Assembly (NCBI GenBank): GCA_044369355.1
Contig: JBIPMB010000002.1
Span: 1 to 34,025, forward strand
DNA length: 34,025 nucleotides
Direction of reading: 5' to 3'
Origin: Gammaproteobacteria bacterium
GTDB lineage: Bacteria > Pseudomonadota > Gammaproteobacteria > UBA1113
Each line of letters starts with the position of its first letter. Positions within the stretch are counted from its first letter, which is position 1. The position numbers were made by a program, and so were the translations under genes. Under the pieces are notes generated by a model. The model did no database searches. It was given only the letters and a program-made list of their open reading frames with translations, and had not been told where the DNA came from. This document shows positions 1 through 34,025 of this stretch, in pieces.

Positions 1-20
1 TGAAGTTTTCTATATCATTA

Positions 21-1400
21 TCACCCCAATCTAGGAATATCTCTTTGTGCTATAGCCCGAGGAGTATTGCCGCTAAACGTAGAGTTAAAAAATCCTGTTG
101 TATTCGCGGACAATTGTTTATTTTCAACCATAAAATTAGCCGCAATCCTCTCTTGAAGGTTATCCAAAGTACAATTTAGTCTTTCTAGTTCAACTGTGCT
201 AACAGGAAAATTCTTTTCGAAGTAACGGGCTATTTCTTCTTCATAAAGCAGACACGCTTTTAAGCTCTCGTTGTCTGGAGTATTTGAGGATTCTAAGAGC
301 GCTAGCAATAGGTTTAGCTTGCTTTGTGCTTTAAGGAATGTCTCTACTACTATTTCTTTTTTCGCAAAATTTTCTTCTTTGGGGAGAGTTTTGGCAGAAT
401 TCCACCATCTATATATACTGGTTACCCAGGATGTCGTTTGGCCAGCGGAGCTGGTTTGTAAATTATTTTCTTCGTTATTGGATATCTGTTGGTTTCGATC
501 TATCTTCTTAGCGTTGCTAGCCCACGACAATAACGTTACCAATGATTCATTGGCCCAATACGGAGCGGTATTCTTATTAGAAACATCCGCACCATATTCC
601 AGCAGTAACATTACTATTGATTCATTGCCTTCGCTTGCTGCCCAATGTAGAGGCGTTCTTCCATTTGTATCTTGCGCATCTACACGTGCACCTTTTGCCA
701 GCAATAAACGTACTATTGATTCATGGTCTTCGTTTGCTGCCCAATGTAGAGGAGTTCTTCCATTCGTATCTTGCACATCTACACGAGCACCCTTTGCCAG
801 CAATAAACGTACTATTGATTCATCGCCTTCGCGCGCTGCCATATGTAGAGGTATTTCCCCATATTCATTTTGCACATTTACATCCGCACCGTATTTCAGC
901 AATAAACTTACTGTTGATTTCTTACCTGCGTTTATTGCCAGATATAGCGGGCGGTTTCCATAGTTATTTTGTGCATTTACATCCGCACCGTATTTCAGCA
1001 ATAAACGTACCATTGGTTCATTATCTCTGAGTTGTGCCCAATGCAGAGGGGTATTTCCATGTTTATCTTGCGCATTTACATCCATACCGTATTCCAATAA
1101 TAATTTTAATAGACGATAGATAGGAGGTAATTCAATTGTACCGTTAAGCGGTGTGAATGGTAGCCACTGAATTTGATTGCCCTGTTTAGCATCATCGTTT
1201 ATCTCGCAGCGAGACGACAATGCTTGTTCATAGTTCTCCCATTTTTGAGAAGCTAGCAGAGACAGAATGGTTGTATCTTTTGCTATTACATCCTGAAGCT
1301 GCTCTTTATTTTGTTCCAAGAATGCAATTGCTTCACCGATTTTTTCTCTGCGAATTAGATCTTTTAATCCGTTCATTAAATCTTCAGTTGTAGCAGCCAT
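21..1400 (-). CDS. Ankyrin-repeat protein (about 6 ANK repeats, aa 85-277) with a non-ANK C-terminal half; eukaryote-like candidate secreted effector
   Basis: Repeated 33-aa units with the ANK signature G-x-TPLHWAA...IVRLLL..GA.V.. are visible in the translation. GGGAGG lies about 7 nt upstream of the ATG. Confidence 0.85.
   Translation of the reverse strand: MAATTEDLMNGLKDLIRREKIGEAIAFLEQNKEQLQDVIAKDTTILSLLASQKWENYEQALSSRCEINDDAKQGNQIQWLPFTPLNGTIELPPIYRLLKLLLEYGMDVNAQDKHGNTPLHWAQLRDNEPMVRLLLKYGADVNAQNNYGNRPLYLAINAGKKSTVSLLLKYGADVNVQNEYGEIPLHMAAREGDESIVRLLLAKGARVDVQDTNGRTPLHWAANEDHESIVRLLLAKGARVDAQDTNGRTPLHWAASEGNESIVMLLLEYGADVSNKNTAPYWANESLVTLLSWASNAKKIDRNQQISNNEENNLQTSSAGQTTSWVTSIYRWWNSAKTLPKEENFAKKEIVVETFLKAQSKLNLLLALLESSNTPDNESLKACLLYEEEIARYFEKNFPVSTVELERLNCTLDNLQERIAANFMVENKQLSANTTGFFNSTFSGNTPRAIAQRDIPRLG
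570..1148 (-). repeat. In-frame 99-bp tandem repeats encoding the ANK units; the two copies at about 640-830 are near-identical
   Basis: DNA strings such as cttccattYgtatcttgcRcatctacacgWgcacc...gccagcaataaacgtactattgattcat recur with a 99-bp period. Confidence 0.8.
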
Positions 1401-1471
1401 AAAATTACCTCCCTTATTTATTAAAAATACAATAGACCTGACAGATCAAGGACTTCAACTTAATACAGCAG

Positions 1472-1499
1472 ATTGTACACTTTTATCTTTTTTTGTCAA
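1472..1499 (-). promoter_or_regulatory. Candidate sigma70 promoter for the ankyrin gene
   Basis: On the minus strand, TTGACA (1494-1499) is followed by a 16-nt spacer and TACAAT (1472-1477), about 70 nt upstream of the ATG. Confidence 0.4.
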
Positions 1500-1577
1500 A
1501 TTGGTAACCCTTTTTGTACAAGATAAGGATTTTATTCTTCTATGAGAATCAGAAAGGATACATCATGATTTGCATCC

Positions 1578-3806
1578 TTAACGTCCCATCATTTTATTCC
1601 CACCCAGCCAAGCTTGACCTAAACTCAAGCCGCTGTCGTTCGGTGGATATAAACGCGGGTAAAGTGGCGTTAGCTTTTTCTTTTTTAAATCTATTATGAC
1701 TGCATCGCTTAAAACTCTATTGAGAAAGCAGCCGCCGGATAATAATACGTGTTCCAAATCATGTTGCAGAGCTGCTTGTTCCACCCAGGCTACTAAAGCT
1801 GCGGCCAACGTGCCGTGAAACAAATTAGCACCTTCTGTAGGATCACAGGACAAAAGTATATTCAATAATGGCAACATATTTAAATGTGTATCATTCAATA
1901 TCCAGCCCTTGGAATCGCATTTAATTTTAGAAACACGACTTTCCATCATCATTGCTGCCTGTCCTTCATAATCGGCATTTTCGCAAATGCCTAATAGACT
2001 ACTCGCCGCGTCGAATAAACGGCCGCAACTGCTGCTGGCGGATGCGTGTACGCTATTTTCTAATAAGGACAAAATAGCCGCTGTTTGTGAATGATGATTA
2101 AAGCGTTGTAGCGCTAAATCTTGTTTTCCTAAAGCAAATAATGCACTCACCGCCATACGCCACGGTTGTTTGGTAACCGCATCGCCACCGGGTTGTAATA
2201 AAGGTTGCAACGAACCTAAACGTTTATAGTCGTTGCCATGATAAACCATCAATTCACCGCCCCAACTTTGATCGTCATCGCCCAAACCAAAACCATCTAA
2301 GGCTAAGCCTAATGCGGGCGTGATAATACCATATTCAACCGCACACGCGGCCAAATGCGCATGGTGGTGTTGAATAGCAAAGCTAGGTACTCTAAATTGT
2401 GCTGCAATTTGCGTAGAATAAAAATCAGGGTGTTTGTCATGGGCTACGCAATCTGGTTTAACATTCAATATTTTTAACAGATGCTTTATAGTCTCGTGAT
2501 AAAAAGAGATGCTTTCCGCTGTGTTTAAACTGCCTACGGGTTGCGATACAAATGCTTCATTGCCACGCGTCACGCAAATCGTATTTTTTAAATAACCGCC
2601 TAAAGCTAAAGTGGTCGGAATAGTATAGGGCAGGGCGATAGCATTCGGTACATAACCCCGCGCACGCCGTATAAAAGCGGGTTTTTCAGCAATAAATTGT
2701 ACTACGGAATCGTCTATGGCGGTGCTAATATCACGATTATAATGTACTACACAATCAGCTATAGACTGCAATTCTTTTTCTGCAGTATCATTTTCTTTAA
2801 TGATGGGACTGTCGCTGTTATTGGCACTCGTGACTACCAAGACTAGATTATTTTTTTCTTGTAGCCATTTACTCCCAGTTGGCGAGCCTAAAAGCGAATG
2901 AAACAGTAAATAGTGTGCAGGCGTGTAAGCCAACATGACCCCTAAGCTATTTAAACCCGGTGCTATTTGTGGTGGTAAAGAATTATCTATCTTATCTAAT
3001 ACGACAATGGGGCGCTGTGGGCTGTTGAGCAATTGCAAAGCGGCTTTATTGCAATCAACGATTTGTTTTGCCGAGGCACTATTTAACACCATCAACGCAA
3101 ACGGCTTATGTAAGCGCGCTTTGTTTAACCGTAGTTTTTGTAGTGCATTCTCATTGCGGGCATCACAGATCAATTGATAGCCGCCTATACTTTTTAAGGC
3201 CAGTATTTGACCTTGAGAAATAACCGTTGCCATATCGTTGATTGAATGGCTTAAGCTAGGGCCACACTGTGTACATGCGATTGTTTCGGCATGATAACGC
3301 CTGTCGTTTGGGTTGTTATACAGAGCGCTGCAATTTGTACAAGGTTCAAAAACAGAAAGGCTCGTGTGTTTTCTATCGTAAGGCAATTTCCATGTCAGGT
3401 TATAACGCGGACCGCAATGCGTACATTGTACAAAAGGGTAGTGGTAAAACGGGTTATTCGGATCAAACAGATCGTGCAAACAATCGTCGCAAACAGCGGT
3501 ATCGGCAGGGATTTTGCTGCGTATAATACCGCCTACACTGCTATGGATTGCAAAAAGAGCCTTACTCTTTTTTAATGCCATTTCTTTTTGTACTACAGAA
3601 TCTATGCGCGCTAAGGGTGGTAAGTCTTTTGTCAGCGCACTTAAAAAGCGTGGGCACTCTGTACCTTGTATTTCTATGTGTACACCATAAGGATCATTTT
3701 TAATAAAGCCACTTAGATTCAATGCTATGGCTAAGCGATAAACATAAGGTCTAAAGCCTACGCCTTGGACTAAGCCAAAAACTTTAAGCTGTAATCGTTG
3801 CATCAT
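1578..3806 (-). CDS. hypF: [NiFe]-hydrogenase maturation carbamoyltransferase HypF
   Basis: Acylphosphatase motif VQGVGFRPYVYRLA, two CxxC...CxxC zinc-finger pairs (CDDC..CTHCGPRY and CTNC..CTQCGPS), and YrdC-like plus Kae1-like C-terminal regions. The ORF track starts at a GTG at 3827. ATG at 3806 or 3803 gives a more typical N-terminus, so the start is uncertain. Confidence 0.9.
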   Translation of the reverse strand: MMQRLQLKVFGLVQGVGFRPYVYRLAIALNLSGFIKNDPYGVHIEIQGTECPRFLSALTKDLPPLARIDSVVQKEMALKKSKALFAIHSSVGGIIRSKIPADTAVCDDCLHDLFDPNNPFYHYPFVQCTHCGPRYNLTWKLPYDRKHTSLSVFEPCTNCSALYNNPNDRRYHAETIACTQCGPSLSHSINDMATVISQGQILALKSIGGYQLICDARNENALQKLRLNKARLHKPFALMVLNSASAKQIVDCNKAALQLLNSPQRPIVVLDKIDNSLPPQIAPGLNSLGVMLAYTPAHYLLFHSLLGSPTGSKWLQEKNNLVLVVTSANNSDSPIIKENDTAEKELQSIADCVVHYNRDISTAIDDSVVQFIAEKPAFIRRARGYVPNAIALPYTIPTTLALGGYLKNTICVTRGNEAFVSQPVGSLNTAESISFYHETIKHLLKILNVKPDCVAHDKHPDFYSTQIAAQFRVPSFAIQHHHAHLAACAVEYGIITPALGLALDGFGLGDDDQSWGGELMVYHGNDYKRLGSLQPLLQPGGDAVTKQPWRMAVSALFALGKQDLALQRFNHHSQTAAILSLLENSVHASASSSCGRLFDAASSLLGICENADYEGQAAMMMESRVSKIKCDSKGWILNDTHLNMLPLLNILLSCDPTEGANLFHGTLAAALVAWVEQAALQHDLEHVLLSGGCFLNRVLSDAVIIDLKKKKLTPLYPRLYPPNDSGLSLGQAWLGGNKMMGR

Positions 3807-4518
3807 AAGTTTGCAATAACCAATCACACCACGGCGCTATGCCTTGGTGTGTAGTCGCCGAGGTTTGTAATATTGCAATATGCGGGTTAATACGTTTAGC
3901 ATATTCTATGCATTGTTCTACATTAAAAGAAACATAGGGTAATAGATCAATCTTATTGATTATCATTAAACTGGCTTCGGCAAACATATGTGGATACTTC
4001 AAAGGTTTATCATCGCCTTCAGTGACCGACAATATCACTATTTTAGCTTTTTCACCCAAATCGAACAAAGCAGGACAAACCAAATTGCCTACATTTTCTA
4101 TGAATAATACGCTGTTCATGCTGGGTGCTAAATCGCCTAAGGCATGGCCTATGCGATGGGCATCTAAATGACATGCCTTGCCAGTATTGATTTGTAATAC
4201 GGGCACACCTGTTTCAGCGATACGTTTGGCATCTAAATCGGTTTGTTGATCGCCTTCGATGACGCTGATAGCACAACGTTGTTTTAATGCGCGTATGGTT
4301 TCTATTAATAAAGTCGTTTTACCAGAACCCGGGCTAGACATGAGATTTAAGGCGACAATATGATTTTTGGCGAAATAGGCACGGTTTTGATCGGCAAAGC
4401 GTTGATTTTCCCCTAGAATATCTTGTTCAATCTGAATGATCCTAGAATCGTGAGCATGATCGTGTGCATGCTCATGGGAATGTTCATGATCGTGTCCGCA
4501 ACCGCAATAACCACACAT
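3784..4518 (-). CDS. hypB: Hydrogenase nickel-incorporation GTPase HypB with a His-rich N-terminal metal-binding tract
   Basis: N-terminus MCGYCGCGHDHEHSHEHAHDHAHD, P-loop SSPGSGKTTLL, and the CxxC/His signature of the HypB/UreG SIMIBI family. Its start overlaps the hypA stop by 1 nt. Confidence 0.92.
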   Translation of the reverse strand: MCGYCGCGHDHEHSHEHAHDHAHDSRIIQIEQDILGENQRFADQNRAYFAKNHIVALNLMSSPGSGKTTLLIETIRALKQRCAISVIEGDQQTDLDAKRIAETGVPVLQINTGKACHLDAHRIGHALGDLAPSMNSVLFIENVGNLVCPALFDLGEKAKIVILSVTEGDDKPLKYPHMFAEASLMIINKIDLLPYVSFNVEQCIEYAKRINPHIAILQTSATTHQGIAPWCDWLLQTYDATITA

Positions 4519-4865
4519 TAAGTTGTTTCCATCCGTATAATTCGTAAAGCCTTACCCTGCGTGATAGTATAATTATACTGCCCACAAATAGCGCAGGGCG
4601 CCAATAGAGAGCTTAGTGTAACATTTTTATGGCAATTATGGCAGAGTGCCTGTCCGGCTTGAGTCTTGATCTCCAGTGTGGCATCCTTGGCCAAGCTATG
4701 AGTAGCGGCAATGGGAAAGCTGAAACGGATGGCATCTAAATCTATGCCTGCCAATTCGCCTATCTCCAGCCATACCGTTTTAATGCGGGTAATAGGTGGT
4801 GTAGCGCTATTGGCAGTTTGTTCCAATATGCGGATAAGGTTAAAGCACAGTGTGAGTTCATGCAT
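4518..4865 (-). CDS. hypA: Hydrogenase nickel insertion metallochaperone HypA
   Basis: N-terminal MHE nickel-site motif, two CxxC pairs (CHNC...CAICG), a length of about 115 aa, and a position upstream of hypB. Confidence 0.88.
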   Translation of the reverse strand: MHELTLCFNLIRILEQTANSATPPITRIKTVWLEIGELAGIDLDAIRFSFPIAATHSLAKDATLEIKTQAGQALCHNCHKNVTLSSLLAPCAICGQYNYTITQGKALRIIRMETT

Positions 4866-4901
4866 AGGACATCGATTTTATTTTAAAGAGGGTAGTTTAT
4901 A

Positions 4902-6095
4902 ATGGAACAAAGACAAATGCAAAAGTCGATTCCGCTGTATACATTAATCATACTGGTATCTTTTGCCTCCGTGGCATCGGTATTATTTACCCCAGGATTG
5001 CCGCAGTTACAACGCCAATTTCAAATCAGCACGGCGAGCACACAACTCACGGTTTCTCTATTTTTGCTGGGTTATACCATAGGTCCCTTGATCTATGCTC
5101 CTTTGGCTAATCGTTATGGCCGAAAAAATACCTTATATGCAGGCATCAGCGTTGCTTTCATTAGCTCCTTATTGTGCGCACTCGCACCTTCTATAGGAGG
5201 CTTTACTGTTTTTCTGGTGGCTAGATTTTTGTCGGCATTGGGTGCGAGTGCGGGTTTAACCATAGCCTTTACGCTGATCAGCGATGTATTTACAGATAGG
5301 CAAGAACGAGGCAGAGTCATCGCCTATAGCACGCTTGCCTTTGCTATTATGCCGGGATTGGCGATTTATGTAGGTGGTTTGTTGGTATCATATTGGAATT
5401 GGCCCAGTTGTTTTTACTTCTACATGATCTATTGCGTGCTGGTGGCTTTTCTAGTATCGCGTTTACCCGAAACAAAACCACTGCAGACTGAAGCAGTCAG
5501 CCTTAAAAAAATGTTGTGCCACTATTATAGCGTGGCGCGTAGTGGTAAGTTATGGATATATTCTATTATTTGGGGCATTACTACGGGGATTATTTTTACC
5601 TTTTCGGCTATAGCACCTATTGTGAGTGCGAAGCTTTTCAATCTTTCCGCTGATGCTTTTGGTACTTACAGTTTATGTGTGTTTGCAGGCTTAGCCGTAG
5701 GCAATATTCTATCGGCAAAATTGGTAACCTGGTTTAGCCTTAGAAAGATAATCATTTCGGGCATTATAGTATCATTGAGTAGTGCAATACTTTTATTCTT
5801 GACTACGTTAAGCGGCCACTTGAGCGTAGTTTCTCTATTTTTATGGACGACGCTATTATTTATAGGCTTACCGGCCATTTTTTGCAATGCACTTGCTTTA
5901 GCCACGGAGCAATCTAGCGATACAGCCACTGCTTCGTCTTTAATAACCAGCATCGATTTATTGGCGGCTATTATAGTGATGTCTTTGATGGGGCTGATGA
6001 TATATTCTCTGGCAGCGACGATGAGCGGCTTATTTGTGGTAATGATGATTACAATAGCGTTATTGTTTTGGTGGGTAGGGCGGCGTTCGAGATAG
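4902..6095 (+). CDS. MFS transporter, Bcr/CflA-type drug or metabolite efflux family (12 predicted TM segments)
   Basis: Hydrophobic 12-TM layout, MFS motif-A-like PLANRYGRK after TM2, and a length of 397 aa. Confidence 0.8.
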   Translation: MEQRQMQKSIPLYTLIILVSFASVASVLFTPGLPQLQRQFQISTASTQLTVSLFLLGYTIGPLIYAPLANRYGRKNTLYAGISVAFISSLLCALAPSIGGFTVFLVARFLSALGASAGLTIAFTLISDVFTDRQERGRVIAYSTLAFAIMPGLAIYVGGLLVSYWNWPSCFYFYMIYCVLVAFLVSRLPETKPLQTEAVSLKKMLCHYYSVARSGKLWIYSIIWGITTGIIFTFSAIAPIVSAKLFNLSADAFGTYSLCVFAGLAVGNILSAKLVTWFSLRKIIISGIIVSLSSAILLFLTTLSGHLSVVSLFLWTTLLFIGLPAIFCNALALATEQSSDTATASSLITSIDLLAAIIVMSLMGLMIYSLAATMSGLFVVMMITIALLFWWVGRRSR

Positions 6096-6111
6096 TTGCT
6101 TCGTATGGAAT

Positions 6112-7011
6112 ATGGAGAATAGATTTATGACAAATAGTAAAGAAGCGGATATTAGTTCAGCTGAAATGACGGCTTATTGGCGATCTTTGTATCCTAAGTT
6201 AAGTAGCGATACGCTGAGTATCAATTTGGCCAGTGCAGAGGGTATTCAGAAGGCAAAGGTATTTGAAGAAAGATTTAAATATCCATTATTAGGGCGTAAG
6301 GTGAGTGTGCGCGCGGGGTTTATGCTACAGAAGGCCATAGAAATTCTGTCTACAGGGCTATATGATTCTTGTATTTCATTAGGATCTGGATTTTCTATGC
6401 TAACGTATATCCTTGCTGAGCAGTTGAATCGCGATAATGAAATGCCTATCCAATTTATTGATTTGGATCTTCCGGAAATAATCGAAGAAAGGAAGAGACG
6501 ACTTTCCAGATTAATTATAGATAGAAAGGTATCTGCTGATGTTGTTTCAACGATACAAAATATTGAGATAGACATTGAAGCAATGCATACAAATACTATT
6601 TCTTTTAAAGATGTTTTTCGGGATTGTAAAAGACCATTATTTATGATTGAAGGGTTAATATATTTTTTAACGGAAGATTGCGTTGAATGGCTTATGCAAC
6701 AGATTACACGTTATGATCTATCGGCTGTTATTTTTGATTATTGGCCTGAAAATGGAGTGAACGAGAGTTTATGTTTTCGTAATGCCATTCAGGCTATGGC
6801 AGGCTTTATGCCCGAAAATGTAAAAAGCTTTTGGAGTGATGAGGGAATTGCACAACTTTCTGGCCATTTTAAGCGGGTTGAAAATTTAAAGATCAAAAAT
6901 ATTGAAAACGAAATGTCAGAAGAAATGCTGGATACGCCTATGTTTATAGACAGTAATCAATTTTTCCCGGTTCAAATTTTTGTTGGTTTAGGGCCAAAGA
7001 ATAGTCAATAG
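6112..7011 (+). CDS. Class I SAM-dependent methyltransferase, leucine-carboxyl-methyltransferase (LCM/TcmP-like) family
   Basis: Motif I-like ISLGSGFSML, FIDLDLPEIIEERKRRL (family pattern E/D-x-D-x-P-x-v-i-x-x-K) and MIEGLIYFLTE (family pattern EGll-YL). It starts 16 nt after the MFS gene. Confidence 0.6.
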   Translation: MENRFMTNSKEADISSAEMTAYWRSLYPKLSSDTLSINLASAEGIQKAKVFEERFKYPLLGRKVSVRAGFMLQKAIEILSTGLYDSCISLGSGFSMLTYILAEQLNRDNEMPIQFIDLDLPEIIEERKRRLSRLIIDRKVSADVVSTIQNIEIDIEAMHTNTISFKDVFRDCKRPLFMIEGLIYFLTEDCVEWLMQQITRYDLSAVIFDYWPENGVNESLCFRNAIQAMAGFMPENVKSFWSDEGIAQLSGHFKRVENLKIKNIENEMSEEMLDTPMFIDSNQFFPVQIFVGLGPKNSQ

Positions 7012-7021
7012 TCTAAAAATA

Positions 7022-7088
7022 CAATACCAAGCAATTGCAAGCTAAAACAGATTGCAAAGCAATATTAGCTTGCAATTGCTTGGTGTTG
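7022..7088. terminator. Long hairpin immediately after the methyltransferase gene: 19 bp perfect stem (extendable to about 23 bp) with a 21-nt loop and no clear U-tract
   Basis: accaagcaattgcaagcta (7026-7044) is the exact reverse complement of tagcttgcaattgcttggt (7066-7084). Confidence 0.5.
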
Positions 7089-7142
7089 CGCGCACCTATC
7101 CCATTGTATTTTAATGATATTTCTTTAAAAGGTTATTTTCAG

Positions 7143-7172
7143 TTGGTTATATGTTGAATAAAATAGTATAAT
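7143..7172 (+). promoter_or_regulatory. Weak candidate sigma70 promoter for the repeat-protein gene
   Basis: TTGGTT (7143-7148), an 18-nt spacer, then TATAAT (7167-7172), about 80 nt upstream of the ATG at 7254. Confidence 0.3.
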
Positions 7173-7253
7173 TTCATAGTGAATGACAAGATATTTAAAG
7201 GATTGTTGTGTATAGAGAATTTTTTGCGACAGAATACAAATTAGAGGTAAAAA

Positions 7254-8030
7254 ATGGTAATCTCTCCGCATGGAATAGTTACAATTTACAGCATTGATAC
7301 CGAAGCAAGCGTAAAACTCTTGCCGGTTGAGGTCACTGCCGCTAGATTTGTAAGCAAGGCCCCCGCGGCATGCGTAAAAGCCTTAAAAAAATCGGTCACG
7401 ATTGTTGAATTTGTAGACGATGTTCTCGTAGAAAGTGTAAAAGCCGTACCGACTTGGGTCACTGCTGTTAGATTTAATGGCGATGTTTCTCCAGAAAGTG
7501 TAGGAGCCTTACCGGCTTGGGTCACTAGGATTGTACTTGTAGGCAACATTTCCGCAGAAAGTGTAGGAGCCTTACCGGCTTGGGTCACGAGGGTTGTATT
7601 TGTAGGCGATGTTCCTGCAGAAAGTGTAGGGGCCTTACCGGCTTGGGTCACGACTGTTGTACTTGTAGGCGATGTCTCCGAAGCAAGCATAAAAGCCATA
7701 CCGGCTTCTGTTACTACCCTTAGATTTTGGAACAACGCCCCTGTTGCAACGACTGAAACTTTTTACGGATTAGATGTATTGGCTTATGCTGTTGCCGTTA
7801 GAGTCAATGATGAGGAAAGGCGCATAATAAAAAGCGATCTACCGCCATCGAAAAGGCGCAGAATCAACTACGAGGATCAAAATAAATTTACTAATTACAC
7901 AGCTTCAGACTTTGCTCCAGCTAATCCAGATACTGTGTTCAGGCAGCCAATCTCTTCTTCTTCTTTCTTCTATGAGCCCCCACAGAAACCACATGAACCA
8001 TTTTATCCAAAACAGATGACTAGGGGCTAA
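7254..8030 (+). CDS. Repeat protein with about seven 21-aa LRR-like (FNIP/BspA-like) repeats, followed by a tail with a basic KRRR patch and Pro/Tyr-rich end
   Basis: Repeating unit ESVGALPAWVT-x-[IV]V[LF]VG[DN][IV]S/P-A; PPSKRRRINYEDQ at 7851-7862; AGAGG lies about 8 nt upstream of the ATG. Confidence 0.75.
   Translation: MVISPHGIVTIYSIDTEASVKLLPVEVTAARFVSKAPAACVKALKKSVTIVEFVDDVLVESVKAVPTWVTAVRFNGDVSPESVGALPAWVTRIVLVGNISAESVGALPAWVTRVVFVGDVPAESVGALPAWVTTVVLVGDVSEASIKAIPASVTTLRFWNNAPVATTETFYGLDVLAYAVAVRVNDEERRIIKSDLPPSKRRRINYEDQNKFTNYTASDFAPANPDTVFRQPISSSSFFYEPPQKPHEPFYPKQMTRG
7494..7682 (+). repeat. Three near-identical in-frame 63-bp tandem repeats (core of the 21-aa repeat array spanning about 7320-7740)
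   Basis: gaaagtgtaggRgccttaccggcttgggtcac begins at 7494, 7557 and 7620. Confidence 0.9.
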
Positions 8031-8060
8031 TATGATACACACGTTTTTGAGCGCCAATTT

Positions 8061-8915
8061 ATGAAACAAAAACTGATCGCTTATGCGAAATTGATGCGTT
8101 TACACAAACCGGTGGGAATTTTACTGCTGTTGTGGCCGACTTGGTGGGCTTTGTGGTTGGCGGCGCTGGGTCTGCCTACTTTCAAGAATTGGTTTATTTT
8201 TACCTTGGGCGTCATTGTGATGCGCAGTGCCGGCTGTGTGGTCAACGATTTGGCCGATAGAAATTTCGATGGTTTAGTAGCGAGAACGCGCGATAGGCCT
8301 TTAGTCACAGGCAGTGTTACGCCACTTGAAGCGTCGGTATTATTAGCTGTACTCTGCACCATCGGTTTAATCCTCGTATTATGTTTGAATTTAGCCGCGT
8401 TTTTATGGGCTTGCTTGGCCTTAGCTCTGGCTTTGATTTATCCTTTAACTAAGCGCTTTTTCCCTATGCCGCAAGCTATATTAGGTTTGGGTTGGTATTT
8501 AGCGATTCCCATGGCTTTTGTGGCACAAGCGAATAAAGTCAATGCAGTCACCTTGTGGTTGTATTTAGGTGCGGTGGCGTGGACCATTGCTTACGATACC
8601 TGGTATGCCATGGTGGATAGGGGCGATGATGTTAAAATCGGTATACGATCCAGTGCTATTTTATTTGGTCGTTATGATAGGTTGTGGGTAGGTATTTTTC
8701 AGCTCTTTACTTTAGGAGCGTGGTTTTACGTGGGGATCTTGGCGCAACTGAATTGGTTTTATTTTTTAGCCTGTGCTGTATGCGGCGGTTTTTTTGTGTA
8801 TCAACAGATTTTAACTTATAGCCGTGATCCCAAGCGTTGCTTTCAGGCTTTTTTAAATAATCAGTGGTTGGGGTTAGTGTTGTTTCTAGGAATTTTGGGT
8901 GGATTGCACCACTAA
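8061..8915 (+). CDS. ubiA: 4-hydroxybenzoate polyprenyltransferase (ubiquinone biosynthesis)
   Basis: UbiA prenyltransferase motif NDLADRNFD, a second Asp-rich region YAMVDRGDD, and a multi-TM protein of 284 aa. Confidence 0.9.
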   Translation: MKQKLIAYAKLMRLHKPVGILLLLWPTWWALWLAALGLPTFKNWFIFTLGVIVMRSAGCVVNDLADRNFDGLVARTRDRPLVTGSVTPLEASVLLAVLCTIGLILVLCLNLAAFLWACLALALALIYPLTKRFFPMPQAILGLGWYLAIPMAFVAQANKVNAVTLWLYLGAVAWTIAYDTWYAMVDRGDDVKIGIRSSAILFGRYDRLWVGIFQLFTLGAWFYVGILAQLNWFYFLACAVCGGFFVYQQILTYSRDPKRCFQAFLNNQWLGLVLFLGILGGLHH

Positions 8916-10322
8916 AATCTGCATGGTATTCGTCCCACCCAGCACGCCTATGTGCTGTCCTTTAGTGAGTATAACGGTATCACCCGCCGTTAAGAAATCA
9001 TGTTGTAGTAAATAATGCAATGCATTTCGATCTATGTGATCTAAATCTTCATGCACCATACTAAAATGTATAGGCACAACACCACGATATAAAGCCATTT
9101 TACGCAAGCTTTTCATATGCGGAGATAATCCTAAAATAACAATCCCAGATCGTATACGCGACATCCACAGCGTAGTAGCGCCGCTTTCTGTTAGACAGAC
9201 TATGGCTTTAGGTGATAAATGATTAGCCGTATACATCGCCGCCATGGCAATCGCTTCATCGGTGTACGAAAACTTTTTGTCTAAACGATGATGCGATACT
9301 AACGTTCTAGGATGTTGCTCTGCGCCCAAACAGATTCTAGACATGGCTTCGACTACACGCACGGGATCATCGCCATTAGATGTTTCAGCTGACAACATCA
9401 CGGCATCGGTGCCATCTAACACGGCATTGGCCACATCCATAACTTCTGCGCGCGTAGGAATGGGGCTGTGGATCATCGATTCCATCATTTGAGTAGCAGT
9501 GATAACAACTTTGTTTTTAGCGCGCGCCTGACTAATCAATTGTTTTTGTATGGCAGGTAGAGCGGCATCGCCTATTTCTACACCTAAATCGCCACGTGCT
9601 ACCATAATGGCATCGCTGGCTTCGATAATGCCGTCTATATGATCTAAAGCCTCGCGGCGTTCTATTTTGGCAATAACGGCAGCATGTCCTTTCATATCGG
9701 CAATATGTTTTCTAGCTGCTAGAATATCTTCGGCCGAACGCGGAAATGAAATGGCGATATAATCTACGTCTAAACTCAACGCAGTACGCATATCTTCCTT
9801 ATCTTTAGCGGTGAAGGATTCGGCTGATAAACCACCTCCTAAGCGATTAATGCCTTTGTGATCGGAAATAGTGCCGCCGCTTATGACTTGACACTGAATT
9901 TGGGCACCTTTTACTGCTAATACTTTGAAACTCAAGCGACCATCGTCTACCAATAAAGTATCATTAGCGACTACATCTTTTGGCAAATCTTTATAAGTCA
10001 GGCCTACGCTGTGCGCTGTACCTGCATCGTCAGCGAGTAATGCATCGAAGGTAAAGAGATCATTGTCTTTCAGGACTAGAGAGCCTTTTTTAAAACTGCC
10101 TATGCGGATCTTCGGCCCTTGTAAATCGGCAATGATGGAGATTATTTTTTTTTGTTCGGCGGCAATGCGGCGTATATGGGCTACGCGAGTGCTGTGATCG
10201 TCTGCAGTACCATGCGAGAAGTTTAAACGCACTGCGTCTACGCCCGCGGCGATTAAACGTGTTAATACGGTCAGATCATCAGTGGCTGGGCCTAAAGTGG
10301 CGATAATTTTAGTGCGACGCAT
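8886..10322 (-). CDS. pyk: Pyruvate kinase
   Basis: N-terminus MRRTKIIATLGPA, MVARGDLGVEI, the ATQMLESM-like ATQMMESM motif, and a length of 478 aa. It is the last gene of the tkt-gap-pgk-pyk array. Confidence 0.95.
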   Translation of the reverse strand: MRRTKIIATLGPATDDLTVLTRLIAAGVDAVRLNFSHGTADDHSTRVAHIRRIAAEQKKIISIIADLQGPKIRIGSFKKGSLVLKDNDLFTFDALLADDAGTAHSVGLTYKDLPKDVVANDTLLVDDGRLSFKVLAVKGAQIQCQVISGGTISDHKGINRLGGGLSAESFTAKDKEDMRTALSLDVDYIAISFPRSAEDILAARKHIADMKGHAAVIAKIERREALDHIDGIIEASDAIMVARGDLGVEIGDAALPAIQKQLISQARAKNKVVITATQMMESMIHSPIPTRAEVMDVANAVLDGTDAVMLSAETSNGDDPVRVVEAMSRICLGAEQHPRTLVSHHRLDKKFSYTDEAIAMAAMYTANHLSPKAIVCLTESGATTLWMSRIRSGIVILGLSPHMKSLRKMALYRGVVPIHFSMVHEDLDHIDRNALHYLLQHDFLTAGDTVILTKGQHIGVLGGTNTMQILVVQSTQNS

Positions 10323-10378
10323 AATTTATCCTTTTTAAACGCTGTTAAATTCAGGGATGAATATTATCACTCAACGCT

Positions 10379-10456
10379 GACTGGGTCCTGACCCGCGACA
10401 TCCCCGTCGTGCTCGTGCCTGCGCGCGCGGGGGCCCCTGTCGCAGGTCACCCAGTC
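10379..10456. repeat. GC-rich imperfect palindromic (REP/MITE-like) element in the pgk-pyk intergenic spacer
   Basis: Outer arms gactgggt / acccagtc, inner arms gcgaca / tgtcgc, and a central gcgcgcgc run with cccc/gggg tracts. The element is visibly GC-dense relative to the AT-rich flanks. Confidence 0.6.
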
Positions 10457-10502
10457 ATCCCTACCGCGCGTTGTATCCTCATCATTTAAAGAGAATTTGT
10501 TA

Positions 10503-11654
10503 TCACTCTTGCAACAATTCAATCGCGGGCAAACTCTTACCTTCTAGGTATTCCAAGAAAGCGCCGCCACCGGTAGAAATATAACTTATTTTATCGTTTA
10601 AATGATAATTTTCAATAGCAGATAGAGTTTCGCCACCACCGGCTAAACTAAAAGCAGAGCTAGCCGCAATGCTTTCTGCGATGCTTTTTGTGCCTGCCGC
10701 AAAAGGAGGGTATTCAAATACCCCTACAGGCCCATTCCAAACGATGGTGCGTGCCTTAGCAATGTAGGATTGATACAAGGCTATGGTCTTAGGGCCTATG
10801 TCTAAGATTTTATCTTCAGGCTTTATTTCATCTAAACTTTTAGTGATCGCTTTGGCTGTAGCCGATAATTCTGTAGCGACAACTACATCGACAGGCAATA
10901 AGATCTTGGGAGATAATAATTTTTTCGCTAGTGGTACTAAGTCAGGTTCATACAAAGAGCACCCCACGGCATGACCTAGAGCTGCTAAGAAAGTATTGGC
11001 TATACCACCGCCTACGATTAAGTGATCGACTTTGGTTAACAACGCTTCTAACACCGTTAATTTAGTTGAAACCTTAGCGCCACCTACAATGGCTAAAAAA
11101 GGTCTTTCTAGGGTGAGTAGGGCACGATCCAAGGCTTGAACTTCGGCACACAACAAAGGGCCAGCACAGGCTTCTTTTGCCTTAGTTAATGCGCCATAAG
11201 TAGAAGCTTGCGCGCGATGAGCGCACGCAAATGCATCCATTACATATACATCGCCTAGATCAGCCAATTGTTGGCTTAAAACCTCGTCGTTGGCTGTTTC
11301 GCCTAAACTAAAGCGTATGTTTTCGCACAGTGCAACTTGACCAGGACTGATTGTAAAACCATGATGCCAATCTTTGATTAAAGTGACATGGCGTTTTAAA
11401 TAATGACTAAGGCGCTCAGCTATAGGCGCCAACGTATAGGCTTCATCATAAACGCCTTCTTGAGGACGGCCCAGATGTGAAATTAAAATTACCGCAGCAC
11501 CTTTATCCAGTGCATATTTAATGGTTGGTAAAGCCGCTAAGATGCGTGCATCATTGACTATATGACCATCTTTCATGGGCACATTAAAATCTTCGCGTAT
11601 GACGACGCGTTTATTTTTAATGTCTAATTTTTCTAAGCTCTTCAATTCAGTCAT
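10503..11654 (-). CDS. pgk: Phosphoglycerate kinase
   Basis: Conserved PGK motifs (RVVIREDFNVP, SHLGRP, GGGD-like GGGIANTF). I prefer the ATG at 11654 (MTELKS...) because AAGGAAA lies 5 nt upstream and it clears the gap stop codon. The ORF track extends to 11675. Confidence 0.93.
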   Translation of the reverse strand: MTELKSLEKLDIKNKRVVIREDFNVPMKDGHIVNDARILAALPTIKYALDKGAAVILISHLGRPQEGVYDEAYTLAPIAERLSHYLKRHVTLIKDWHHGFTISPGQVALCENIRFSLGETANDEVLSQQLADLGDVYVMDAFACAHRAQASTYGALTKAKEACAGPLLCAEVQALDRALLTLERPFLAIVGGAKVSTKLTVLEALLTKVDHLIVGGGIANTFLAALGHAVGCSLYEPDLVPLAKKLLSPKILLPVDVVVATELSATAKAITKSLDEIKPEDKILDIGPKTIALYQSYIAKARTIVWNGPVGVFEYPPFAAGTKSIAESIAASSAFSLAGGGETLSAIENYHLNDKISYISTGGGAFLEYLEGKSLPAIELLQE

Positions 11655-11667
11655 GATTATTTCCTTG

Positions 11668-12675
11668 TTAAGCATTCATCATGGCAACGGAAGTATCCAA
11701 CATGCGGCAACAAAAACCCCATTCATTGTCATACCAAGCCAATACTTTAGCTTGTTGGCCTATAACACGCGTTTGTGTGGCATCAAAAATAGACGAGGCT
11801 GAAGAATGGTTAAAATCGATAGAAACTAAAGGTTCATCGTTGTACCACAAAATACCTTTGAGTGGTCCTTTAACAGAAGCTTCTTTCATCACCTGATTGA
11901 TTTCTTCTACGGTCGTGTTACGCTTGGCATTGAAAGTCAGATCGACTAAAGACACGTTGATAATAGGTACGCGTATGGCCAAGCCATCTAAACAACCTTT
12001 TAATTCTGGTAATACCAAACCAATAGCGGCGGCAGCACCCGTTTTAGTGGGGATTAGCGATGCGGCTGCGGCGCGAGCGCGATGTAAATCTTTATGGCCT
12101 GCATCCAACAAAGATTGGTCATTGGTCATAGCGTGAATGGTGGTCATCAAACCTTGCTCTATGCCTATGCTATCGTGCAAAACTTTGACCACGGGCGCTA
12201 AGCAATTGGTAGTGCAAGAAGCGTTAGAAACGATGGTATCTGTTTTCTTTAAGACTTGATGGTTAACACCATACACAATGGTCGCATCGGCATTTTTGGC
12301 TGGTGCTGAAATTAAAACTTTACGTGCACCCGCTGTTAGATGTTGTGCTGCCATATCGCGGTCAGTAAAGTGGCCGGTACATTCGTAAACGACGTCGATA
12401 TTCAATTCTTTCCATGGTAATTCGCTGGCATTTTTATTCGCTAGGCAAATAATTTTGTGGCCATTCACTACCAGTTGTTCCCCTTCGATGCGCACCTCTG
12501 CGGCAAAACGACCGTGGGTGGAATCGTAACGCAGCAAATGCGCGTTAGTTTCTATGGGGCTGGTGTCGTTGATAGCGACCACGACGATGTCATTTTCTTT
12601 CTTCATTTCATAAATAGCACGCAAACAATTGCGACCGATGCGACCAAAGCCATTAATAGCGATACGTAGTGTCAT
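11668..12675 (-). CDS. gap: Glyceraldehyde-3-phosphate dehydrogenase
   Basis: [12 protein letters not shown]-binding motif, active site [20 protein letters not shown]; GGAGGA Shine-Dalgarno sequence. Its ATG overlaps the tkt stop (TAATG). Confidence 0.96.
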
Positions 12676-14681
12676 TATAATTCCTCCGACAATAAAAGAT
12701 TAATTTGAGCGATAATATTATCCGTGGTAAATCCAAAGTATTTAAAGGCGTCTGCTGCGGGTGCGGATACACCGAATTCGTCTAATCCTAAGACCCGCCC
12801 TTTTAATCCTACATAACGATACCAAAATGCACTGGCGCCCGCTTCTATGGCCAGGCGACGCAATACCTTGCGTGGCAATACACTTTCTTTGTATTCAGCG
12901 CTTTGTGCTTCGAAGTAATCGGCTGAAGGCATGGAAACAACGCGCACGCTGACGCCTTGTTGCTTTAATGTTTTAGCGGCGTTGACGGCTAAAATAACTT
13001 CTGAACCAGTGGCGATTAAAATCACCGAAGGAAAAGCACTGCTGTCGAAAACAACATAAGCCCCGCGTTCTACCTTGGCTAATGTTTCGGGGCTACGTTC
13101 TAGAGAGGGCAGTGCTTGTCTGGATAACAACAAACTGGTAGGCCCATCTTTGCGTTGCAAAGCCATTTTCCATGCTACTGCCGTTTCGACTTCATCTGCA
13201 GGACGCCAGGTGGACATATGCGGCGTAATGCGCAACATGGTTGCGTGTTCAACGGGTTGATGCGTAGGGCCATCTTCGCCTAAGCCTAAGGAATCGTGCG
13301 TATAAACGTAAATGACTTGCTGACGCATCAGGGCAGATAAACGCACTGCATTACGTGCATAATCTAAAAACGTTAAAAAAGTGCCTACATAGGGAATAAA
13401 ACCACCGTGCAAGGCAAGGCCATTGGCAATGGCGCTCATGGCAAATTCGCGTACGCCAAAATGGATATAATTTCCAGCAGGTTTTTCGGCCGTTAAAATA
13501 GTGCTGCCTTGCCACCACGTTAAATTCGATTCGGTTAAATCAGCTGAACCGCCTATTAAACTAGGCCACAATGGGCCATAGGCATTGAGCGCATTTAAAG
13601 ATGCTTTACGCGTAGCAACTTTATTAGCGTTTTCTTGGCAAGCGTGTATATAGGCATCGCTTTGTTCTGACCAATGGGCATTCGGCGTTTTATGATAGCG
13701 TTGAGTCAATTCTTTGGCTTCAGTTGTAAATTCTTTTTCATACAAAGACCAGAGGTCTTGCCATTCTTTTTGCAAGCGATCACCTTGAGGGCGCGCATCC
13801 CAGGCTTGATACAGTTCTTCAGGGATTACAAAAGGGGCATAAGACCACCGCAGCTTTTCACGGGCCAAGGCAATTTCTTCGGCGCCTAAAGGCGCGCCGT
13901 GTGCTTTGGCGGTGTTGGCCAAACGCGGGGCACCAAAACCTATCGTAGTTCTACAACAGATTAAAGTAGGTTTATCTTTTTCGGCTTGCGCTTCGAGTAT
14001 GGCGCGGTGTATAGCCGCGGGATTGTGACCGTCTACGTCGGGGATCACATGCCAATGATAAGCCTCGAAACGACGCGGTGTGTCATCACGAAACCAATCG
14101 TGTACCGGGCCATCAATAGAAATACTGTTGTCATCCCAAAAAGCAATCAACTTGCCTAAACCCAAGGCTCCCGCCAAGGAAGAGGCTTCGTGCGAAATGC
14201 CTTCCATCAAACAGCCATCGCCTAGAAATACATAAGTATGATGATCGATGAGATTAAACCCAGGGCGATTATAGATACTGGCTAAATTCTTTTCAGCTAA
14301 GGCCATACCGACGGCATTGGCCAAACCTTGACCTAAAGGGCCCGTAGTGGTTTCCACACCGGGTGTTAAGCCATGTTCAGGATGTCCAGGGGTTTTGGAA
14401 TGCAATTGACGGAAGGCTTTTAGATCATCAATAGTGAGGTCATAACCTGTTAAATGTAATAAAGCATATTGCAGCATGGAGCCATGGCCGTTGGACAGCA
14501 CAAAACGGTCACGATTTAACCAATTTGGGTCGCTAGGGTTGTGTTTTAGGAAGTCTTTCCATAATACAGTGGCGATATCGGCCATGCCCATAGGCATACC
14601 GGGGTGTCCAGATTGGGCTTTTTCCACGGCATCCATACTGAGGGCGCGAATGGCATTGGCCATTTTATCATACGATATCAT
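12675..14681 (-). CDS. tkt: Transketolase
   Basis: [21 protein letters not shown], ThDP motif [29 protein letters not shown]. The ORF track start at 14711 is a TTG. The ATG at 14681 ([12 protein letters not shown]) matches typical Tkt N-termini. Confidence 0.95.
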
Positions 14682-14813
14682 GGTAGGGTTGCTCCGGTTA
14701 CTTGCATGCAATCATTGTCGCTTATTTGGGGTTTAGATTCAAGGTTGGTTAAGAAATAGATGATACTGCCAGTCTAATCGAATTTTCCATGAACCTTGTG
14801 GAGAATGTAACGA

Positions 14814-14874
14814 AACTTATCGGGAACATATTCCTGTTTAGTCTAACTCAAAAGGAATATGTTCCCGATAAGTT
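14814..14874. promoter_or_regulatory. Perfect 21-bp inverted repeat with a 19-nt loop in the tkt upstream region (operator or bidirectional terminator candidate)
   Basis: aacttatcgggaacatattcc (14814-14834) is the exact reverse complement of ggaatatgttcccgataagtt (14854-14874). Confidence 0.5.
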
Positions 14875-14959
14875 AAGTTTATTAGGATAATGATGCGGAG
14901 CTGTCATACCGTGGTATGGCTGATGAAAGAAGCCGTCAGTTTTGCATTTCGTCCTAAAT

Positions 14960-15025
14960 TTGTCTATAATTGGGGGGCAATTTTAGACAAACTTGTCCAA
15001 AATTGGGGGGCAATTTTAGACATTT
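14960..15025 (+). repeat. Two tandem 33-bp units, each an internal palindrome TTGTCyAwAATTG-GGGGG-CAATTTTAGACA, ending 15 nt before the ATPase GTG start
   Basis: aattggggggcaattttagaca occurs at 14968-14989 and again at 15001-15022. A related third copy lies at 25101-25132 on the opposite strand. Confidence 0.85.
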
Positions 15026-15040
15026 TAAGGCGGATTTATC

Positions 15041-16381
15041 GTGAAGCGATTGATATTTAAGACATTATTAGCCTGGGCTAGGGCGGATAAACATGACCCT
15101 TTGTTGCTCAGGGGCGCCAGACAAGTGGGTAAAACCTATATTGTGGAACAATTTGCACGTCAATATTTCCCCCATTTTGTGAATATTAACTTTGAATTGC
15201 AGCCGGAATTTAAGGCTTGTTTTAATCGTTTAGATCCACACGCTATTATCACCAGCATCGCAGCCTTAAAGCGACAGGCCATCGTGCCAAATGAAACCTT
15301 ATTGTTCCTAGATGAGATCCAACAATGCCCACAAGCGATCGTAGCCTTGCGTTATTTTAAGGAAAATATGCCGCAGTTACATGTGATTGGCGCGGGATCT
15401 TTATTAGAATTTACCTTAAACGATGAAAACCTACAAATGCCCGTAGGCCGTATACAATCACTCTATGTTAAACCTTTGTCATTTAGAGAATTCCTAATGG
15501 CCAATGGTTATGATCAAATCATCGATGTGTTAATGCAAGCAACGTTGCAAACGGGAGTTCCCGATGCCATTCATCAAGAGCTAGAGCGCTGTTTAAGAGA
15601 ATATTTTGTTTTAGGAGGAATGCCGGAAGTCGTGGCAGATTACCTGCAAAAGAAAGACTTAATCCAAAGCCAGATGAAACAGACTTCATTACTGAATATC
15701 TATCGCAGTGACTTTGGAAAATATGCTAAACAGACAAAACATAAATACATGCAGGTTCTATTTGACAAAGTGCCTGGACTCATTGGAACGCAAATTCAAT
15801 TCCAAAAAATAGATGCAGATGTGCATTCGCGTGAGCTCAAAGAGGCGCTAGGCTATTTGTGCAATGCGGGCATTATACATTGTGTTTATCACAGCAGTGC
15901 GTCTGGTTTGCCGTTAAAAAGTTTAATCAATGAGAAGAAATTTAAATTGATCTTTCTAGACATAGGTTTGATTAACGCTAGTGGATATTTAGATCCTTAT
16001 TTGATGCTCAATGAAAATTTAATGATGGCGAATCGCGGCGCATTGGCAGAACAATTTGTAGGTCAAGAATTACTAGCTTGTGCTGCCGATTATCTACCTG
16101 GAGAGTTATTTTATTGGCAGCGTGAAAAAACAGGCAGTATGGCGGAAGTAGATTATGTTATTAATGTGGATTCACAGATTGTTCCTATAGAAGTGAAATC
16201 TGGAAAAACGGGAACTTTGAGATCTTTACAGGTGTTTTTAGATGAAAAGAAACTGCCTTTTGGAGTGCGGCTCTCTTTAAAACCATTGGAATTTCATAAC
16301 CGAATATTATCTGTGCCATTGTATATGATCGAAGAATTGCCTAGGTTGGTAAGAGAATTGCGGCAATCTATTCATCAATAG
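15041..16381 (+). CDS. AAA+ ATPase of the COG1373 / DUF4143 family
   Basis: Walker A LLLRGARQVGKT, Walker B-like LLFLDEIQ, a C-terminal region typical of DUF4143 (EVDYVI...IPIEVKSG, PD-(D/E)xK-like), and a GTG start. Confidence 0.75.
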   Translation: MKRLIFKTLLAWARADKHDPLLLRGARQVGKTYIVEQFARQYFPHFVNINFELQPEFKACFNRLDPHAIITSIAALKRQAIVPNETLLFLDEIQQCPQAIVALRYFKENMPQLHVIGAGSLLEFTLNDENLQMPVGRIQSLYVKPLSFREFLMANGYDQIIDVLMQATLQTGVPDAIHQELERCLREYFVLGGMPEVVADYLQKKDLIQSQMKQTSLLNIYRSDFGKYAKQTKHKYMQVLFDKVPGLIGTQIQFQKIDADVHSRELKEALGYLCNAGIIHCVYHSSASGLPLKSLINEKKFKLIFLDIGLINASGYLDPYLMLNENLMMANRGALAEQFVGQELLACAADYLPGELFYWQREKTGSMAEVDYVINVDSQIVPIEVKSGKTGTLRSLQVFLDEKKLPFGVRLSLKPLEFHNRILSVPLYMIEELPRLVRELRQSIHQ

Positions 16382-16388
16382 CGCTATG

Positions 16389-18281
16389 CTACAATTGGCT
16401 GGCTACAATTTTTTTAAGCCGCTCTATATCGGTTTTTCCAATGACGGTCAAATAAGAAGGAACATCACCTGCTCCAAAAGCCTCACCCGATAGTAAGTAT
16501 AAATGCTGATATCCTCGAGCATGCAATTCTTTGGCTACGTCTAAACCTTTTAAGTCGGAAGTGGCGTAATGATTATCCAGAAAAATTTTAGTGTCTTTTG
16601 GATATTTATCTACATTATTTAGAAAATTCTCCGGATCACGGTATTCCTCCGTGTTGTGAGTAGCAAAAATATGCAACACCAACATATTGACGAAAGTTCT
16701 ATCATCGTCCACAATAACCGCGTCGATTTTTTCTGCCTCAACATTTTCTGTACCTTGCTCATCAGCCGCAGTAATTTTAATCAAAATTTCAGAAGCCAAT
16801 TGCTTAGGTAGAATTTTGGTGTCAATCTTCGCTGCCTGTGCTTGGATCAATGGATCAGCATAATGGCTAGTGACCAACATAGATCGCTTTATTTTACTCT
16901 GGGAAATGATGTGCAAACCATTTAGTTCTTGCGTGAGTAATTCATAGTCTGACAGCAGAAAAACACTCTCTTTTTCAGTTGGCGCCAAAGCCTGGATAAA
17001 TTCCAATGCTTCACGTCCTTGTTGAAAATGTTTAAGTTGTATTGAAGCATCCTGGCTTAAAATGCTGTCAAACCTAACCCGCCATGCACCGTGTATAGAA
17101 GTATCATCATCTAGAATAACAACAATGTCATTCGGTCTCAAGGTTATTTCTTCAGCAATCCAGTGAGGTGCTGTGGCCCTAGGAAAAATCAATGTTATGT
17201 TAGTACCCTTACCCGGTTCAGATGCAATATGCAATTCGCCCTGATTGTGATCCAGCGTTTCCCACACTTGGGTTAAGCCTAAGCCGTGTCCTGACTTCTT
17301 CCCTTCTGTTACAGCGGTTTTATGCATGATTTTGTCAATCAATTCGGCAGACATGCCTTTGCCCGTATCTTGAATGATAATCCTGACCCATTCATTATCG
17401 GTTTCTAGTTGTAAATCTACTTTTCCGACTTGACCATCCAGAGCATCCACCGCATTATTGATTATGTTTGATAACATGCGCTTGAAAGCACTAGACTGTG
17501 TTTTAATAAACGCAAAATGGGTATTGGCTTCAAAGTGATAGTCGAATTTAACCGCCAGTTTATCGTATTGATACTTTTTGGCACTTAAGGTTTCCAATAA
17601 AACAGTAGATACTAAAATAGGGTGACGTTCTTCGTATTCACTTATTTCAGCGTTGTCTTTTTTCTGATATTGATGCAATAAATGATTGGCAATATCGCCT
17701 ATACCTATCGCTGCTTCTCTCAGCGCAATACGGCTGCCTTCTGGAAGTTGTACGCATTCTTTGATGATCACTAGTAAACTACCCAAGGGGGAACGTATAT
17801 CGTGTGCCACTTGATTGGCTAATTGGGTAAATTTTTCTTGTTGTTTTTCAAAAGCTTTGTGCTTTTCGCTTTCAACCCGTAAATTTTCAGCTTCTTTCTT
17901 ATCTGTAATTTCTATTGCAGTGCAGATAGTTCCTACCACATTACCGTTGTTGCCAAATAATGGCGCTCTGACCGTTTCATAGTACCTAAATTTACCAGTT
18001 GCTACATCTACAATTTTTTCTTCGATTTTTATTGGAGTATTATTTTTTAAAACCATGCCAACTATATCAGTTAATTCATCAGCGATTTCTTTAGGATAAT
18101 AATCATGATATGTTTTACCAACTAGCACCTCTTTTATGCTGGTTCCACTGCTGCCTATAGCCTCCAGGCATAAGTCATTACCCCCTAAAATTATGTAATT
18201 TATATCTAACCAATAAATTGGAATAGGTATCAATGGGGCGATACGATCTAACTCTTCAAATATTTTATCTCTTTTAAACAT
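16389..18281 (-). CDS. Cytoplasmic hybrid sensor histidine kinase: PAS, HisKA, HATPase_c and two receiver-like domains
   Basis: PAS-like N-terminus with no TM segment; H-box QVAHDIRSPL (about 17786-17810); N-box NIINNAVDAL; G-boxes DTGKGM and GHGLGL. Two REC-like modules follow (VILDDD...LLSDYEL and VIVDDD...IFLDNHY). AGGAG lies 6 nt upstream of the ATG, and the gene starts 25 nt after the NRPS stop. Confidence 0.85.
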   Translation of the reverse strand: MFKRDKIFEELDRIAPLIPIPIYWLDINYIILGGNDLCLEAIGSSGTSIKEVLVGKTYHDYYPKEIADELTDIVGMVLKNNTPIKIEEKIVDVATGKFRYYETVRAPLFGNNGNVVGTICTAIEITDKKEAENLRVESEKHKAFEKQQEKFTQLANQVAHDIRSPLGSLLVIIKECVQLPEGSRIALREAAIGIGDIANHLLHQYQKKDNAEISEYEERHPILVSTVLLETLSAKKYQYDKLAVKFDYHFEANTHFAFIKTQSSAFKRMLSNIINNAVDALDGQVGKVDLQLETDNEWVRIIIQDTGKGMSAELIDKIMHKTAVTEGKKSGHGLGLTQVWETLDHNQGELHIASEPGKGTNITLIFPRATAPHWIAEEITLRPNDIVVILDDDTSIHGAWRVRFDSILSQDASIQLKHFQQGREALEFIQALAPTEKESVFLLSDYELLTQELNGLHIISQSKIKRSMLVTSHYADPLIQAQAAKIDTKILPKQLASEILIKITAADEQGTENVEAEKIDAVIVDDDRTFVNMLVLHIFATHNTEEYRDPENFLNNVDKYPKDTKIFLDNHYATSDLKGLDVAKELHARGYQHLYLLSGEAFGAGDVPSYLTVIGKTDIERLKKIVASQL

Positions 18282-18306
18282 TAGTTTCTCCTATCCTTAT
18301 ATAATC

Positions 18307-21300
18307 TTATGCATAATCCACTTCAACACTTTCAATTATGTTGGACAACATTTTACTAGTAATATTCGGCCATTGAAAATTTAGCTGATTTAATATGTAA
18401 TTTGTTTTATCTTGAAAAATAACTACCTTAGCTAAATTCTTTATATTGGGTCGTAGCCACCCTTGATGCAGCATAAATAACTCGATTCGATTCGTGTTAT
18501 GGCTATTTTTTAGTTTTATTAAAATATCATCAATAAACTCAGCAAATGATATTTGTTTAATATTATTTCTATACGGATGTAGTAGGGTATATAAATTAGA
18601 CTTCTCGGGATGAAATACATGATATATTTGATTGTATAATCTTTTCTGATTAAATAATGTTATAATTGCGGCCGCGGTATAGTCAACGGGAGAGATCTCT
18701 ATTTCACGTAATTCTTGAGGAATTATGCCTAATTCTAGTATTGCTTTGACACATTGAATGAATGCATTATCTTCTATATTTTCTTGCGCTTTATGCGTTA
18801 CTGAATTAATAGCAATATTACCTATACGGTATATATTAGCTTTAACCCCATGTTCTCTATACTTAAGGACAGCTTCCTCTCCTTCATATTTAGTTTTGGT
18901 ATAAATGTTGTCTAAATTAGCATGAACATTATCTATAATATTTTCAGTGAAAATATTATAATCTTGATTTGAAATGCATGTATTTGCAAATACACCTATG
19001 GTAGAAACATAGTGGAAATCTTTACGGGTTGTTTTAGCCAGTTCAAGCAAATTAATGGTTGATTGTACATTGGCTTGATAAAAATCAATATATTCCCCAT
19101 AATGTTTAACCAAAGCTGCGCAATGAATAATGCTGTCAACATTACCTACTAAATTCTGATATGTCAATTCATCCAGCCCTAAATTAATCTGCGCAATATC
19201 AGATTTTAAAACAGTTAACCTATGTTTGTAATCATTTAAATTTACGCCAAAGTAATATTTAAATTTATTGTTAACTCGTTCATAAGCAGTTATATGTTCG
19301 GAAATTCTTACTAATAAGTATATCGTATGCTTGGTTTCTAGCAATAACTGATGCAAAATATGACAGCCTAAATATCCAGTAGCCCCGGTTAATAATATTT
19401 TACAAGCAGGCCTAGTTTCATTTTCAAATTCAAAAAGTTTAGCTTGTATTTGATATTGAGTTCGTTCATCTTCTATTGTTATATTATTATCTTCGTTGCC
19501 AGAATCCAATTTGGAATAGATTAATTTAATTTCTTCAAGTTTATCCACTAAATTAAAGTTGGCAGCTGAAGAAAGCTCAGCAAGTTTGGCTGGCGTCTTA
19601 AGTTCAAATATATTATTTAGCGTAATATTAAAGTAACGTTGTAATTTGAATAATAGTCTTATAGCCAATATGGAGTTACCACCCCATTTAAAAAAACTGT
19701 CGTTAATACCAATTTTCTTTACCGCCACCCCTAAAACATCCGCATAAATCGTACATATTCTTTGTTCTGATTCATTTCTTGGGCCTATATAATCATCTGT
19801 ATTGGCAATAGATTGCGGTTGAGGAAGTAATTTTATATCTAATTTGCCATTCCTAGTTAATGGGAATTCCTTCAGCCAAACAAAAGCATTTGGAACCATA
19901 TATTCAGGTAATTCGGATGCTAAATATGTTAGGATTAAATTTTCAGCTAATTTTGTGTCAGATATGTAATAAGCAACTAAGCGTTGCGTATTTCTACCTT
20001 TGATATCAGTTTGATCTTGGCATAATACCAAGGCTTGTTTTATTTCTGGATAGTTCGATAACGTAGTTTCTATTTCGTTTAACTCTATTCTTAAACCACG
20101 TATTTTTATTTGGCTGTCATTACGCCCTATGTATTCAACATTTCCATCAGGTAGATAACGAACTAAATCGCCCGTTTTATATAATCTACTATTTTTACCA
20201 CATTGCTTTTCTTTTTCAGTTTGAAATGGATTAGGTATAAACTTTTCAGCCGTTAATTGTGGTAGATTTAAATAACCTCTGGCTAAACCCACGCCGCCAA
20301 TATACAACTCACCTATCGCACCAATTGGAACTGGTTTTAAATGACTATCTAGAGCATATAGTGTAGATTGCTCCAATGGATAACCTATTGTAGTAAGTTT
20401 ATCGTGAGTTATTCGCTGATTTTTAAAGTCAGTAATGTCGTAACTTACTTCTCCGGCCTCAGTTGGCCCATAATAATTGATATATTTTATATCGATATTC
20501 TTGTCAACTAGTGACTTTCTAAACTTTTCCCCACTTAGATTTATTGTTTTTAATCTATTAAATATATCTTCTTTTTTAGGGTAACTCTGTATTACCTCTA
20601 ATTGAGAGGGAACAAAATGACAAAAGTTTATATTATTTCTCGTAATTAAGCTATTGATTTCATCTACATCAAATACGGATTTAGTAATATAAAGTGATGC
20701 TCCAGATAGTAAAGTCATAAATATATCGGAAAAAGATACGTCAAAAGTGTAATTGGTTTTAAATAGATATTTATCTCTGCTATTTATACCGTTTTTTTCG
20801 TTCATAGACATTATTCTAATAGTGGCGCCACAATGTTCTATCATAACTCCTTTGGGATTGCCGGTGGTGCCACTAGTATACATGACATAAACCAAATTCT
20901 TACTGGTTATATTTAATTTAGGATTATCTTTTATCTGTTGTTTTAGTTTATATTGTGTCTCATAGCTGTCTATAGACAAAATGTCTGTATAATGACTGGA
21001 TGTAGACTTGGTAAGTATATTATTGTAATGGCAATCATTTGTGATAACTACTTTTGCTTTTATATCTTCTAGTATATAGCGGATCCTTTTTTCAGGATAT
21101 GCCGGATCGATAGGTACGTAAGCAGCGCCAGCCTTCAGTATTGCTAATATGGCTATTAACATATATTGGCTTCGATTTAAGTGCAATGCAATTAAATCAT
21201 CGCCTTTAAGGTTGTAGTTAATTCTTAAATAATGAGCCAGTTGATTTGATTGCTCGTTTAATTCAGCATATGTTAATTTAATGCCTTCGTAAACGACAGC

Positions 21301-22698
21301 GATATTATTTGGTGTTTTGTCTACTTGGGCTTCAAATAATTCTTGGATAGTTTTGCTGGCTTTATAATACTCGTTAGTTTTATTCCAGCCATATACAATC
21401 TGGTTGTATTCCAACTTACTTAACACGGAATATTCATCTATCAGCTTATTGGTTATATTAGCACTTAAATCGTCCAAAATAGTTAAAAATATTTGTTCAT
21501 AATGGCGTATAAATTTTGTTAAAACATCTTCATCTATTTTTAATGTATTATATCTCACCCTAAAATTCGGTATATTCTCCAACATTTCTAGTTCGAAAAT
21601 AATTTTTACTGGCAAATCTATGTTAAATTCAGCATTTATTTTAAGTGTTTTTACATCAAGAAAATCAAAAGCCATATTTTTTAGATTTGTTTGAGCAAAC
21701 ATGATAGCCAATAAATCATTATTTACATTATGCATAATCTTATTTATCGGGTAATGGCTTGCATTTTGCCCCATAGACTTGATTGATTGGATAAAATCTT
21801 TATCTTGTTTAAACAAATCAATTATTCTTGCTGTAGCACTAAATTCATAAACATTAATGTTTGTATTAATCTGTGCGCCAGAGATTAAAGGTATGCCGCC
21901 TTTAATCGCTATAGGATAACTAAGCCCAATTTTATTGTTCCCAGTATACTTGTGCAGTAATATGGCCAATATACATTTGCTATAACTATATACTGTAGCG
22001 CCAAATTTTTTAGTTGTGTTAAGGAGTTTTTCAGTTATTTCTTGTGTAAGCTTAAATCTATATTCTTTAATATTACTTATATTGCTTTCAGATTTAACCC
22101 ATCTAAGATCAACCGATTCAACATCATTTAAGTATTTCCTCCAAAAAGGTTGATAAATACCATCATATTTTTCTAATTGTTTCTCAAGCAAGTCAGTGGT
22201 ATCTATTAGCATATTTTCTTGTTGCGACATAGTATAAGCTAATTTATATGAGGGTGAATTATAATAATTAGAGATTTCAGAGATTAGGGTATTGAATGAA
22301 CCCCCATCAATCAATAAATGATGCAGTACTAAGATAAATCTAAAGTTTCCACTAGCTTCAGTAAATAAAGCAAACCGGTATAAAGCTTTGGTTTCAATTT
22401 CAAATGGCACAGATACATAATTTAAAATTTGCTCTCGGGTATGAGGATATTTAAAATATTCAAGTTTAGGTATTTCTGTATTTTTTATCCAATACAACTT
22501 ATCTTCTATCTGTATGACATGGCTGTTTATAATTAAATAATCTGATGCAAATCGGTAAAGTGCACACTCTAATCGATTTACATCTAAATTAGCAGATAAA
22601 ACTTGATCAAATACTATATTGTATCGACTATTAGAAGGATCAAGTTTCCATTCATTATAAAATATTGTATGGTACGGCGATAGCTTTATCGTGTACAT
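18307..22698 (-). CDS. Single-module nonribosomal peptide synthetase, domain order C-A-T(PCP)-R (terminal thioester reductase)
   Basis: C domain HHLLIDGGS (about 22303-22326). A-domain cores are LTYAELN, LKAGAAYVPID, YTSGTTGNPKG (about 20849-20878), FDVS, NYYGPTE, GELYIGGVGLARGY, YKTGDL and NGKLD. PCP motif FFKWGGNSI (about 19672-19686). R domain LLTGATGYLGCHIL (about 19369-19390) and YTKTK. Confidence 0.92.
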   Translation of the reverse strand: MYTIKLSPYHTIFYNEWKLDPSNSRYNIVFDQVLSANLDVNRLECALYRFASDYLIINSHVIQIEDKLYWIKNTEIPKLEYFKYPHTREQILNYVSVPFEIETKALYRFALFTEASGNFRFILVLHHLLIDGGSFNTLISEISNYYNSPSYKLAYTMSQQENMLIDTTDLLEKQLEKYDGIYQPFWRKYLNDVESVDLRWVKSESNISNIKEYRFKLTQEITEKLLNTTKKFGATVYSYSKCILAILLHKYTGNNKIGLSYPIAIKGGIPLISGAQINTNINVYEFSATARIIDLFKQDKDFIQSIKSMGQNASHYPINKIMHNVNNDLLAIMFAQTNLKNMAFDFLDVKTLKINAEFNIDLPVKIIFELEMLENIPNFRVRYNTLKIDEDVLTKFIRHYEQIFLTILDDLSANITNKLIDEYSVLSKLEYNQIVYGWNKTNEYYKASKTIQELFEAQVDKTPNNIAVVYEGIKLTYAELNEQSNQLAHYLRINYNLKGDDLIALHLNRSQYMLIAILAILKAGAAYVPIDPAYPEKRIRYILEDIKAKVVITNDCHYNNILTKSTSSHYTDILSIDSYETQYKLKQQIKDNPKLNITSKNLVYVMYTSGTTGNPKGVMIEHCGATIRIMSMNEKNGINSRDKYLFKTNYTFDVSFSDIFMTLLSGASLYITKSVFDVDEINSLITRNNINFCHFVPSQLEVIQSYPKKEDIFNRLKTINLSGEKFRKSLVDKNIDIKYINYYGPTEAGEVSYDITDFKNQRITHDKLTTIGYPLEQSTLYALDSHLKPVPIGAIGELYIGGVGLARGYLNLPQLTAEKFIPNPFQTEKEKQCGKNSRLYKTGDLVRYLPDGNVEYIGRNDSQIKIRGLRIELNEIETTLSNYPEIKQALVLCQDQTDIKGRNTQRLVAYYISDTKLAENLILTYLASELPEYMVPNAFVWLKEFPLTRNGKLDIKLLPQPQSIANTDDYIGPRNESEQRICTIYADVLGVAVKKIGINDSFFKWGGNSILAIRLLFKLQRYFNITLNNIFELKTPAKLAELSSAANFNLVDKLEEIKLIYSKLDSGNEDNNITIEDERTQYQIQAKLFEFENETRPACKILLTGATGYLGCHILHQLLLETKHTIYLLVRISEHITAYERVNNKFKYYFGVNLNDYKHRLTVLKSDIAQINLGLDELTYQNLVGNVDSIIHCAALVKHYGEYIDFYQANVQSTINLLELAKTTRKDFHYVSTIGVFANTCISNQDYNIFTENIIDNVHANLDNIYTKTKYEGEEAVLKYREHGVKANIYRIGNIAINSVTHKAQENIEDNAFIQCVKAILELGIIPQELREIEISPVDYTAAAIITLFNQKRLYNQIYHVFHPEKSNLYTLLHPYRNNIKQISFAEFIDDILIKLKNSHNTNRIELFMLHQGWLRPNIKNLAKVVIFQDKTNYILNQLNFQWPNITSKMLSNIIESVEVDYA

Positions 22699-22743
22699 TG
22701 TTAATTACGCACAATATGTTTTTTTAACATTTAAAATATATCC

Positions 22744-23733
22744 TCATTGCTCGGACAATTTAGCAAAGGATTCAGGGAGTAAATCGCCGTGTGCAAAATT
22801 GAGAGATATGTGTTGCTCGATTTGTAATAATTCTGCGGAAGAAAGATTCAAATCAGCAGCATTAACGTTTTCTTCCAAATGCGCGACTTGTTTTGTACCC
22901 GCGATAGCGACTACATTATCAGCTTGATTTAGAACCCAAGCCAATGCAATCTGACCAGGGGTTACGCCTTGATTATGTCCTATATCTCTTAATACAGATA
23001 TCATCTGCAAATTGTGTTTGATATTTTCAGGTTGAAATCGCGGTAAAACTCTGCGTAAATCATCTTTTTCTAAAGTATCTAAGCTCGCTATAGTCCCGGT
23101 AAAAAAACCTTTGCCCATAGGTCCATGCGCCACAAAGCCAATGTTAAGCGATTGACACAGAGGAATGATTTCTTCTTCAGGTTTCCTGTGCCATAGAGAA
23201 TATTCGGATTGAATTGCGGTTAAAGGATGAATACTATGTGCTTTGGCAATGGTCTTTGCAGAAACTTCAGATAAACCTATATGGCGTACTTTACCTTCTG
23301 CGACCAGTTCAGATAAAGCGCCTACGCTTTCTTCGATGGGTGTATTGGGATCCACTCTATGTAAATACAGTAAATCTAGATAATCGACTTCTAGACGTTT
23401 TAAAGTTGCTATACACGCGTCTTTAATATACTTTGGGTTTCCATTCACACCTAAGACTTCGCCAGTTTCAGAACTTCTCACCAGACCACACTTGCTGGCA
23501 ATCACAACTTTATCTCTAAATCCTTTAATGGCGCCTGCCAACAATCGTTCATTATGCCCTAAGCCATAGCAATCTGCAGTATCAAAATGGGTTACTCCCA
23601 ATTCGAAAGCTCGGTGTATCGTTTTAACGGATTCTAGATCGTTGGTTTTACCATAGTATTCAGACATTCCCATACAGCCTAATCCAAGATTAGAAATTTG
23701 TAATTTTTTTATGCCTAAAGTTTTATTTTTCAT
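22744..23733 (-). CDS. Aldo-keto reductase (NADPH-dependent oxidoreductase, Tas/YajO-like)
   Basis: LGLGCMGMS, FDTADCYG, the catalytic Asp/Tyr/Lys/His context (D..Y, ASKCG, LYLHRVD) and IAGTKQVAHLEEN. The ATG at 23733 (MKNKTLGIKKLQIS) gives the canonical AKR N-terminus, whereas the ORF track extends 47 aa further to 23874. The gene ends 45 nt upstream of the NRPS start. Confidence 0.85.
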   Translation of the reverse strand: MKNKTLGIKKLQISNLGLGCMGMSEYYGKTNDLESVKTIHRAFELGVTHFDTADCYGLGHNERLLAGAIKGFRDKVVIASKCGLVRSSETGEVLGVNGNPKYIKDACIATLKRLEVDYLDLLYLHRVDPNTPIEESVGALSELVAEGKVRHIGLSEVSAKTIAKAHSIHPLTAIQSEYSLWHRKPEEEIIPLCQSLNIGFVAHGPMGKGFFTGTIASLDTLEKDDLRRVLPRFQPENIKHNLQMISVLRDIGHNQGVTPGQIALAWVLNQADNVVAIAGTKQVAHLEENVNAADLNLSSAELLQIEQHISLNFAHGDLLPESFAKLSEQ

Positions 23734-24121
23734 AATAATTTCCACAAAGCGTAAAATATCTTTGTTTAACCATTGATTATCTATACCATTATACTTCAAG
23801 ATGTGAATTAAACTAACCGTGATGTTATATTCCACAGGATAGTTCGGTCTGCTCACGAGCCAATTTACATGCATTTTTAAGTATAATCGTATTAATACTA
23901 ACGGTACCTTGCTTTATATATGCCGAGTCTACACTAATTTTAATTTTTTATCTAGCAAATCAGCCATCATAATCACACTGTGTTAATGCCGTATTAATGC
24001 TTTTTATATTTTGACAAGATTTCAGCTTGCACAAGCATACTATTCATCTATATACTCGGCGCTGCGTATGAGCTAACGCGGGCCGGAGACATAGAAGCTC
24101 AATTCAGAGGAGTATACACAC

Positions 24122-24931
24122 ATGGTCGAAACAATACCTACCCCAAAGACAGATGTTACATCAGATGAAAAGCAGTTGGAGTATGAACAAAAATTAGCAA
24201 CGGCTTCAGCCATAGTAAGGAGTATTGCGCATGAACTGAACACACCACTCTCCGCTATAGACATGGGAGTCAAGGGTGCAAAAAACTATTTTTTAGTGCT
24301 GTTAGAAAATTATCAACTGGCGAAAAAGAATAATTTACCTGGACTAAAACTCATTCCGCCTAAGCATTTCGAAGTATTATCTACTTTATTTGACGATCTA
24401 GAGAGAGAGGTCGATTTTAGTAAGCTTTTTATAAAAATCCTCATTCAAAATATGAAGCGGGATCTAACCCAAGAAGACAGCAAGAAAGTGCAAAATATAT
24501 ACACTTGCATAGAAGAAGCATTGCTACAGTACCCTTTTGCGTATAGAGAAGAAAGTCTAGTCCATTGGGATTCCAAGAAGAGCTTTTCCTTTATTGGTTC
24601 TGATTTTCTCATTATATATGTTTTATTTAATCTTTTAAAAAATTCTCTTTATCAAATAGCAAAAGCGGGCAAAGGTCGGATTCAGTTGTGGCAAACTATT
24701 GAGCATAATGCCAATGTTTTACATTTCAAGGATACCGCTACCGGGATTCCAGAAGATATAAAAAGCACCTTATTTCAACCCTTTGCAAGTAACCGCCAGC
24801 ATGGTATCGGCTTAGGGTTGGCTTTCTGCAATAAGGTAATGCAAAAACTAGGCGGGAGTATTGAGTGTTGCTCTGTTGAGGGAGAATATACTGAATTTTT
24901 GCTCTATTTCCCGCCAATTAAGAAACCATAA
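24122..24931 (+). CDS. Small soluble histidine kinase (HisKA plus HATPase_c only; no TM or recognisable sensor domain)
   Basis: H-box SIAHELNTPLSAI, N-box LFNLLKNSLYQI, G1 DTATGIP, G2 HGIGLGLAFC; GAGGAG Shine-Dalgarno sequence. It is divergent from the AKR-NRPS-kinase operon. Confidence 0.8.
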   Translation: MVETIPTPKTDVTSDEKQLEYEQKLATASAIVRSIAHELNTPLSAIDMGVKGAKNYFLVLLENYQLAKKNNLPGLKLIPPKHFEVLSTLFDDLEREVDFSKLFIKILIQNMKRDLTQEDSKKVQNIYTCIEEALLQYPFAYREESLVHWDSKKSFSFIGSDFLIIYVLFNLLKNSLYQIAKAGKGRIQLWQTIEHNANVLHFKDTATGIPEDIKSTLFQPFASNRQHGIGLGLAFCNKVMQKLGGSIECCSVEGEYTEFLLYFPPIKKP

Positions 24932-24936
24932 GGTTG

Positions 24937-25099
24937 AGGGACTGTTGACAATTGGTTTGTCGGCTGCAAAATGAGTAAAAAAAGTCCAAATATTAGCAAA
25001 TTTTTGTCAAATATTGCCCGATATTCTCCTCAAATTTGCTAATATTTTGCCTGGCTTTCCTCATTTTTCGCTTCGACAAACCAATTGTCAACAGTCCCT
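24937..25099. repeat. 163-bp long imperfect palindrome with perfect 26-bp terminal inverted repeats (MITE-like element or giant terminator hairpin)
   Basis: agggactgttgacaattggtttgtcg (24937-24962) is the exact reverse complement of 25074-25099. Inner blocks aaaatgag and aaatattagcaaattt also pair. It starts 6 nt after the kinase stop codon. Confidence 0.8.
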
Positions 25100-25100
25100 A

Positions 25101-25132
25101 GTTTTGTCTAAAATTACTCCCCAATTCTGAAC
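25101..25132 (-). repeat. Third, inverted copy of the AATTGGGG-N-AATTTTAGACAAA motif seen at 14968-15022
   Basis: The reverse complement reads gttcagaattggggagtaattttagacaaaac. It matches aattggggggcaattttagacaaa at all but 2 positions. Confidence 0.75.
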
Positions 25133-25187
25133 ATCTTAAGAAACCACTTTTTTATTTAATAACCTCAGCAAATAGTCATTCTGCTCA

Positions 25188-25196
25188 TGCTATAAT
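25188..25196 (+). promoter_or_regulatory. Candidate extended -10 promoter (TGcTATAAT) for the Sel1-SH3-kinase gene
   Basis: tgctataat at 25188-25196 lies about 62 nt upstream of the ATG. AAGGAG lies 7 nt upstream of the ATG. There is no good -35 element. Confidence 0.35.
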
Positions 25197-25258
25197 TTCA
25201 AACGAAGATACGGTCTATCATCAATCACGAATAACCCAAACCGCCAAGGAGTGCCAGG

Positions 25259-28200
25259 ATGTTTGTTATTAGGTATGTGCAATTTTTATTTACAGCTATT
25301 ATTTTGGGATTTCAATGGATGGCGCTACAGTGGATGAGGGTGGCGCAAGGTTCTGTCTCGCAAAATGAGAGTGCACCTAGAAGTGTTACTACTACCGATG
25401 AGCCCGATCAGGGGCCCTTACTGATTCCTTCACTGATGAAAGTATCTCCACTTTTGCCGCTGTCGCTTTTTGCGGGCAGTGTAGTTTGGAGCCGATCCAT
25501 AGCCGTTAGAGGAATCAGCGCACATAAACAAAATTTACCGTTGGCACAATTCTATCAAAATAGTGTAGGCTTTATGCGTAGAGAGGCGGCATTTAACTTA
25601 GCTTTGGGCCTATGGATAGGAATAGTTGAATTTTATCGTGCAGAAAAAGAGGAGCCGCCCGAATTTCTAATTTTCTTTTTAACGACACTATTCTCAGAAT
25701 TATCGCTGAACTTGTCTGCAGGTTTTTATGACCTTTGCACCCAGAGAAACGGAGGAGCCTATTTTTTTTCAAAGTTAAAAAATATTCTTTTACACACTAC
25801 GTTTCCCAGTGCCGCCACAGCACTGCTGACGTATCGTTATTCATTCGACATCTTATATAGGCGAGATGCTATAGCCAATAAATGGCTGTGGATGGCTTTG
25901 GCAGGGGCAGGACCACAAGTCCCTAGGCAAATAGCACTATTCTGCTTTTCAAAAGCGGCACAGGTACTGTCTTTTTATTTACGGCCCAATAATGTTATTG
26001 CAATAACGGATGAAGAATCATTGCGGGCTTACTGTTCACAAGCGGATGACGAAGCATCTTTCACCGAGGGTGAAATATCGGAAACGGAGACAGAGATAGA
26101 GGAATCCTTGTCCTTATTGTCGGGTCCGGTTGAATCTAGGCCCAGTCACGTTGTATTCGGAAGTTCTATCCCTTGGTTATTATTGGCGCCTATAGCGACA
26201 ATGGTATCCTGGTTTGCGGCAGCGATATTGTGTGCATGGGAAGATAAATCGCTGCAAGATGATAAATACAATGACCTTTCCTTGCCCTTACTACAAGTGG
26301 CAACGGGTATGACTGTAGGTGTAGTCGCAGTAAATGTGCTATGGGGAACGGTGGTGGGTGTAAAAACGCTGTGTCATAAACGGCATCAACCGTTGCATGA
26401 GAAGGAAGAAGAAAAAGATGAAGATGATACTCAGGATGAACGGGTGGATGATTTTCAGGAAAGCTCAAGGCGCAAGAAGGTCAAACCTAATTTCGTGCCC
26501 AATCTTAAGTTAGCGGGAATAAAGGCGCTACCTTCGTCTGCTACGCTTACCGCTAGAGAAAAACGAGTTGGGGGAATAGAGATACAGCGTGAGTTGTATC
26601 GTAAACTCGGGACTCAGTTAATGACCTCGGAGCATGACTTCAATTACAATGAAGCTAGAGATTCTCTAGATAAAGCCAGTAAATTGGGTGATCAAATAGC
26701 CTGGTGCTATTTGGGATTTTTATATGAATATGGCTTAGGCGTTACGATATCCTTGCCTGCCGCTGCATATTGCTATGCTAAAGGCAATGAAGACAATGCA
26801 TTGATTAAACTGATACAAGGCGTATGTTACTTGCGGCGGTTAGAAGTTGGTGCATTAAGTTTTGTAGAAGACGCTATAGAGATGTTGATAAAGGCGATTG
26901 AACTGAGCAAAGCGTGTAAACTTAAAGATTGGCAAAGTACGATTGATTTTTTAAACCGTATTGCAGATACTCCAGAGGACGTGAGCGCTAATCTTATCTT
27001 AGCTTTGGTCTATGAATTAGGTTTGCTGGATGTAAATAGCAATACAGGCCGTGCCGCGCAGTACTATGAAAAAGTTGCTGAACGCGGTGAATCCTGGACT
27101 CAATATAACCTAGGGATGATCTGTCAAAATAAAATATGGCCCCGTAAAAATGCTAAAAAGGCCTACGACTGGCTTCGTTTGTCTGTAGAGCCACGCCATA
27201 AAGTGGTAGAGCCATTGTATTGGTATAATTTAGGTCTTGCCTATCGAGATGGCGTGGGGGTGACACAAAATTATAGCGAAGCAATAAAATGCTTTGAATC
27301 TGCACGTGAGTTAGGCAGTGGGGTTGCTTATAATGCTTTAGCAACGATGTATGAAAATGGATGGGGCTGTGAGCGAGATGTGGATAAAGCGGCTCAATTT
27401 AAAGTTGAAAGTGAGCGTAAACGCGACAGTGGGCCGGTCAATCTTCTTCTGATAGAAGAAGAGGCGTTACCTGACCTAACACTAAAATTAAAACGCAAAA
27501 GCAGAGAAATGAAAGTAGGCTTCGTTGAGCTCGTTGATGAATTGATCCCGGTTAGGGTTTTGTGTGATTTTCATGATGATAGGCGAATCGATCACTTACC
27601 TATCCAGAAAGGCGAAATTTTGCGGGTACGTATCGAAAAAAAGAACTGGCTATATGCCATAAATGCACAAGGCTTAGAAGGATTGGTGCCTAGAAATGCG
27701 ATACGTCTTAAAAAAGAAAAGGGTGCTCGAGCAGGATCTAGTCAAAATTTATCCAATGGCTATAAGGTTATAGATGAAAGAGAGCTTAGCGATCAAAAAG
27801 ATTTAGACCAAAGTTTTTATACTAAAGTTTCTTTAGCTTTTTGGAAAGACCAGCAAATTGTGGTGAAAGAATTATTAGCGCATGCTCCGCCAGAAGAAGC
27901 AAATAATTTTGCAATGGAAGGGGAATTGATGACGCAATTAGACCATCCTAATATTGTAAAGCTGTTGGGTTTTGTCAATTCTCCACTCAAATTCATTATA
28001 GAATACATGCCCTTTGGCTCAGTATCGAAATGTTTGCAGAGAAAAGATCCCCGGGTTTCTCCTGAAAAACGACTTGATATTGCATTGGATATAGCCAAAG
28101 CACTTAACTACTTGCACGATAAAACAATATTGCATCGCGATGTAAAAAGCCAGAATGTTTTGCTGGATGCCGTCTGCGCAAAATTAGCAGACTTTGGCAT

Positions 28201-28741
28201 AGCAGTGCAATGCGAAGAGGGGACTATAATGTATGTGGGTAGCCGCAGAGGTACCTTAGATTGGCTTAGTCCTGAATTACTGGAAAGAGATGTTTGTGTG
28301 TATACGCGAGAAAGTGATGTTTATGCTTACGGTGTTTTTCTATGGGAGTTATTTTCGCATCAGGAAGCGCAGTTGGTTAAAGACTATCTTAATCAATCAC
28401 AGCCTTGTTTTCCAAAGATGCCACATGAGATCGTAATATTAATCCAGGGGTGTTGTGCGAAAGATCCTCAGCGTCGGCCTACCATGCCTTATATTGTAGA
28501 CGAGTTACTAAGACGGAAGGAAAACGCTTCCAAGGAAAAAGGAAAAGAAGAAGAGAGCACATCCGTATCTTTGGAAGAAGAACTTATTTTAGAAGAGCCG
28601 TCTGGCTTAAATGCTGCTAGTCGCTTGGGTGGCGAAGGATCTTCCTGGGGTGGTGGTGGCAAAAACCATTTTTTCCAACAAGCCAGTTCATCTGGTAGCA
28701 CCCAAACGCAGGTCCAACAATATAAACACTATTCTGTTTAA
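25259..28741 (+). CDS. Multidomain eukaryote-like protein: N-terminal polytopic hydrophobic region, acidic linker, Sel1/TPR-like repeats, SH3-like domain, TKL-type protein kinase domain and Glu-rich C-terminal tail
   Basis: Sel1 repeats span about 26689-27400 (AWCYLGFLYEYGLGV, WYNLGLAYRDGVGVTQNYSEAIKCF, AYNALATMYENGWGCERDVDKAAQF). The SH3-like segment spans about 27541-27710 (VRVLCDFHDD..LPIQKGEILRV..NWLYAI..GLEGLVPRNAIRL). Kinase motifs are VVK, E, HRDVKSQNVLL (28133-28156), DFG (28189-28197), SPE, DVYAYGVFLWELFS and DPQRRP. Confidence 0.85.
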   Translation: MFVIRYVQFLFTAIILGFQWMALQWMRVAQGSVSQNESAPRSVTTTDEPDQGPLLIPSLMKVSPLLPLSLFAGSVVWSRSIAVRGISAHKQNLPLAQFYQNSVGFMRREAAFNLALGLWIGIVEFYRAEKEEPPEFLIFFLTTLFSELSLNLSAGFYDLCTQRNGGAYFFSKLKNILLHTTFPSAATALLTYRYSFDILYRRDAIANKWLWMALAGAGPQVPRQIALFCFSKAAQVLSFYLRPNNVIAITDEESLRAYCSQADDEASFTEGEISETETEIEESLSLLSGPVESRPSHVVFGSSIPWLLLAPIATMVSWFAAAILCAWEDKSLQDDKYNDLSLPLLQVATGMTVGVVAVNVLWGTVVGVKTLCHKRHQPLHEKEEEKDEDDTQDERVDDFQESSRRKKVKPNFVPNLKLAGIKALPSSATLTAREKRVGGIEIQRELYRKLGTQLMTSEHDFNYNEARDSLDKASKLGDQIAWCYLGFLYEYGLGVTISLPAAAYCYAKGNEDNALIKLIQGVCYLRRLEVGALSFVEDAIEMLIKAIELSKACKLKDWQSTIDFLNRIADTPEDVSANLILALVYELGLLDVNSNTGRAAQYYEKVAERGESWTQYNLGMICQNKIWPRKNAKKAYDWLRLSVEPRHKVVEPLYWYNLGLAYRDGVGVTQNYSEAIKCFESARELGSGVAYNALATMYENGWGCERDVDKAAQFKVESERKRDSGPVNLLLIEEEALPDLTLKLKRKSREMKVGFVELVDELIPVRVLCDFHDDRRIDHLPIQKGEILRVRIEKKNWLYAINAQGLEGLVPRNAIRLKKEKGARAGSSQNLSNGYKVIDERELSDQKDLDQSFYTKVSLAFWKDQQIVVKELLAHAPPEEANNFAMEGELMTQLDHPNIVKLLGFVNSPLKFIIEYMPFGSVSKCLQRKDPRVSPEKRLDIALDIAKALNYLHDKTILHRDVKSQNVLLDAVCAKLADFGIAVQCEEGTIMYVGSRRGTLDWLSPELLERDVCVYTRESDVYAYGVFLWELFSHQEAQLVKDYLNQSQPCFPKMPHEIVILIQGCCAKDPQRRPTMPYIVDELLRRKENASKEKGKEEESTSVSLEEELILEEPSGLNAASRLGGEGSSWGGGGKNHFFQQASSSGSTQTQVQQYKHYSV

Positions 28742-28750
28742 ACAGAGTAT

Positions 28751-31210
28751 TTAAAACAATTGTGTACTATCTTCATCTCTAGGTGCCGTGCCGCTGATTC
28801 CACCATTATCACTACTGCTGCTGGGCGATTGTGCGCTGGGCACGGTACCGGCTTTAAAATACTCGAATATCGTATTAGGGCCGCTGCTGGGCAAGCCTGT
28901 GTTGCGATCGATGCGCACAGAAACGATCCCGGAAGGTGGTGGAGTGGGCGTTGTCACATCGCCATTTAAAGCAACGCGCATGAAATCGATCCAGATCGGC
29001 AGTGCTACCTTTGCTCCATATTCATTCAAACTTTTAGGTTCATCAAATCCTACCCATACGACGGCGACCATGTGTGCATTAAAACCATCAAACCAACCAT
29101 CTTTTTGCGAATTGGTGGTACCCGTTTTACCGGCGATGTCGTCACGCCCCAATACTTTGGCCGCGGAACCCGTACCGATTTGAATGACGTCTTTTAAGAC
29201 AGAGGTAATTAGAAAATCGGTTTGTGGTGAAATAGCGCGTGCTGCCACGGGATTACCGTTGTTGACTAGGGGTGGTAAAGCGGGTGCGGGCGCAGGCGTA
29301 TCGCTGAGCGCATTTTGCGAGGCCAAAAGATTCAATTGCTGTTCGCGCGCGTCTACACAAGAAGCACATACCGTCAAGGGATGCGCTATATAGATGGGTT
29401 TGTTCGCTACATTGACGATGCGACTGATCAGATAAGGCTTAACATCAAAGCCACCATTGGCAATGATGGCATAACCTCTGGCCATTTGTAGTGGACTGAC
29501 GCTGGCCGTACCTAGAGCCAAGGACAGCGAATGCGGTACGTCTTTAGGATTAAAACCAAAATGCGCTAAGTATTGCGTTGCGTAAGAGACACCAATGGCA
29601 TTCAGTAAACGAATAGACACCAAATTTCGTGAATGAGTCAACGCTACGCGTAACCGCGTAGGACCAAAGAATTTACGCTCATCGTTTTGTGGGCGCCATA
29701 CGCCGCCAGGTAAGGACGGATCATACAGTACAAAGGGCGCATCGTTGATAACCGAAGCCAGAGTAAAGCCTTTGTCTAATGCTGCGGTGTAGATGAAAGG
29801 TTTAAAACTAGAACCCGGTTGTAGTGCTGCTTGTGACACGCGGTTAAAACTGCTTTGCAGATAATTAAAACCGCCGACTAAAGCGCTTACAGCGCCATTT
29901 TGTGGCGATAAGGCAACGAGTGCACCTTGTACTTCCGGAATTTGTGCTAAACGCCAGCTGTTGTCTGCTGTAGGTAAAATATCGATGAGATCGCCGGCCG
30001 CAACGATATTACTTGCGCTGTTAGGTGATGAGCCTACGCCACCATCGCTGCCCGCACGTCGTGCCCACGATAAACCCGGCCAGTCTAGGCGTATGATACG
30101 TTTATCGCTGGTAAAGACTTCCGCATAATTGTTGCCTATGCTAAAGACTACAGCAGGGGTTAGAGGCGAATAAACAGGTTGTTTTCTGAGTGTGGCTAGC
30201 CAAACGCTGTGGCCTGGATTGTCATAGGCTAAGTGGCGACGTGGGCCGCGATAACCATGACGTTGGTCGTAATTCAGTAATTCTGTTTGTAAAGATACTT
30301 CAGCTTGTTGTTGCAATTTACACTGTATAGTGGTGTAAACCAGCATGCCGGAAGTATAAGCATCTTCACCAAACTGGCCGATAATGCCATTGCGGATCAT
30401 CTCGCCTACATAAGGAGCGGGACATTCGATCAAAGAGCCATGCAGGGTGGCTGTTTCTGGCTCGGCTATAGCTTGTTGATATTGTTGTTGCGAGATATAG
30501 CCGTGATCTAACATGCGCGATAAAACGTGGTTGCGACGATCTAAAGCAGCGGCAGTGTCGGCTAGAGGGTTAAGCGAAGAGGGTGCTTTGGGAATACCCG
30601 CTATCATGGCTATTTGTGCCAGAGTCAATTGATTGAGGTGTTTGCCATAATAGGTTTCTGCGGCGGCTTCTACGCCATAAGCACGATTGCCATAAAAAAT
30701 TTGATTTAAATAAAGGTCCAGAATTTTTTGTTTAGAAAAAGCCTTGTCTATTTTAACAGCTAATAAAATTTCACGTAATTTACGGGTATAGGTTTTTTTA
30801 TTGTTTAAGAAAAAGTTGCGTGCGACTTGCATGGTGATGGTGCTGCCACCTTGAGCTTTGGTGCCAGTGGTGATCAATACCACGGAAGCGCGCACTAACC
30901 CTACTAAATCCACACCACTGTGCTCGAAATAACGTTGGTCTTCAGTAGCGAGCACGGCTTGTATGAGTTGCTTGGGAATTTGCTCATAAGGAACCGGAAC
31001 GCGTTTTTTTTCGCCATATTCGGCCATGAGTAAGCCTTCGGCGGAATAGATGCGCAGCGGCACTTGTAATTGAATATCTTTGAGTACTGAAATATCGGGT
31101 AAACCACGTTCTACATGCAAAATTAACAGGACTACAGCCATCGCACCTAAGCAACCTATACCTATGAGCAAGAAAAGCAGCCGCCGCAGCCATTTTGTGA
31201 AAGATTTCAT
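28751..31210 (-). CDS. mrcA: Penicillin-binding protein 1A (bifunctional glycosyltransferase/transpeptidase)
   Basis: N-terminal TM anchor; GT51 motifs EDQRYFEHSGVD, GGSTITMQ and RKLREILLA; transpeptidase motifs SSFKP, SRN and KTGTT. It is divergent from pilM, as in many gammaproteobacteria. Confidence 0.93.
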   Translation of the reverse strand: MKSFTKWLRRLLFLLIGIGCLGAMAVVLLILHVERGLPDISVLKDIQLQVPLRIYSAEGLLMAEYGEKKRVPVPYEQIPKQLIQAVLATEDQRYFEHSGVDLVGLVRASVVLITTGTKAQGGSTITMQVARNFFLNNKKTYTRKLREILLAVKIDKAFSKQKILDLYLNQIFYGNRAYGVEAAAETYYGKHLNQLTLAQIAMIAGIPKAPSSLNPLADTAAALDRRNHVLSRMLDHGYISQQQYQQAIAEPETATLHGSLIECPAPYVGEMIRNGIIGQFGEDAYTSGMLVYTTIQCKLQQQAEVSLQTELLNYDQRHGYRGPRRHLAYDNPGHSVWLATLRKQPVYSPLTPAVVFSIGNNYAEVFTSDKRIIRLDWPGLSWARRAGSDGGVGSSPNSASNIVAAGDLIDILPTADNSWRLAQIPEVQGALVALSPQNGAVSALVGGFNYLQSSFNRVSQAALQPGSSFKPFIYTAALDKGFTLASVINDAPFVLYDPSLPGGVWRPQNDERKFFGPTRLRVALTHSRNLVSIRLLNAIGVSYATQYLAHFGFNPKDVPHSLSLALGTASVSPLQMARGYAIIANGGFDVKPYLISRIVNVANKPIYIAHPLTVCASCVDAREQQLNLLASQNALSDTPAPAPALPPLVNNGNPVAARAISPQTDFLITSVLKDVIQIGTGSAAKVLGRDDIAGKTGTTNSQKDGWFDGFNAHMVAVVWVGFDEPKSLNEYGAKVALPIWIDFMRVALNGDVTTPTPPPSGIVSVRIDRNTGLPSSGPNTIFEYFKAGTVPSAQSPSSSSDNGGISGTAPRDEDSTQLF

Positions 31211-31361
31211 CGAATTAGGTTACCCATTAACTACAAATGGGGGCCATTTTAGCATTTTCTGTGGCGAGGTGGTATCTTTGGAGGTGTTGACCTTTATTCT
31301 GTAAAGCATTAAAATAATATAAATCAATGAAATCCCCCGTTGATAAAATACGGGGGACTCT

Positions 31362-32315
31362 ATGTCTTTATTATTTCCCAGAAAAGCGCATGCTGTGTTA
31401 GGGCTAGATATCAGTGCCACGGCCGTTAAAATTTTGGAATTGCGCCGCGCCAATAAACAGTTTTGGGTACAAGGTCTTGCCGTAGTACCTTTAATACCCA
31501 ATACCATCGTGGATAACCTGATCAAAAGTCCGCAAAGTGTGATCACAGCCATTAAAGCTGCTTTAGAGCAGACGCACTTTAGTACGCGTCATGTAGGCAT
31601 TGCATTGCCTGCCGCGGCAGTTATTTCAAAAACAGTAGTCATCGATGCCGGTCTTTCTGAAGAAGAATTAGAAGCACATGTACAATTAGAAGCAGCAACC
31701 GCTATTCCTTTTTCTTTAGATGAAGTGTGTATGGATTTTTCAGTCTTGGGAGTGAATGAAAAAGATCCCACTAAAGTGGATGTATTATTAGTGGCGGCGC
31801 ATTTGGCACAGGTAGAGGCGCGCCGCGATGTGGTAGAAACCGCAGGCTTATTGGTTGATTGTATAGAGGTAGAAAGCTTTGCGGTGGAAAGGTGTGTTCA
31901 TTATTTAAGATATAAAGATGACCCTAAAACCATAGCGATGTTCGATCTTGGTAAGGTTACAATGATCTTAGTCGTAATACATCAAAGACGAGTTATCTAT
32001 ACGCACGAGGAATTGTTGAGTTCGCAATCATTAACAGAATCTTTAACGCCCCTATTGCGGCGTGCCATGCAAATGTTTCTTTCTTCTGCACAGAGTTATC
32101 CGATAGATGAGATCTTATTATCTGGCTCAGATATAAGTAGGGTAGCTGCAATAATTTCTGACGATTTGTCATTACCTGTAACCATAATAAACCCTTTTCA
32201 CACGATGCTTTTAGCCGATACAGTAAACGTACTACAGCTACAGCAGGAAGCGTCGGCTTTTACGATTGCCTGTGGGTTAGCATTGCGAGGATTAATGCAT
32301 TATGACAGAAATTAA
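31362..32315 (+). CDS. pilM: Type IV pilus assembly protein PilM (actin-like ATPase fold)
   Basis: N-terminus LGLDISATAVKILEL, a length of 317 aa, and a position upstream of pilN with a 14-nt overlap. Confidence 0.88.
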   Translation: MSLLFPRKAHAVLGLDISATAVKILELRRANKQFWVQGLAVVPLIPNTIVDNLIKSPQSVITAIKAALEQTHFSTRHVGIALPAAAVISKTVVIDAGLSEEELEAHVQLEAATAIPFSLDEVCMDFSVLGVNEKDPTKVDVLLVAAHLAQVEARRDVVETAGLLVDCIEVESFAVERCVHYLRYKDDPKTIAMFDLGKVTMILVVIHQRRVIYTHEELLSSQSLTESLTPLLRRAMQMFLSSAQSYPIDEILLSGSDISRVAAIISDDLSLPVTIINPFHTMLLADTVNVLQLQQEASAFTIACGLALRGLMHYDRN

Positions 32316-32850
32316 CTTACTTCCTTGGCGCGATACTTTACGCGATGCGATAAAGAAAGAGTTTTTAATAGTGATGACCATCATTCTGGTTTTGGCTATC
32401 TCTATCTTGATTATAGGGGACAATGTTATCAAGTCTAAAATACAGCTTCAGCTGAAGGTCAATACTGTTTTGAAAACAGATATGAATTTATTAGAAACGA
32501 AGCTTTCCGCAATAAAGACAATTAAAACTGAGTTAAATAATTTAACTGTCAAACAAGATGCATTAAAAAAATTGCAAGTAGATCGCGCAAGTACCGTGCG
32601 GTTGCTGGAACAAATAGCTTATCAAATACCGCCAGGCGTGTATCTAACTCGCTTTGATAGAAAAGGCACGTTATTAAGTTTTGAAGGTGTAACGGAATCG
32701 AATGTACGCGTTTCAGAATTCATGCAGAAAGTAACGCAATCCAAATGGATTTCTGAGCCGAATTTAACGGAGGTTAAAGCGATCGACAGCAAAGAGGAAG
32801 GAAAAGGATATTCTTTTAAAATAACCGCGCAGTGTGTTATTGATGGTTGA
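32302..32850 (+). CDS. pilN: Type IV pilus assembly protein PilN
   Basis: Hallmark N-terminus INLLPWR, a single TM segment, a coiled-coil region, and a length of 182 aa. Confidence 0.88.
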   Translation: MTEINLLPWRDTLRDAIKKEFLIVMTIILVLAISILIIGDNVIKSKIQLQLKVNTVLKTDMNLLETKLSAIKTIKTELNNLTVKQDALKKLQVDRASTVRLLEQIAYQIPPGVYLTRFDRKGTLLSFEGVTESNVRVSEFMQKVTQSKWISEPNLTEVKAIDSKEEGKGYSFKITAQCVIDG

Positions 32851-32911
32851 GAAAATTTGAAAATCTATCGCGAAACTCGTCATTGCGAGTACAAAAATAG
32901 AGGAAAATATA

Positions 32912-33496
32912 ATGGATCTCAATGAATTAAGTTTTGACAGATTAGGCTCCTGGCCTATACGCGTGCGTATTGTCGCATTGACAGGCGCATTTGTATTTAC
33001 GTTAATCTTAGGGTATCTATTTCTAATTAGATCACGCCTAACCCAGTTACACAACCTTGAAAAGCAACAAAGTAGTTTGAAATCATGGTATCAAAGTAAA
33101 CATCAGCAAGTCATTGCTTTGCCTGAATATGAAGATCAGCTGATCAGTATGCAAAAGACAGTAACGACATTAAATTCACAGTTAATCACCGCGAATGAAA
33201 TATCTAAACTAATTGACATGATATCTAAGCTTGCCATCGCCAATAATCTAGAAATAAATCTAATCAAACCCGGGCAAAAAAGCACTAAAGATTTTTATAC
33301 AGCCATGCCGATCAGCATTGTTATGACCGGCGATTACCATCATTTTGCTTTATTTATTAGTCAACTTTCGGCGTTGCAAAAAATATTGGTCTTTGATGAT
33401 TTTACTATGATTACATTAAACCGTAAAGCAAAGGATGATTCGGATTTAACCTTGTTAGAGATGAATGTTACAGCGACAGTGTATATGCGGCCTTAG
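32912..33496 (+). CDS. pilO: Type IV pilus assembly protein PilO
   Basis: N-terminal L..LGSWP motif followed by a TM helix, a coiled coil, a length of 194 aa, the gene order, and a GAGGA Shine-Dalgarno sequence. Confidence 0.82.
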   Translation: MDLNELSFDRLGSWPIRVRIVALTGAFVFTLILGYLFLIRSRLTQLHNLEKQQSSLKSWYQSKHQQVIALPEYEDQLISMQKTVTTLNSQLITANEISKLIDMISKLAIANNLEINLIKPGQKSTKDFYTAMPISIVMTGDYHHFALFISQLSALQKILVFDDFTMITLNRKAKDDSDLTLLEMNVTATVYMRP

Positions 33497-33556
33497 AAGG
33501 TACAGATGGATGACGGGGCGAATAGTTACATGGTTATATACTACAGAGGAAAAAAT

Positions 33557-34025
33557 ATGATTAACTTAAGAGTATTACTCTGCTTCTTATTTATCAGCAC
33601 GCGTGCCTTCGCCGCCGCAAACCCTTATCTTTATTCTGCAGTAGATCAACGTAGTCCATTCGACACCACACAAGAACAAAGCAATGCTGTAGATAAAGAT
33701 CATCTTACTCTCAACTTTCAAGACATTCCAGTGCGAGCGGCATTAAACATCATTACTCGTTCTGCAGGCATCAATAGTGCCATCAGCGACAGTATCAAAG
33801 GAAATATTACTTTACACTTAAAAGACATTCCTTGGCAGGAAGCCTTAGACATCGTCTTAAAAACAAAAGGTTTAAGCAAATTATATTTAGATCAAGTTTT
33901 ATTAATAGCGCCTAGCGATGAAATTGCCGCCAGACAGAAAGCCGCATTAGAGTTGCAGCAACAAGTGCAAGAATTAGAACCCTTGCAAACGACAGTGATT
34001 ATTTTAAATTATGCCAAAGCGGAAG
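33557..34025 (+). CDS. pilQ: Type IV pilus secretin PilQ, 5' partial (runs off the window end; not in the ORF track because no stop is reached)
   Basis: My translation gives MINLRVLLCFLFISTRAFAAANPYLYSAVDQRSPFD...LTLNFQDIPVRAALNIITRSAGINSAISDSIKGNITLHLKDIPWQEALDIVLKTKGL...VIILNYAKAE. This shows a signal peptide plus secretin N0/STN-type domains. AGAGGA lies 6 nt upstream of the ATG. Confidence 0.85.
   Translation, partial: MINLRVLLCFLFISTRAFAAANPYLYSAVDQRSPFDTTQEQSNAVDKDHLTLNFQDIPVRAALNIITRSAGINSAISDSIKGNITLHLKDIPWQEALDIVLKTKGLSKLYLDQVLLIAPSDEIAARQKAALELQQQVQELEPLQTTVIILNYAKAE

Follow-up and report, generated by a model that had tools for sequence, protein, structure and literature searches.

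Two short dyads that stand in tandem directly 5' of an ATPase-nuclease gene, in the 34,025-nucleotide stretch of gammaproteobacterial (UBA1113) DNA analyzed here (the window), probably constitute, judging from sequence comparison, a private operator (docking) array of that gene, which belongs to the predicted defense family PDC-S01. The original prediction had noted these two boxes, together with a third, inverted copy about 10 kb away, and had offered three readings of them: terminal inverted repeats or att-like scars of a mobilized island, operators of one dimeric regulator controlling the flanking genes, and relics of a coding repeat. The second of these comes closest to the evidence. An operator role is retained as probable, whereas a regulator that coordinates the flanking genes is not, since the boxes are those of the ATPase gene itself and accompany its homologues.

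The boxes share a 13-5-13 dyad format, TTGTCTAAAATTG-GGGGG-CAATTTTAGACAA, and are present in the window in three copies. Unit 1 (positions 14960 to 14990, plus strand; TTGTCTATAATTG-GGGGG-CAATTTTAGACAA) has arms that are complementary at 12 of 13 positions, and its left arm includes a −10 hexamer. Unit 2 (14993 to 15023, plus strand; TTGTCCAAAATTG-GGGGG-CAATTTTAGACAT; arms 11/13 complementary) starts exactly 33 bp past the start of unit 1, and 17 nt separate its end from the GTG start codon at 15041. Unit 3 (25104 to 25134, minus strand) reads TTGTCTAAAATTA-CTCCC-CAATTCTGAACAT on the plus strand. The core AATTGGGGGGCAATTTTAGACA is exact at 14968 to 14989 and at 15001 to 15022 on the plus strand and recurs with two mismatches at 25105 to 25126 on the minus strand, in agreement with the predicted tandem copies of 33-bp period and with the predicted third, opposite-strand copy differing at two positions. 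Every unit is also a dyad, as had been proposed, though the arms of unit 3 match at only 8 of 13 positions.

The core is rare. It had no matches at up to three mismatches in 100 dinucleotide-preserving shuffles, and a genome-wide count, which had been suggested along with the prediction, found three copies in total, with none in the 2.69-Mb genome beyond those of the window. A lone three-mismatch match on another contig (C289) lies within an open frame and looks like chance. Congeners have zero to two copies each. A scan for the exact core through 185,579 species genomes and a metagenome collection returned two congeners, G014 and G016, and otherwise chance or coding matches only; as far as these scans reach, there is no wider family with the same core.

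The adjacent gene (15041 to 16381, plus strand) starts with GTG in the window and with ATG in a 97% strain variant. Its product matches PF13173 and PF13635 in Pfam and is covered full length by the PADLOC models for PDC-S01 (AAA_14 plus DUF4143, COG1373; PDLC04788, E = 1e-146), which makes it a candidate phage-defense gene. PDC-S01 is reported to be the fourth most common predicted defense gene in prokaryotes, and it is treated as a very common single-gene candidate with neither a tested function nor a known DNA target (PMC12988326). Upstream box arrays are not mentioned in the papers that we found on DUF4143, PDC-S01, or COG1373. The structure model of the 446-aa protein (pLDDT of 90) predicts an AAA+ ATPase fold of the Orc1/Cdc6 kind, to which a winged helix and a PD-(D/E)XK domain are joined; D371, E384, and K386 are invariant, and the D..ExK nuclease motif is intact. 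A search of the PDB by sequence gave no match; structural relatives came from the fold search only, with the Pyrococcus abyssi (P. abyssi) Walker-type ATPase 2qen at the top and the DNA-bound Orc1/Cdc6 structures 2v1u and 2qby next.

A sigma-70 promoter is predicted in front of the ATPase gene at 14942 to 14970 on the plus strand (TTGCAT, 17-nt spacer, TATAAT; the promoter tool's own call was TTTGCA-18-TATAAT, with a score of 10/12), and its −10 box falls inside unit 1, with the 5' end of the transcript predicted near 14977. The same TTGCAT-17-TATAAT geometry can be read from the sequence at a 65% homologue in an unrelated neighborhood (L063). The strain variant L062 retains both units and the gene, with a different flanking spacer.

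Genome comparisons indicate that the boxes travel with the ATPase gene and not with the locus. Homologues of 60 to 65% identity that lie in unrelated neighborhoods have recognizably related C/G-run dyads immediately 5' of the gene. Upstream of P0002 (65% identity; between ATP sulfurylase and malic enzyme), there are TTGTCTATAATTA-CCCCC-... and ...-CCCC-TATAATTTTAGACAA, with C-runs spaced 33 bp; P0004 (60%) is preceded by GGTTCTAATTG-CCCCCC-AATTAGAACC and then its G-form, and P0005 (61%) by TGGCTAAAATAA-CCCCC-TAATATTAGCCA. In another genus, three TTGTCTAAAATTA-N5-... units, whose runs start at 16, 49, and 82, stand before a decayed homologue (G011, contig C99). Homologues in G008, G011, G017, G014, G012, G013, and G009 also have repeats of their own. 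On the other side of the balance, one own-genome paralogue of the same subfamily, on C280, has one weak box only.

Among 16 independent upstream regions of homologues, the best direct-repeat lag was 33/34 in 11 and 65/66 in two (13/16 together), where the chance of hitting a lag of 33, 34, 65, or 66 is 4/56 per region. Strict C/G-run dyads were present in four of the 16, versus an expectation of 0.002 per region that was derived from 30 occurrences in 2.69 Mb. The dyad word varies by lineage and the 33-bp spacing stays. Changes in the arms are symmetric: arm pair 1 is G-C in six units and A-T in five, and arm pair 10 is T-A in six, G-C in five, and C-G in two. The window locus has the makeup of a phased array, with an adjacent AAA_14 plus DUF4143 gene, at least two words about 33 bp apart directly 5' of the start codon, and homologues elsewhere that carry their own version at the same phasing.

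What the analysis establishes is the sequence of the boxes, their rarity, their family association, their phasing, the symmetric changes of their arms, and the predicted fold of the protein, whereas binding by the ATPase, cooperativity, and repression are inferred. Support for binding and self-control is indirect and comes from the predicted winged helix with its Orc1/Cdc6-like fold and from the −10 box within unit 1. In this model, a symmetric pair of ATPase winged-helix domains would sit on each 13-5-13 dyad. Because 33 bp is about three helical turns, neighboring dimers would lie on one face of the DNA, and they may join through their ATPase domains. With unit 1 over the −10 box and unit 2 over the early transcribed leader, occupancy should repress the gene's own promoter.

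Such an arrangement has partial counterparts in known systems. Archaeal Orc1/Cdc6 proteins (2v1u, 2qby), which are among the best fold matches, also combine an AAA+ ATPase with a winged helix, and the origin recognition boxes (ORB) of these proteins are likewise repeated and dyad-like, binding by the ATPase being putative in our case. The window ATPase differs from Orc1/Cdc6 by its extra PD-(D/E)XK nuclease domain, by the lack of any sign of a replication origin, and by a sequence identity of only 11 to 14%, and its boxes, unlike ORB, lie on the gene's own promoter in strict 33-bp phasing. Autoregulatory phased operators and plasmid iterons (Rep iterons, Lrp-type operators) consist of copies of a private word at whole-turn spacing near or over a promoter. 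The present array resembles them in that a private word is repeated by whole helical turns at the promoter of its putative binder. However, the presumed binder is an ATPase-nuclease and not a classical repressor or initiator, and the word differs by lineage at a spacing fixed at 33 bp.

Between the copies lie the genes for the DUF4143 ATPase, a PAS histidine kinase, a C-A-T-R NRPS, an aldo-keto reductase, and a short histidine kinase, and outside them lie tkt on one side and a Sel1-SH3 kinase and ponA on the other, so that the gene content is the one originally described. The 10 kb of accessory genes lie between copies of opposite orientation, and the NRPS part is low in G+C (~0.30), as might be expected if the copies were terminal inverted repeats or att scars of a mobile island. 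Comparison with the congeners refutes this reading, and a generic dispersed REP/MITE is likewise extremely unlikely. The congener G016 possesses the same HK-NRPS-AKR-HK2 block in synteny (85% DNA identity) without the ATPase, and both of its full units are on the tkt side. In G017, ponA (92% amino acid identity) is followed by ~215 bp and then tkt (95%). Measured against this empty site, the real accessory stretch runs from 14712 to 28750, includes the Sel1-SH3 kinase, and ends without boxes. The congeners G014 and G020 have boxes at unrelated loci without the block, an arrangement that the original prediction itself had held to be incompatible with an island boundary. No integrase, transposase, or recombinase was found in or beside the segment (Pfam, eight large ORFs, 12.7 to 31.2 kb), and no tRNA gene or Rfam family was found in the window. 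A dispersed REP/MITE is further contradicted by the copy numbers given above, three in the genome and at most two per congener, and by the collection scans, which gave two congeners plus chance matches.

The units are not relics of a coding repeat either. Relatives have the second unit inverted, or have the units on the opposite strand, which precludes conservation of the peptide; the product of the 56-aa ORF had no NCBIfam match, and the public gene call of the same ORF had no Pfam match. Operators of a different dimeric transcription factor, one with joint control of tkt, the ATPase, the kinase, and the biosynthetic block, would suit the dyad symmetry and the occurrence of boxes in promoter-bearing gaps before tkt (G016), a Na/H exchanger (G014), the ATPase (the window genome, G000), and the kinase (G000 and G016). 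We nevertheless consider such a factor quite improbable, given that a gene for a DNA-binding regulator was not found in the region, that tkt keeps a conserved promoter region of its own in every congener, with boxes missing from most of these, and that related boxes recur before ATPase homologues whose neighbors are otherwise unrelated. The symmetric arm changes agree with a hairpin no less than with a protein dimer. The folds are strong, with the tandem units at −21 to −24 kcal/mol (z of −4.9 to −8.7) and the inverted pairs of G016, G014, and G020 at −33 to −44 kcal/mol (z of −7.9 to −10.6). One weak terminator-like call, with three G-C pairs and the next unit's arm as its tail, falls on the minus strand of unit 2. 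It is still very unlikely that the boxes act as RNA or DNA hairpins, be it as terminators, insulators, or transcript-stability elements between operons. Stems are AT-rich with no consistent T-tract behind them, and a T-tract is missing from the pairs of the relatives. In many homologues, the repeats are direct and phased but lack hairpin potential (L054, L059, and L061), unit 3 folds no better than shuffled sequence, and no Rfam family matches.

The boxes might instead be recombination or landing sites, at which the ATPase nuclease domain or a host recombinase acts on the 13-5-13 dyads; single-gene ATPase cassettes and other cargo would be gained and lost beside them, and orphan pairs would be empty sites and not relics. 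Inverted arms of 13 nt around a short asymmetric spacer recall simple tyrosine-recombinase sites, and the D..ExK motif of the ATPase is intact. All indels between the window and G016 in this region begin at a box (15025 to 16387, the ATPase; 14752 to 14958; and 24939 to 25103, a 163-bp palindrome), the exact position at which G000 has boxes and the gene is occupied in G016 by intact boxes, and the gap upstream of tkt contains different DUF4143 genes or boxes alone in G000, L062, G014, and G016 and nothing in G017. Conserved boxes in a fast-diverging spacer anchor alignments, though, and indel boundaries therefore seem to fall there anyway. Target duplications and clean hybrid sites are absent, no recombinase gene lies within 14.7 to 28.7 kb, and the 99-bp spacer of G016 holds no remnant of the ATPase gene, so that it fits gain and loss equally. 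Both the 33-bp phasing and the overlap with the promoter would be expected of an operator, and we regard landing sites as unlikely. In Acinetobacter plasmid modules with inverted Xer-type dif-like sites and in integron attC cassettes, short spacer-centered dyads are situated at module junctions, and the boxes are likewise short dyads with a central spacer where the gene modules of relatives differ. Unlike in those systems, the boxes have no Xer-like or integrase gene linked to them, and modules are bracketed inconsistently. Compared by eye with the 11-6-11 XerC/XerD dif consensus, the box arms have no evident match.

Under the operator model, unit 3 would be an orphan box whose decay began before G000 and G016 split. 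G016 has its counterpart in the syntenic position, altered by substitutions and by the loss of 2 nt from the spacer. The divergence between the two is like that of the surrounding neutral DNA, and the kinase promoter just downstream is conserved, the kinase having its own conserved TATAAT region ~60 nt downstream of unit 3. The inverted orientation of unit 3 has no significance, given that the units are nearly symmetric and that intact homologues are preceded by tandem as well as by inverted arrays. Unit 3 might derive from a three-unit array of the G011 kind that was split, although the order of G-forms and C-forms agrees only imperfectly with such an origin.

Two longer palindromes lie nearby. 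The one of 71 bp (14809 to 14879; 34-nt arms, 88% complementary) is, by eye, ~80% like the boxes directly 5' of a different DUF4143 ATPase that adjoins tkt in G014. It is missing from L062 and G016 and has no second copy in its own genome, and we read it as a second set of orphan boxes. The 163-bp palindrome (24937 to 25099; perfect 26-nt termini) is a separate, low-copy MITE-like element outside the box system. Copies of ~90% identity are on C14 and C343 and partial copies on C317, C172, and C244 of the same genome, and it is not at the corresponding site of G016. Unit 3 begins 5 nt past it. The proposed relation between the box words and the termini of this palindrome is weak, as the copies on C14 and C343 end differently and without those words.

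The sequence comparisons portray the gap between tkt and ponA as a turnover hot spot littered with orphan boxes, in which DUF4143 genes and other cargo would come and go and orphan boxes would stay behind. Unit 3, the 71-bp palindrome, and the box pairs of G014 and G016 would be such orphans, and so probably would the A-type pair of G020, which precedes an ATPase of another subfamily. The pairs of G016 (a perfect palindrome with 23-nt arms) and G014 are well kept without a cognate ATPase gene adjoining or elsewhere in the genome, where gene absence is not certain for the incomplete MAGs G000, G016, and G020 (97%, 83%, and 74%). This state of preservation is odd for useless relics, and the pairs could have an independent function.

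For this window, a false island boundary is removed, which helps the annotation of such MAGs. A wider conjecture, which we rate as unlikely, is that PDC-S01 genes are portable one-gene units whose phased boxes are both operator and landing pad. If so, the ATPase-nuclease would act on its cognate boxes, with genes gained and lost beside them; orphan boxes such as unit 3 and the pairs of G016, G014, and G020 would then represent sites left empty or abandoned, and the tkt-ponA gap would be a cargo-collecting hot spot. For the PDC-S01 family, assays of binding, footprinting, and nuclease activity gain a concrete substrate in the defined 31-bp dyad, which recurs at a 33-bp interval on the promoter of the gene itself, and the lineage-specific arm changes offer a natural specificity series for binding and nuclease assays.

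The 22-mer AATTGGGGGGCAATTTTAGACA occurs on the forward strand at 14968-14989 and, with a period of 33 bp, at 15001-15022, while a third copy with two mismatches lies on the reverse strand at 25105-25126, as the original prediction described; shuffled sequence gave matches in 0/100 shuffles. Each copy falls within a 13-5-13 dyad, here called a box. Unit 1 (14960-14990, + strand) reads TTGTCTATAATTG-GGGGG-CAATTTTAGACAA with 12/13 complementary arm positions, unit 2 (14993-15023, + strand) has 11/13, and unit 3 (25104-25134, − strand) has 8/13. The placement of the ATPase, two kinases, nonribosomal peptide synthetase (NRPS) and aldo-keto reductase between the copies, and of tkt, the kinase effector and ponA outside them, was likewise correct. 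No further copies were found in the whole 2.69-Mb genome, a metagenome-assembled genome of 350 contigs (97% complete).

The boxes go, in both association and geometry, with the gene directly downstream of units 1 and 2 (15041-16381). Its AAA_14 + DUF4143 ATPase product is a full-length match to the PADLOC candidate PDC-S01, which published work presents as a very common, untested candidate joining an ATPase to a PD-(D/E)XK domain (PMC12988326; PMC3424549). In upstream regions read for ATPase homologues from the same bacterial family and from public assemblies, the closest homologues display recognizably related boxes in unrelated gene neighborhoods. These include TTGTCTATAATTA-CCCCC-ATATTTGAAACA and TGTTTAAAATA-CCCC-TATAATTTTAGACAA, with C-runs 33 bp apart (P0002, 65% identity), GGTTCTAATTG-CCCCCC-AATTAGAACC followed by the G-form of the same (P0004, 60%), and TGGCTAAAATAA-CCCCC-TAATATTAGCCA (P0005, 61%). 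In another genus (G011:C99), three units of the TTGTCTAAAATTA-N5-TAATTTTAGACAA type, with runs starting at 16, 49, and 82, precede a decayed homologue, and the central CTCCC unit closely resembles unit 3. This array (L014, about 8225-8350, minus strand) has exact 33-bp phasing and forms one long palindrome; the frame of the homologue is apparently broken, with no ORF of at least 80 aa starting there.

More distant homologues possess other words, often direct repeats devoid of dyad symmetry, at unchanged spacing. Within the region from −170 to +6, the best direct-repeat lag was 33/34 in 11 of 16 independent loci and 65/66 in 2 of 16 (chance, 4/56 per locus), and strict C/G-run dyads were present at 4/16 loci, against 0.002 expected per region from the genome-wide rate. 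The arms change symmetrically: among 15 units from 9 loci (7 or 8 genomes), pair 1 is G-C or A-T and pair 10 is T-A, G-C, or C-G. A strain variant (L062) with a 97% identical ATPase keeps tkt, both units, and the ATPase gene, and its ATG at the position of the GTG at 15041 fixes the start codon. In that assembly (ENA ERZ25039529 contig_103360), the gene calls break both tkt and the ATPase gene into several pieces, probably through assembly frameshift errors and not as real pseudogenes. The strand of a unit is set solely by its G or C spacer. Because intact genes are preceded both by tandem arrays (the window and L063, a 65% homologue) and by inverted ones (L067, L068, L052, L051, and L053), the inverted orientation of unit 3 carries no message.

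A sigma-70-like site (TTGCAT, 17 nt, TATAAT) lies at 14942-14970 with its −10 hexamer within the left arm of unit 1; the predicted leader contains unit 2, and 9 nt before the ATPase start codon stands an AAGG motif. The same TTGCAT-17-TATAAT is found in L063, with TATAAT inside the first box. An AlphaFold model of the ATPase (74 homologues used; pLDDT 90.1, pTM 0.89) reads, from its secondary structure as judged by eye, as an AAA+ core followed by a helical lid, then a helix-helix-beta-hairpin module (about 254-305), and finally an alpha/beta domain. D371, E384, and K386, the PD-(D/E)XK signature, are invariant in the last. The best PDB fold matches were the Pyrococcus abyssi Walker-type ATPase 2qen, followed by DNA-bound Orc1/Cdc6 and ORC subunits; no PDB relative was found by sequence. 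We infer that the ATPase binds its own boxes cooperatively and represses its gene. It would contact each dyad as a symmetric pair via a winged helix, the 33-bp spacing would put neighboring pairs on one DNA face, and occupancy would cover the −10 box and leader. The proposal that the boxes are operators of a dimeric regulator of the flanking genes is supported in modified form, as boxes of the ATPase gene that the ATPase itself would bind.

The hairpin or terminator reading has the strong folds of the boxes in its favor; against it, the stems are rich in A+T, T-tracts do not follow them consistently, and the phased repeats of many homologues are non-palindromic. As for another regulator, no regulator gene lies close by, and in congeners devoid of boxes tkt is served by a conserved promoter of its own. 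The suggestion that the units are relics of a coding repeat was rejected.

The boxes had also been proposed as ends of a mobile island. Comparison with the congener G016, by blastn and at the protein level, gave 92% identity over tkt-gap-pgk (10502-14751), 85% over the histidine kinase, NRPS, aldo-keto reductase, and second histidine kinase (16388-24938), and 70% over the kinase region from 25104. G016 lacks the ATPase gene, 99 unrelated bp replacing 15025-16387; its two full units adjoin as an inverted pair between the kinase stop and tkt, and a degenerate unit 3 lies where the window has its own. Having the block with both full units on one side, G016 refutes the island ends. In G017 (L045, G017:C42), ponA (92% aa identity) and, about 215 bp beyond it, tkt (95%) are adjacent; a GC-rich hairpin lies in the gap, which has neither boxes nor any accessory genes. 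This adjacency places the real presence/absence boundary at 14712 and 28750, not at the boxes, and the 14-kb accessory stretch takes in the Sel1-SH3 kinase. In G014 an inverted box pair is flanked by a Na/H exchanger gene and by the 3′ end of the kinase homologue; G020 has a diverged pair at the IleRS locus. When 185,579 species genomes and a metagenome collection were scanned for the exact core, G014 and G016 were the only matches besides chance hits. From these comparisons and scans, the boxes neither mark the end of an island nor belong to a dispersed REP.

Several neighboring features were also recorded. The 163-bp palindrome at 24937-25099 has perfect 26-nt termini, copies about 90% identical on own-genome contigs C14 (285-411) and C343 (613-721), and partial copies on C317, C172, and C244; G016 has 62 unrelated bp instead. 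It is a low-copy MITE-like element unrelated to the boxes, and its insertion beside unit 3 postdates the split from G016. The C-A-T-R NRPS gene (18307-22698) has a G+C of about 0.30 versus 0.40-0.47 around it; within the family, only G016 has a close orthologue (82% aa identity), and G008 and G014 have homologues of 38-41% and the same architecture elsewhere. The Sel1-SH3-protein kinase (gene at 25259-28741) is only 48% identical at the protein level to its syntenic G016 counterpart, versus 85-90% for the neighboring kinases and reductase. It is evolving very fast, which would be expected of an effector directed at the host.

Between unit 3 and its G016 counterpart there are substitutions and a deletion of 2 nt in the spacer, which looks like neutral decay from the sequence comparison; about 60 nt from the unit, the TATAAT region of the kinase is conserved. 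Neither L062 nor G016 has the 71-bp palindrome found at 14809-14879. Judged by eye, it is about 80% similar to the boxes directly 5′ of a different DUF4143 ATPase adjoining tkt in G014 (contigs C83 and C172, overlapping by 36 identical residues), and it was probably left as an orphan operator when its ATPase gene was lost. Box pairs without a cognate ATPase gene are present in G016, whose spacer holds no remnant of one, and in G014; the best ATPase homologues there are 32% and 55% identical, respectively, with boxes of other kinds where read. In further congeners, the position upstream of tkt is taken by a Na/H exchanger (G015) or by different genes. The window's own genome (2.7 Mb) encodes about ten DUF4143 ATPase paralogues (contigs C2, C247, C79, C126, C91, C75, and C280), several of them preceded by a palindrome or direct repeats of their own: a TGTCAAATTCCAAGTTGAACTTGGAATTTGACA palindrome with 15-nt arms (C2), three CCATTTTAGACG with a 22-nt period (C247), and GGAGTATACTCC palindromes (C79).

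In G020 (L013, G020:C34, 7693-7757), the IleRS-orf193 locus carries an A-type box pair and, after it on the + strand, a DUF4143 ATPase of B type. At the corresponding place on own contig C2, a 42% identical ATPase faces the other way and has another palindrome. Such genes seem to have a second hot spot here. We found no paper on arrays upstream of DUF4143/PDC-S01 genes; the present array is one more instance of a recurrent, unpublished design, to which the orphan boxes and the cargo hot spot beside tkt are added here. The boxes may simply survive gene turnover there or, less probably, help it as a landing pad. Given the orphan boxes, the box pairs without a gene, and the paralogues with their own repeats, the tkt-ponA gap is a variable hot spot that gains and loses DUF4143 genes.

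Follow-up and report, generated by a model that had tools for sequence, protein, structure and literature searches.

Organization of the locus

The window analyzed here, a stretch of 34,025 nucleotides from a Gammaproteobacteria contig, carries three minus-strand genes and one divergently transcribed gene that together make up the locus:

22744 to 23874, minus strand, aldo-keto reductase (AKR) open reading frame, 376 aa
22699 to 22743, minus strand, AKR/NRPS spacer, 45 nt, without a Shine-Dalgarno sequence or hairpin
18307 to 22698, minus strand, NRPS open reading frame, 1463 aa
18282 to 18306, minus strand, NRPS/kinase spacer, 25 nt, carrying AGGAG
16389 to 18281, minus strand, PAS kinase open reading frame, 630 aa
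24122 to 24931, plus strand, small sensor-less kinase open reading frame, 269 aa
23734 to 24121, no strand, divergent intergenic region separating the small kinase from the AKR-NRPS-kinase operon, read as sequence

The AGGAG lies at 18288-18292, with the kinase ATG 6 nt further on. Inspection of the 45-nt spacer revealed no Shine-Dalgarno sequence before the NRPS ATG, and neither the 45-nt nor the 25-nt junction contains a terminator-like hairpin. The NRPS/kinase junction, 25 nt in the window, is replaced in relatives by an overlap of 3 nt or by in-frame fusion. Both promoters presumably lie in the divergent intergenic region, where a sigma-70 consensus scan returned fewer sites than in shuffles. 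No Hpt domain, DNA-binding response regulator or exporter is encoded within the window, and no acyl ligase or ACP lies near the NRPS gene. A check of open reading frames, junctions and motifs reproduced the gene set, both spacers, the AGGAG and every catalytic motif described in an earlier note on this DNA, whose overall observation is confirmed.

Domains and specificity code of the NRPS

The NRPS gave Pfam matches to Condensation, AMP-binding, PP-binding and NAD_binding_4, as well as a match to the TIGR01746 thioester reductase model, and has a C-A-T-R layout:

21364 to 22698, minus strand, condensation (C) domain, residues 1-445, in starter position (Pfam Condensation, 5e-21)
19819 to 21363, minus strand, adenylation (A) domain, approximately residues 446-960 (TIGR01733, 1e-119)
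19564 to 19776, minus strand, carrier (T) domain (PP-binding, 7.7e-13), with Ser1009 in GGNSI
18328 to 19401, minus strand, terminal thioester reductase (R) domain (NAD_binding_4, 8e-51; TIGR01746, 8e-63)

The A domain contains the A10 lysine (Lys952), and the R domain retains its Rossmann motif (TGATGYLG at 1104) and a YxxxK pair (Tyr1266 and Lys1270), motifs conserved across the NRPS family, so that loss of the catalytic Tyr/Lys does not apply. The C domain bears HHLLIDG at residue 126; retention of HHxxxDG in 59 of 63 family members, and membership of a clade of its own found only at NRPS N-termini, speak against an inactive or epimerization-like domain. Compared with multimodular NRPSs, it matches N-terminal C domains only, at 30-46%, and internal C domains at 24% or less. 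Among solved structures, elongation-type C domains scored 60-100 bits and the RzmA starter C domain 28 bits; the window domain is unlike characterized lipo-initiation C domains. The proposal that it is a starter, acylating domain therefore holds for its N-terminal position and its N-terminus-only clade, and fails for any likeness to lipo-initiation domains; we assign it as a putative starter by position and clade only.

The A-domain code, anchored on core motifs, is D-V-S-H-N-S-Y-E-V-K, identical at every position to the one previously derived by hand. It is shared by 10 of the 12 closest family homologs, the other two differing at one position each, and combines a Ser-like D-V-x-H-x-S scaffold with an acidic residue. 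Codes vary among cassettes, including Val, Thr, Asn, Ser, Phe and Tyr types, and paralogous cassettes within one genome have different codes (5 of 5 pairs). Some family members are dimodular, with a C-A-T-C-A-T-R layout. The MxcG model matched well to the A-T-R part of the window NRPS only.

The PAS hybrid kinase

The kinase encoded downstream of the NRPS comprises a sensor, a transmitter and two receivers:

17877 to 18281, minus strand, PAS sensor domain, residues 1-135 (PAS_4, 1e-8)
17172 to 17876, minus strand, transmitter, residues 136-370, DHp with H160 plus CA (HATPase_c, 2e-19)
16392 to 17171, minus strand, tandem receivers REC1 and REC2 (AF2 model, Foldseek and conserved signatures)

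H160 lies in AHDIRSPL, the N, G1 and G2 boxes are present, and the transmitter matches ZraS and KinB in the PDB; neither a transmembrane segment nor an Hpt domain was found in this protein. Pfam Response_reg gave no match in the C-terminal 260 aa. The two receiver-like modules previously proposed there are nevertheless real: the AF2 model (pLDDT 89) adopts two (beta-alpha)5 domains, for which the PleD tandem receiver is the best Foldseek match (E 4e-6), with single receivers at target-normalized TM-scores of 0.6-0.7, and DD...D...T/S...K signatures are conserved across 109 homologs in both REC1 (residues 371-505: D391-393, D445, T471, K493) and REC2 (residues 506-630: D525-527, D569, S598, K616). 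PleD likewise has two CheY-like domains, at approximately 12% sequence identity to this region; in contrast to PleD, no GGDEF output follows the window receivers, and both retain the acidic pocket together with the Asp, Thr/Ser, Lys signature.

The accessory genes

The AKR (Pfam Aldo_ket_red, 8e-78) is of the AKR13 type. Its best solved relative is the aldehyde reductase perakine reductase (AKR13D1; 5.5e-79, full length), with which it shares the D-Y-K-H tetrad (D51, Y56, K81 and H125, numbered from M48). Perakine reductase converts an aldehyde to an alcohol with NADPH but is a plant alkaloid enzyme, unlike the bacterial AKR of the window. The reading of this gene as an aldo-keto reductase stands, whereas its start needs revision: the true start is probably M48 at 23733, which gives 329 aa and matches the gene call in locus L001.

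The small kinase matches Pfam HATPase_c (6.5e-17) and HisKA weakly, and consists of a DHp with H37 (HELNTPL) and a catalytic ATPase domain; its best NCBIfam match is the LuxN kinase core (2e-32). In Pfam and NCBIfam searches no input domain was found, in agreement with the earlier description, and there is no transmembrane segment.

Both genes are recurrent but accessory. The AKR adjoins only a minority of cassettes (the window, L001/L007, L003/L004/L016, L009, L038 and L105) and is nearby, not adjoining, in L037. An ortholog of the small kinase (85% identical) occupies the same divergent position in L001/L007, in L035/L036 a paralog (80%) precedes a GNAT::PAS-kinase fusion in divergent orientation, and relatives of approximately 30% identity occur in L037 and L038. 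The AKR and divergent kinase, previously counted as parts of the module, thus recur in some cassettes, and its core is the C-A-T-R NRPS with the PAS kinase.

Conservation of the NRPS and PAS gene pair

An NRPS-anchored scan using the family-specific C domain as query, with one genome per species, returned 28 loci. Of the 25 loci with enough downstream DNA, 24 have a gene encoding the family PAS after the NRPS and in the same orientation; 21 of these genes encode kinases, several fused to the NRPS, and three (L017, L018 and L021) encode one-component regulators composed of the family PAS and a GerE/LuxR-type HTH. A kinase-anchored metagenome scan, with the REC-REC region as query, returned 78 loci, and an NRPS is directly upstream of, overlapping or fused to approximately 25 of the roughly 45 kinases that have the family PAS and for which upstream DNA could be read. 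At least nine proteins from different assemblies, with different A codes, are C-A-T-R::PAS-kinase fusions, in which 5-7 residues separate the R domain from the PAS and the C-terminal part aligns at 32-50% identity over the entire length (630 aa) of the window kinase. In some unfused pairs the two genes share 3 nt.

The pairing spans 33-85% NRPS identity, several bacterial classes and dozens of independent loci in uncultured bacteria. One exception is the NRPS ortholog in the Legionella sp. MAG PEQK01, which is followed by ribonucleotide reductase genes with no kinase downstream. The possibility that NRPS and kinase are never syntenic in related genomes is set aside by these data, as nearly all related loci have the two in synteny and several have them fused. 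In the literature searched, we found no account of an NRPS with a coupled sensor kinase of its own.

The PAS domain follows the synthase

Comparison of individual domains indicates that the PAS evolves with the synthase and not with the rest of the kinase. Relative to the monomodular cassettes with the same code (L009-L012), the window PAS is 65-72% identical and the DHp-CA region 38-45%. The pattern is inverted for a GNAT-fused kinase relative (PAS 37%, DHp-CA 79%, REC1 82%) and an ATP-grasp-fused one (PAS 25%, DHp-CA 71%). Over 35 cassettes, PAS identity correlates with that of the R domain (r = 0.75) and the A backbone (r = 0.58), and far less with that of its own kinase core (r = 0.21). 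GC3 shifts at the PAS/DHp boundary (PAS 0.26, NRPS 0.23-0.25, DHp-CA 0.37). However, with A-backbone identity controlled, covariation of the PAS with the A-domain code was not robust (partial Mantel r = 0.05-0.11, p = 0.03-0.2), so the PAS/NRPS match could in part reflect co-inheritance of neighboring DNA.

The same kinase chassis is found with other enzymes. Relatives carry, N-terminal to the PAS, either a GNAT resembling N-acyl-amino-acid synthases (FeeM/OlsB/LuxI-like, with weak matches to Autoind_synth and FeeM) or an ATP-grasp ligase, and in L064 a CqsA-superfamily alpha-oxoamine synthase is encoded upstream, overlapping the start of the PAS kinase. Each of the three enzyme kinds joins amino acids to acyl or carboxyl groups. 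The fusions to amino-acid-ligating enzymes, the tracking of the synthase by the PAS and the three PAS-HTH loci bear out the description of the locus as a synthesis and sensing module.

A proposed synthase-sensor module and its alternatives

We consider it reasonably probable that the starter-C-A-T-R NRPS and the soluble PAS hybrid kinase directly downstream form a synthase-sensor module. Gene order, domains, motifs, conserved synteny, fusions and the PAS/synthase match were established directly; to these the model would add a product, ligand binding, a direction of phosphate flow and an output. By NRPS logic, the A domain would load one amino acid, the N-terminal C domain would acylate it using a donor that primary metabolism provides in trans, and the R domain would free the product reductively as an aldehyde, which the AKR13 reductase, where present as in the window, could convert to an alcohol. 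The NRPS product is probably a reduced, N-acylated amino acid, and comparative genomics suggests that the PAS ligand is this small N-acyl amino aldehyde or alcohol, which can probably cross membranes; that both kinases are soluble fits a permeant ligand. The PAS would then control autophosphorylation at H160 and subsequent phosphotransfer to the kinase's own tandem receivers, where the divergent sensor-less kinase, a recurrent partner of the same chassis, probably adds or removes phosphate. Several observations count against this model: the C domain is nearer to the elongation type than to the one solved lipo-initiation starter C domain that it matched, neither an acyl ligase nor an ACP is encoded close by, covariation of the PAS with the A-domain code is not robust, the AKR adjoins a minority of cassettes, the PEQK01 ortholog has no kinase, and the window offers neither an Hpt domain nor a DNA-binding response regulator or exporter that could serve the output.

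A cell-internal metabolic sensor, in which the NRPS (or GNAT or ATP-grasp enzyme) serves as the input module of the kinase, is unlikely but deserves serious consideration. An amino acid, an acyl donor, ATP and NADPH would be turned into a ligand read at once by the adjoining PAS; made and read on site, it would let each cassette report the intracellular supply of one amino acid and not cell density. The 5-7 residue distance between R domain and PAS in the fusions agrees with this reading, as do the proteinogenic specificities with several differently tuned cassettes per genome, the cytoplasmic kinases with no exporter present, and hosts that look amoeba-associated and amino-acid-dependent (ankyrin, Sel1-SH3-kinase, Legionella-like relatives). 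Covalent fusion of synthase and receptor is moreover awkward for density sensing because it favors self-activation. However, a 1463-aa NRPS is costly when a PAS or Cache domain could bind an amino acid directly, and no standard proteinogenic amino acid has the window-type code. Diffusion would in any case carry an N-acyl amino aldehyde or alcohol out of the cell, and AKR tailoring suggests an end product and not a short-lived reporter. We lean slightly towards a self-made, diffusible autoinducer-type signal over purely cell-internal sensing.

Two-component genes are common beside biosynthetic clusters, which counts for ordinary pathway-specific regulation. In that case the PAS would sense an unrelated cue (redox state, oxygen or a host metabolite) and an unlinked response regulator would turn on the NRPS product, for example an N-acyl amino-aldehyde protease inhibitor against the host. 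Peptide aldehydes from R-terminated NRPSs are protease inhibitors (work cited in PMC10979478), and the Legionella monomodular Red-terminated NRPSs have been described without a signaling link (PMC5126622). We regard this explanation as improbable, as it does not account for the in-frame enzyme-kinase fusions, for the PAS alone, not the transmitter, tracking the synthase type, for the family PAS on a LuxR-type HTH after an NRPS, or for one kinase chassis fused to three unrelated kinds of amino-acid-ligating enzyme.

Still less probable is protein-protein coupling with no free ligand, in which the PAS would dock on the R or T domain, so that the loading or conformation of the NRPS, and not a released molecule, is what the kinase reads or controls. 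PAS identity does correlate most strongly with the neighboring R domain, and fusions and translational coupling give 1:1 stoichiometry; but the PAS also lies behind structurally unrelated GNAT and ATP-grasp enzymes, for which sensing a small molecule is easier than evolving many docking surfaces, and the PAS-HTH variants resemble classical ligand-dependent one-component regulators. Chance or hitch-hiking of neighbors with no functional link, for which the ribonucleotide reductase genes beside the PEQK01 ortholog and the non-universal AKR and small kinase might be cited, is in effect refuted by the synteny found from both the NRPS and the kinase side, its persistence across such divergent NRPSs and bacterial classes, and the multiple independent fusions.

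Comparison with known systems

The synthase-sensor model has its closest parallels in CqsA/CqsS of Vibrio, LqsA/LqsS of Legionella and LuxM/LuxN. In these, as in the window, the synthase gene adjoins a two-component kinase gene; the synthase joins an amino-acid-derived unit to an acyl unit and the kinase detects the product, as the model predicts for the window too. The links extend to the LuxN core, the best match of the small kinase, and to the CqsA-superfamily enzyme that overlaps the PAS-kinase relative in L064. In contrast, an NRPS with reductive release takes the place of a PLP enzyme or LuxM in the window, and a soluble PAS kinase with tandem receivers, as putative receptor, that of a polytopic membrane kinase; NRPS and kinase can be one polypeptide, and no LqsR- or LuxU/LuxO-like partner is found near the window genes. 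The three loci with an NRPS followed by a PAS-GerE regulator recall LuxI/LuxR, where a synthase likewise sits beside a ligand-binding transcription factor, although here the putative ligand-binding domain is a PAS and not a LuxR autoinducer-binding domain, the synthase is an NRPS, and the window itself has the kinase version.

Small reductive-release NRPSs make amino-acid-derived signals in the Pvf (PvfC, A-T-R) and Ham/valdiazen systems. To our knowledge these signals have no kinase receptor and no coupled PAS kinase; their clusters carry N-oxygenases and other Pvf/Ham genes that are absent in the window. The domain order and predicted chemistry of the window NRPS are those of MxcG (myxochelin, C-A-T-R) and of the Legionella monomodular C-A-T-Red "cluster D" (PMC5126622), while the dimodular members of its family have the layout of the gut and staphylococcal C-A-T-C-A-T-R dipeptide-aldehyde/pyrazinone synthetases (PMC10979478). 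The predicted chemistry shared by all three leads from an acyl-aminoacyl thioester to an aldehyde and on to an alcohol, oxazoline or pyrazinone. Descriptions of these synthetases mention no sensor kinase that is dedicated, coupled or fused to them, and the C domain of the window family forms a separate clade. On the receptor side, Xanthomonas RpfS (PMC4159695) is a cytoplasmic PAS_4-type kinase whose N-terminal PAS binds the self-made, lipid-like, diffusible DSF fatty-acid signal. Its gene neither adjoins nor is fused to that of the synthase RpfF, it lacks tandem receivers, and the likeness to the window kinase seen here is one of shared domain families.

An intravacuolar host is only suggested by context, namely the ankyrin and Sel1-SH3-kinase genes and the Legionella-like MAG relatives. 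The recurrent pairing of NRPS and PAS gene suggests that bacteria have a hitherto undescribed means of producing and detecting small molecules of their own.

Gene organization of the NRPS and PAS kinase region

The region at 16389-24931 comprises three genes on the minus strand and one on the plus strand:

22744-23874, minus strand: aldo-keto reductase (AKR; Pfam Aldo_ket_red), first in transcription order
18307-22698, minus strand: NRPS of 1463 aa (Condensation, AMP-binding, PP-binding and NAD_binding_4/thioester reductase in Pfam and NCBIfam)
16389-18281, minus strand: PAS kinase of 630 aa (PAS_4 and HATPase_c)
24122-24931, plus strand, divergent: small kinase of 269 aa (weak HisKA and HATPase_c)

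This is the arrangement described in the earlier note, with gaps of 45 nt between the AKR and NRPS genes and 25 nt between the NRPS and PAS kinase genes, an AGGAG before the PAS kinase gene, and a divergent kinase that lacks an input domain. The AGGAG is at 18288-18292, 6 nt ahead of the PAS kinase ATG. The operon is co-oriented and tightly spaced, and its catalytic motifs are intact. The 45-nt AKR-NRPS spacer contains no Shine-Dalgarno sequence, and no terminator-like hairpin was seen in either junction; sigma-70 promoter and terminator scans returned sites that did not rise above those in shuffled sequences and were uninformative. The NRPS gene is far more AT-rich (30-32% GC) than its flanks (40-47%). 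The nearest relatives are metagenome-assembled genomes (MAGs) labelled Proteobacteria bacterium, Legionella sp., 'Neisseriaceae', Burkholderiales and Gammaproteobacteria; the Proteobacteria bacterium MAG has an NRPS with 81% identity and an unchanged gene order.

One flank carries a DUF4143/AAA_14 ATPase gene (15041-16381, plus strand), between the PAS kinase and transketolase genes, and then a tkt-gap-pgk-pyk operon. At the 81%-related locus L001 (L numbers denote loci from our scans) tkt directly follows the kinase gene, so the DUF4143/AAA_14 gene seems to be a lineage-specific insertion. The other flank carries a eukaryote-like protein kinase of 1160 aa, PBP1A and pilMNO. The 1160-aa protein (25259-28741, plus strand) adjoins the small kinase and combines Sel1 repeats and SH3 with a Tyr/Ser-Thr kinase domain (PK_Tyr_Ser-Thr, 7e-50); it weakly matches the LegK1 effector model, its relative at the same position in L001/L007 is just 47-48% identical, and it appears to be an effector-like, fast-evolving protein. 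A 110-aa ORF at 31220-31552 (minus strand), which has no family match and overlaps the start of pilM (31362-32315, plus strand), is probably not a gene. Farther away, an ankyrin-repeat protein of 459 aa adjoins the hydrogenase-maturation genes hypF, hypB and hypA (21-1400 and 1578-4865, both minus strand), and the window contains no hydrogenase structural genes. The window also encodes no PPTase, MbtH protein, acyl ligase, ACP, Hpt protein, DNA-binding response regulator or dedicated exporter; the earlier note had reported most of these as missing from the cluster, and this is borne out across the whole window.

Domain architecture and predicted chemistry of the NRPS

The motifs of the C, A, T and R domains of a single C-A-T-R module are all present in the window NRPS. 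The C domain has HHLLIDG at residue 126. The A domain (TIGR01733, 1e-119) has the motifs YTSGTTGNPKG, NYYGPTE and GELYIGG and the A10 lysine K952, and the carrier domain (PP-binding, 7.7e-13) has its phosphopantetheine-accepting Ser1009 in GGNSI. The terminal SDR-type thioester reductase has TGATGYLG at 1104 together with Y1266 and K1270, in agreement with the C and reductase domains first reported from the sequence; against TIGR01746 it scores 8e-63 and 212.8 bits, just below the curated cut-off of 213.35.

The C domain aligns at 30-46% identity to N-terminal C domains of multimodular NRPSs only, and at no more than 24% to the internal C domains of those proteins, and we therefore place it as a starter domain by position and clade. 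The same type of C domain heads the dimodular C-A-T-C-A-T-R members of the family. The proposal of a starter C domain thus holds in these two respects, but likeness to characterized lipo-initiation C domains was not found: with the family profile, the RzmA starter C domain (7c1h/7c1k) scores 28 bits, versus 60-100 bits for the elongation C domains of BacC, SrfA-C, TycB and LgrA. The surroundings of the cassettes (a cassette being a C-A-T-R NRPS with its PAS signalling gene) show no conserved acyl ligase or ACP. A free amino aldehyde, dimerizing to a pyrazine, may be formed in place of an N-acylated product. HHxxxDG is present in 59/63 family members and is under selection; N-acylation with a donor supplied in trans would be the most economical reading of the C domain. 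The chemistry predicted for N-acylation and reductive release is that of MxcG. It also resembles that of Legionella monomodular Red-terminated NRPSs, for which N-acyl amino aldehydes, alcohols or oxazolines have been predicted (PMC5126622), and that of C-A-T-C-A-T-R dipeptide-aldehyde/pyrazinone synthetases (PMC10979478).

Motif anchoring gave the A-domain specificity code DVSHNSYEVK, exactly that obtained earlier by hand. The code is identical in 10/12 of the closest family homologs, and the remaining two differ at one position each. It has D, V, H278 and S301 in common with Ser codes but carries S239, N299, Y322 and E330. Dap, Dab, homoserine or another small polar or cationic residue as the substrate is only a guess. 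Among 63 full-length family members the A codes are many, and comprise canonical codes (Val DAFWLGGTFK, Thr DFWNIGMVHK, Asn DLTKIGEVGK, Phe DAWTIAAVCK and Tyr DASTIAAVCK) and several unassigned ones, including that of the window; the Ser code DVWHFSLIDK was found in the cassette set. Several genomes hold two to four cassettes each, and the codes differ in 5/5 comparable within-genome pairs.

The AKR matches Aldo_ket_red at 8e-78, and among solved structures the aldehyde reductase perakine reductase is its closest relative (5.5e-79, full length). Its catalytic tetrad, D51, Y56, K81 and H125, reads as intact, and the protein is assigned from its sequence to AKR13. The earlier call of an aldo-keto reductase stands; translation most likely begins not at the ORF start but at M48 (23733), giving 329 aa. 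AKRs of 38-90% identity lie beside the cassette in the window, L001/L007, L003/L004/L016, L009, L038 and L105, and nearby in L037, in varying orientation relative to it. The AKR recurs across lineages, is far from universal and is accessory.

Kinases and tandem receivers

The PAS kinase has H160 in AHDIRSPL, an N box at 275, G1 at 305 and G2 at 331 (HATPase_c, 2e-19), and the small kinase has its phospho-accepting H37; neither protein has a transmembrane segment. Pfam Response_reg gave no match to either C-terminal segment of the PAS kinase even at E = 10. We modeled residues 371-630 with AlphaFold2 from a 29-sequence alignment and obtained, at a pLDDT of 89, two (beta-alpha)5 domains separated by a disordered linker. 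The top Foldseek match was the PleD tandem receiver (E 4e-6), CheY-like receivers were also matched, and single receivers gave target-normalized TM-scores of 0.6-0.7. The DD...D...T/S...K signature (D391-393, D445, T471 and K493 in REC1; D525-527, D569, S598 and K616 in REC2) is kept in both receivers across 109 homologs. The model and the conserved residues indicate that the two receiver-like modules noticed at first sight are real, although Pfam is silent. No Hpt domain or output response regulator was found in the window, and none is conserved across 31 related loci; in the relative at L005 the kinase itself carries REC and Hpt. In one group of kinase relatives (P0139-P0144, P0148 and P0152; P numbers denote protein relatives of the PAS kinase) some members have a third C-terminal receiver-like copy (an additional 100-120 aa), and many have one to three extra N-terminal PAS copies.

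An ortholog of the small kinase with 85% identity occupies the same divergent position in L001/L007, and relatives of about 30% identity do so in L037 and L038. A paralog with 80% identity, L035:6499-7293(-), diverges from a GNAT::PAS-kinase fusion, L035:7807-10308(+), and L036 has a similar pair. The L035 pair adjoins a rimP-nusA-infB operon, a different genomic context. Because it is paired with NRPS and GNAT systems alike, the small kinase goes with the kinase chassis (DHp-CA and the tandem receivers), whatever the synthase; small kinase and chassis appear to have been duplicated together while the synthase changed.

Genetic coupling of NRPS and PAS signalling genes

Kinase-NRPS synteny in related genomes, which the earlier note had named as a check on its reading, was seen in scans from both sides. 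On the NRPS side, a family-specific C-domain alignment (A1) was run against one genome per bacterial species and returned 28 loci, 25 of them from MAGs and the other three contigs of Gammaproteobacteria bacterium strain GD-1; these were searched with the window proteins by tblastn, with Pfam used on exceptions. A family-PAS gene lies 3' of the NRPS gene on the same strand in 24/25 loci with enough downstream DNA. In 21/24 it encodes a PAS-kinase-REC-REC protein, 37-87% identical over the full length and in several cases fused in frame to the NRPS, and in 3/24 (L017, L018 and L021) a one-component regulator composed of PAS and GerE, a LuxR-type HTH. The one locus without such a gene belongs to a Legionella sp. 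MAG, where the NRPS gene is followed by genes for ribonucleotide reductase. On the kinase side, the REC-REC region (A2) was run against metagenome contigs and returned 78 loci, which include about 45 kinases with a family PAS and readable upstream DNA; about 25 of these are immediately preceded by a mono- or multimodular NRPS of the C-A-T-R type, overlap one by 3 nt or are fused to one.

The NRPS homologs include at least nine C-A-T-R::PAS-kinase fusion proteins, in which the C-terminal part shares 32-50% identity with the window kinase over residues 1-625 of the latter. We rejected assembly or frameshift artifacts as their source, since the fusions come from at least six distinct loci in different assemblies and bear five different A codes. 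Synteny, overlaps and fusions show that the synthase and the candidate receptor are genetically coupled.

The stretches concerned in the three PAS-GerE loci are L017:4983-5828, L018:14461-15657, L021:14456-15310 and L021:15323-15949. At L021 an Sfp-type PPTase gene comes next after the PAS-GerE regulator, and at L017 an MFS transporter lies beside the NRPS and PAS-GerE pair.

Covariation of the PAS domain with the synthase

Identity between the window kinase and its relatives differs by region, as tabulated below.

Identity of the window PAS kinase to relatives, by region (relative; PAS; DHp-CA; receiver)
Same-code monomodular cassettes in distant genomes (L009-L012); 65-72%; 38-45%; REC 41-44%
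GNAT-fused relative P0125; 37%; 79%; REC1 82%
ATP-grasp-fused relative P0145; 25%; 71%; REC1 75%
L038, same four-gene layout, different code; 40%; 65%; REC 60%

Across 35 non-redundant cassettes, extracted by an HMM-based procedure that replaced a tblastn-based one found too strict (14 cassettes), PAS identity correlates with that of the R domain (r = 0.75), A backbone (0.58) and C domain (0.56), and far less with that of its own kinase core (r = 0.21) or REC (0.32). The third-position GC shifts within the PAS kinase gene: it is 0.23-0.25 in the NRPS and 0.26 in PAS, versus 0.37 in DHp-CA and 0.34 in REC, with a boundary near 17876/17877, and the values of DHp-CA and the receivers are more like those of the remaining contig. 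This shift suggests that NRPS and PAS were acquired, or swapped, together. Taken together, the region identities, the correlations and the GC3 shift lead us to treat synthase and PAS as one cassette, which appears to evolve as a unit, and probably moves as one, on a transmitter that behaves as a lineage-specific chassis.

In partial Mantel tests controlling for identity of the kinase core, REC or R domain, PAS identity was significantly related to A-code similarity (r = 0.27-0.38, p = 5e-4), but the relation was not robust in tests controlling for A-domain backbone identity (r = 0.05-0.11, p = 0.03-0.2). We therefore limit the claim to PAS tracking the NRPS as a whole: PAS seems to follow synthase type and NRPS phylogeny, and its tie to the A code beyond shared NRPS history is weak.

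Other enzymes coupled to the kinase chassis

Many of 611 PAS kinase homologs have an N-terminal extension immediately ahead of PAS, with the following kinds among them:

GNAT, about 205 aa: matches the FeeM N-acyl amino acid synthase and Acetyltransf_5, and weakly LuxI-type Autoind_synth and OlsB
ATP-grasp ligase, about 423 aa
NAD-binding domain, about 360 aa

At L064, an alpha-oxoamine synthase gene, L064:5411-6631(+), overlaps the start of an unfused PAS kinase relative by 27 nt; the product scores 393 bits against PRK07505 and 74 bits, under the cut-off, against the CqsA/LqsA autoinducer-synthase model. This layout is like that of CqsA/CqsS, but the kinase is a soluble PAS kinase. A GNAT, alpha/beta hydrolases, an FAD oxidoreductase and proteins of unknown family are encoded upstream of other unfused relatives. 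The theme common to the coupled enzymes is the linkage of amino acids with acyl or carboxyl groups.

Two protein families with no Pfam or NCBIfam match were also observed. One, of about 450 aa, lies beside both NRPS::kinase and GNAT::kinase fusions (L003:7817-9187(-), L006:8052-9416(-), L087:5899-7263(-), L019:17858-19189(+), L029:17203-18480(-), L031:8466-9824(+) and L034:16571-17917(-)), and has 69-72% identity among L003, L006 and L087. The window lacks it, and in Burkholderiales-like MAGs it may be an additional component of the system. The other, of 399-436 aa with mutual identity of 22-31%, is encoded directly upstream of PAS kinase relatives on the same strand (L082:7396-8706(+), L090:7263-8534(+) and L102:299-1498(+)) and may be another kind of synthase.

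A candidate class of synthase-receptor pairs

What is joined to PAS is interchangeable on both sides: a kinase or an HTH as the output, and an NRPS, GNAT, ATP-grasp ligase or alpha-oxoamine synthase as the synthase. Ordinary pathway regulation, protein-protein coupling of NRPS and kinase, and a chance neighborhood are all poor explanations of the fusions, of the mosaic pattern of PAS identity and of the PAS-HTH variants. The earlier proposal of a synthesis-and-sensing module is supported, with a narrower core of NRPS and PAS kinase, to which AKR and small kinase are accessory; the phenomenon is also wider than was proposed, as the family includes other synthases and HTH output.

In the mechanism that we envisage, the NRPS would produce an N-acyl amino aldehyde, which in the window system the AKR would convert to the alcohol. 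The product would bind the PAS domain, and the bound PAS would set kinase autophosphorylation and phosphotransfer to the tandem receivers, at which the small kinase could add or drain phosphate. This synthase-receptor logic is that of the CqsA/CqsS, LqsA/LqsS, LuxM/LuxN or LuxI/LuxR pairs, and the closest receptor analog is RpfS, a soluble PAS kinase for DSF (PMC4159695). No dedicated kinase is linked to such NRPSs in PMC4159695, PMC5126622 or PMC10979478, and a full-text literature search found no description of NRPS-kinase coupling or fusion; on these grounds the arrangement would be a new form of synthase-receptor pair.

Joining these lines, we tentatively raise the possibility, itself rather doubtful, of an unrecognized class of signalling device in which a cytoplasmic PAS on a kinase-REC-REC or LuxR-type HTH protein would have its own ligand synthase as a constant, or even covalently attached, partner. 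C-A-T-R NRPSs, GNATs resembling N-acyl-amino-acid synthases, ATP-grasp ligases and alpha-oxoamine synthases could all fill this role. The synthase would be swapped between chassis together with PAS, as a cassette. In uncultured bacteria of Legionella-like and Burkholderiales-like type, several amino-acid-tuned cassettes per genome would serve as parallel private chemical channels or would report on metabolism at the level of single amino acids.

To our knowledge, receptors are rarely known for NRPS-derived signals, for example Pvf products or pyrazinones. If PAS reads the NRPS product, NRPSs would count among the dedicated signal synthases, alongside LuxI, LuxM, CqsA and Agr-type enzymes, with the cognate receptor identified from genome context alone. 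The family would then offer ready-made ligand-receptor pairs of predictable chemistry (Val, Thr, Asn, Ser, Phe, Tyr and unknown codes), the enzyme::kinase fusions would be a clear Rosetta-stone case of an enzyme as input domain, and the swapping of synthase and PAS cassettes between chassis would suggest how new signalling channels originate. Since the carriers are uncultured lineages with eukaryote-like proteins, the molecules may matter for life inside protists.

What the first reader, a model, noticed from the sequence alone, without database searches (positions are those of the whole stretch)
25259..28741. Membrane-anchored Sel1, SH3 and TKL-kinase chimera: a eukaryote-like signalling protein in a bacterial genome
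One 1160-aa ORF combines six elements.
- About 6 or more hydrophobic segments in the first 370 aa.
- An acidic stretch (EKEEEKDEDDTQDE).
- Several Sel1-type repeats.
- A segment with the SH3 pattern (ALYDY-like VLCDFH, then KGEILRV, then a W-containing strand, then G-x-G-LVP-x-N).
- A complete eukaryotic protein-kinase core whose HRDVKSQN, DFG, SPE and DVYAYGVFLWEL motifs resemble the tyrosine-kinase-like (TKL) group.
- A Glu-rich tail (KEKGKEEESTSVSLEEELILEE).

An SH3 domain directly N-terminal to a TKL kinase is the mixed-lineage-kinase layout of eukaryotes. The C-terminal Glu-rich region resembles the E-block described for Dot/Icm type IVB substrates. The glycine-rich loop is degenerate, reading L-D-Q-S-F-Y-T-K-V where GxGxFGxV is expected, although the VAIK Lys, alphaC Glu, HRD and DFG residues are all present. 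This suggests atypical nucleotide handling. The overall picture is consistent with capture of a host (amoebal) gene fragment fused to bacterial Sel1 and membrane modules.
Basis: partly seen in the sequence, partly recalled or inferred. Interest (0 to 1): 0.78.

Follow-up and report, generated by a model that had tools for sequence, protein, structure and literature searches.

The report
Membrane-anchored Sel1–SH3–TKL-like kinase
An uncultured gammaproteobacterium encodes a 1160-residue protein joining a new membrane anchor, Sel1 repeats, a eukaryote-type SH3 domain and a tyrosine-kinase-like Ser/Thr kinase; it evolves far faster than its neighbours and is most likely a host-directed effector, but secretion is unproven.

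Summary
ORF 25259-28741 (+) is intact and has a good ribosome-binding site.
- an all-helical hydrophobic N-terminal domain
- a Sel1 solenoid
- a canonical eukaryote-type SH3
- a TKL/TK-like kinase with all catalytic residues but a degenerate glycine loop
- a Glu/Ser/Gln-rich tail

- The kinase is TKL-like, not PknB-like.
- Its nearest relatives are only 30-37% identical, and they include kinases on bacterial contigs as close as any eukaryotic TKL.
- The gene has native GC content and sits at the same chromosomal position in related metagenome-assembled genomes (MAGs). Recent capture from an amoeba is therefore not supported.
- It is not an MLK, because the leucine zipper and CRIB are absent.
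- The Glu block lies 47-68 residues from the C-terminus, which is not the canonical E-block position.
- No type IV secretion system could be linked to the organism.

New findings:
- Only five full-length members exist in the databases searched.
- The N-terminal domain has one other relative among 1.84 billion representative proteins.
- Orthologues are 41-55% identical, while all neighbouring genes are 81-95% identical.

Best reading (about 0.5): a translocated, membrane-inserted effector kinase. This is a new variant of a known kind, of moderate interest.

The parts
25246..25251 (+). Shine-Dalgarno sequence AAGGAG, 7 nt upstream of the ATG
   Evidence: Read directly from the sequence. Promoter-like hexamers lie at 24945-24972 and 25085-25114 (consensus matches only).
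25259..28741 (+). Complete ORF of 1160 aa plus stop codon
   Evidence: An identical protein is also present in an independent ENA assembly.
25259..25978 (+). N-terminal hydrophobic helical domain, first part (aa 1-240); about 6 candidate membrane helices; family-specific
   Evidence: Hydropathy peaks. 38-69% identity among orthologues, with about 60 invariant residues in aa 1-400. No Pfam family and no PDB relative. An exhaustive HMM search finds only the family, one fragment and one stand-alone 363-aa protein.
25979..26149 (+). Acidic Ser/Thr/Glu-rich loop (aa 241-297), poorly conserved and probably disordered
   Evidence: 16-56% identity to orthologues. No secondary structure in the AF2 model.
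26150..26383 (+). Hydrophobic helical hairpin (aa 298-375): two strongly hydrophobic helices joined by a 13-residue acidic loop and followed by a basic cluster (KTLCHKRH)
   Evidence: KD peaks of 2.14 and 1.77. Helices 304-333 and 341-373 in the model. The positive-inside rule places the C-terminal domains on the cytoplasmic face (inference).
26384..26575 (+). Acidic/basic linker (aa 376-439) that includes EKEEEKDEDDTQDE
   Evidence: 18-29% identity to orthologues.
26576..27493 (+). Sel1-repeat helical solenoid (aa 440-745)
   Evidence: Pfam Sel1 E 1.2e-18, 3 repeats; found in 5/5 orthologues. PDB Sel1 proteins and SEL1L match at E 4e-27 to 1e-10. About 20 helices in the model.
27536..27712 (+). 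Canonical (eukaryote-type) SH3 domain (aa 760-818)
   Evidence: Profile versus PDB. Pfam SH3_9, SH3_1 and SH3_2 are sub-threshold in some members. Five beta strands at pLDDT 80-85. Foldseek top hits are SH3-containing kinases. W797, P811 and N813 are invariant.
27794..28507 (+). TKL/TK-like protein kinase domain (aa 846-1083)
   Evidence: PF07714 170 bits versus PF00069 140 bits. Best PDB sequence matches are EGFR, JAK, CTR1, MLK1, Roco4, TAK1 and RIPK1. AF2 pLDDT 90-98. Foldseek hits c-Src, Csk, Fes, JAK3 and LIMK1 at E 1e-19 to 1e-21.
27803..27829 (+). Degenerate glycine-rich loop L-D-Q-S-F-Y-T-K-V (aa 849-857)
   Evidence: Column-by-column comparison with the 119 homologues aligned.
28133..28156 (+). 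Catalytic loop HRDVKSQN (aa 959-966), a Ser/Thr-type Lys with the TKL-style K-S-x-N pattern
   Evidence: D961, K963 and N966 are invariant. One orthologue reads HLD.
28190..28198 (+). DFG motif (aa 978-980)
   Evidence: Invariant in the family and in all 124 aligned kinases.
28508..28738 (+). Low-complexity C-terminal tail (aa 1084-1160): Glu-rich block at 1092-1113, then a Ser/Gly/Gln-rich stretch with conserved SWG and FFQQ motifs and a basic end
   Evidence: 17-35% identity to orthologues.

Best explanation
This is a host-directed, membrane-inserted effector kinase of an uncultured, probably Legionellales-like, host-associated gammaproteobacterium.

Proposed mechanism:
1. The protein is made in the bacterium. 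It is probably parked in the inner membrane with its C-terminus in the cytoplasm. It is then exported into a eukaryotic host cell, most plausibly by a type IVB system.
2. The family-specific N-terminal helical hydrophobic domain anchors it in a host (vacuolar) membrane.
3. The Sel1 solenoid and the SH3 domain face the host cytosol and recruit host proteins. The SH3 would bind proline-rich motifs.
4. The TKL-like kinase phosphorylates the recruited proteins on Ser/Thr.

Shown: the domain identities, the Ser/Thr-type catalytic loop, the conservation of all catalytic residues, restriction to one small clade, and an evolutionary rate far above that of the neighbouring genes.

Inferred: the topology, export, host-membrane insertion, the targets, and whether the Gly-loop variant is fully active.
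For: - Sel1, a canonical SH3 and a TKL-like kinase occur in one polypeptide. None of the bacterial SH3b-type Pfam families was hit.
- SEL1 and ankyrin repeats are enriched in amoeba-associated bacteria (PMC7542358).
- The window also encodes a 459-aa ankyrin-repeat protein next to hypF/hypB/hypA. This resembles an arrangement described for the Legionellales symbiont Centrionella, which carries Dot/Icm and many ePK effector candidates.
- The best named relatives of the window's transketolase are Rickettsiella and Aquirickettsiella, at 63-65% identity.
- Orthologues of this protein are 41-55% identical. TKT, GAPDH, PGK, PK, PBP1A, AKR, two histidine kinases and the NRPS in the same genomes are 81-95% identical. 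Yet the ORF is intact and the catalytic residues are invariant in all five. That is the pattern expected of a host-interaction gene in an arms race.
- About 80 transmembrane effectors are reported for L. pneumophila. They pass through an inner-membrane intermediate and need a cytoplasmic C-terminal signal (C-in), with short periplasmic loops (PMC11602083). The terminal hairpin here has a 13-residue acidic loop followed by a basic cluster, which predicts C-in.
- The tail is disordered and rich in Glu, Ser and Gln.
Against: - No secretion system is encoded in the window or in the related loci fetched. The order-level placement is weak, because Xanthomonadaceae transketolases are also about 65% identical.
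- The Glu-rich block is 47-68 residues from the C-terminus, and the last 35 residues of the window protein have no Glu.
- Eight to ten hydrophobic helices is heavy cargo for a translocated protein.
- The closest kinase relatives include kinases on bacterial contigs, one in a mobile-element region, with no sign of host association.
- The gene is single-copy at a fixed chromosomal position, which equally fits a resident signalling protein.
- One orthologue (P0002) lacks 20 residues of the first hydrophobic helix. This is awkward for any fixed polytopic topology.
Confidence: 0.5

Rival explanations
1. Resident bacterial membrane-anchored signalling kinase. The protein stays in the inner membrane as a polytopic protein with cytoplasmic Sel1-SH3-kinase modules, and it phosphorylates bacterial proteins as part of an endogenous signalling pathway.
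For: - It has a fixed syntenic position beside core glycolysis/pentose-phosphate genes in all relatives and native GC/GC3.
- The N-terminal membrane domain is a bacterial invention. Its one stand-alone relative lies next to prfB-lysS on a bacterial contig.
- The nearest kinase relatives include bacterial ones.
- A small histidine kinase lies immediately upstream in three genomes.
Against: - Housekeeping signalling proteins in the same genomes, the two histidine kinases, are 85-87% identical, while this protein is 41-55% identical.
- The SH3 is of the eukaryotic type and matched none of the bacterial SH3b families.
- It is not a PknB/Stk1-type kinase: 99.8 bits against a cut-off of 450, and no PASTA domain.
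- The family is confined to one tiny clade.
Confidence: 0.25
2. Anti-phage or conflict-system kinase. A membrane-anchored sensor kinase, comparable to Stk2, PD-T4-6 or MAD6, triggers abortive infection by phosphorylating bacterial or phage proteins. It evolves fast because of a phage arms race.
For: - The PADLOC mad6 model gives 197 bits, and PD-T4-6 models up to 105 bits.
- The region downstream of tkt is variable. It holds a PDC-S01-type AAA_14/DUF4143 gene, with a different one at the same place in L005/L006.
- One close kinase relative (P0199) lies among integrases and transposases.
- Divergence is rapid.
Against: - The mad6 match is non-specific. Eukaryotic HT1, ZAK, Fer and an RLK score 212-284 bits on the same model, higher than this protein.
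- NCBIfam MADS6 gives 85.9 bits against a cut-off of 460.
- No other MADS or defence partner genes are adjacent.
- The gene is present in every relative examined at one locus, rather than patchily, as defence genes usually are (the latter point is my general knowledge).
Confidence: 0.1
3. Catalytically impaired scaffold (pseudokinase-like) in this particular orthologue. With G1, G2 and G3 of the glycine loop all replaced (D, S, T), the window protein binds nucleotide poorly and acts mainly as a membrane-tethered Sel1/SH3 scaffold.
For: The window protein has none of the three glycines, and G2 is Gly in 108 of the 119 homologues aligned. One orthologue has HLD instead of HRD.
Against: K870, E887, D961, K963, N966 and D978 are invariant across sequences that are otherwise only about 50% identical. 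That argues for selection on catalysis. Three of the five orthologues keep G2. The beta1-beta2 hairpin is modelled with pLDDT 95-97.
Confidence: 0.15

Closest known systems
Eukaryotic mixed-lineage kinases (MLK1-4/MAP3K9-11, ZAK/MAP3K20; TKL group)
   Same: - The SH3 domain lies directly N-terminal to a TKL-type kinase, with a linker of about 30 residues.
- It has the HRDxKSxN catalytic loop, GTxxW[LM][AS]PE, and DVY[AS][FY]G[VI]xLWE.
- The MLK1 kinase domain is among the best solved-structure matches (E 6e-26).
- ZAK is among the named hits and falls in the same loose NJ cluster.
   Different: - Identity is 37% or less.
- No leucine zipper or CRIB follows the kinase; there is only a 77-residue low-complexity tail.
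- The SH3 profile matches adaptor SH3s best, not MLK SH3s.
- This protein has a polytopic membrane domain and Sel1 repeats, which MLKs lack.
- There is no evidence that SH3 and kinase were inherited together as one unit.
Legionella Dot/Icm effector kinases LegK1-LegK4 and LegK7
   Same: These are eukaryotic-like Ser/Thr kinases encoded by intracellular gammaproteobacteria and used on host targets (PMC7542358).
   Different: The LegK1 NCBIfam model gives 38.9 bits against a cut-off of 550. To my knowledge no LegK carries a comparable SH3 + Sel1 + multi-pass anchor. Translocation of this protein has not been shown.
Stand-alone TKL-like kinases on bacterial contigs (P0190-P0199; the MAD6/PD-T4-6 kind)
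   Same: They are the closest relatives of the kinase domain (27-33% identity, 127-164 bits for P0190-P0199). Most score higher on PF07714 than on PF00069; P0194 and P0205 do not. P0191, P0192 and P0199 lie on bacterial contigs, and the P0194 contig looks bacterial.
   Different: They are short single-domain proteins (292-470 aa for the five whose domains or contigs were examined) with normal GxGxxG loops, except P0194. They have no Sel1, SH3 or membrane domain.
Sel1-repeat host-interaction proteins (Legionella LpnE/EnhC, Helicobacter HcpB/HcpC, SEL1L)
   Same: They share the Sel1 solenoid. Solved Sel1 proteins, SEL1L and HcpC match at E 4e-27 to 1e-12, and HcpB more weakly at about 1e-3.
   Different: Those are soluble or secreted repeat proteins with no catalytic domain.
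Transmembrane T4BSS effectors (for example SidF) of Legionella
   Same: They combine hydrophobic helices with a cytoplasm-facing C-terminus and short periplasmic loops (PMC11602083).
   Different: There is no sequence similarity. The N-terminal domain here is a family of its own.
Multidomain ePK effector candidates of Candidatus Centrionella anaeramoebae (Legionellales, UBA12402)
   Same: These are eukaryotic-like kinases fused to repeat or signalling domains in a Legionellales symbiont. Its hydrogenase-maturation genes are also interrupted by an ankyrin-repeat gene.
   Different: The architectures described there are GTPase-ankyrin-kinase and the like. No SH3-kinase or this membrane domain is mentioned (0 occurrences of 'SH3'). 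No link between that genome and this window was established.

Membership tests
Eukaryotic-type protein kinase superfamily (ePK / Hanks-type fold) | Significant match to the kinase-domain profiles, and a bilobal fold | tested here: met
   PF07714 170.2 bits (GA 23.1) and PF00069 139.8 bits (GA 31.7). AF2 pLDDT is 90-98 over the domain. Foldseek E is about 1e-19 to 1e-21, with TM (target-normalised) 0.74-0.84 to kinase-domain-only chains (JAK, ABL1, LIMK1).
Eukaryotic-type protein kinase superfamily (ePK / Hanks-type fold) | Catalytic residues: beta3 Lys, alphaC Glu, HRD Asp, catalytic-loop Asn, DFG Asp | tested here: met
   K870, E887, D961, N966 and D978 are invariant in all five orthologues and align with the invariant or near-invariant columns of 124 kinases.
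Eukaryotic-type protein kinase superfamily (ePK / Hanks-type fold) | Glycine-rich loop GxGxxG | tested here: not met
   The window reads D850-Q-S852-F-Y-T855. G2 is kept in only 3 of 5 orthologues.
TKL (tyrosine-kinase-like) group | Sequence signatures: PF07714 scores above PF00069; HRDxKSxN; GTxxW[ML][AS]PE; DVY[SA][FY]GxxLWE; C[CW]xxxPxxRP | tested here: met
   That these motifs are diagnostic of the group rests on established kinase classification (Hanks & Hunter; Manning), cited from memory.
TKL (tyrosine-kinase-like) group | Phylogenetic placement inside eukaryotic TKL families | tested here: inconclusive
   NJ with 200 bootstraps gives family monophyly 199/200. The sister is the probably bacterial P0194 in 134, an oomycete TKL in 43 and a conventional bacterial STK in 1. 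All distances are 1.34 or more. The family sits in a TKL-like assemblage that also holds bacterial sequences. The reference set was similarity-selected, and NJ is a crude method.
Mixed-lineage kinases (MLK) | SH3 - kinase - leucine zipper - CRIB architecture | tested here: not met
   The SH3-kinase order is present. Only a 77-aa low-complexity tail follows the kinase, and no further Pfam domain is found.
Canonical SH3 domain | Profile similarity to SH3 families | tested here: met
   The family profile versus PDB gives canonical SH3 domains in almost every one of the 60 best listed matches (the last two are not), best E 2.6e-6. Pfam SH3_9 (23.3 bits) and SH3_1 (19.4 bits) fall below their gathering scores of 30 and 22.9. 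SH3_9 and SH3_2 are each seen in 2 of 5 members.
Canonical SH3 domain | Five-stranded beta-barrel with the conserved Trp and the Pro of the 3-10 region | tested here: met
   Strands at aa 763-767, 787-791, 797-801, 807-811 and 815-817, pLDDT 80-85. W797, P811 and N813 are invariant. Foldseek's best hits are SH3-containing kinases aligned over about 440 columns. The ALYDY tyrosines are only partly kept, and the final Tyr of the SNY motif is Ala (read from the sequence).
Sel1 repeat proteins | Multiple Sel1 repeats above the Pfam threshold | tested here: met
   67.3 bits against GA 30.7, with 3 repeats. Found in 5/5 orthologues. PDB matches at 4e-27.
Dot/Icm (type IVB) translocated effector | The organism encodes a Dot/Icm system | not testable with these tools
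   Only 34 kb of the genome is available, plus short contigs of relatives. No dot/icm gene is in any of them.
Dot/Icm (type IVB) translocated effector | C-terminal secretion signal, for example a Glu-rich E-block within roughly the last 10-25 residues | tested here: not met
   The Glu-rich block is at aa 1092-1113, that is 47-68 residues from the end. The last 35 residues of the window protein contain no Glu, and orthologues have 1-3 scattered Glu. The canonical position is quoted from memory (Huang et al. 2011). Dot/Icm signals are diverse, so this result weakens the claim but does not exclude it.
Dot/Icm (type IVB) translocated effector | Experimental translocation into host cells | not testable with these tools
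   This needs a reporter assay.
LegK effector kinase families | Match to the curated LegK1 equivalog model | tested here: not met
   NF043056 gives 38.9 bits against a cut-off of 550.
MADS defence kinase MAD6 | Match above the curated cut-off, and specificity of the match | tested here: not met
   NF047741 gives 85.9 bits against a cut-off of 460. PADLOC mad6 gives 197 bits, but eukaryotic HT1 (284), ZAK (263), Fer (259) and an RLK (212) score higher.
PknB/Stk1-type bacterial Ser/Thr kinases | Match to the equivalog, PASTA domains, and clustering with conventional bacterial STKs | tested here: not met
   NF033483 gives 99.8 bits against a cut-off of 450, and there is no PASTA domain. Such kinases are sister in 1/200 bootstraps, at distance 2.2-2.4.

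The most novel reading that the evidence does not exclude
The protein is a bacterially evolved 'receptor-like kinase mimic'. A previously undescribed polytopic membrane domain is inserted into a host-cell membrane after translocation. It presents an SH3-TKL kinase module that was assembled within bacteria from bacterial TKL-like kinases rather than copied from a host MLK. This would mean convergent, or even ancestral, assembly of the SH3-TKL signalling architecture in bacteria, combined with an exceptionally fast arms-race evolution of the whole protein.
Probability: 0.12. Interest if true: 0.8.

Novelty: new variant of a known kind. Interest (0 to 1): 0.5.

Why it matters
Eukaryotic-like kinases, Sel1 repeats and ankyrin repeats are standard tools of intracellular bacteria. 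A canonical SH3 fused directly to a TKL-like kinase, tethered by a private multi-pass membrane domain, appears to be undescribed. I found only five full-length members in searches of 5.8 billion protein clusters, 1.84 billion representative proteins and two contig collections.

If the protein is translocated, it would be a membrane-resident kinase that carries its own adaptor domains. That would make it a compact model for how a pathogen rewires host phospho-signalling at a vacuole.

The finding also bears on the origin of TKL kinases. The nearest relatives of this 'eukaryote-like' kinase are at least as often bacterial as eukaryotic, so resemblance to TKLs should not be read as host gene capture.

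The 41-55% versus 81-95% identity contrast with adjacent genes marks this locus as a candidate for arms-race evolution. The degenerate glycine loop, set against otherwise perfect catalytic residues, is a testable biochemical oddity.

Tried and rejected
1. A full-length AF2 model from the 5-sequence alignment had mean pLDDT 36 and pTM 0.25. It was used only for rough helix positions, and nothing about the N-terminal fold can be concluded from it.
2. The strong PADLOC mad6 hit (197 bits) looked like a lead to a defence system. The control with bona fide eukaryotic TKL/TK kinases (212-284 bits) showed that the model is generically TKL-like, so the lead was rejected.
3. The first bootstrap run of the NJ tree was corrupted by undefined distances (NaN) and was discarded. 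It was repeated with capped distances.
4. The N-terminal-domain profile found nothing in the PDB.
5. The metagenome contig scan found no further family member, only one distant kinase.
6. Searching papers for the MAG accessions (VFJT01, VFJV01, GCA_009885935, JAJYCX01, bin names) returned nothing. Cluster look-ups added no taxon names beyond Aquirickettsiella. Order-level taxonomy and the presence of a T4SS therefore remain unresolved.
7. Recent horizontal transfer was rejected on composition (GC/GC3 equal to core genes) and on synteny. The neighbouring NRPS gene at 30.7% GC is the compositionally foreign element, not this gene.
8. Eukaryotic contamination or a chimeric assembly was rejected. 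The gene has bacterial neighbours on both sides, a Shine-Dalgarno site, an identical copy in a second assembly and four full-length orthologues.

Full report
**Observation**

The window contains one intact ORF of 1160 codons at 25259..28741 on the + strand. AAGGAG sits 7 nt before the ATG. The stop codon lies 9 bp from the convergent stop of a PBP1A gene. An identical protein occurs in a second, independent assembly.

- Hydropathy peaks (19-residue Kyte-Doolittle score of 1.5 or more) fall around aa 1-19, 54-72, 136-154, 298-325 and 340-371.
- The acidic stretch lies at about aa 381-394.
- Pfam finds Sel1 repeats (E 1.2e-18), PK_Tyr_Ser-Thr (E 7e-50, 170 bits) ahead of Pkinase (140 bits), and sub-threshold SH3_9 and SH3_1.
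- The Glu-rich block is at aa 1092-1113.

**SH3**

Pfam alone is inconclusive, at 23.3 and 19.4 bits, both below the gathering scores. I therefore built a profile of aa 752-826 from the five orthologues. Searched against all PDB sequences, almost all of the 60 best listed matches are canonical eukaryotic SH3 domains (the last two are not). These include Jouberin (2.6e-6), Grb2, Crk, CED-2, SNX9, CD2AP and Csk.

An AF2 model of aa 745-1100, made with a 124-sequence alignment, reached mean pLDDT 88.9 and pTM 0.80. It has five beta strands in the SH3 segment at pLDDT 80-85. Foldseek ranks c-Src, Csk, Fes, Btk and Abl at the top. Most of these are SH3-containing kinases aligned over about 440 columns (Fes has no SH3 and aligns over about 345). 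Kinase-only JAK3 and LIMK1 structures follow. W797, P811 and N813 are invariant. No bacterial SH3b-type family was matched. The SH3 call is sound.

**Kinase**

All catalytic residues (K870, E887, D961, K963, N966, D978) are invariant in the family.
- The catalytic loop HRDVKSQN carries the Ser/Thr-type Lys.
- GTLDWLSPE, DVYAYGVFLWEL and CCAKDPQRRP are TKL/TK-style signatures. Their classification value is taken from established kinase literature, quoted from memory.
- The best solved-structure matches by sequence are EGFR, JAK, CTR1, TYK2, MLK1, Csk, Roco4, FAK, Eph, TAK1 and RIPK1.
- The glycine loop is truly degenerate. At the three Gly columns, which are Gly in 97, 108 and 93 of the 119 homologues aligned, the window has D, S and T. 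Three orthologues keep the middle Gly.

**Where the kinase comes from**

A profile search with the kinase domain returned no relative above 37-40% identity over most of the domain. Named hits are mostly eukaryotic TKL/TK kinases: plant RLK/Pelle, HT1, ZAK/MAP3K20, an oomycete kinase, and nematode TKs.

The best unnamed hits are bacterial or look bacterial.
- P0191 lies on a 196-kb bacterial contig beside two more kinases, one with an MLKL_N domain.
- P0192 sits in a tightly packed prokaryotic gene array.
- P0194 lies next to an ABC-F ATPase, on a short contig that looks bacterial.
- P0199 lies among integrases and transposases.

In an NJ analysis of 107 kinase domains with 200 bootstraps:
- The family is monophyletic in 199 replicates.
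- Its sister is P0194 in 134, the oomycete TKL in 43, and a conventional multidomain bacterial STK in 1.
- Mean distances are 1.35-1.7 to TKL-like sequences of either domain of life, 1.7-2.2 to AGC/STE/Aurora kinases, and 2.2-2.4 to conventional bacterial STKs.

A eukaryotic donor cannot be named, however, and bacterial TKL-like kinases are at least as close. The tree is crude (NJ, with a similarity-selected reference set) and the family sits on a long branch.

**A false lead**

PADLOC's mad6 model scored 197 bits. As a control I scored bona fide eukaryotic kinases on the same model. HT1 gave 284, ZAK 263, Fer 259, the oomycete kinase 232 and an RLK 212. The model is generically TKL-like. NCBIfam MADS6 gives only 85.9 bits against a cut-off of 460. 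The protein is not a MAD6. It also fails the LegK1 (38.9 vs 550) and Stk1/PknB (99.8 vs 450) models.

**The family and its N-terminal domain**

A search of 5.8 billion protein clusters found only four other full-length proteins. They are 1127-1150 aa long, 41-54% identical, and have the same architecture end to end.

An exhaustive HMM search of 1.84 billion representatives with the N-terminal 400 residues found only these four, one 93-aa fragment, and one 363-aa stand-alone membrane protein (E 1e-5). That protein has no Pfam family and lies on a bacterial contig next to prfB-lysS. The domain has no PDB relative. Genome and metagenome contig scans added no new member. The anchor is thus a private, bacterial module.

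Its last two helices form a hairpin with a 13-residue acidic loop, followed by the basic cluster KTLCHKRH. By the positive-inside rule this places Sel1-SH3-kinase on the cytoplasmic side. That topology is an inference and is needed in any case for access to ATP.

**Genomic context and evolution**

The window is an ordinary gammaproteobacterial chromosome segment. In order along the window it encodes:
- an ankyrin-repeat protein
- hypF, hypB and hypA
- MFS, LCM-like and UbiA genes
- pyk-pgk-gap-tkt
- an AAA_14/DUF4143 gene
- a PAS histidine kinase
- a low-GC single-module NRPS with a reductase domain
- an aldo-keto reductase
- a small histidine kinase
- this gene
- PBP1A and pilMNO

In every relative the gene lies just beyond tkt. 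The NRPS block is inserted between them in the window lineage. GC and GC3 (42.4% / 37.0%) match the core genes, whereas the NRPS is 30.7% GC.

The most striking result concerns evolutionary rate. Between the same genomes, TKT, GAPDH, PGK, PK, UbiA, PBP1A, AKR, both histidine kinases and the NRPS are 81-95% identical. This protein is 41-55% identical. The divergence is spread over all domains, at 46-70% identity in the Sel1, SH3 and kinase regions, and is extreme in the linkers and tail, at 15-35%. The ORF remains intact and the catalytic residues are invariant. This indicates function retained under very rapid, probably diversifying, evolution.

**Organism**

The transketolase has a tight group of 80-94% relatives, all unnamed metagenomic sequences. 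Identity then drops to 63-65%, where the named hits are mostly Rickettsiella and Aquirickettsiella (Legionellales). Xanthomonadaceae appear at the same level. The related MAGs are labelled only 'Gammaproteobacteria bacterium' or 'Proteobacteria bacterium'.

A 2026 preprint on the Legionellales symbiont Centrionella describes hydrogenase-maturation genes interrupted by an ankyrin-repeat gene, a complete Dot/Icm system and many multidomain ePK effector candidates. The resemblance is suggestive, but I could not link that genome to this window.

**Mechanism**

The best-supported reading (about 0.5) is a host-directed effector.
- The protein is anchored by its hydrophobic domain, first in the bacterial inner membrane and after export in a host membrane. 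This matches what is described for Legionella transmembrane effectors, which need a cytoplasm-facing C-terminal signal and short periplasmic loops (PMC11602083).
- The Sel1 and SH3 modules recruit host proteins for Ser/Thr phosphorylation.
- Support comes from the domain repertoire, the ankyrin-containing and probably host-associated genome, the arms-race-like rate, and the disordered polar tail.
- Against it: no secretion system was seen, the Glu block is 47-68 residues from the end, the hydrophobic load is heavy, and bacterial kinases are the closest relatives.

The rivals are:
- a resident inner-membrane signalling kinase (about 0.25)
- a phage-defence kinase (about 0.1)
- cutting across all of these, the possibility that the window orthologue is catalytically weakened by its glycine-free loop (about 0.15)

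**Comparison with known systems, and novelty**

The protein works like, but is not a member of, the MLKs, because it has no leucine zipper or CRIB. It also does not belong to the LegK, MAD6 or PknB families. It belongs to the known category of eukaryotic-like multidomain kinases of host-associated bacteria. Its architecture and its membrane domain are new and extremely rare, so I rate it a new variant of a known kind.

The claims of amoebal gene capture and of an E-block are not supported.

Interest is moderate (0.5). A specialist would find the SH3-TKL fusion, the private anchor and the rate contrast noteworthy. Function and secretion remain conjectural.

Noticed in passing
window 18307-22698 (-), with 22744-23874 (-): A single-module NRPS (C-A-T-reductase, 1463 aa) sits next to an aldo-keto reductase. 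Its 30.7% GC contrasts with about 42-47% for core genes, so it looks like an inserted island. It is conserved in two related contigs (81-89% identity) and lies between tkt and the kinase gene only in this lineage.
   Followed up: partly
window 21-1400 (-) next to 1578-4865 (-): A 459-aa ankyrin-repeat protein (Ank E 5e-55) lies directly beside hypF-hypB-hypA. A recent preprint describes an ankyrin gene embedded in the hydrogenase-maturation cluster of the Legionellales symbiont Centrionella. No link between the two genomes was established.
   Followed up: partly
window 15041-16381 (+); L005 3246-4412: An AAA_14/DUF4143 ATPase matches the PADLOC candidate defence family PDC-S01 at E 1e-146. A different AAA_14/DUF4143 gene, with no tblastn match at 1e-10, occupies the same slot after tkt in a related genome. 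This suggests an integration hotspot.
   Followed up: partly
L009 6001-9991: Three tandem TKL-like kinase genes lie on a 196-kb bacterial contig. The third one carries an N-terminal MLKL_N (necroptosis executioner-like) domain.
   Followed up: no
window 28508-28738 and the orthologue C-termini (alignment A1 columns about 1200-1254): The otherwise divergent tail keeps short motifs: SWG, FFQQ, and a basic [KR][KR]x[ST]-like end (YKHYSV, YKHFTF, RRHSFG, RRRSEPF, RRLSRG). The end motif resembles a basophilic-kinase phosphorylation site. Its function is unknown.
   Followed up: no
L001 (protein P0002), aligned to window aa 11-30: One orthologue lacks 20 residues of the first hydrophobic helix. If this is a real deletion, it would flip the topology of a strictly polytopic protein. 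It may instead be an assembly or start-site artefact.
   Followed up: no
window 24122-24931 (+): A 269-aa histidine kinase (HisKA + HATPase_c, with no sensor or membrane domain) lies immediately upstream on the same strand. It is conserved there in two related contigs (85% identity) but is absent from the locus in two others.
   Followed up: partly
L010 358-1449 (protein P0311): A stand-alone 363-aa membrane protein is the only relative of the N-terminal domain outside the family. It has no Pfam family and lies next to prfB-lysS on a bacterial contig.
   Followed up: partly
window 7254-8030 (+) and 6112-7011 (+): There is a 258-aa ORF with no Pfam match, and a 299-aa protein with a weak leucine carboxyl methyltransferase (LCM) match. 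Both lie between the MFS transporter gene and ubiA.
   Followed up: no
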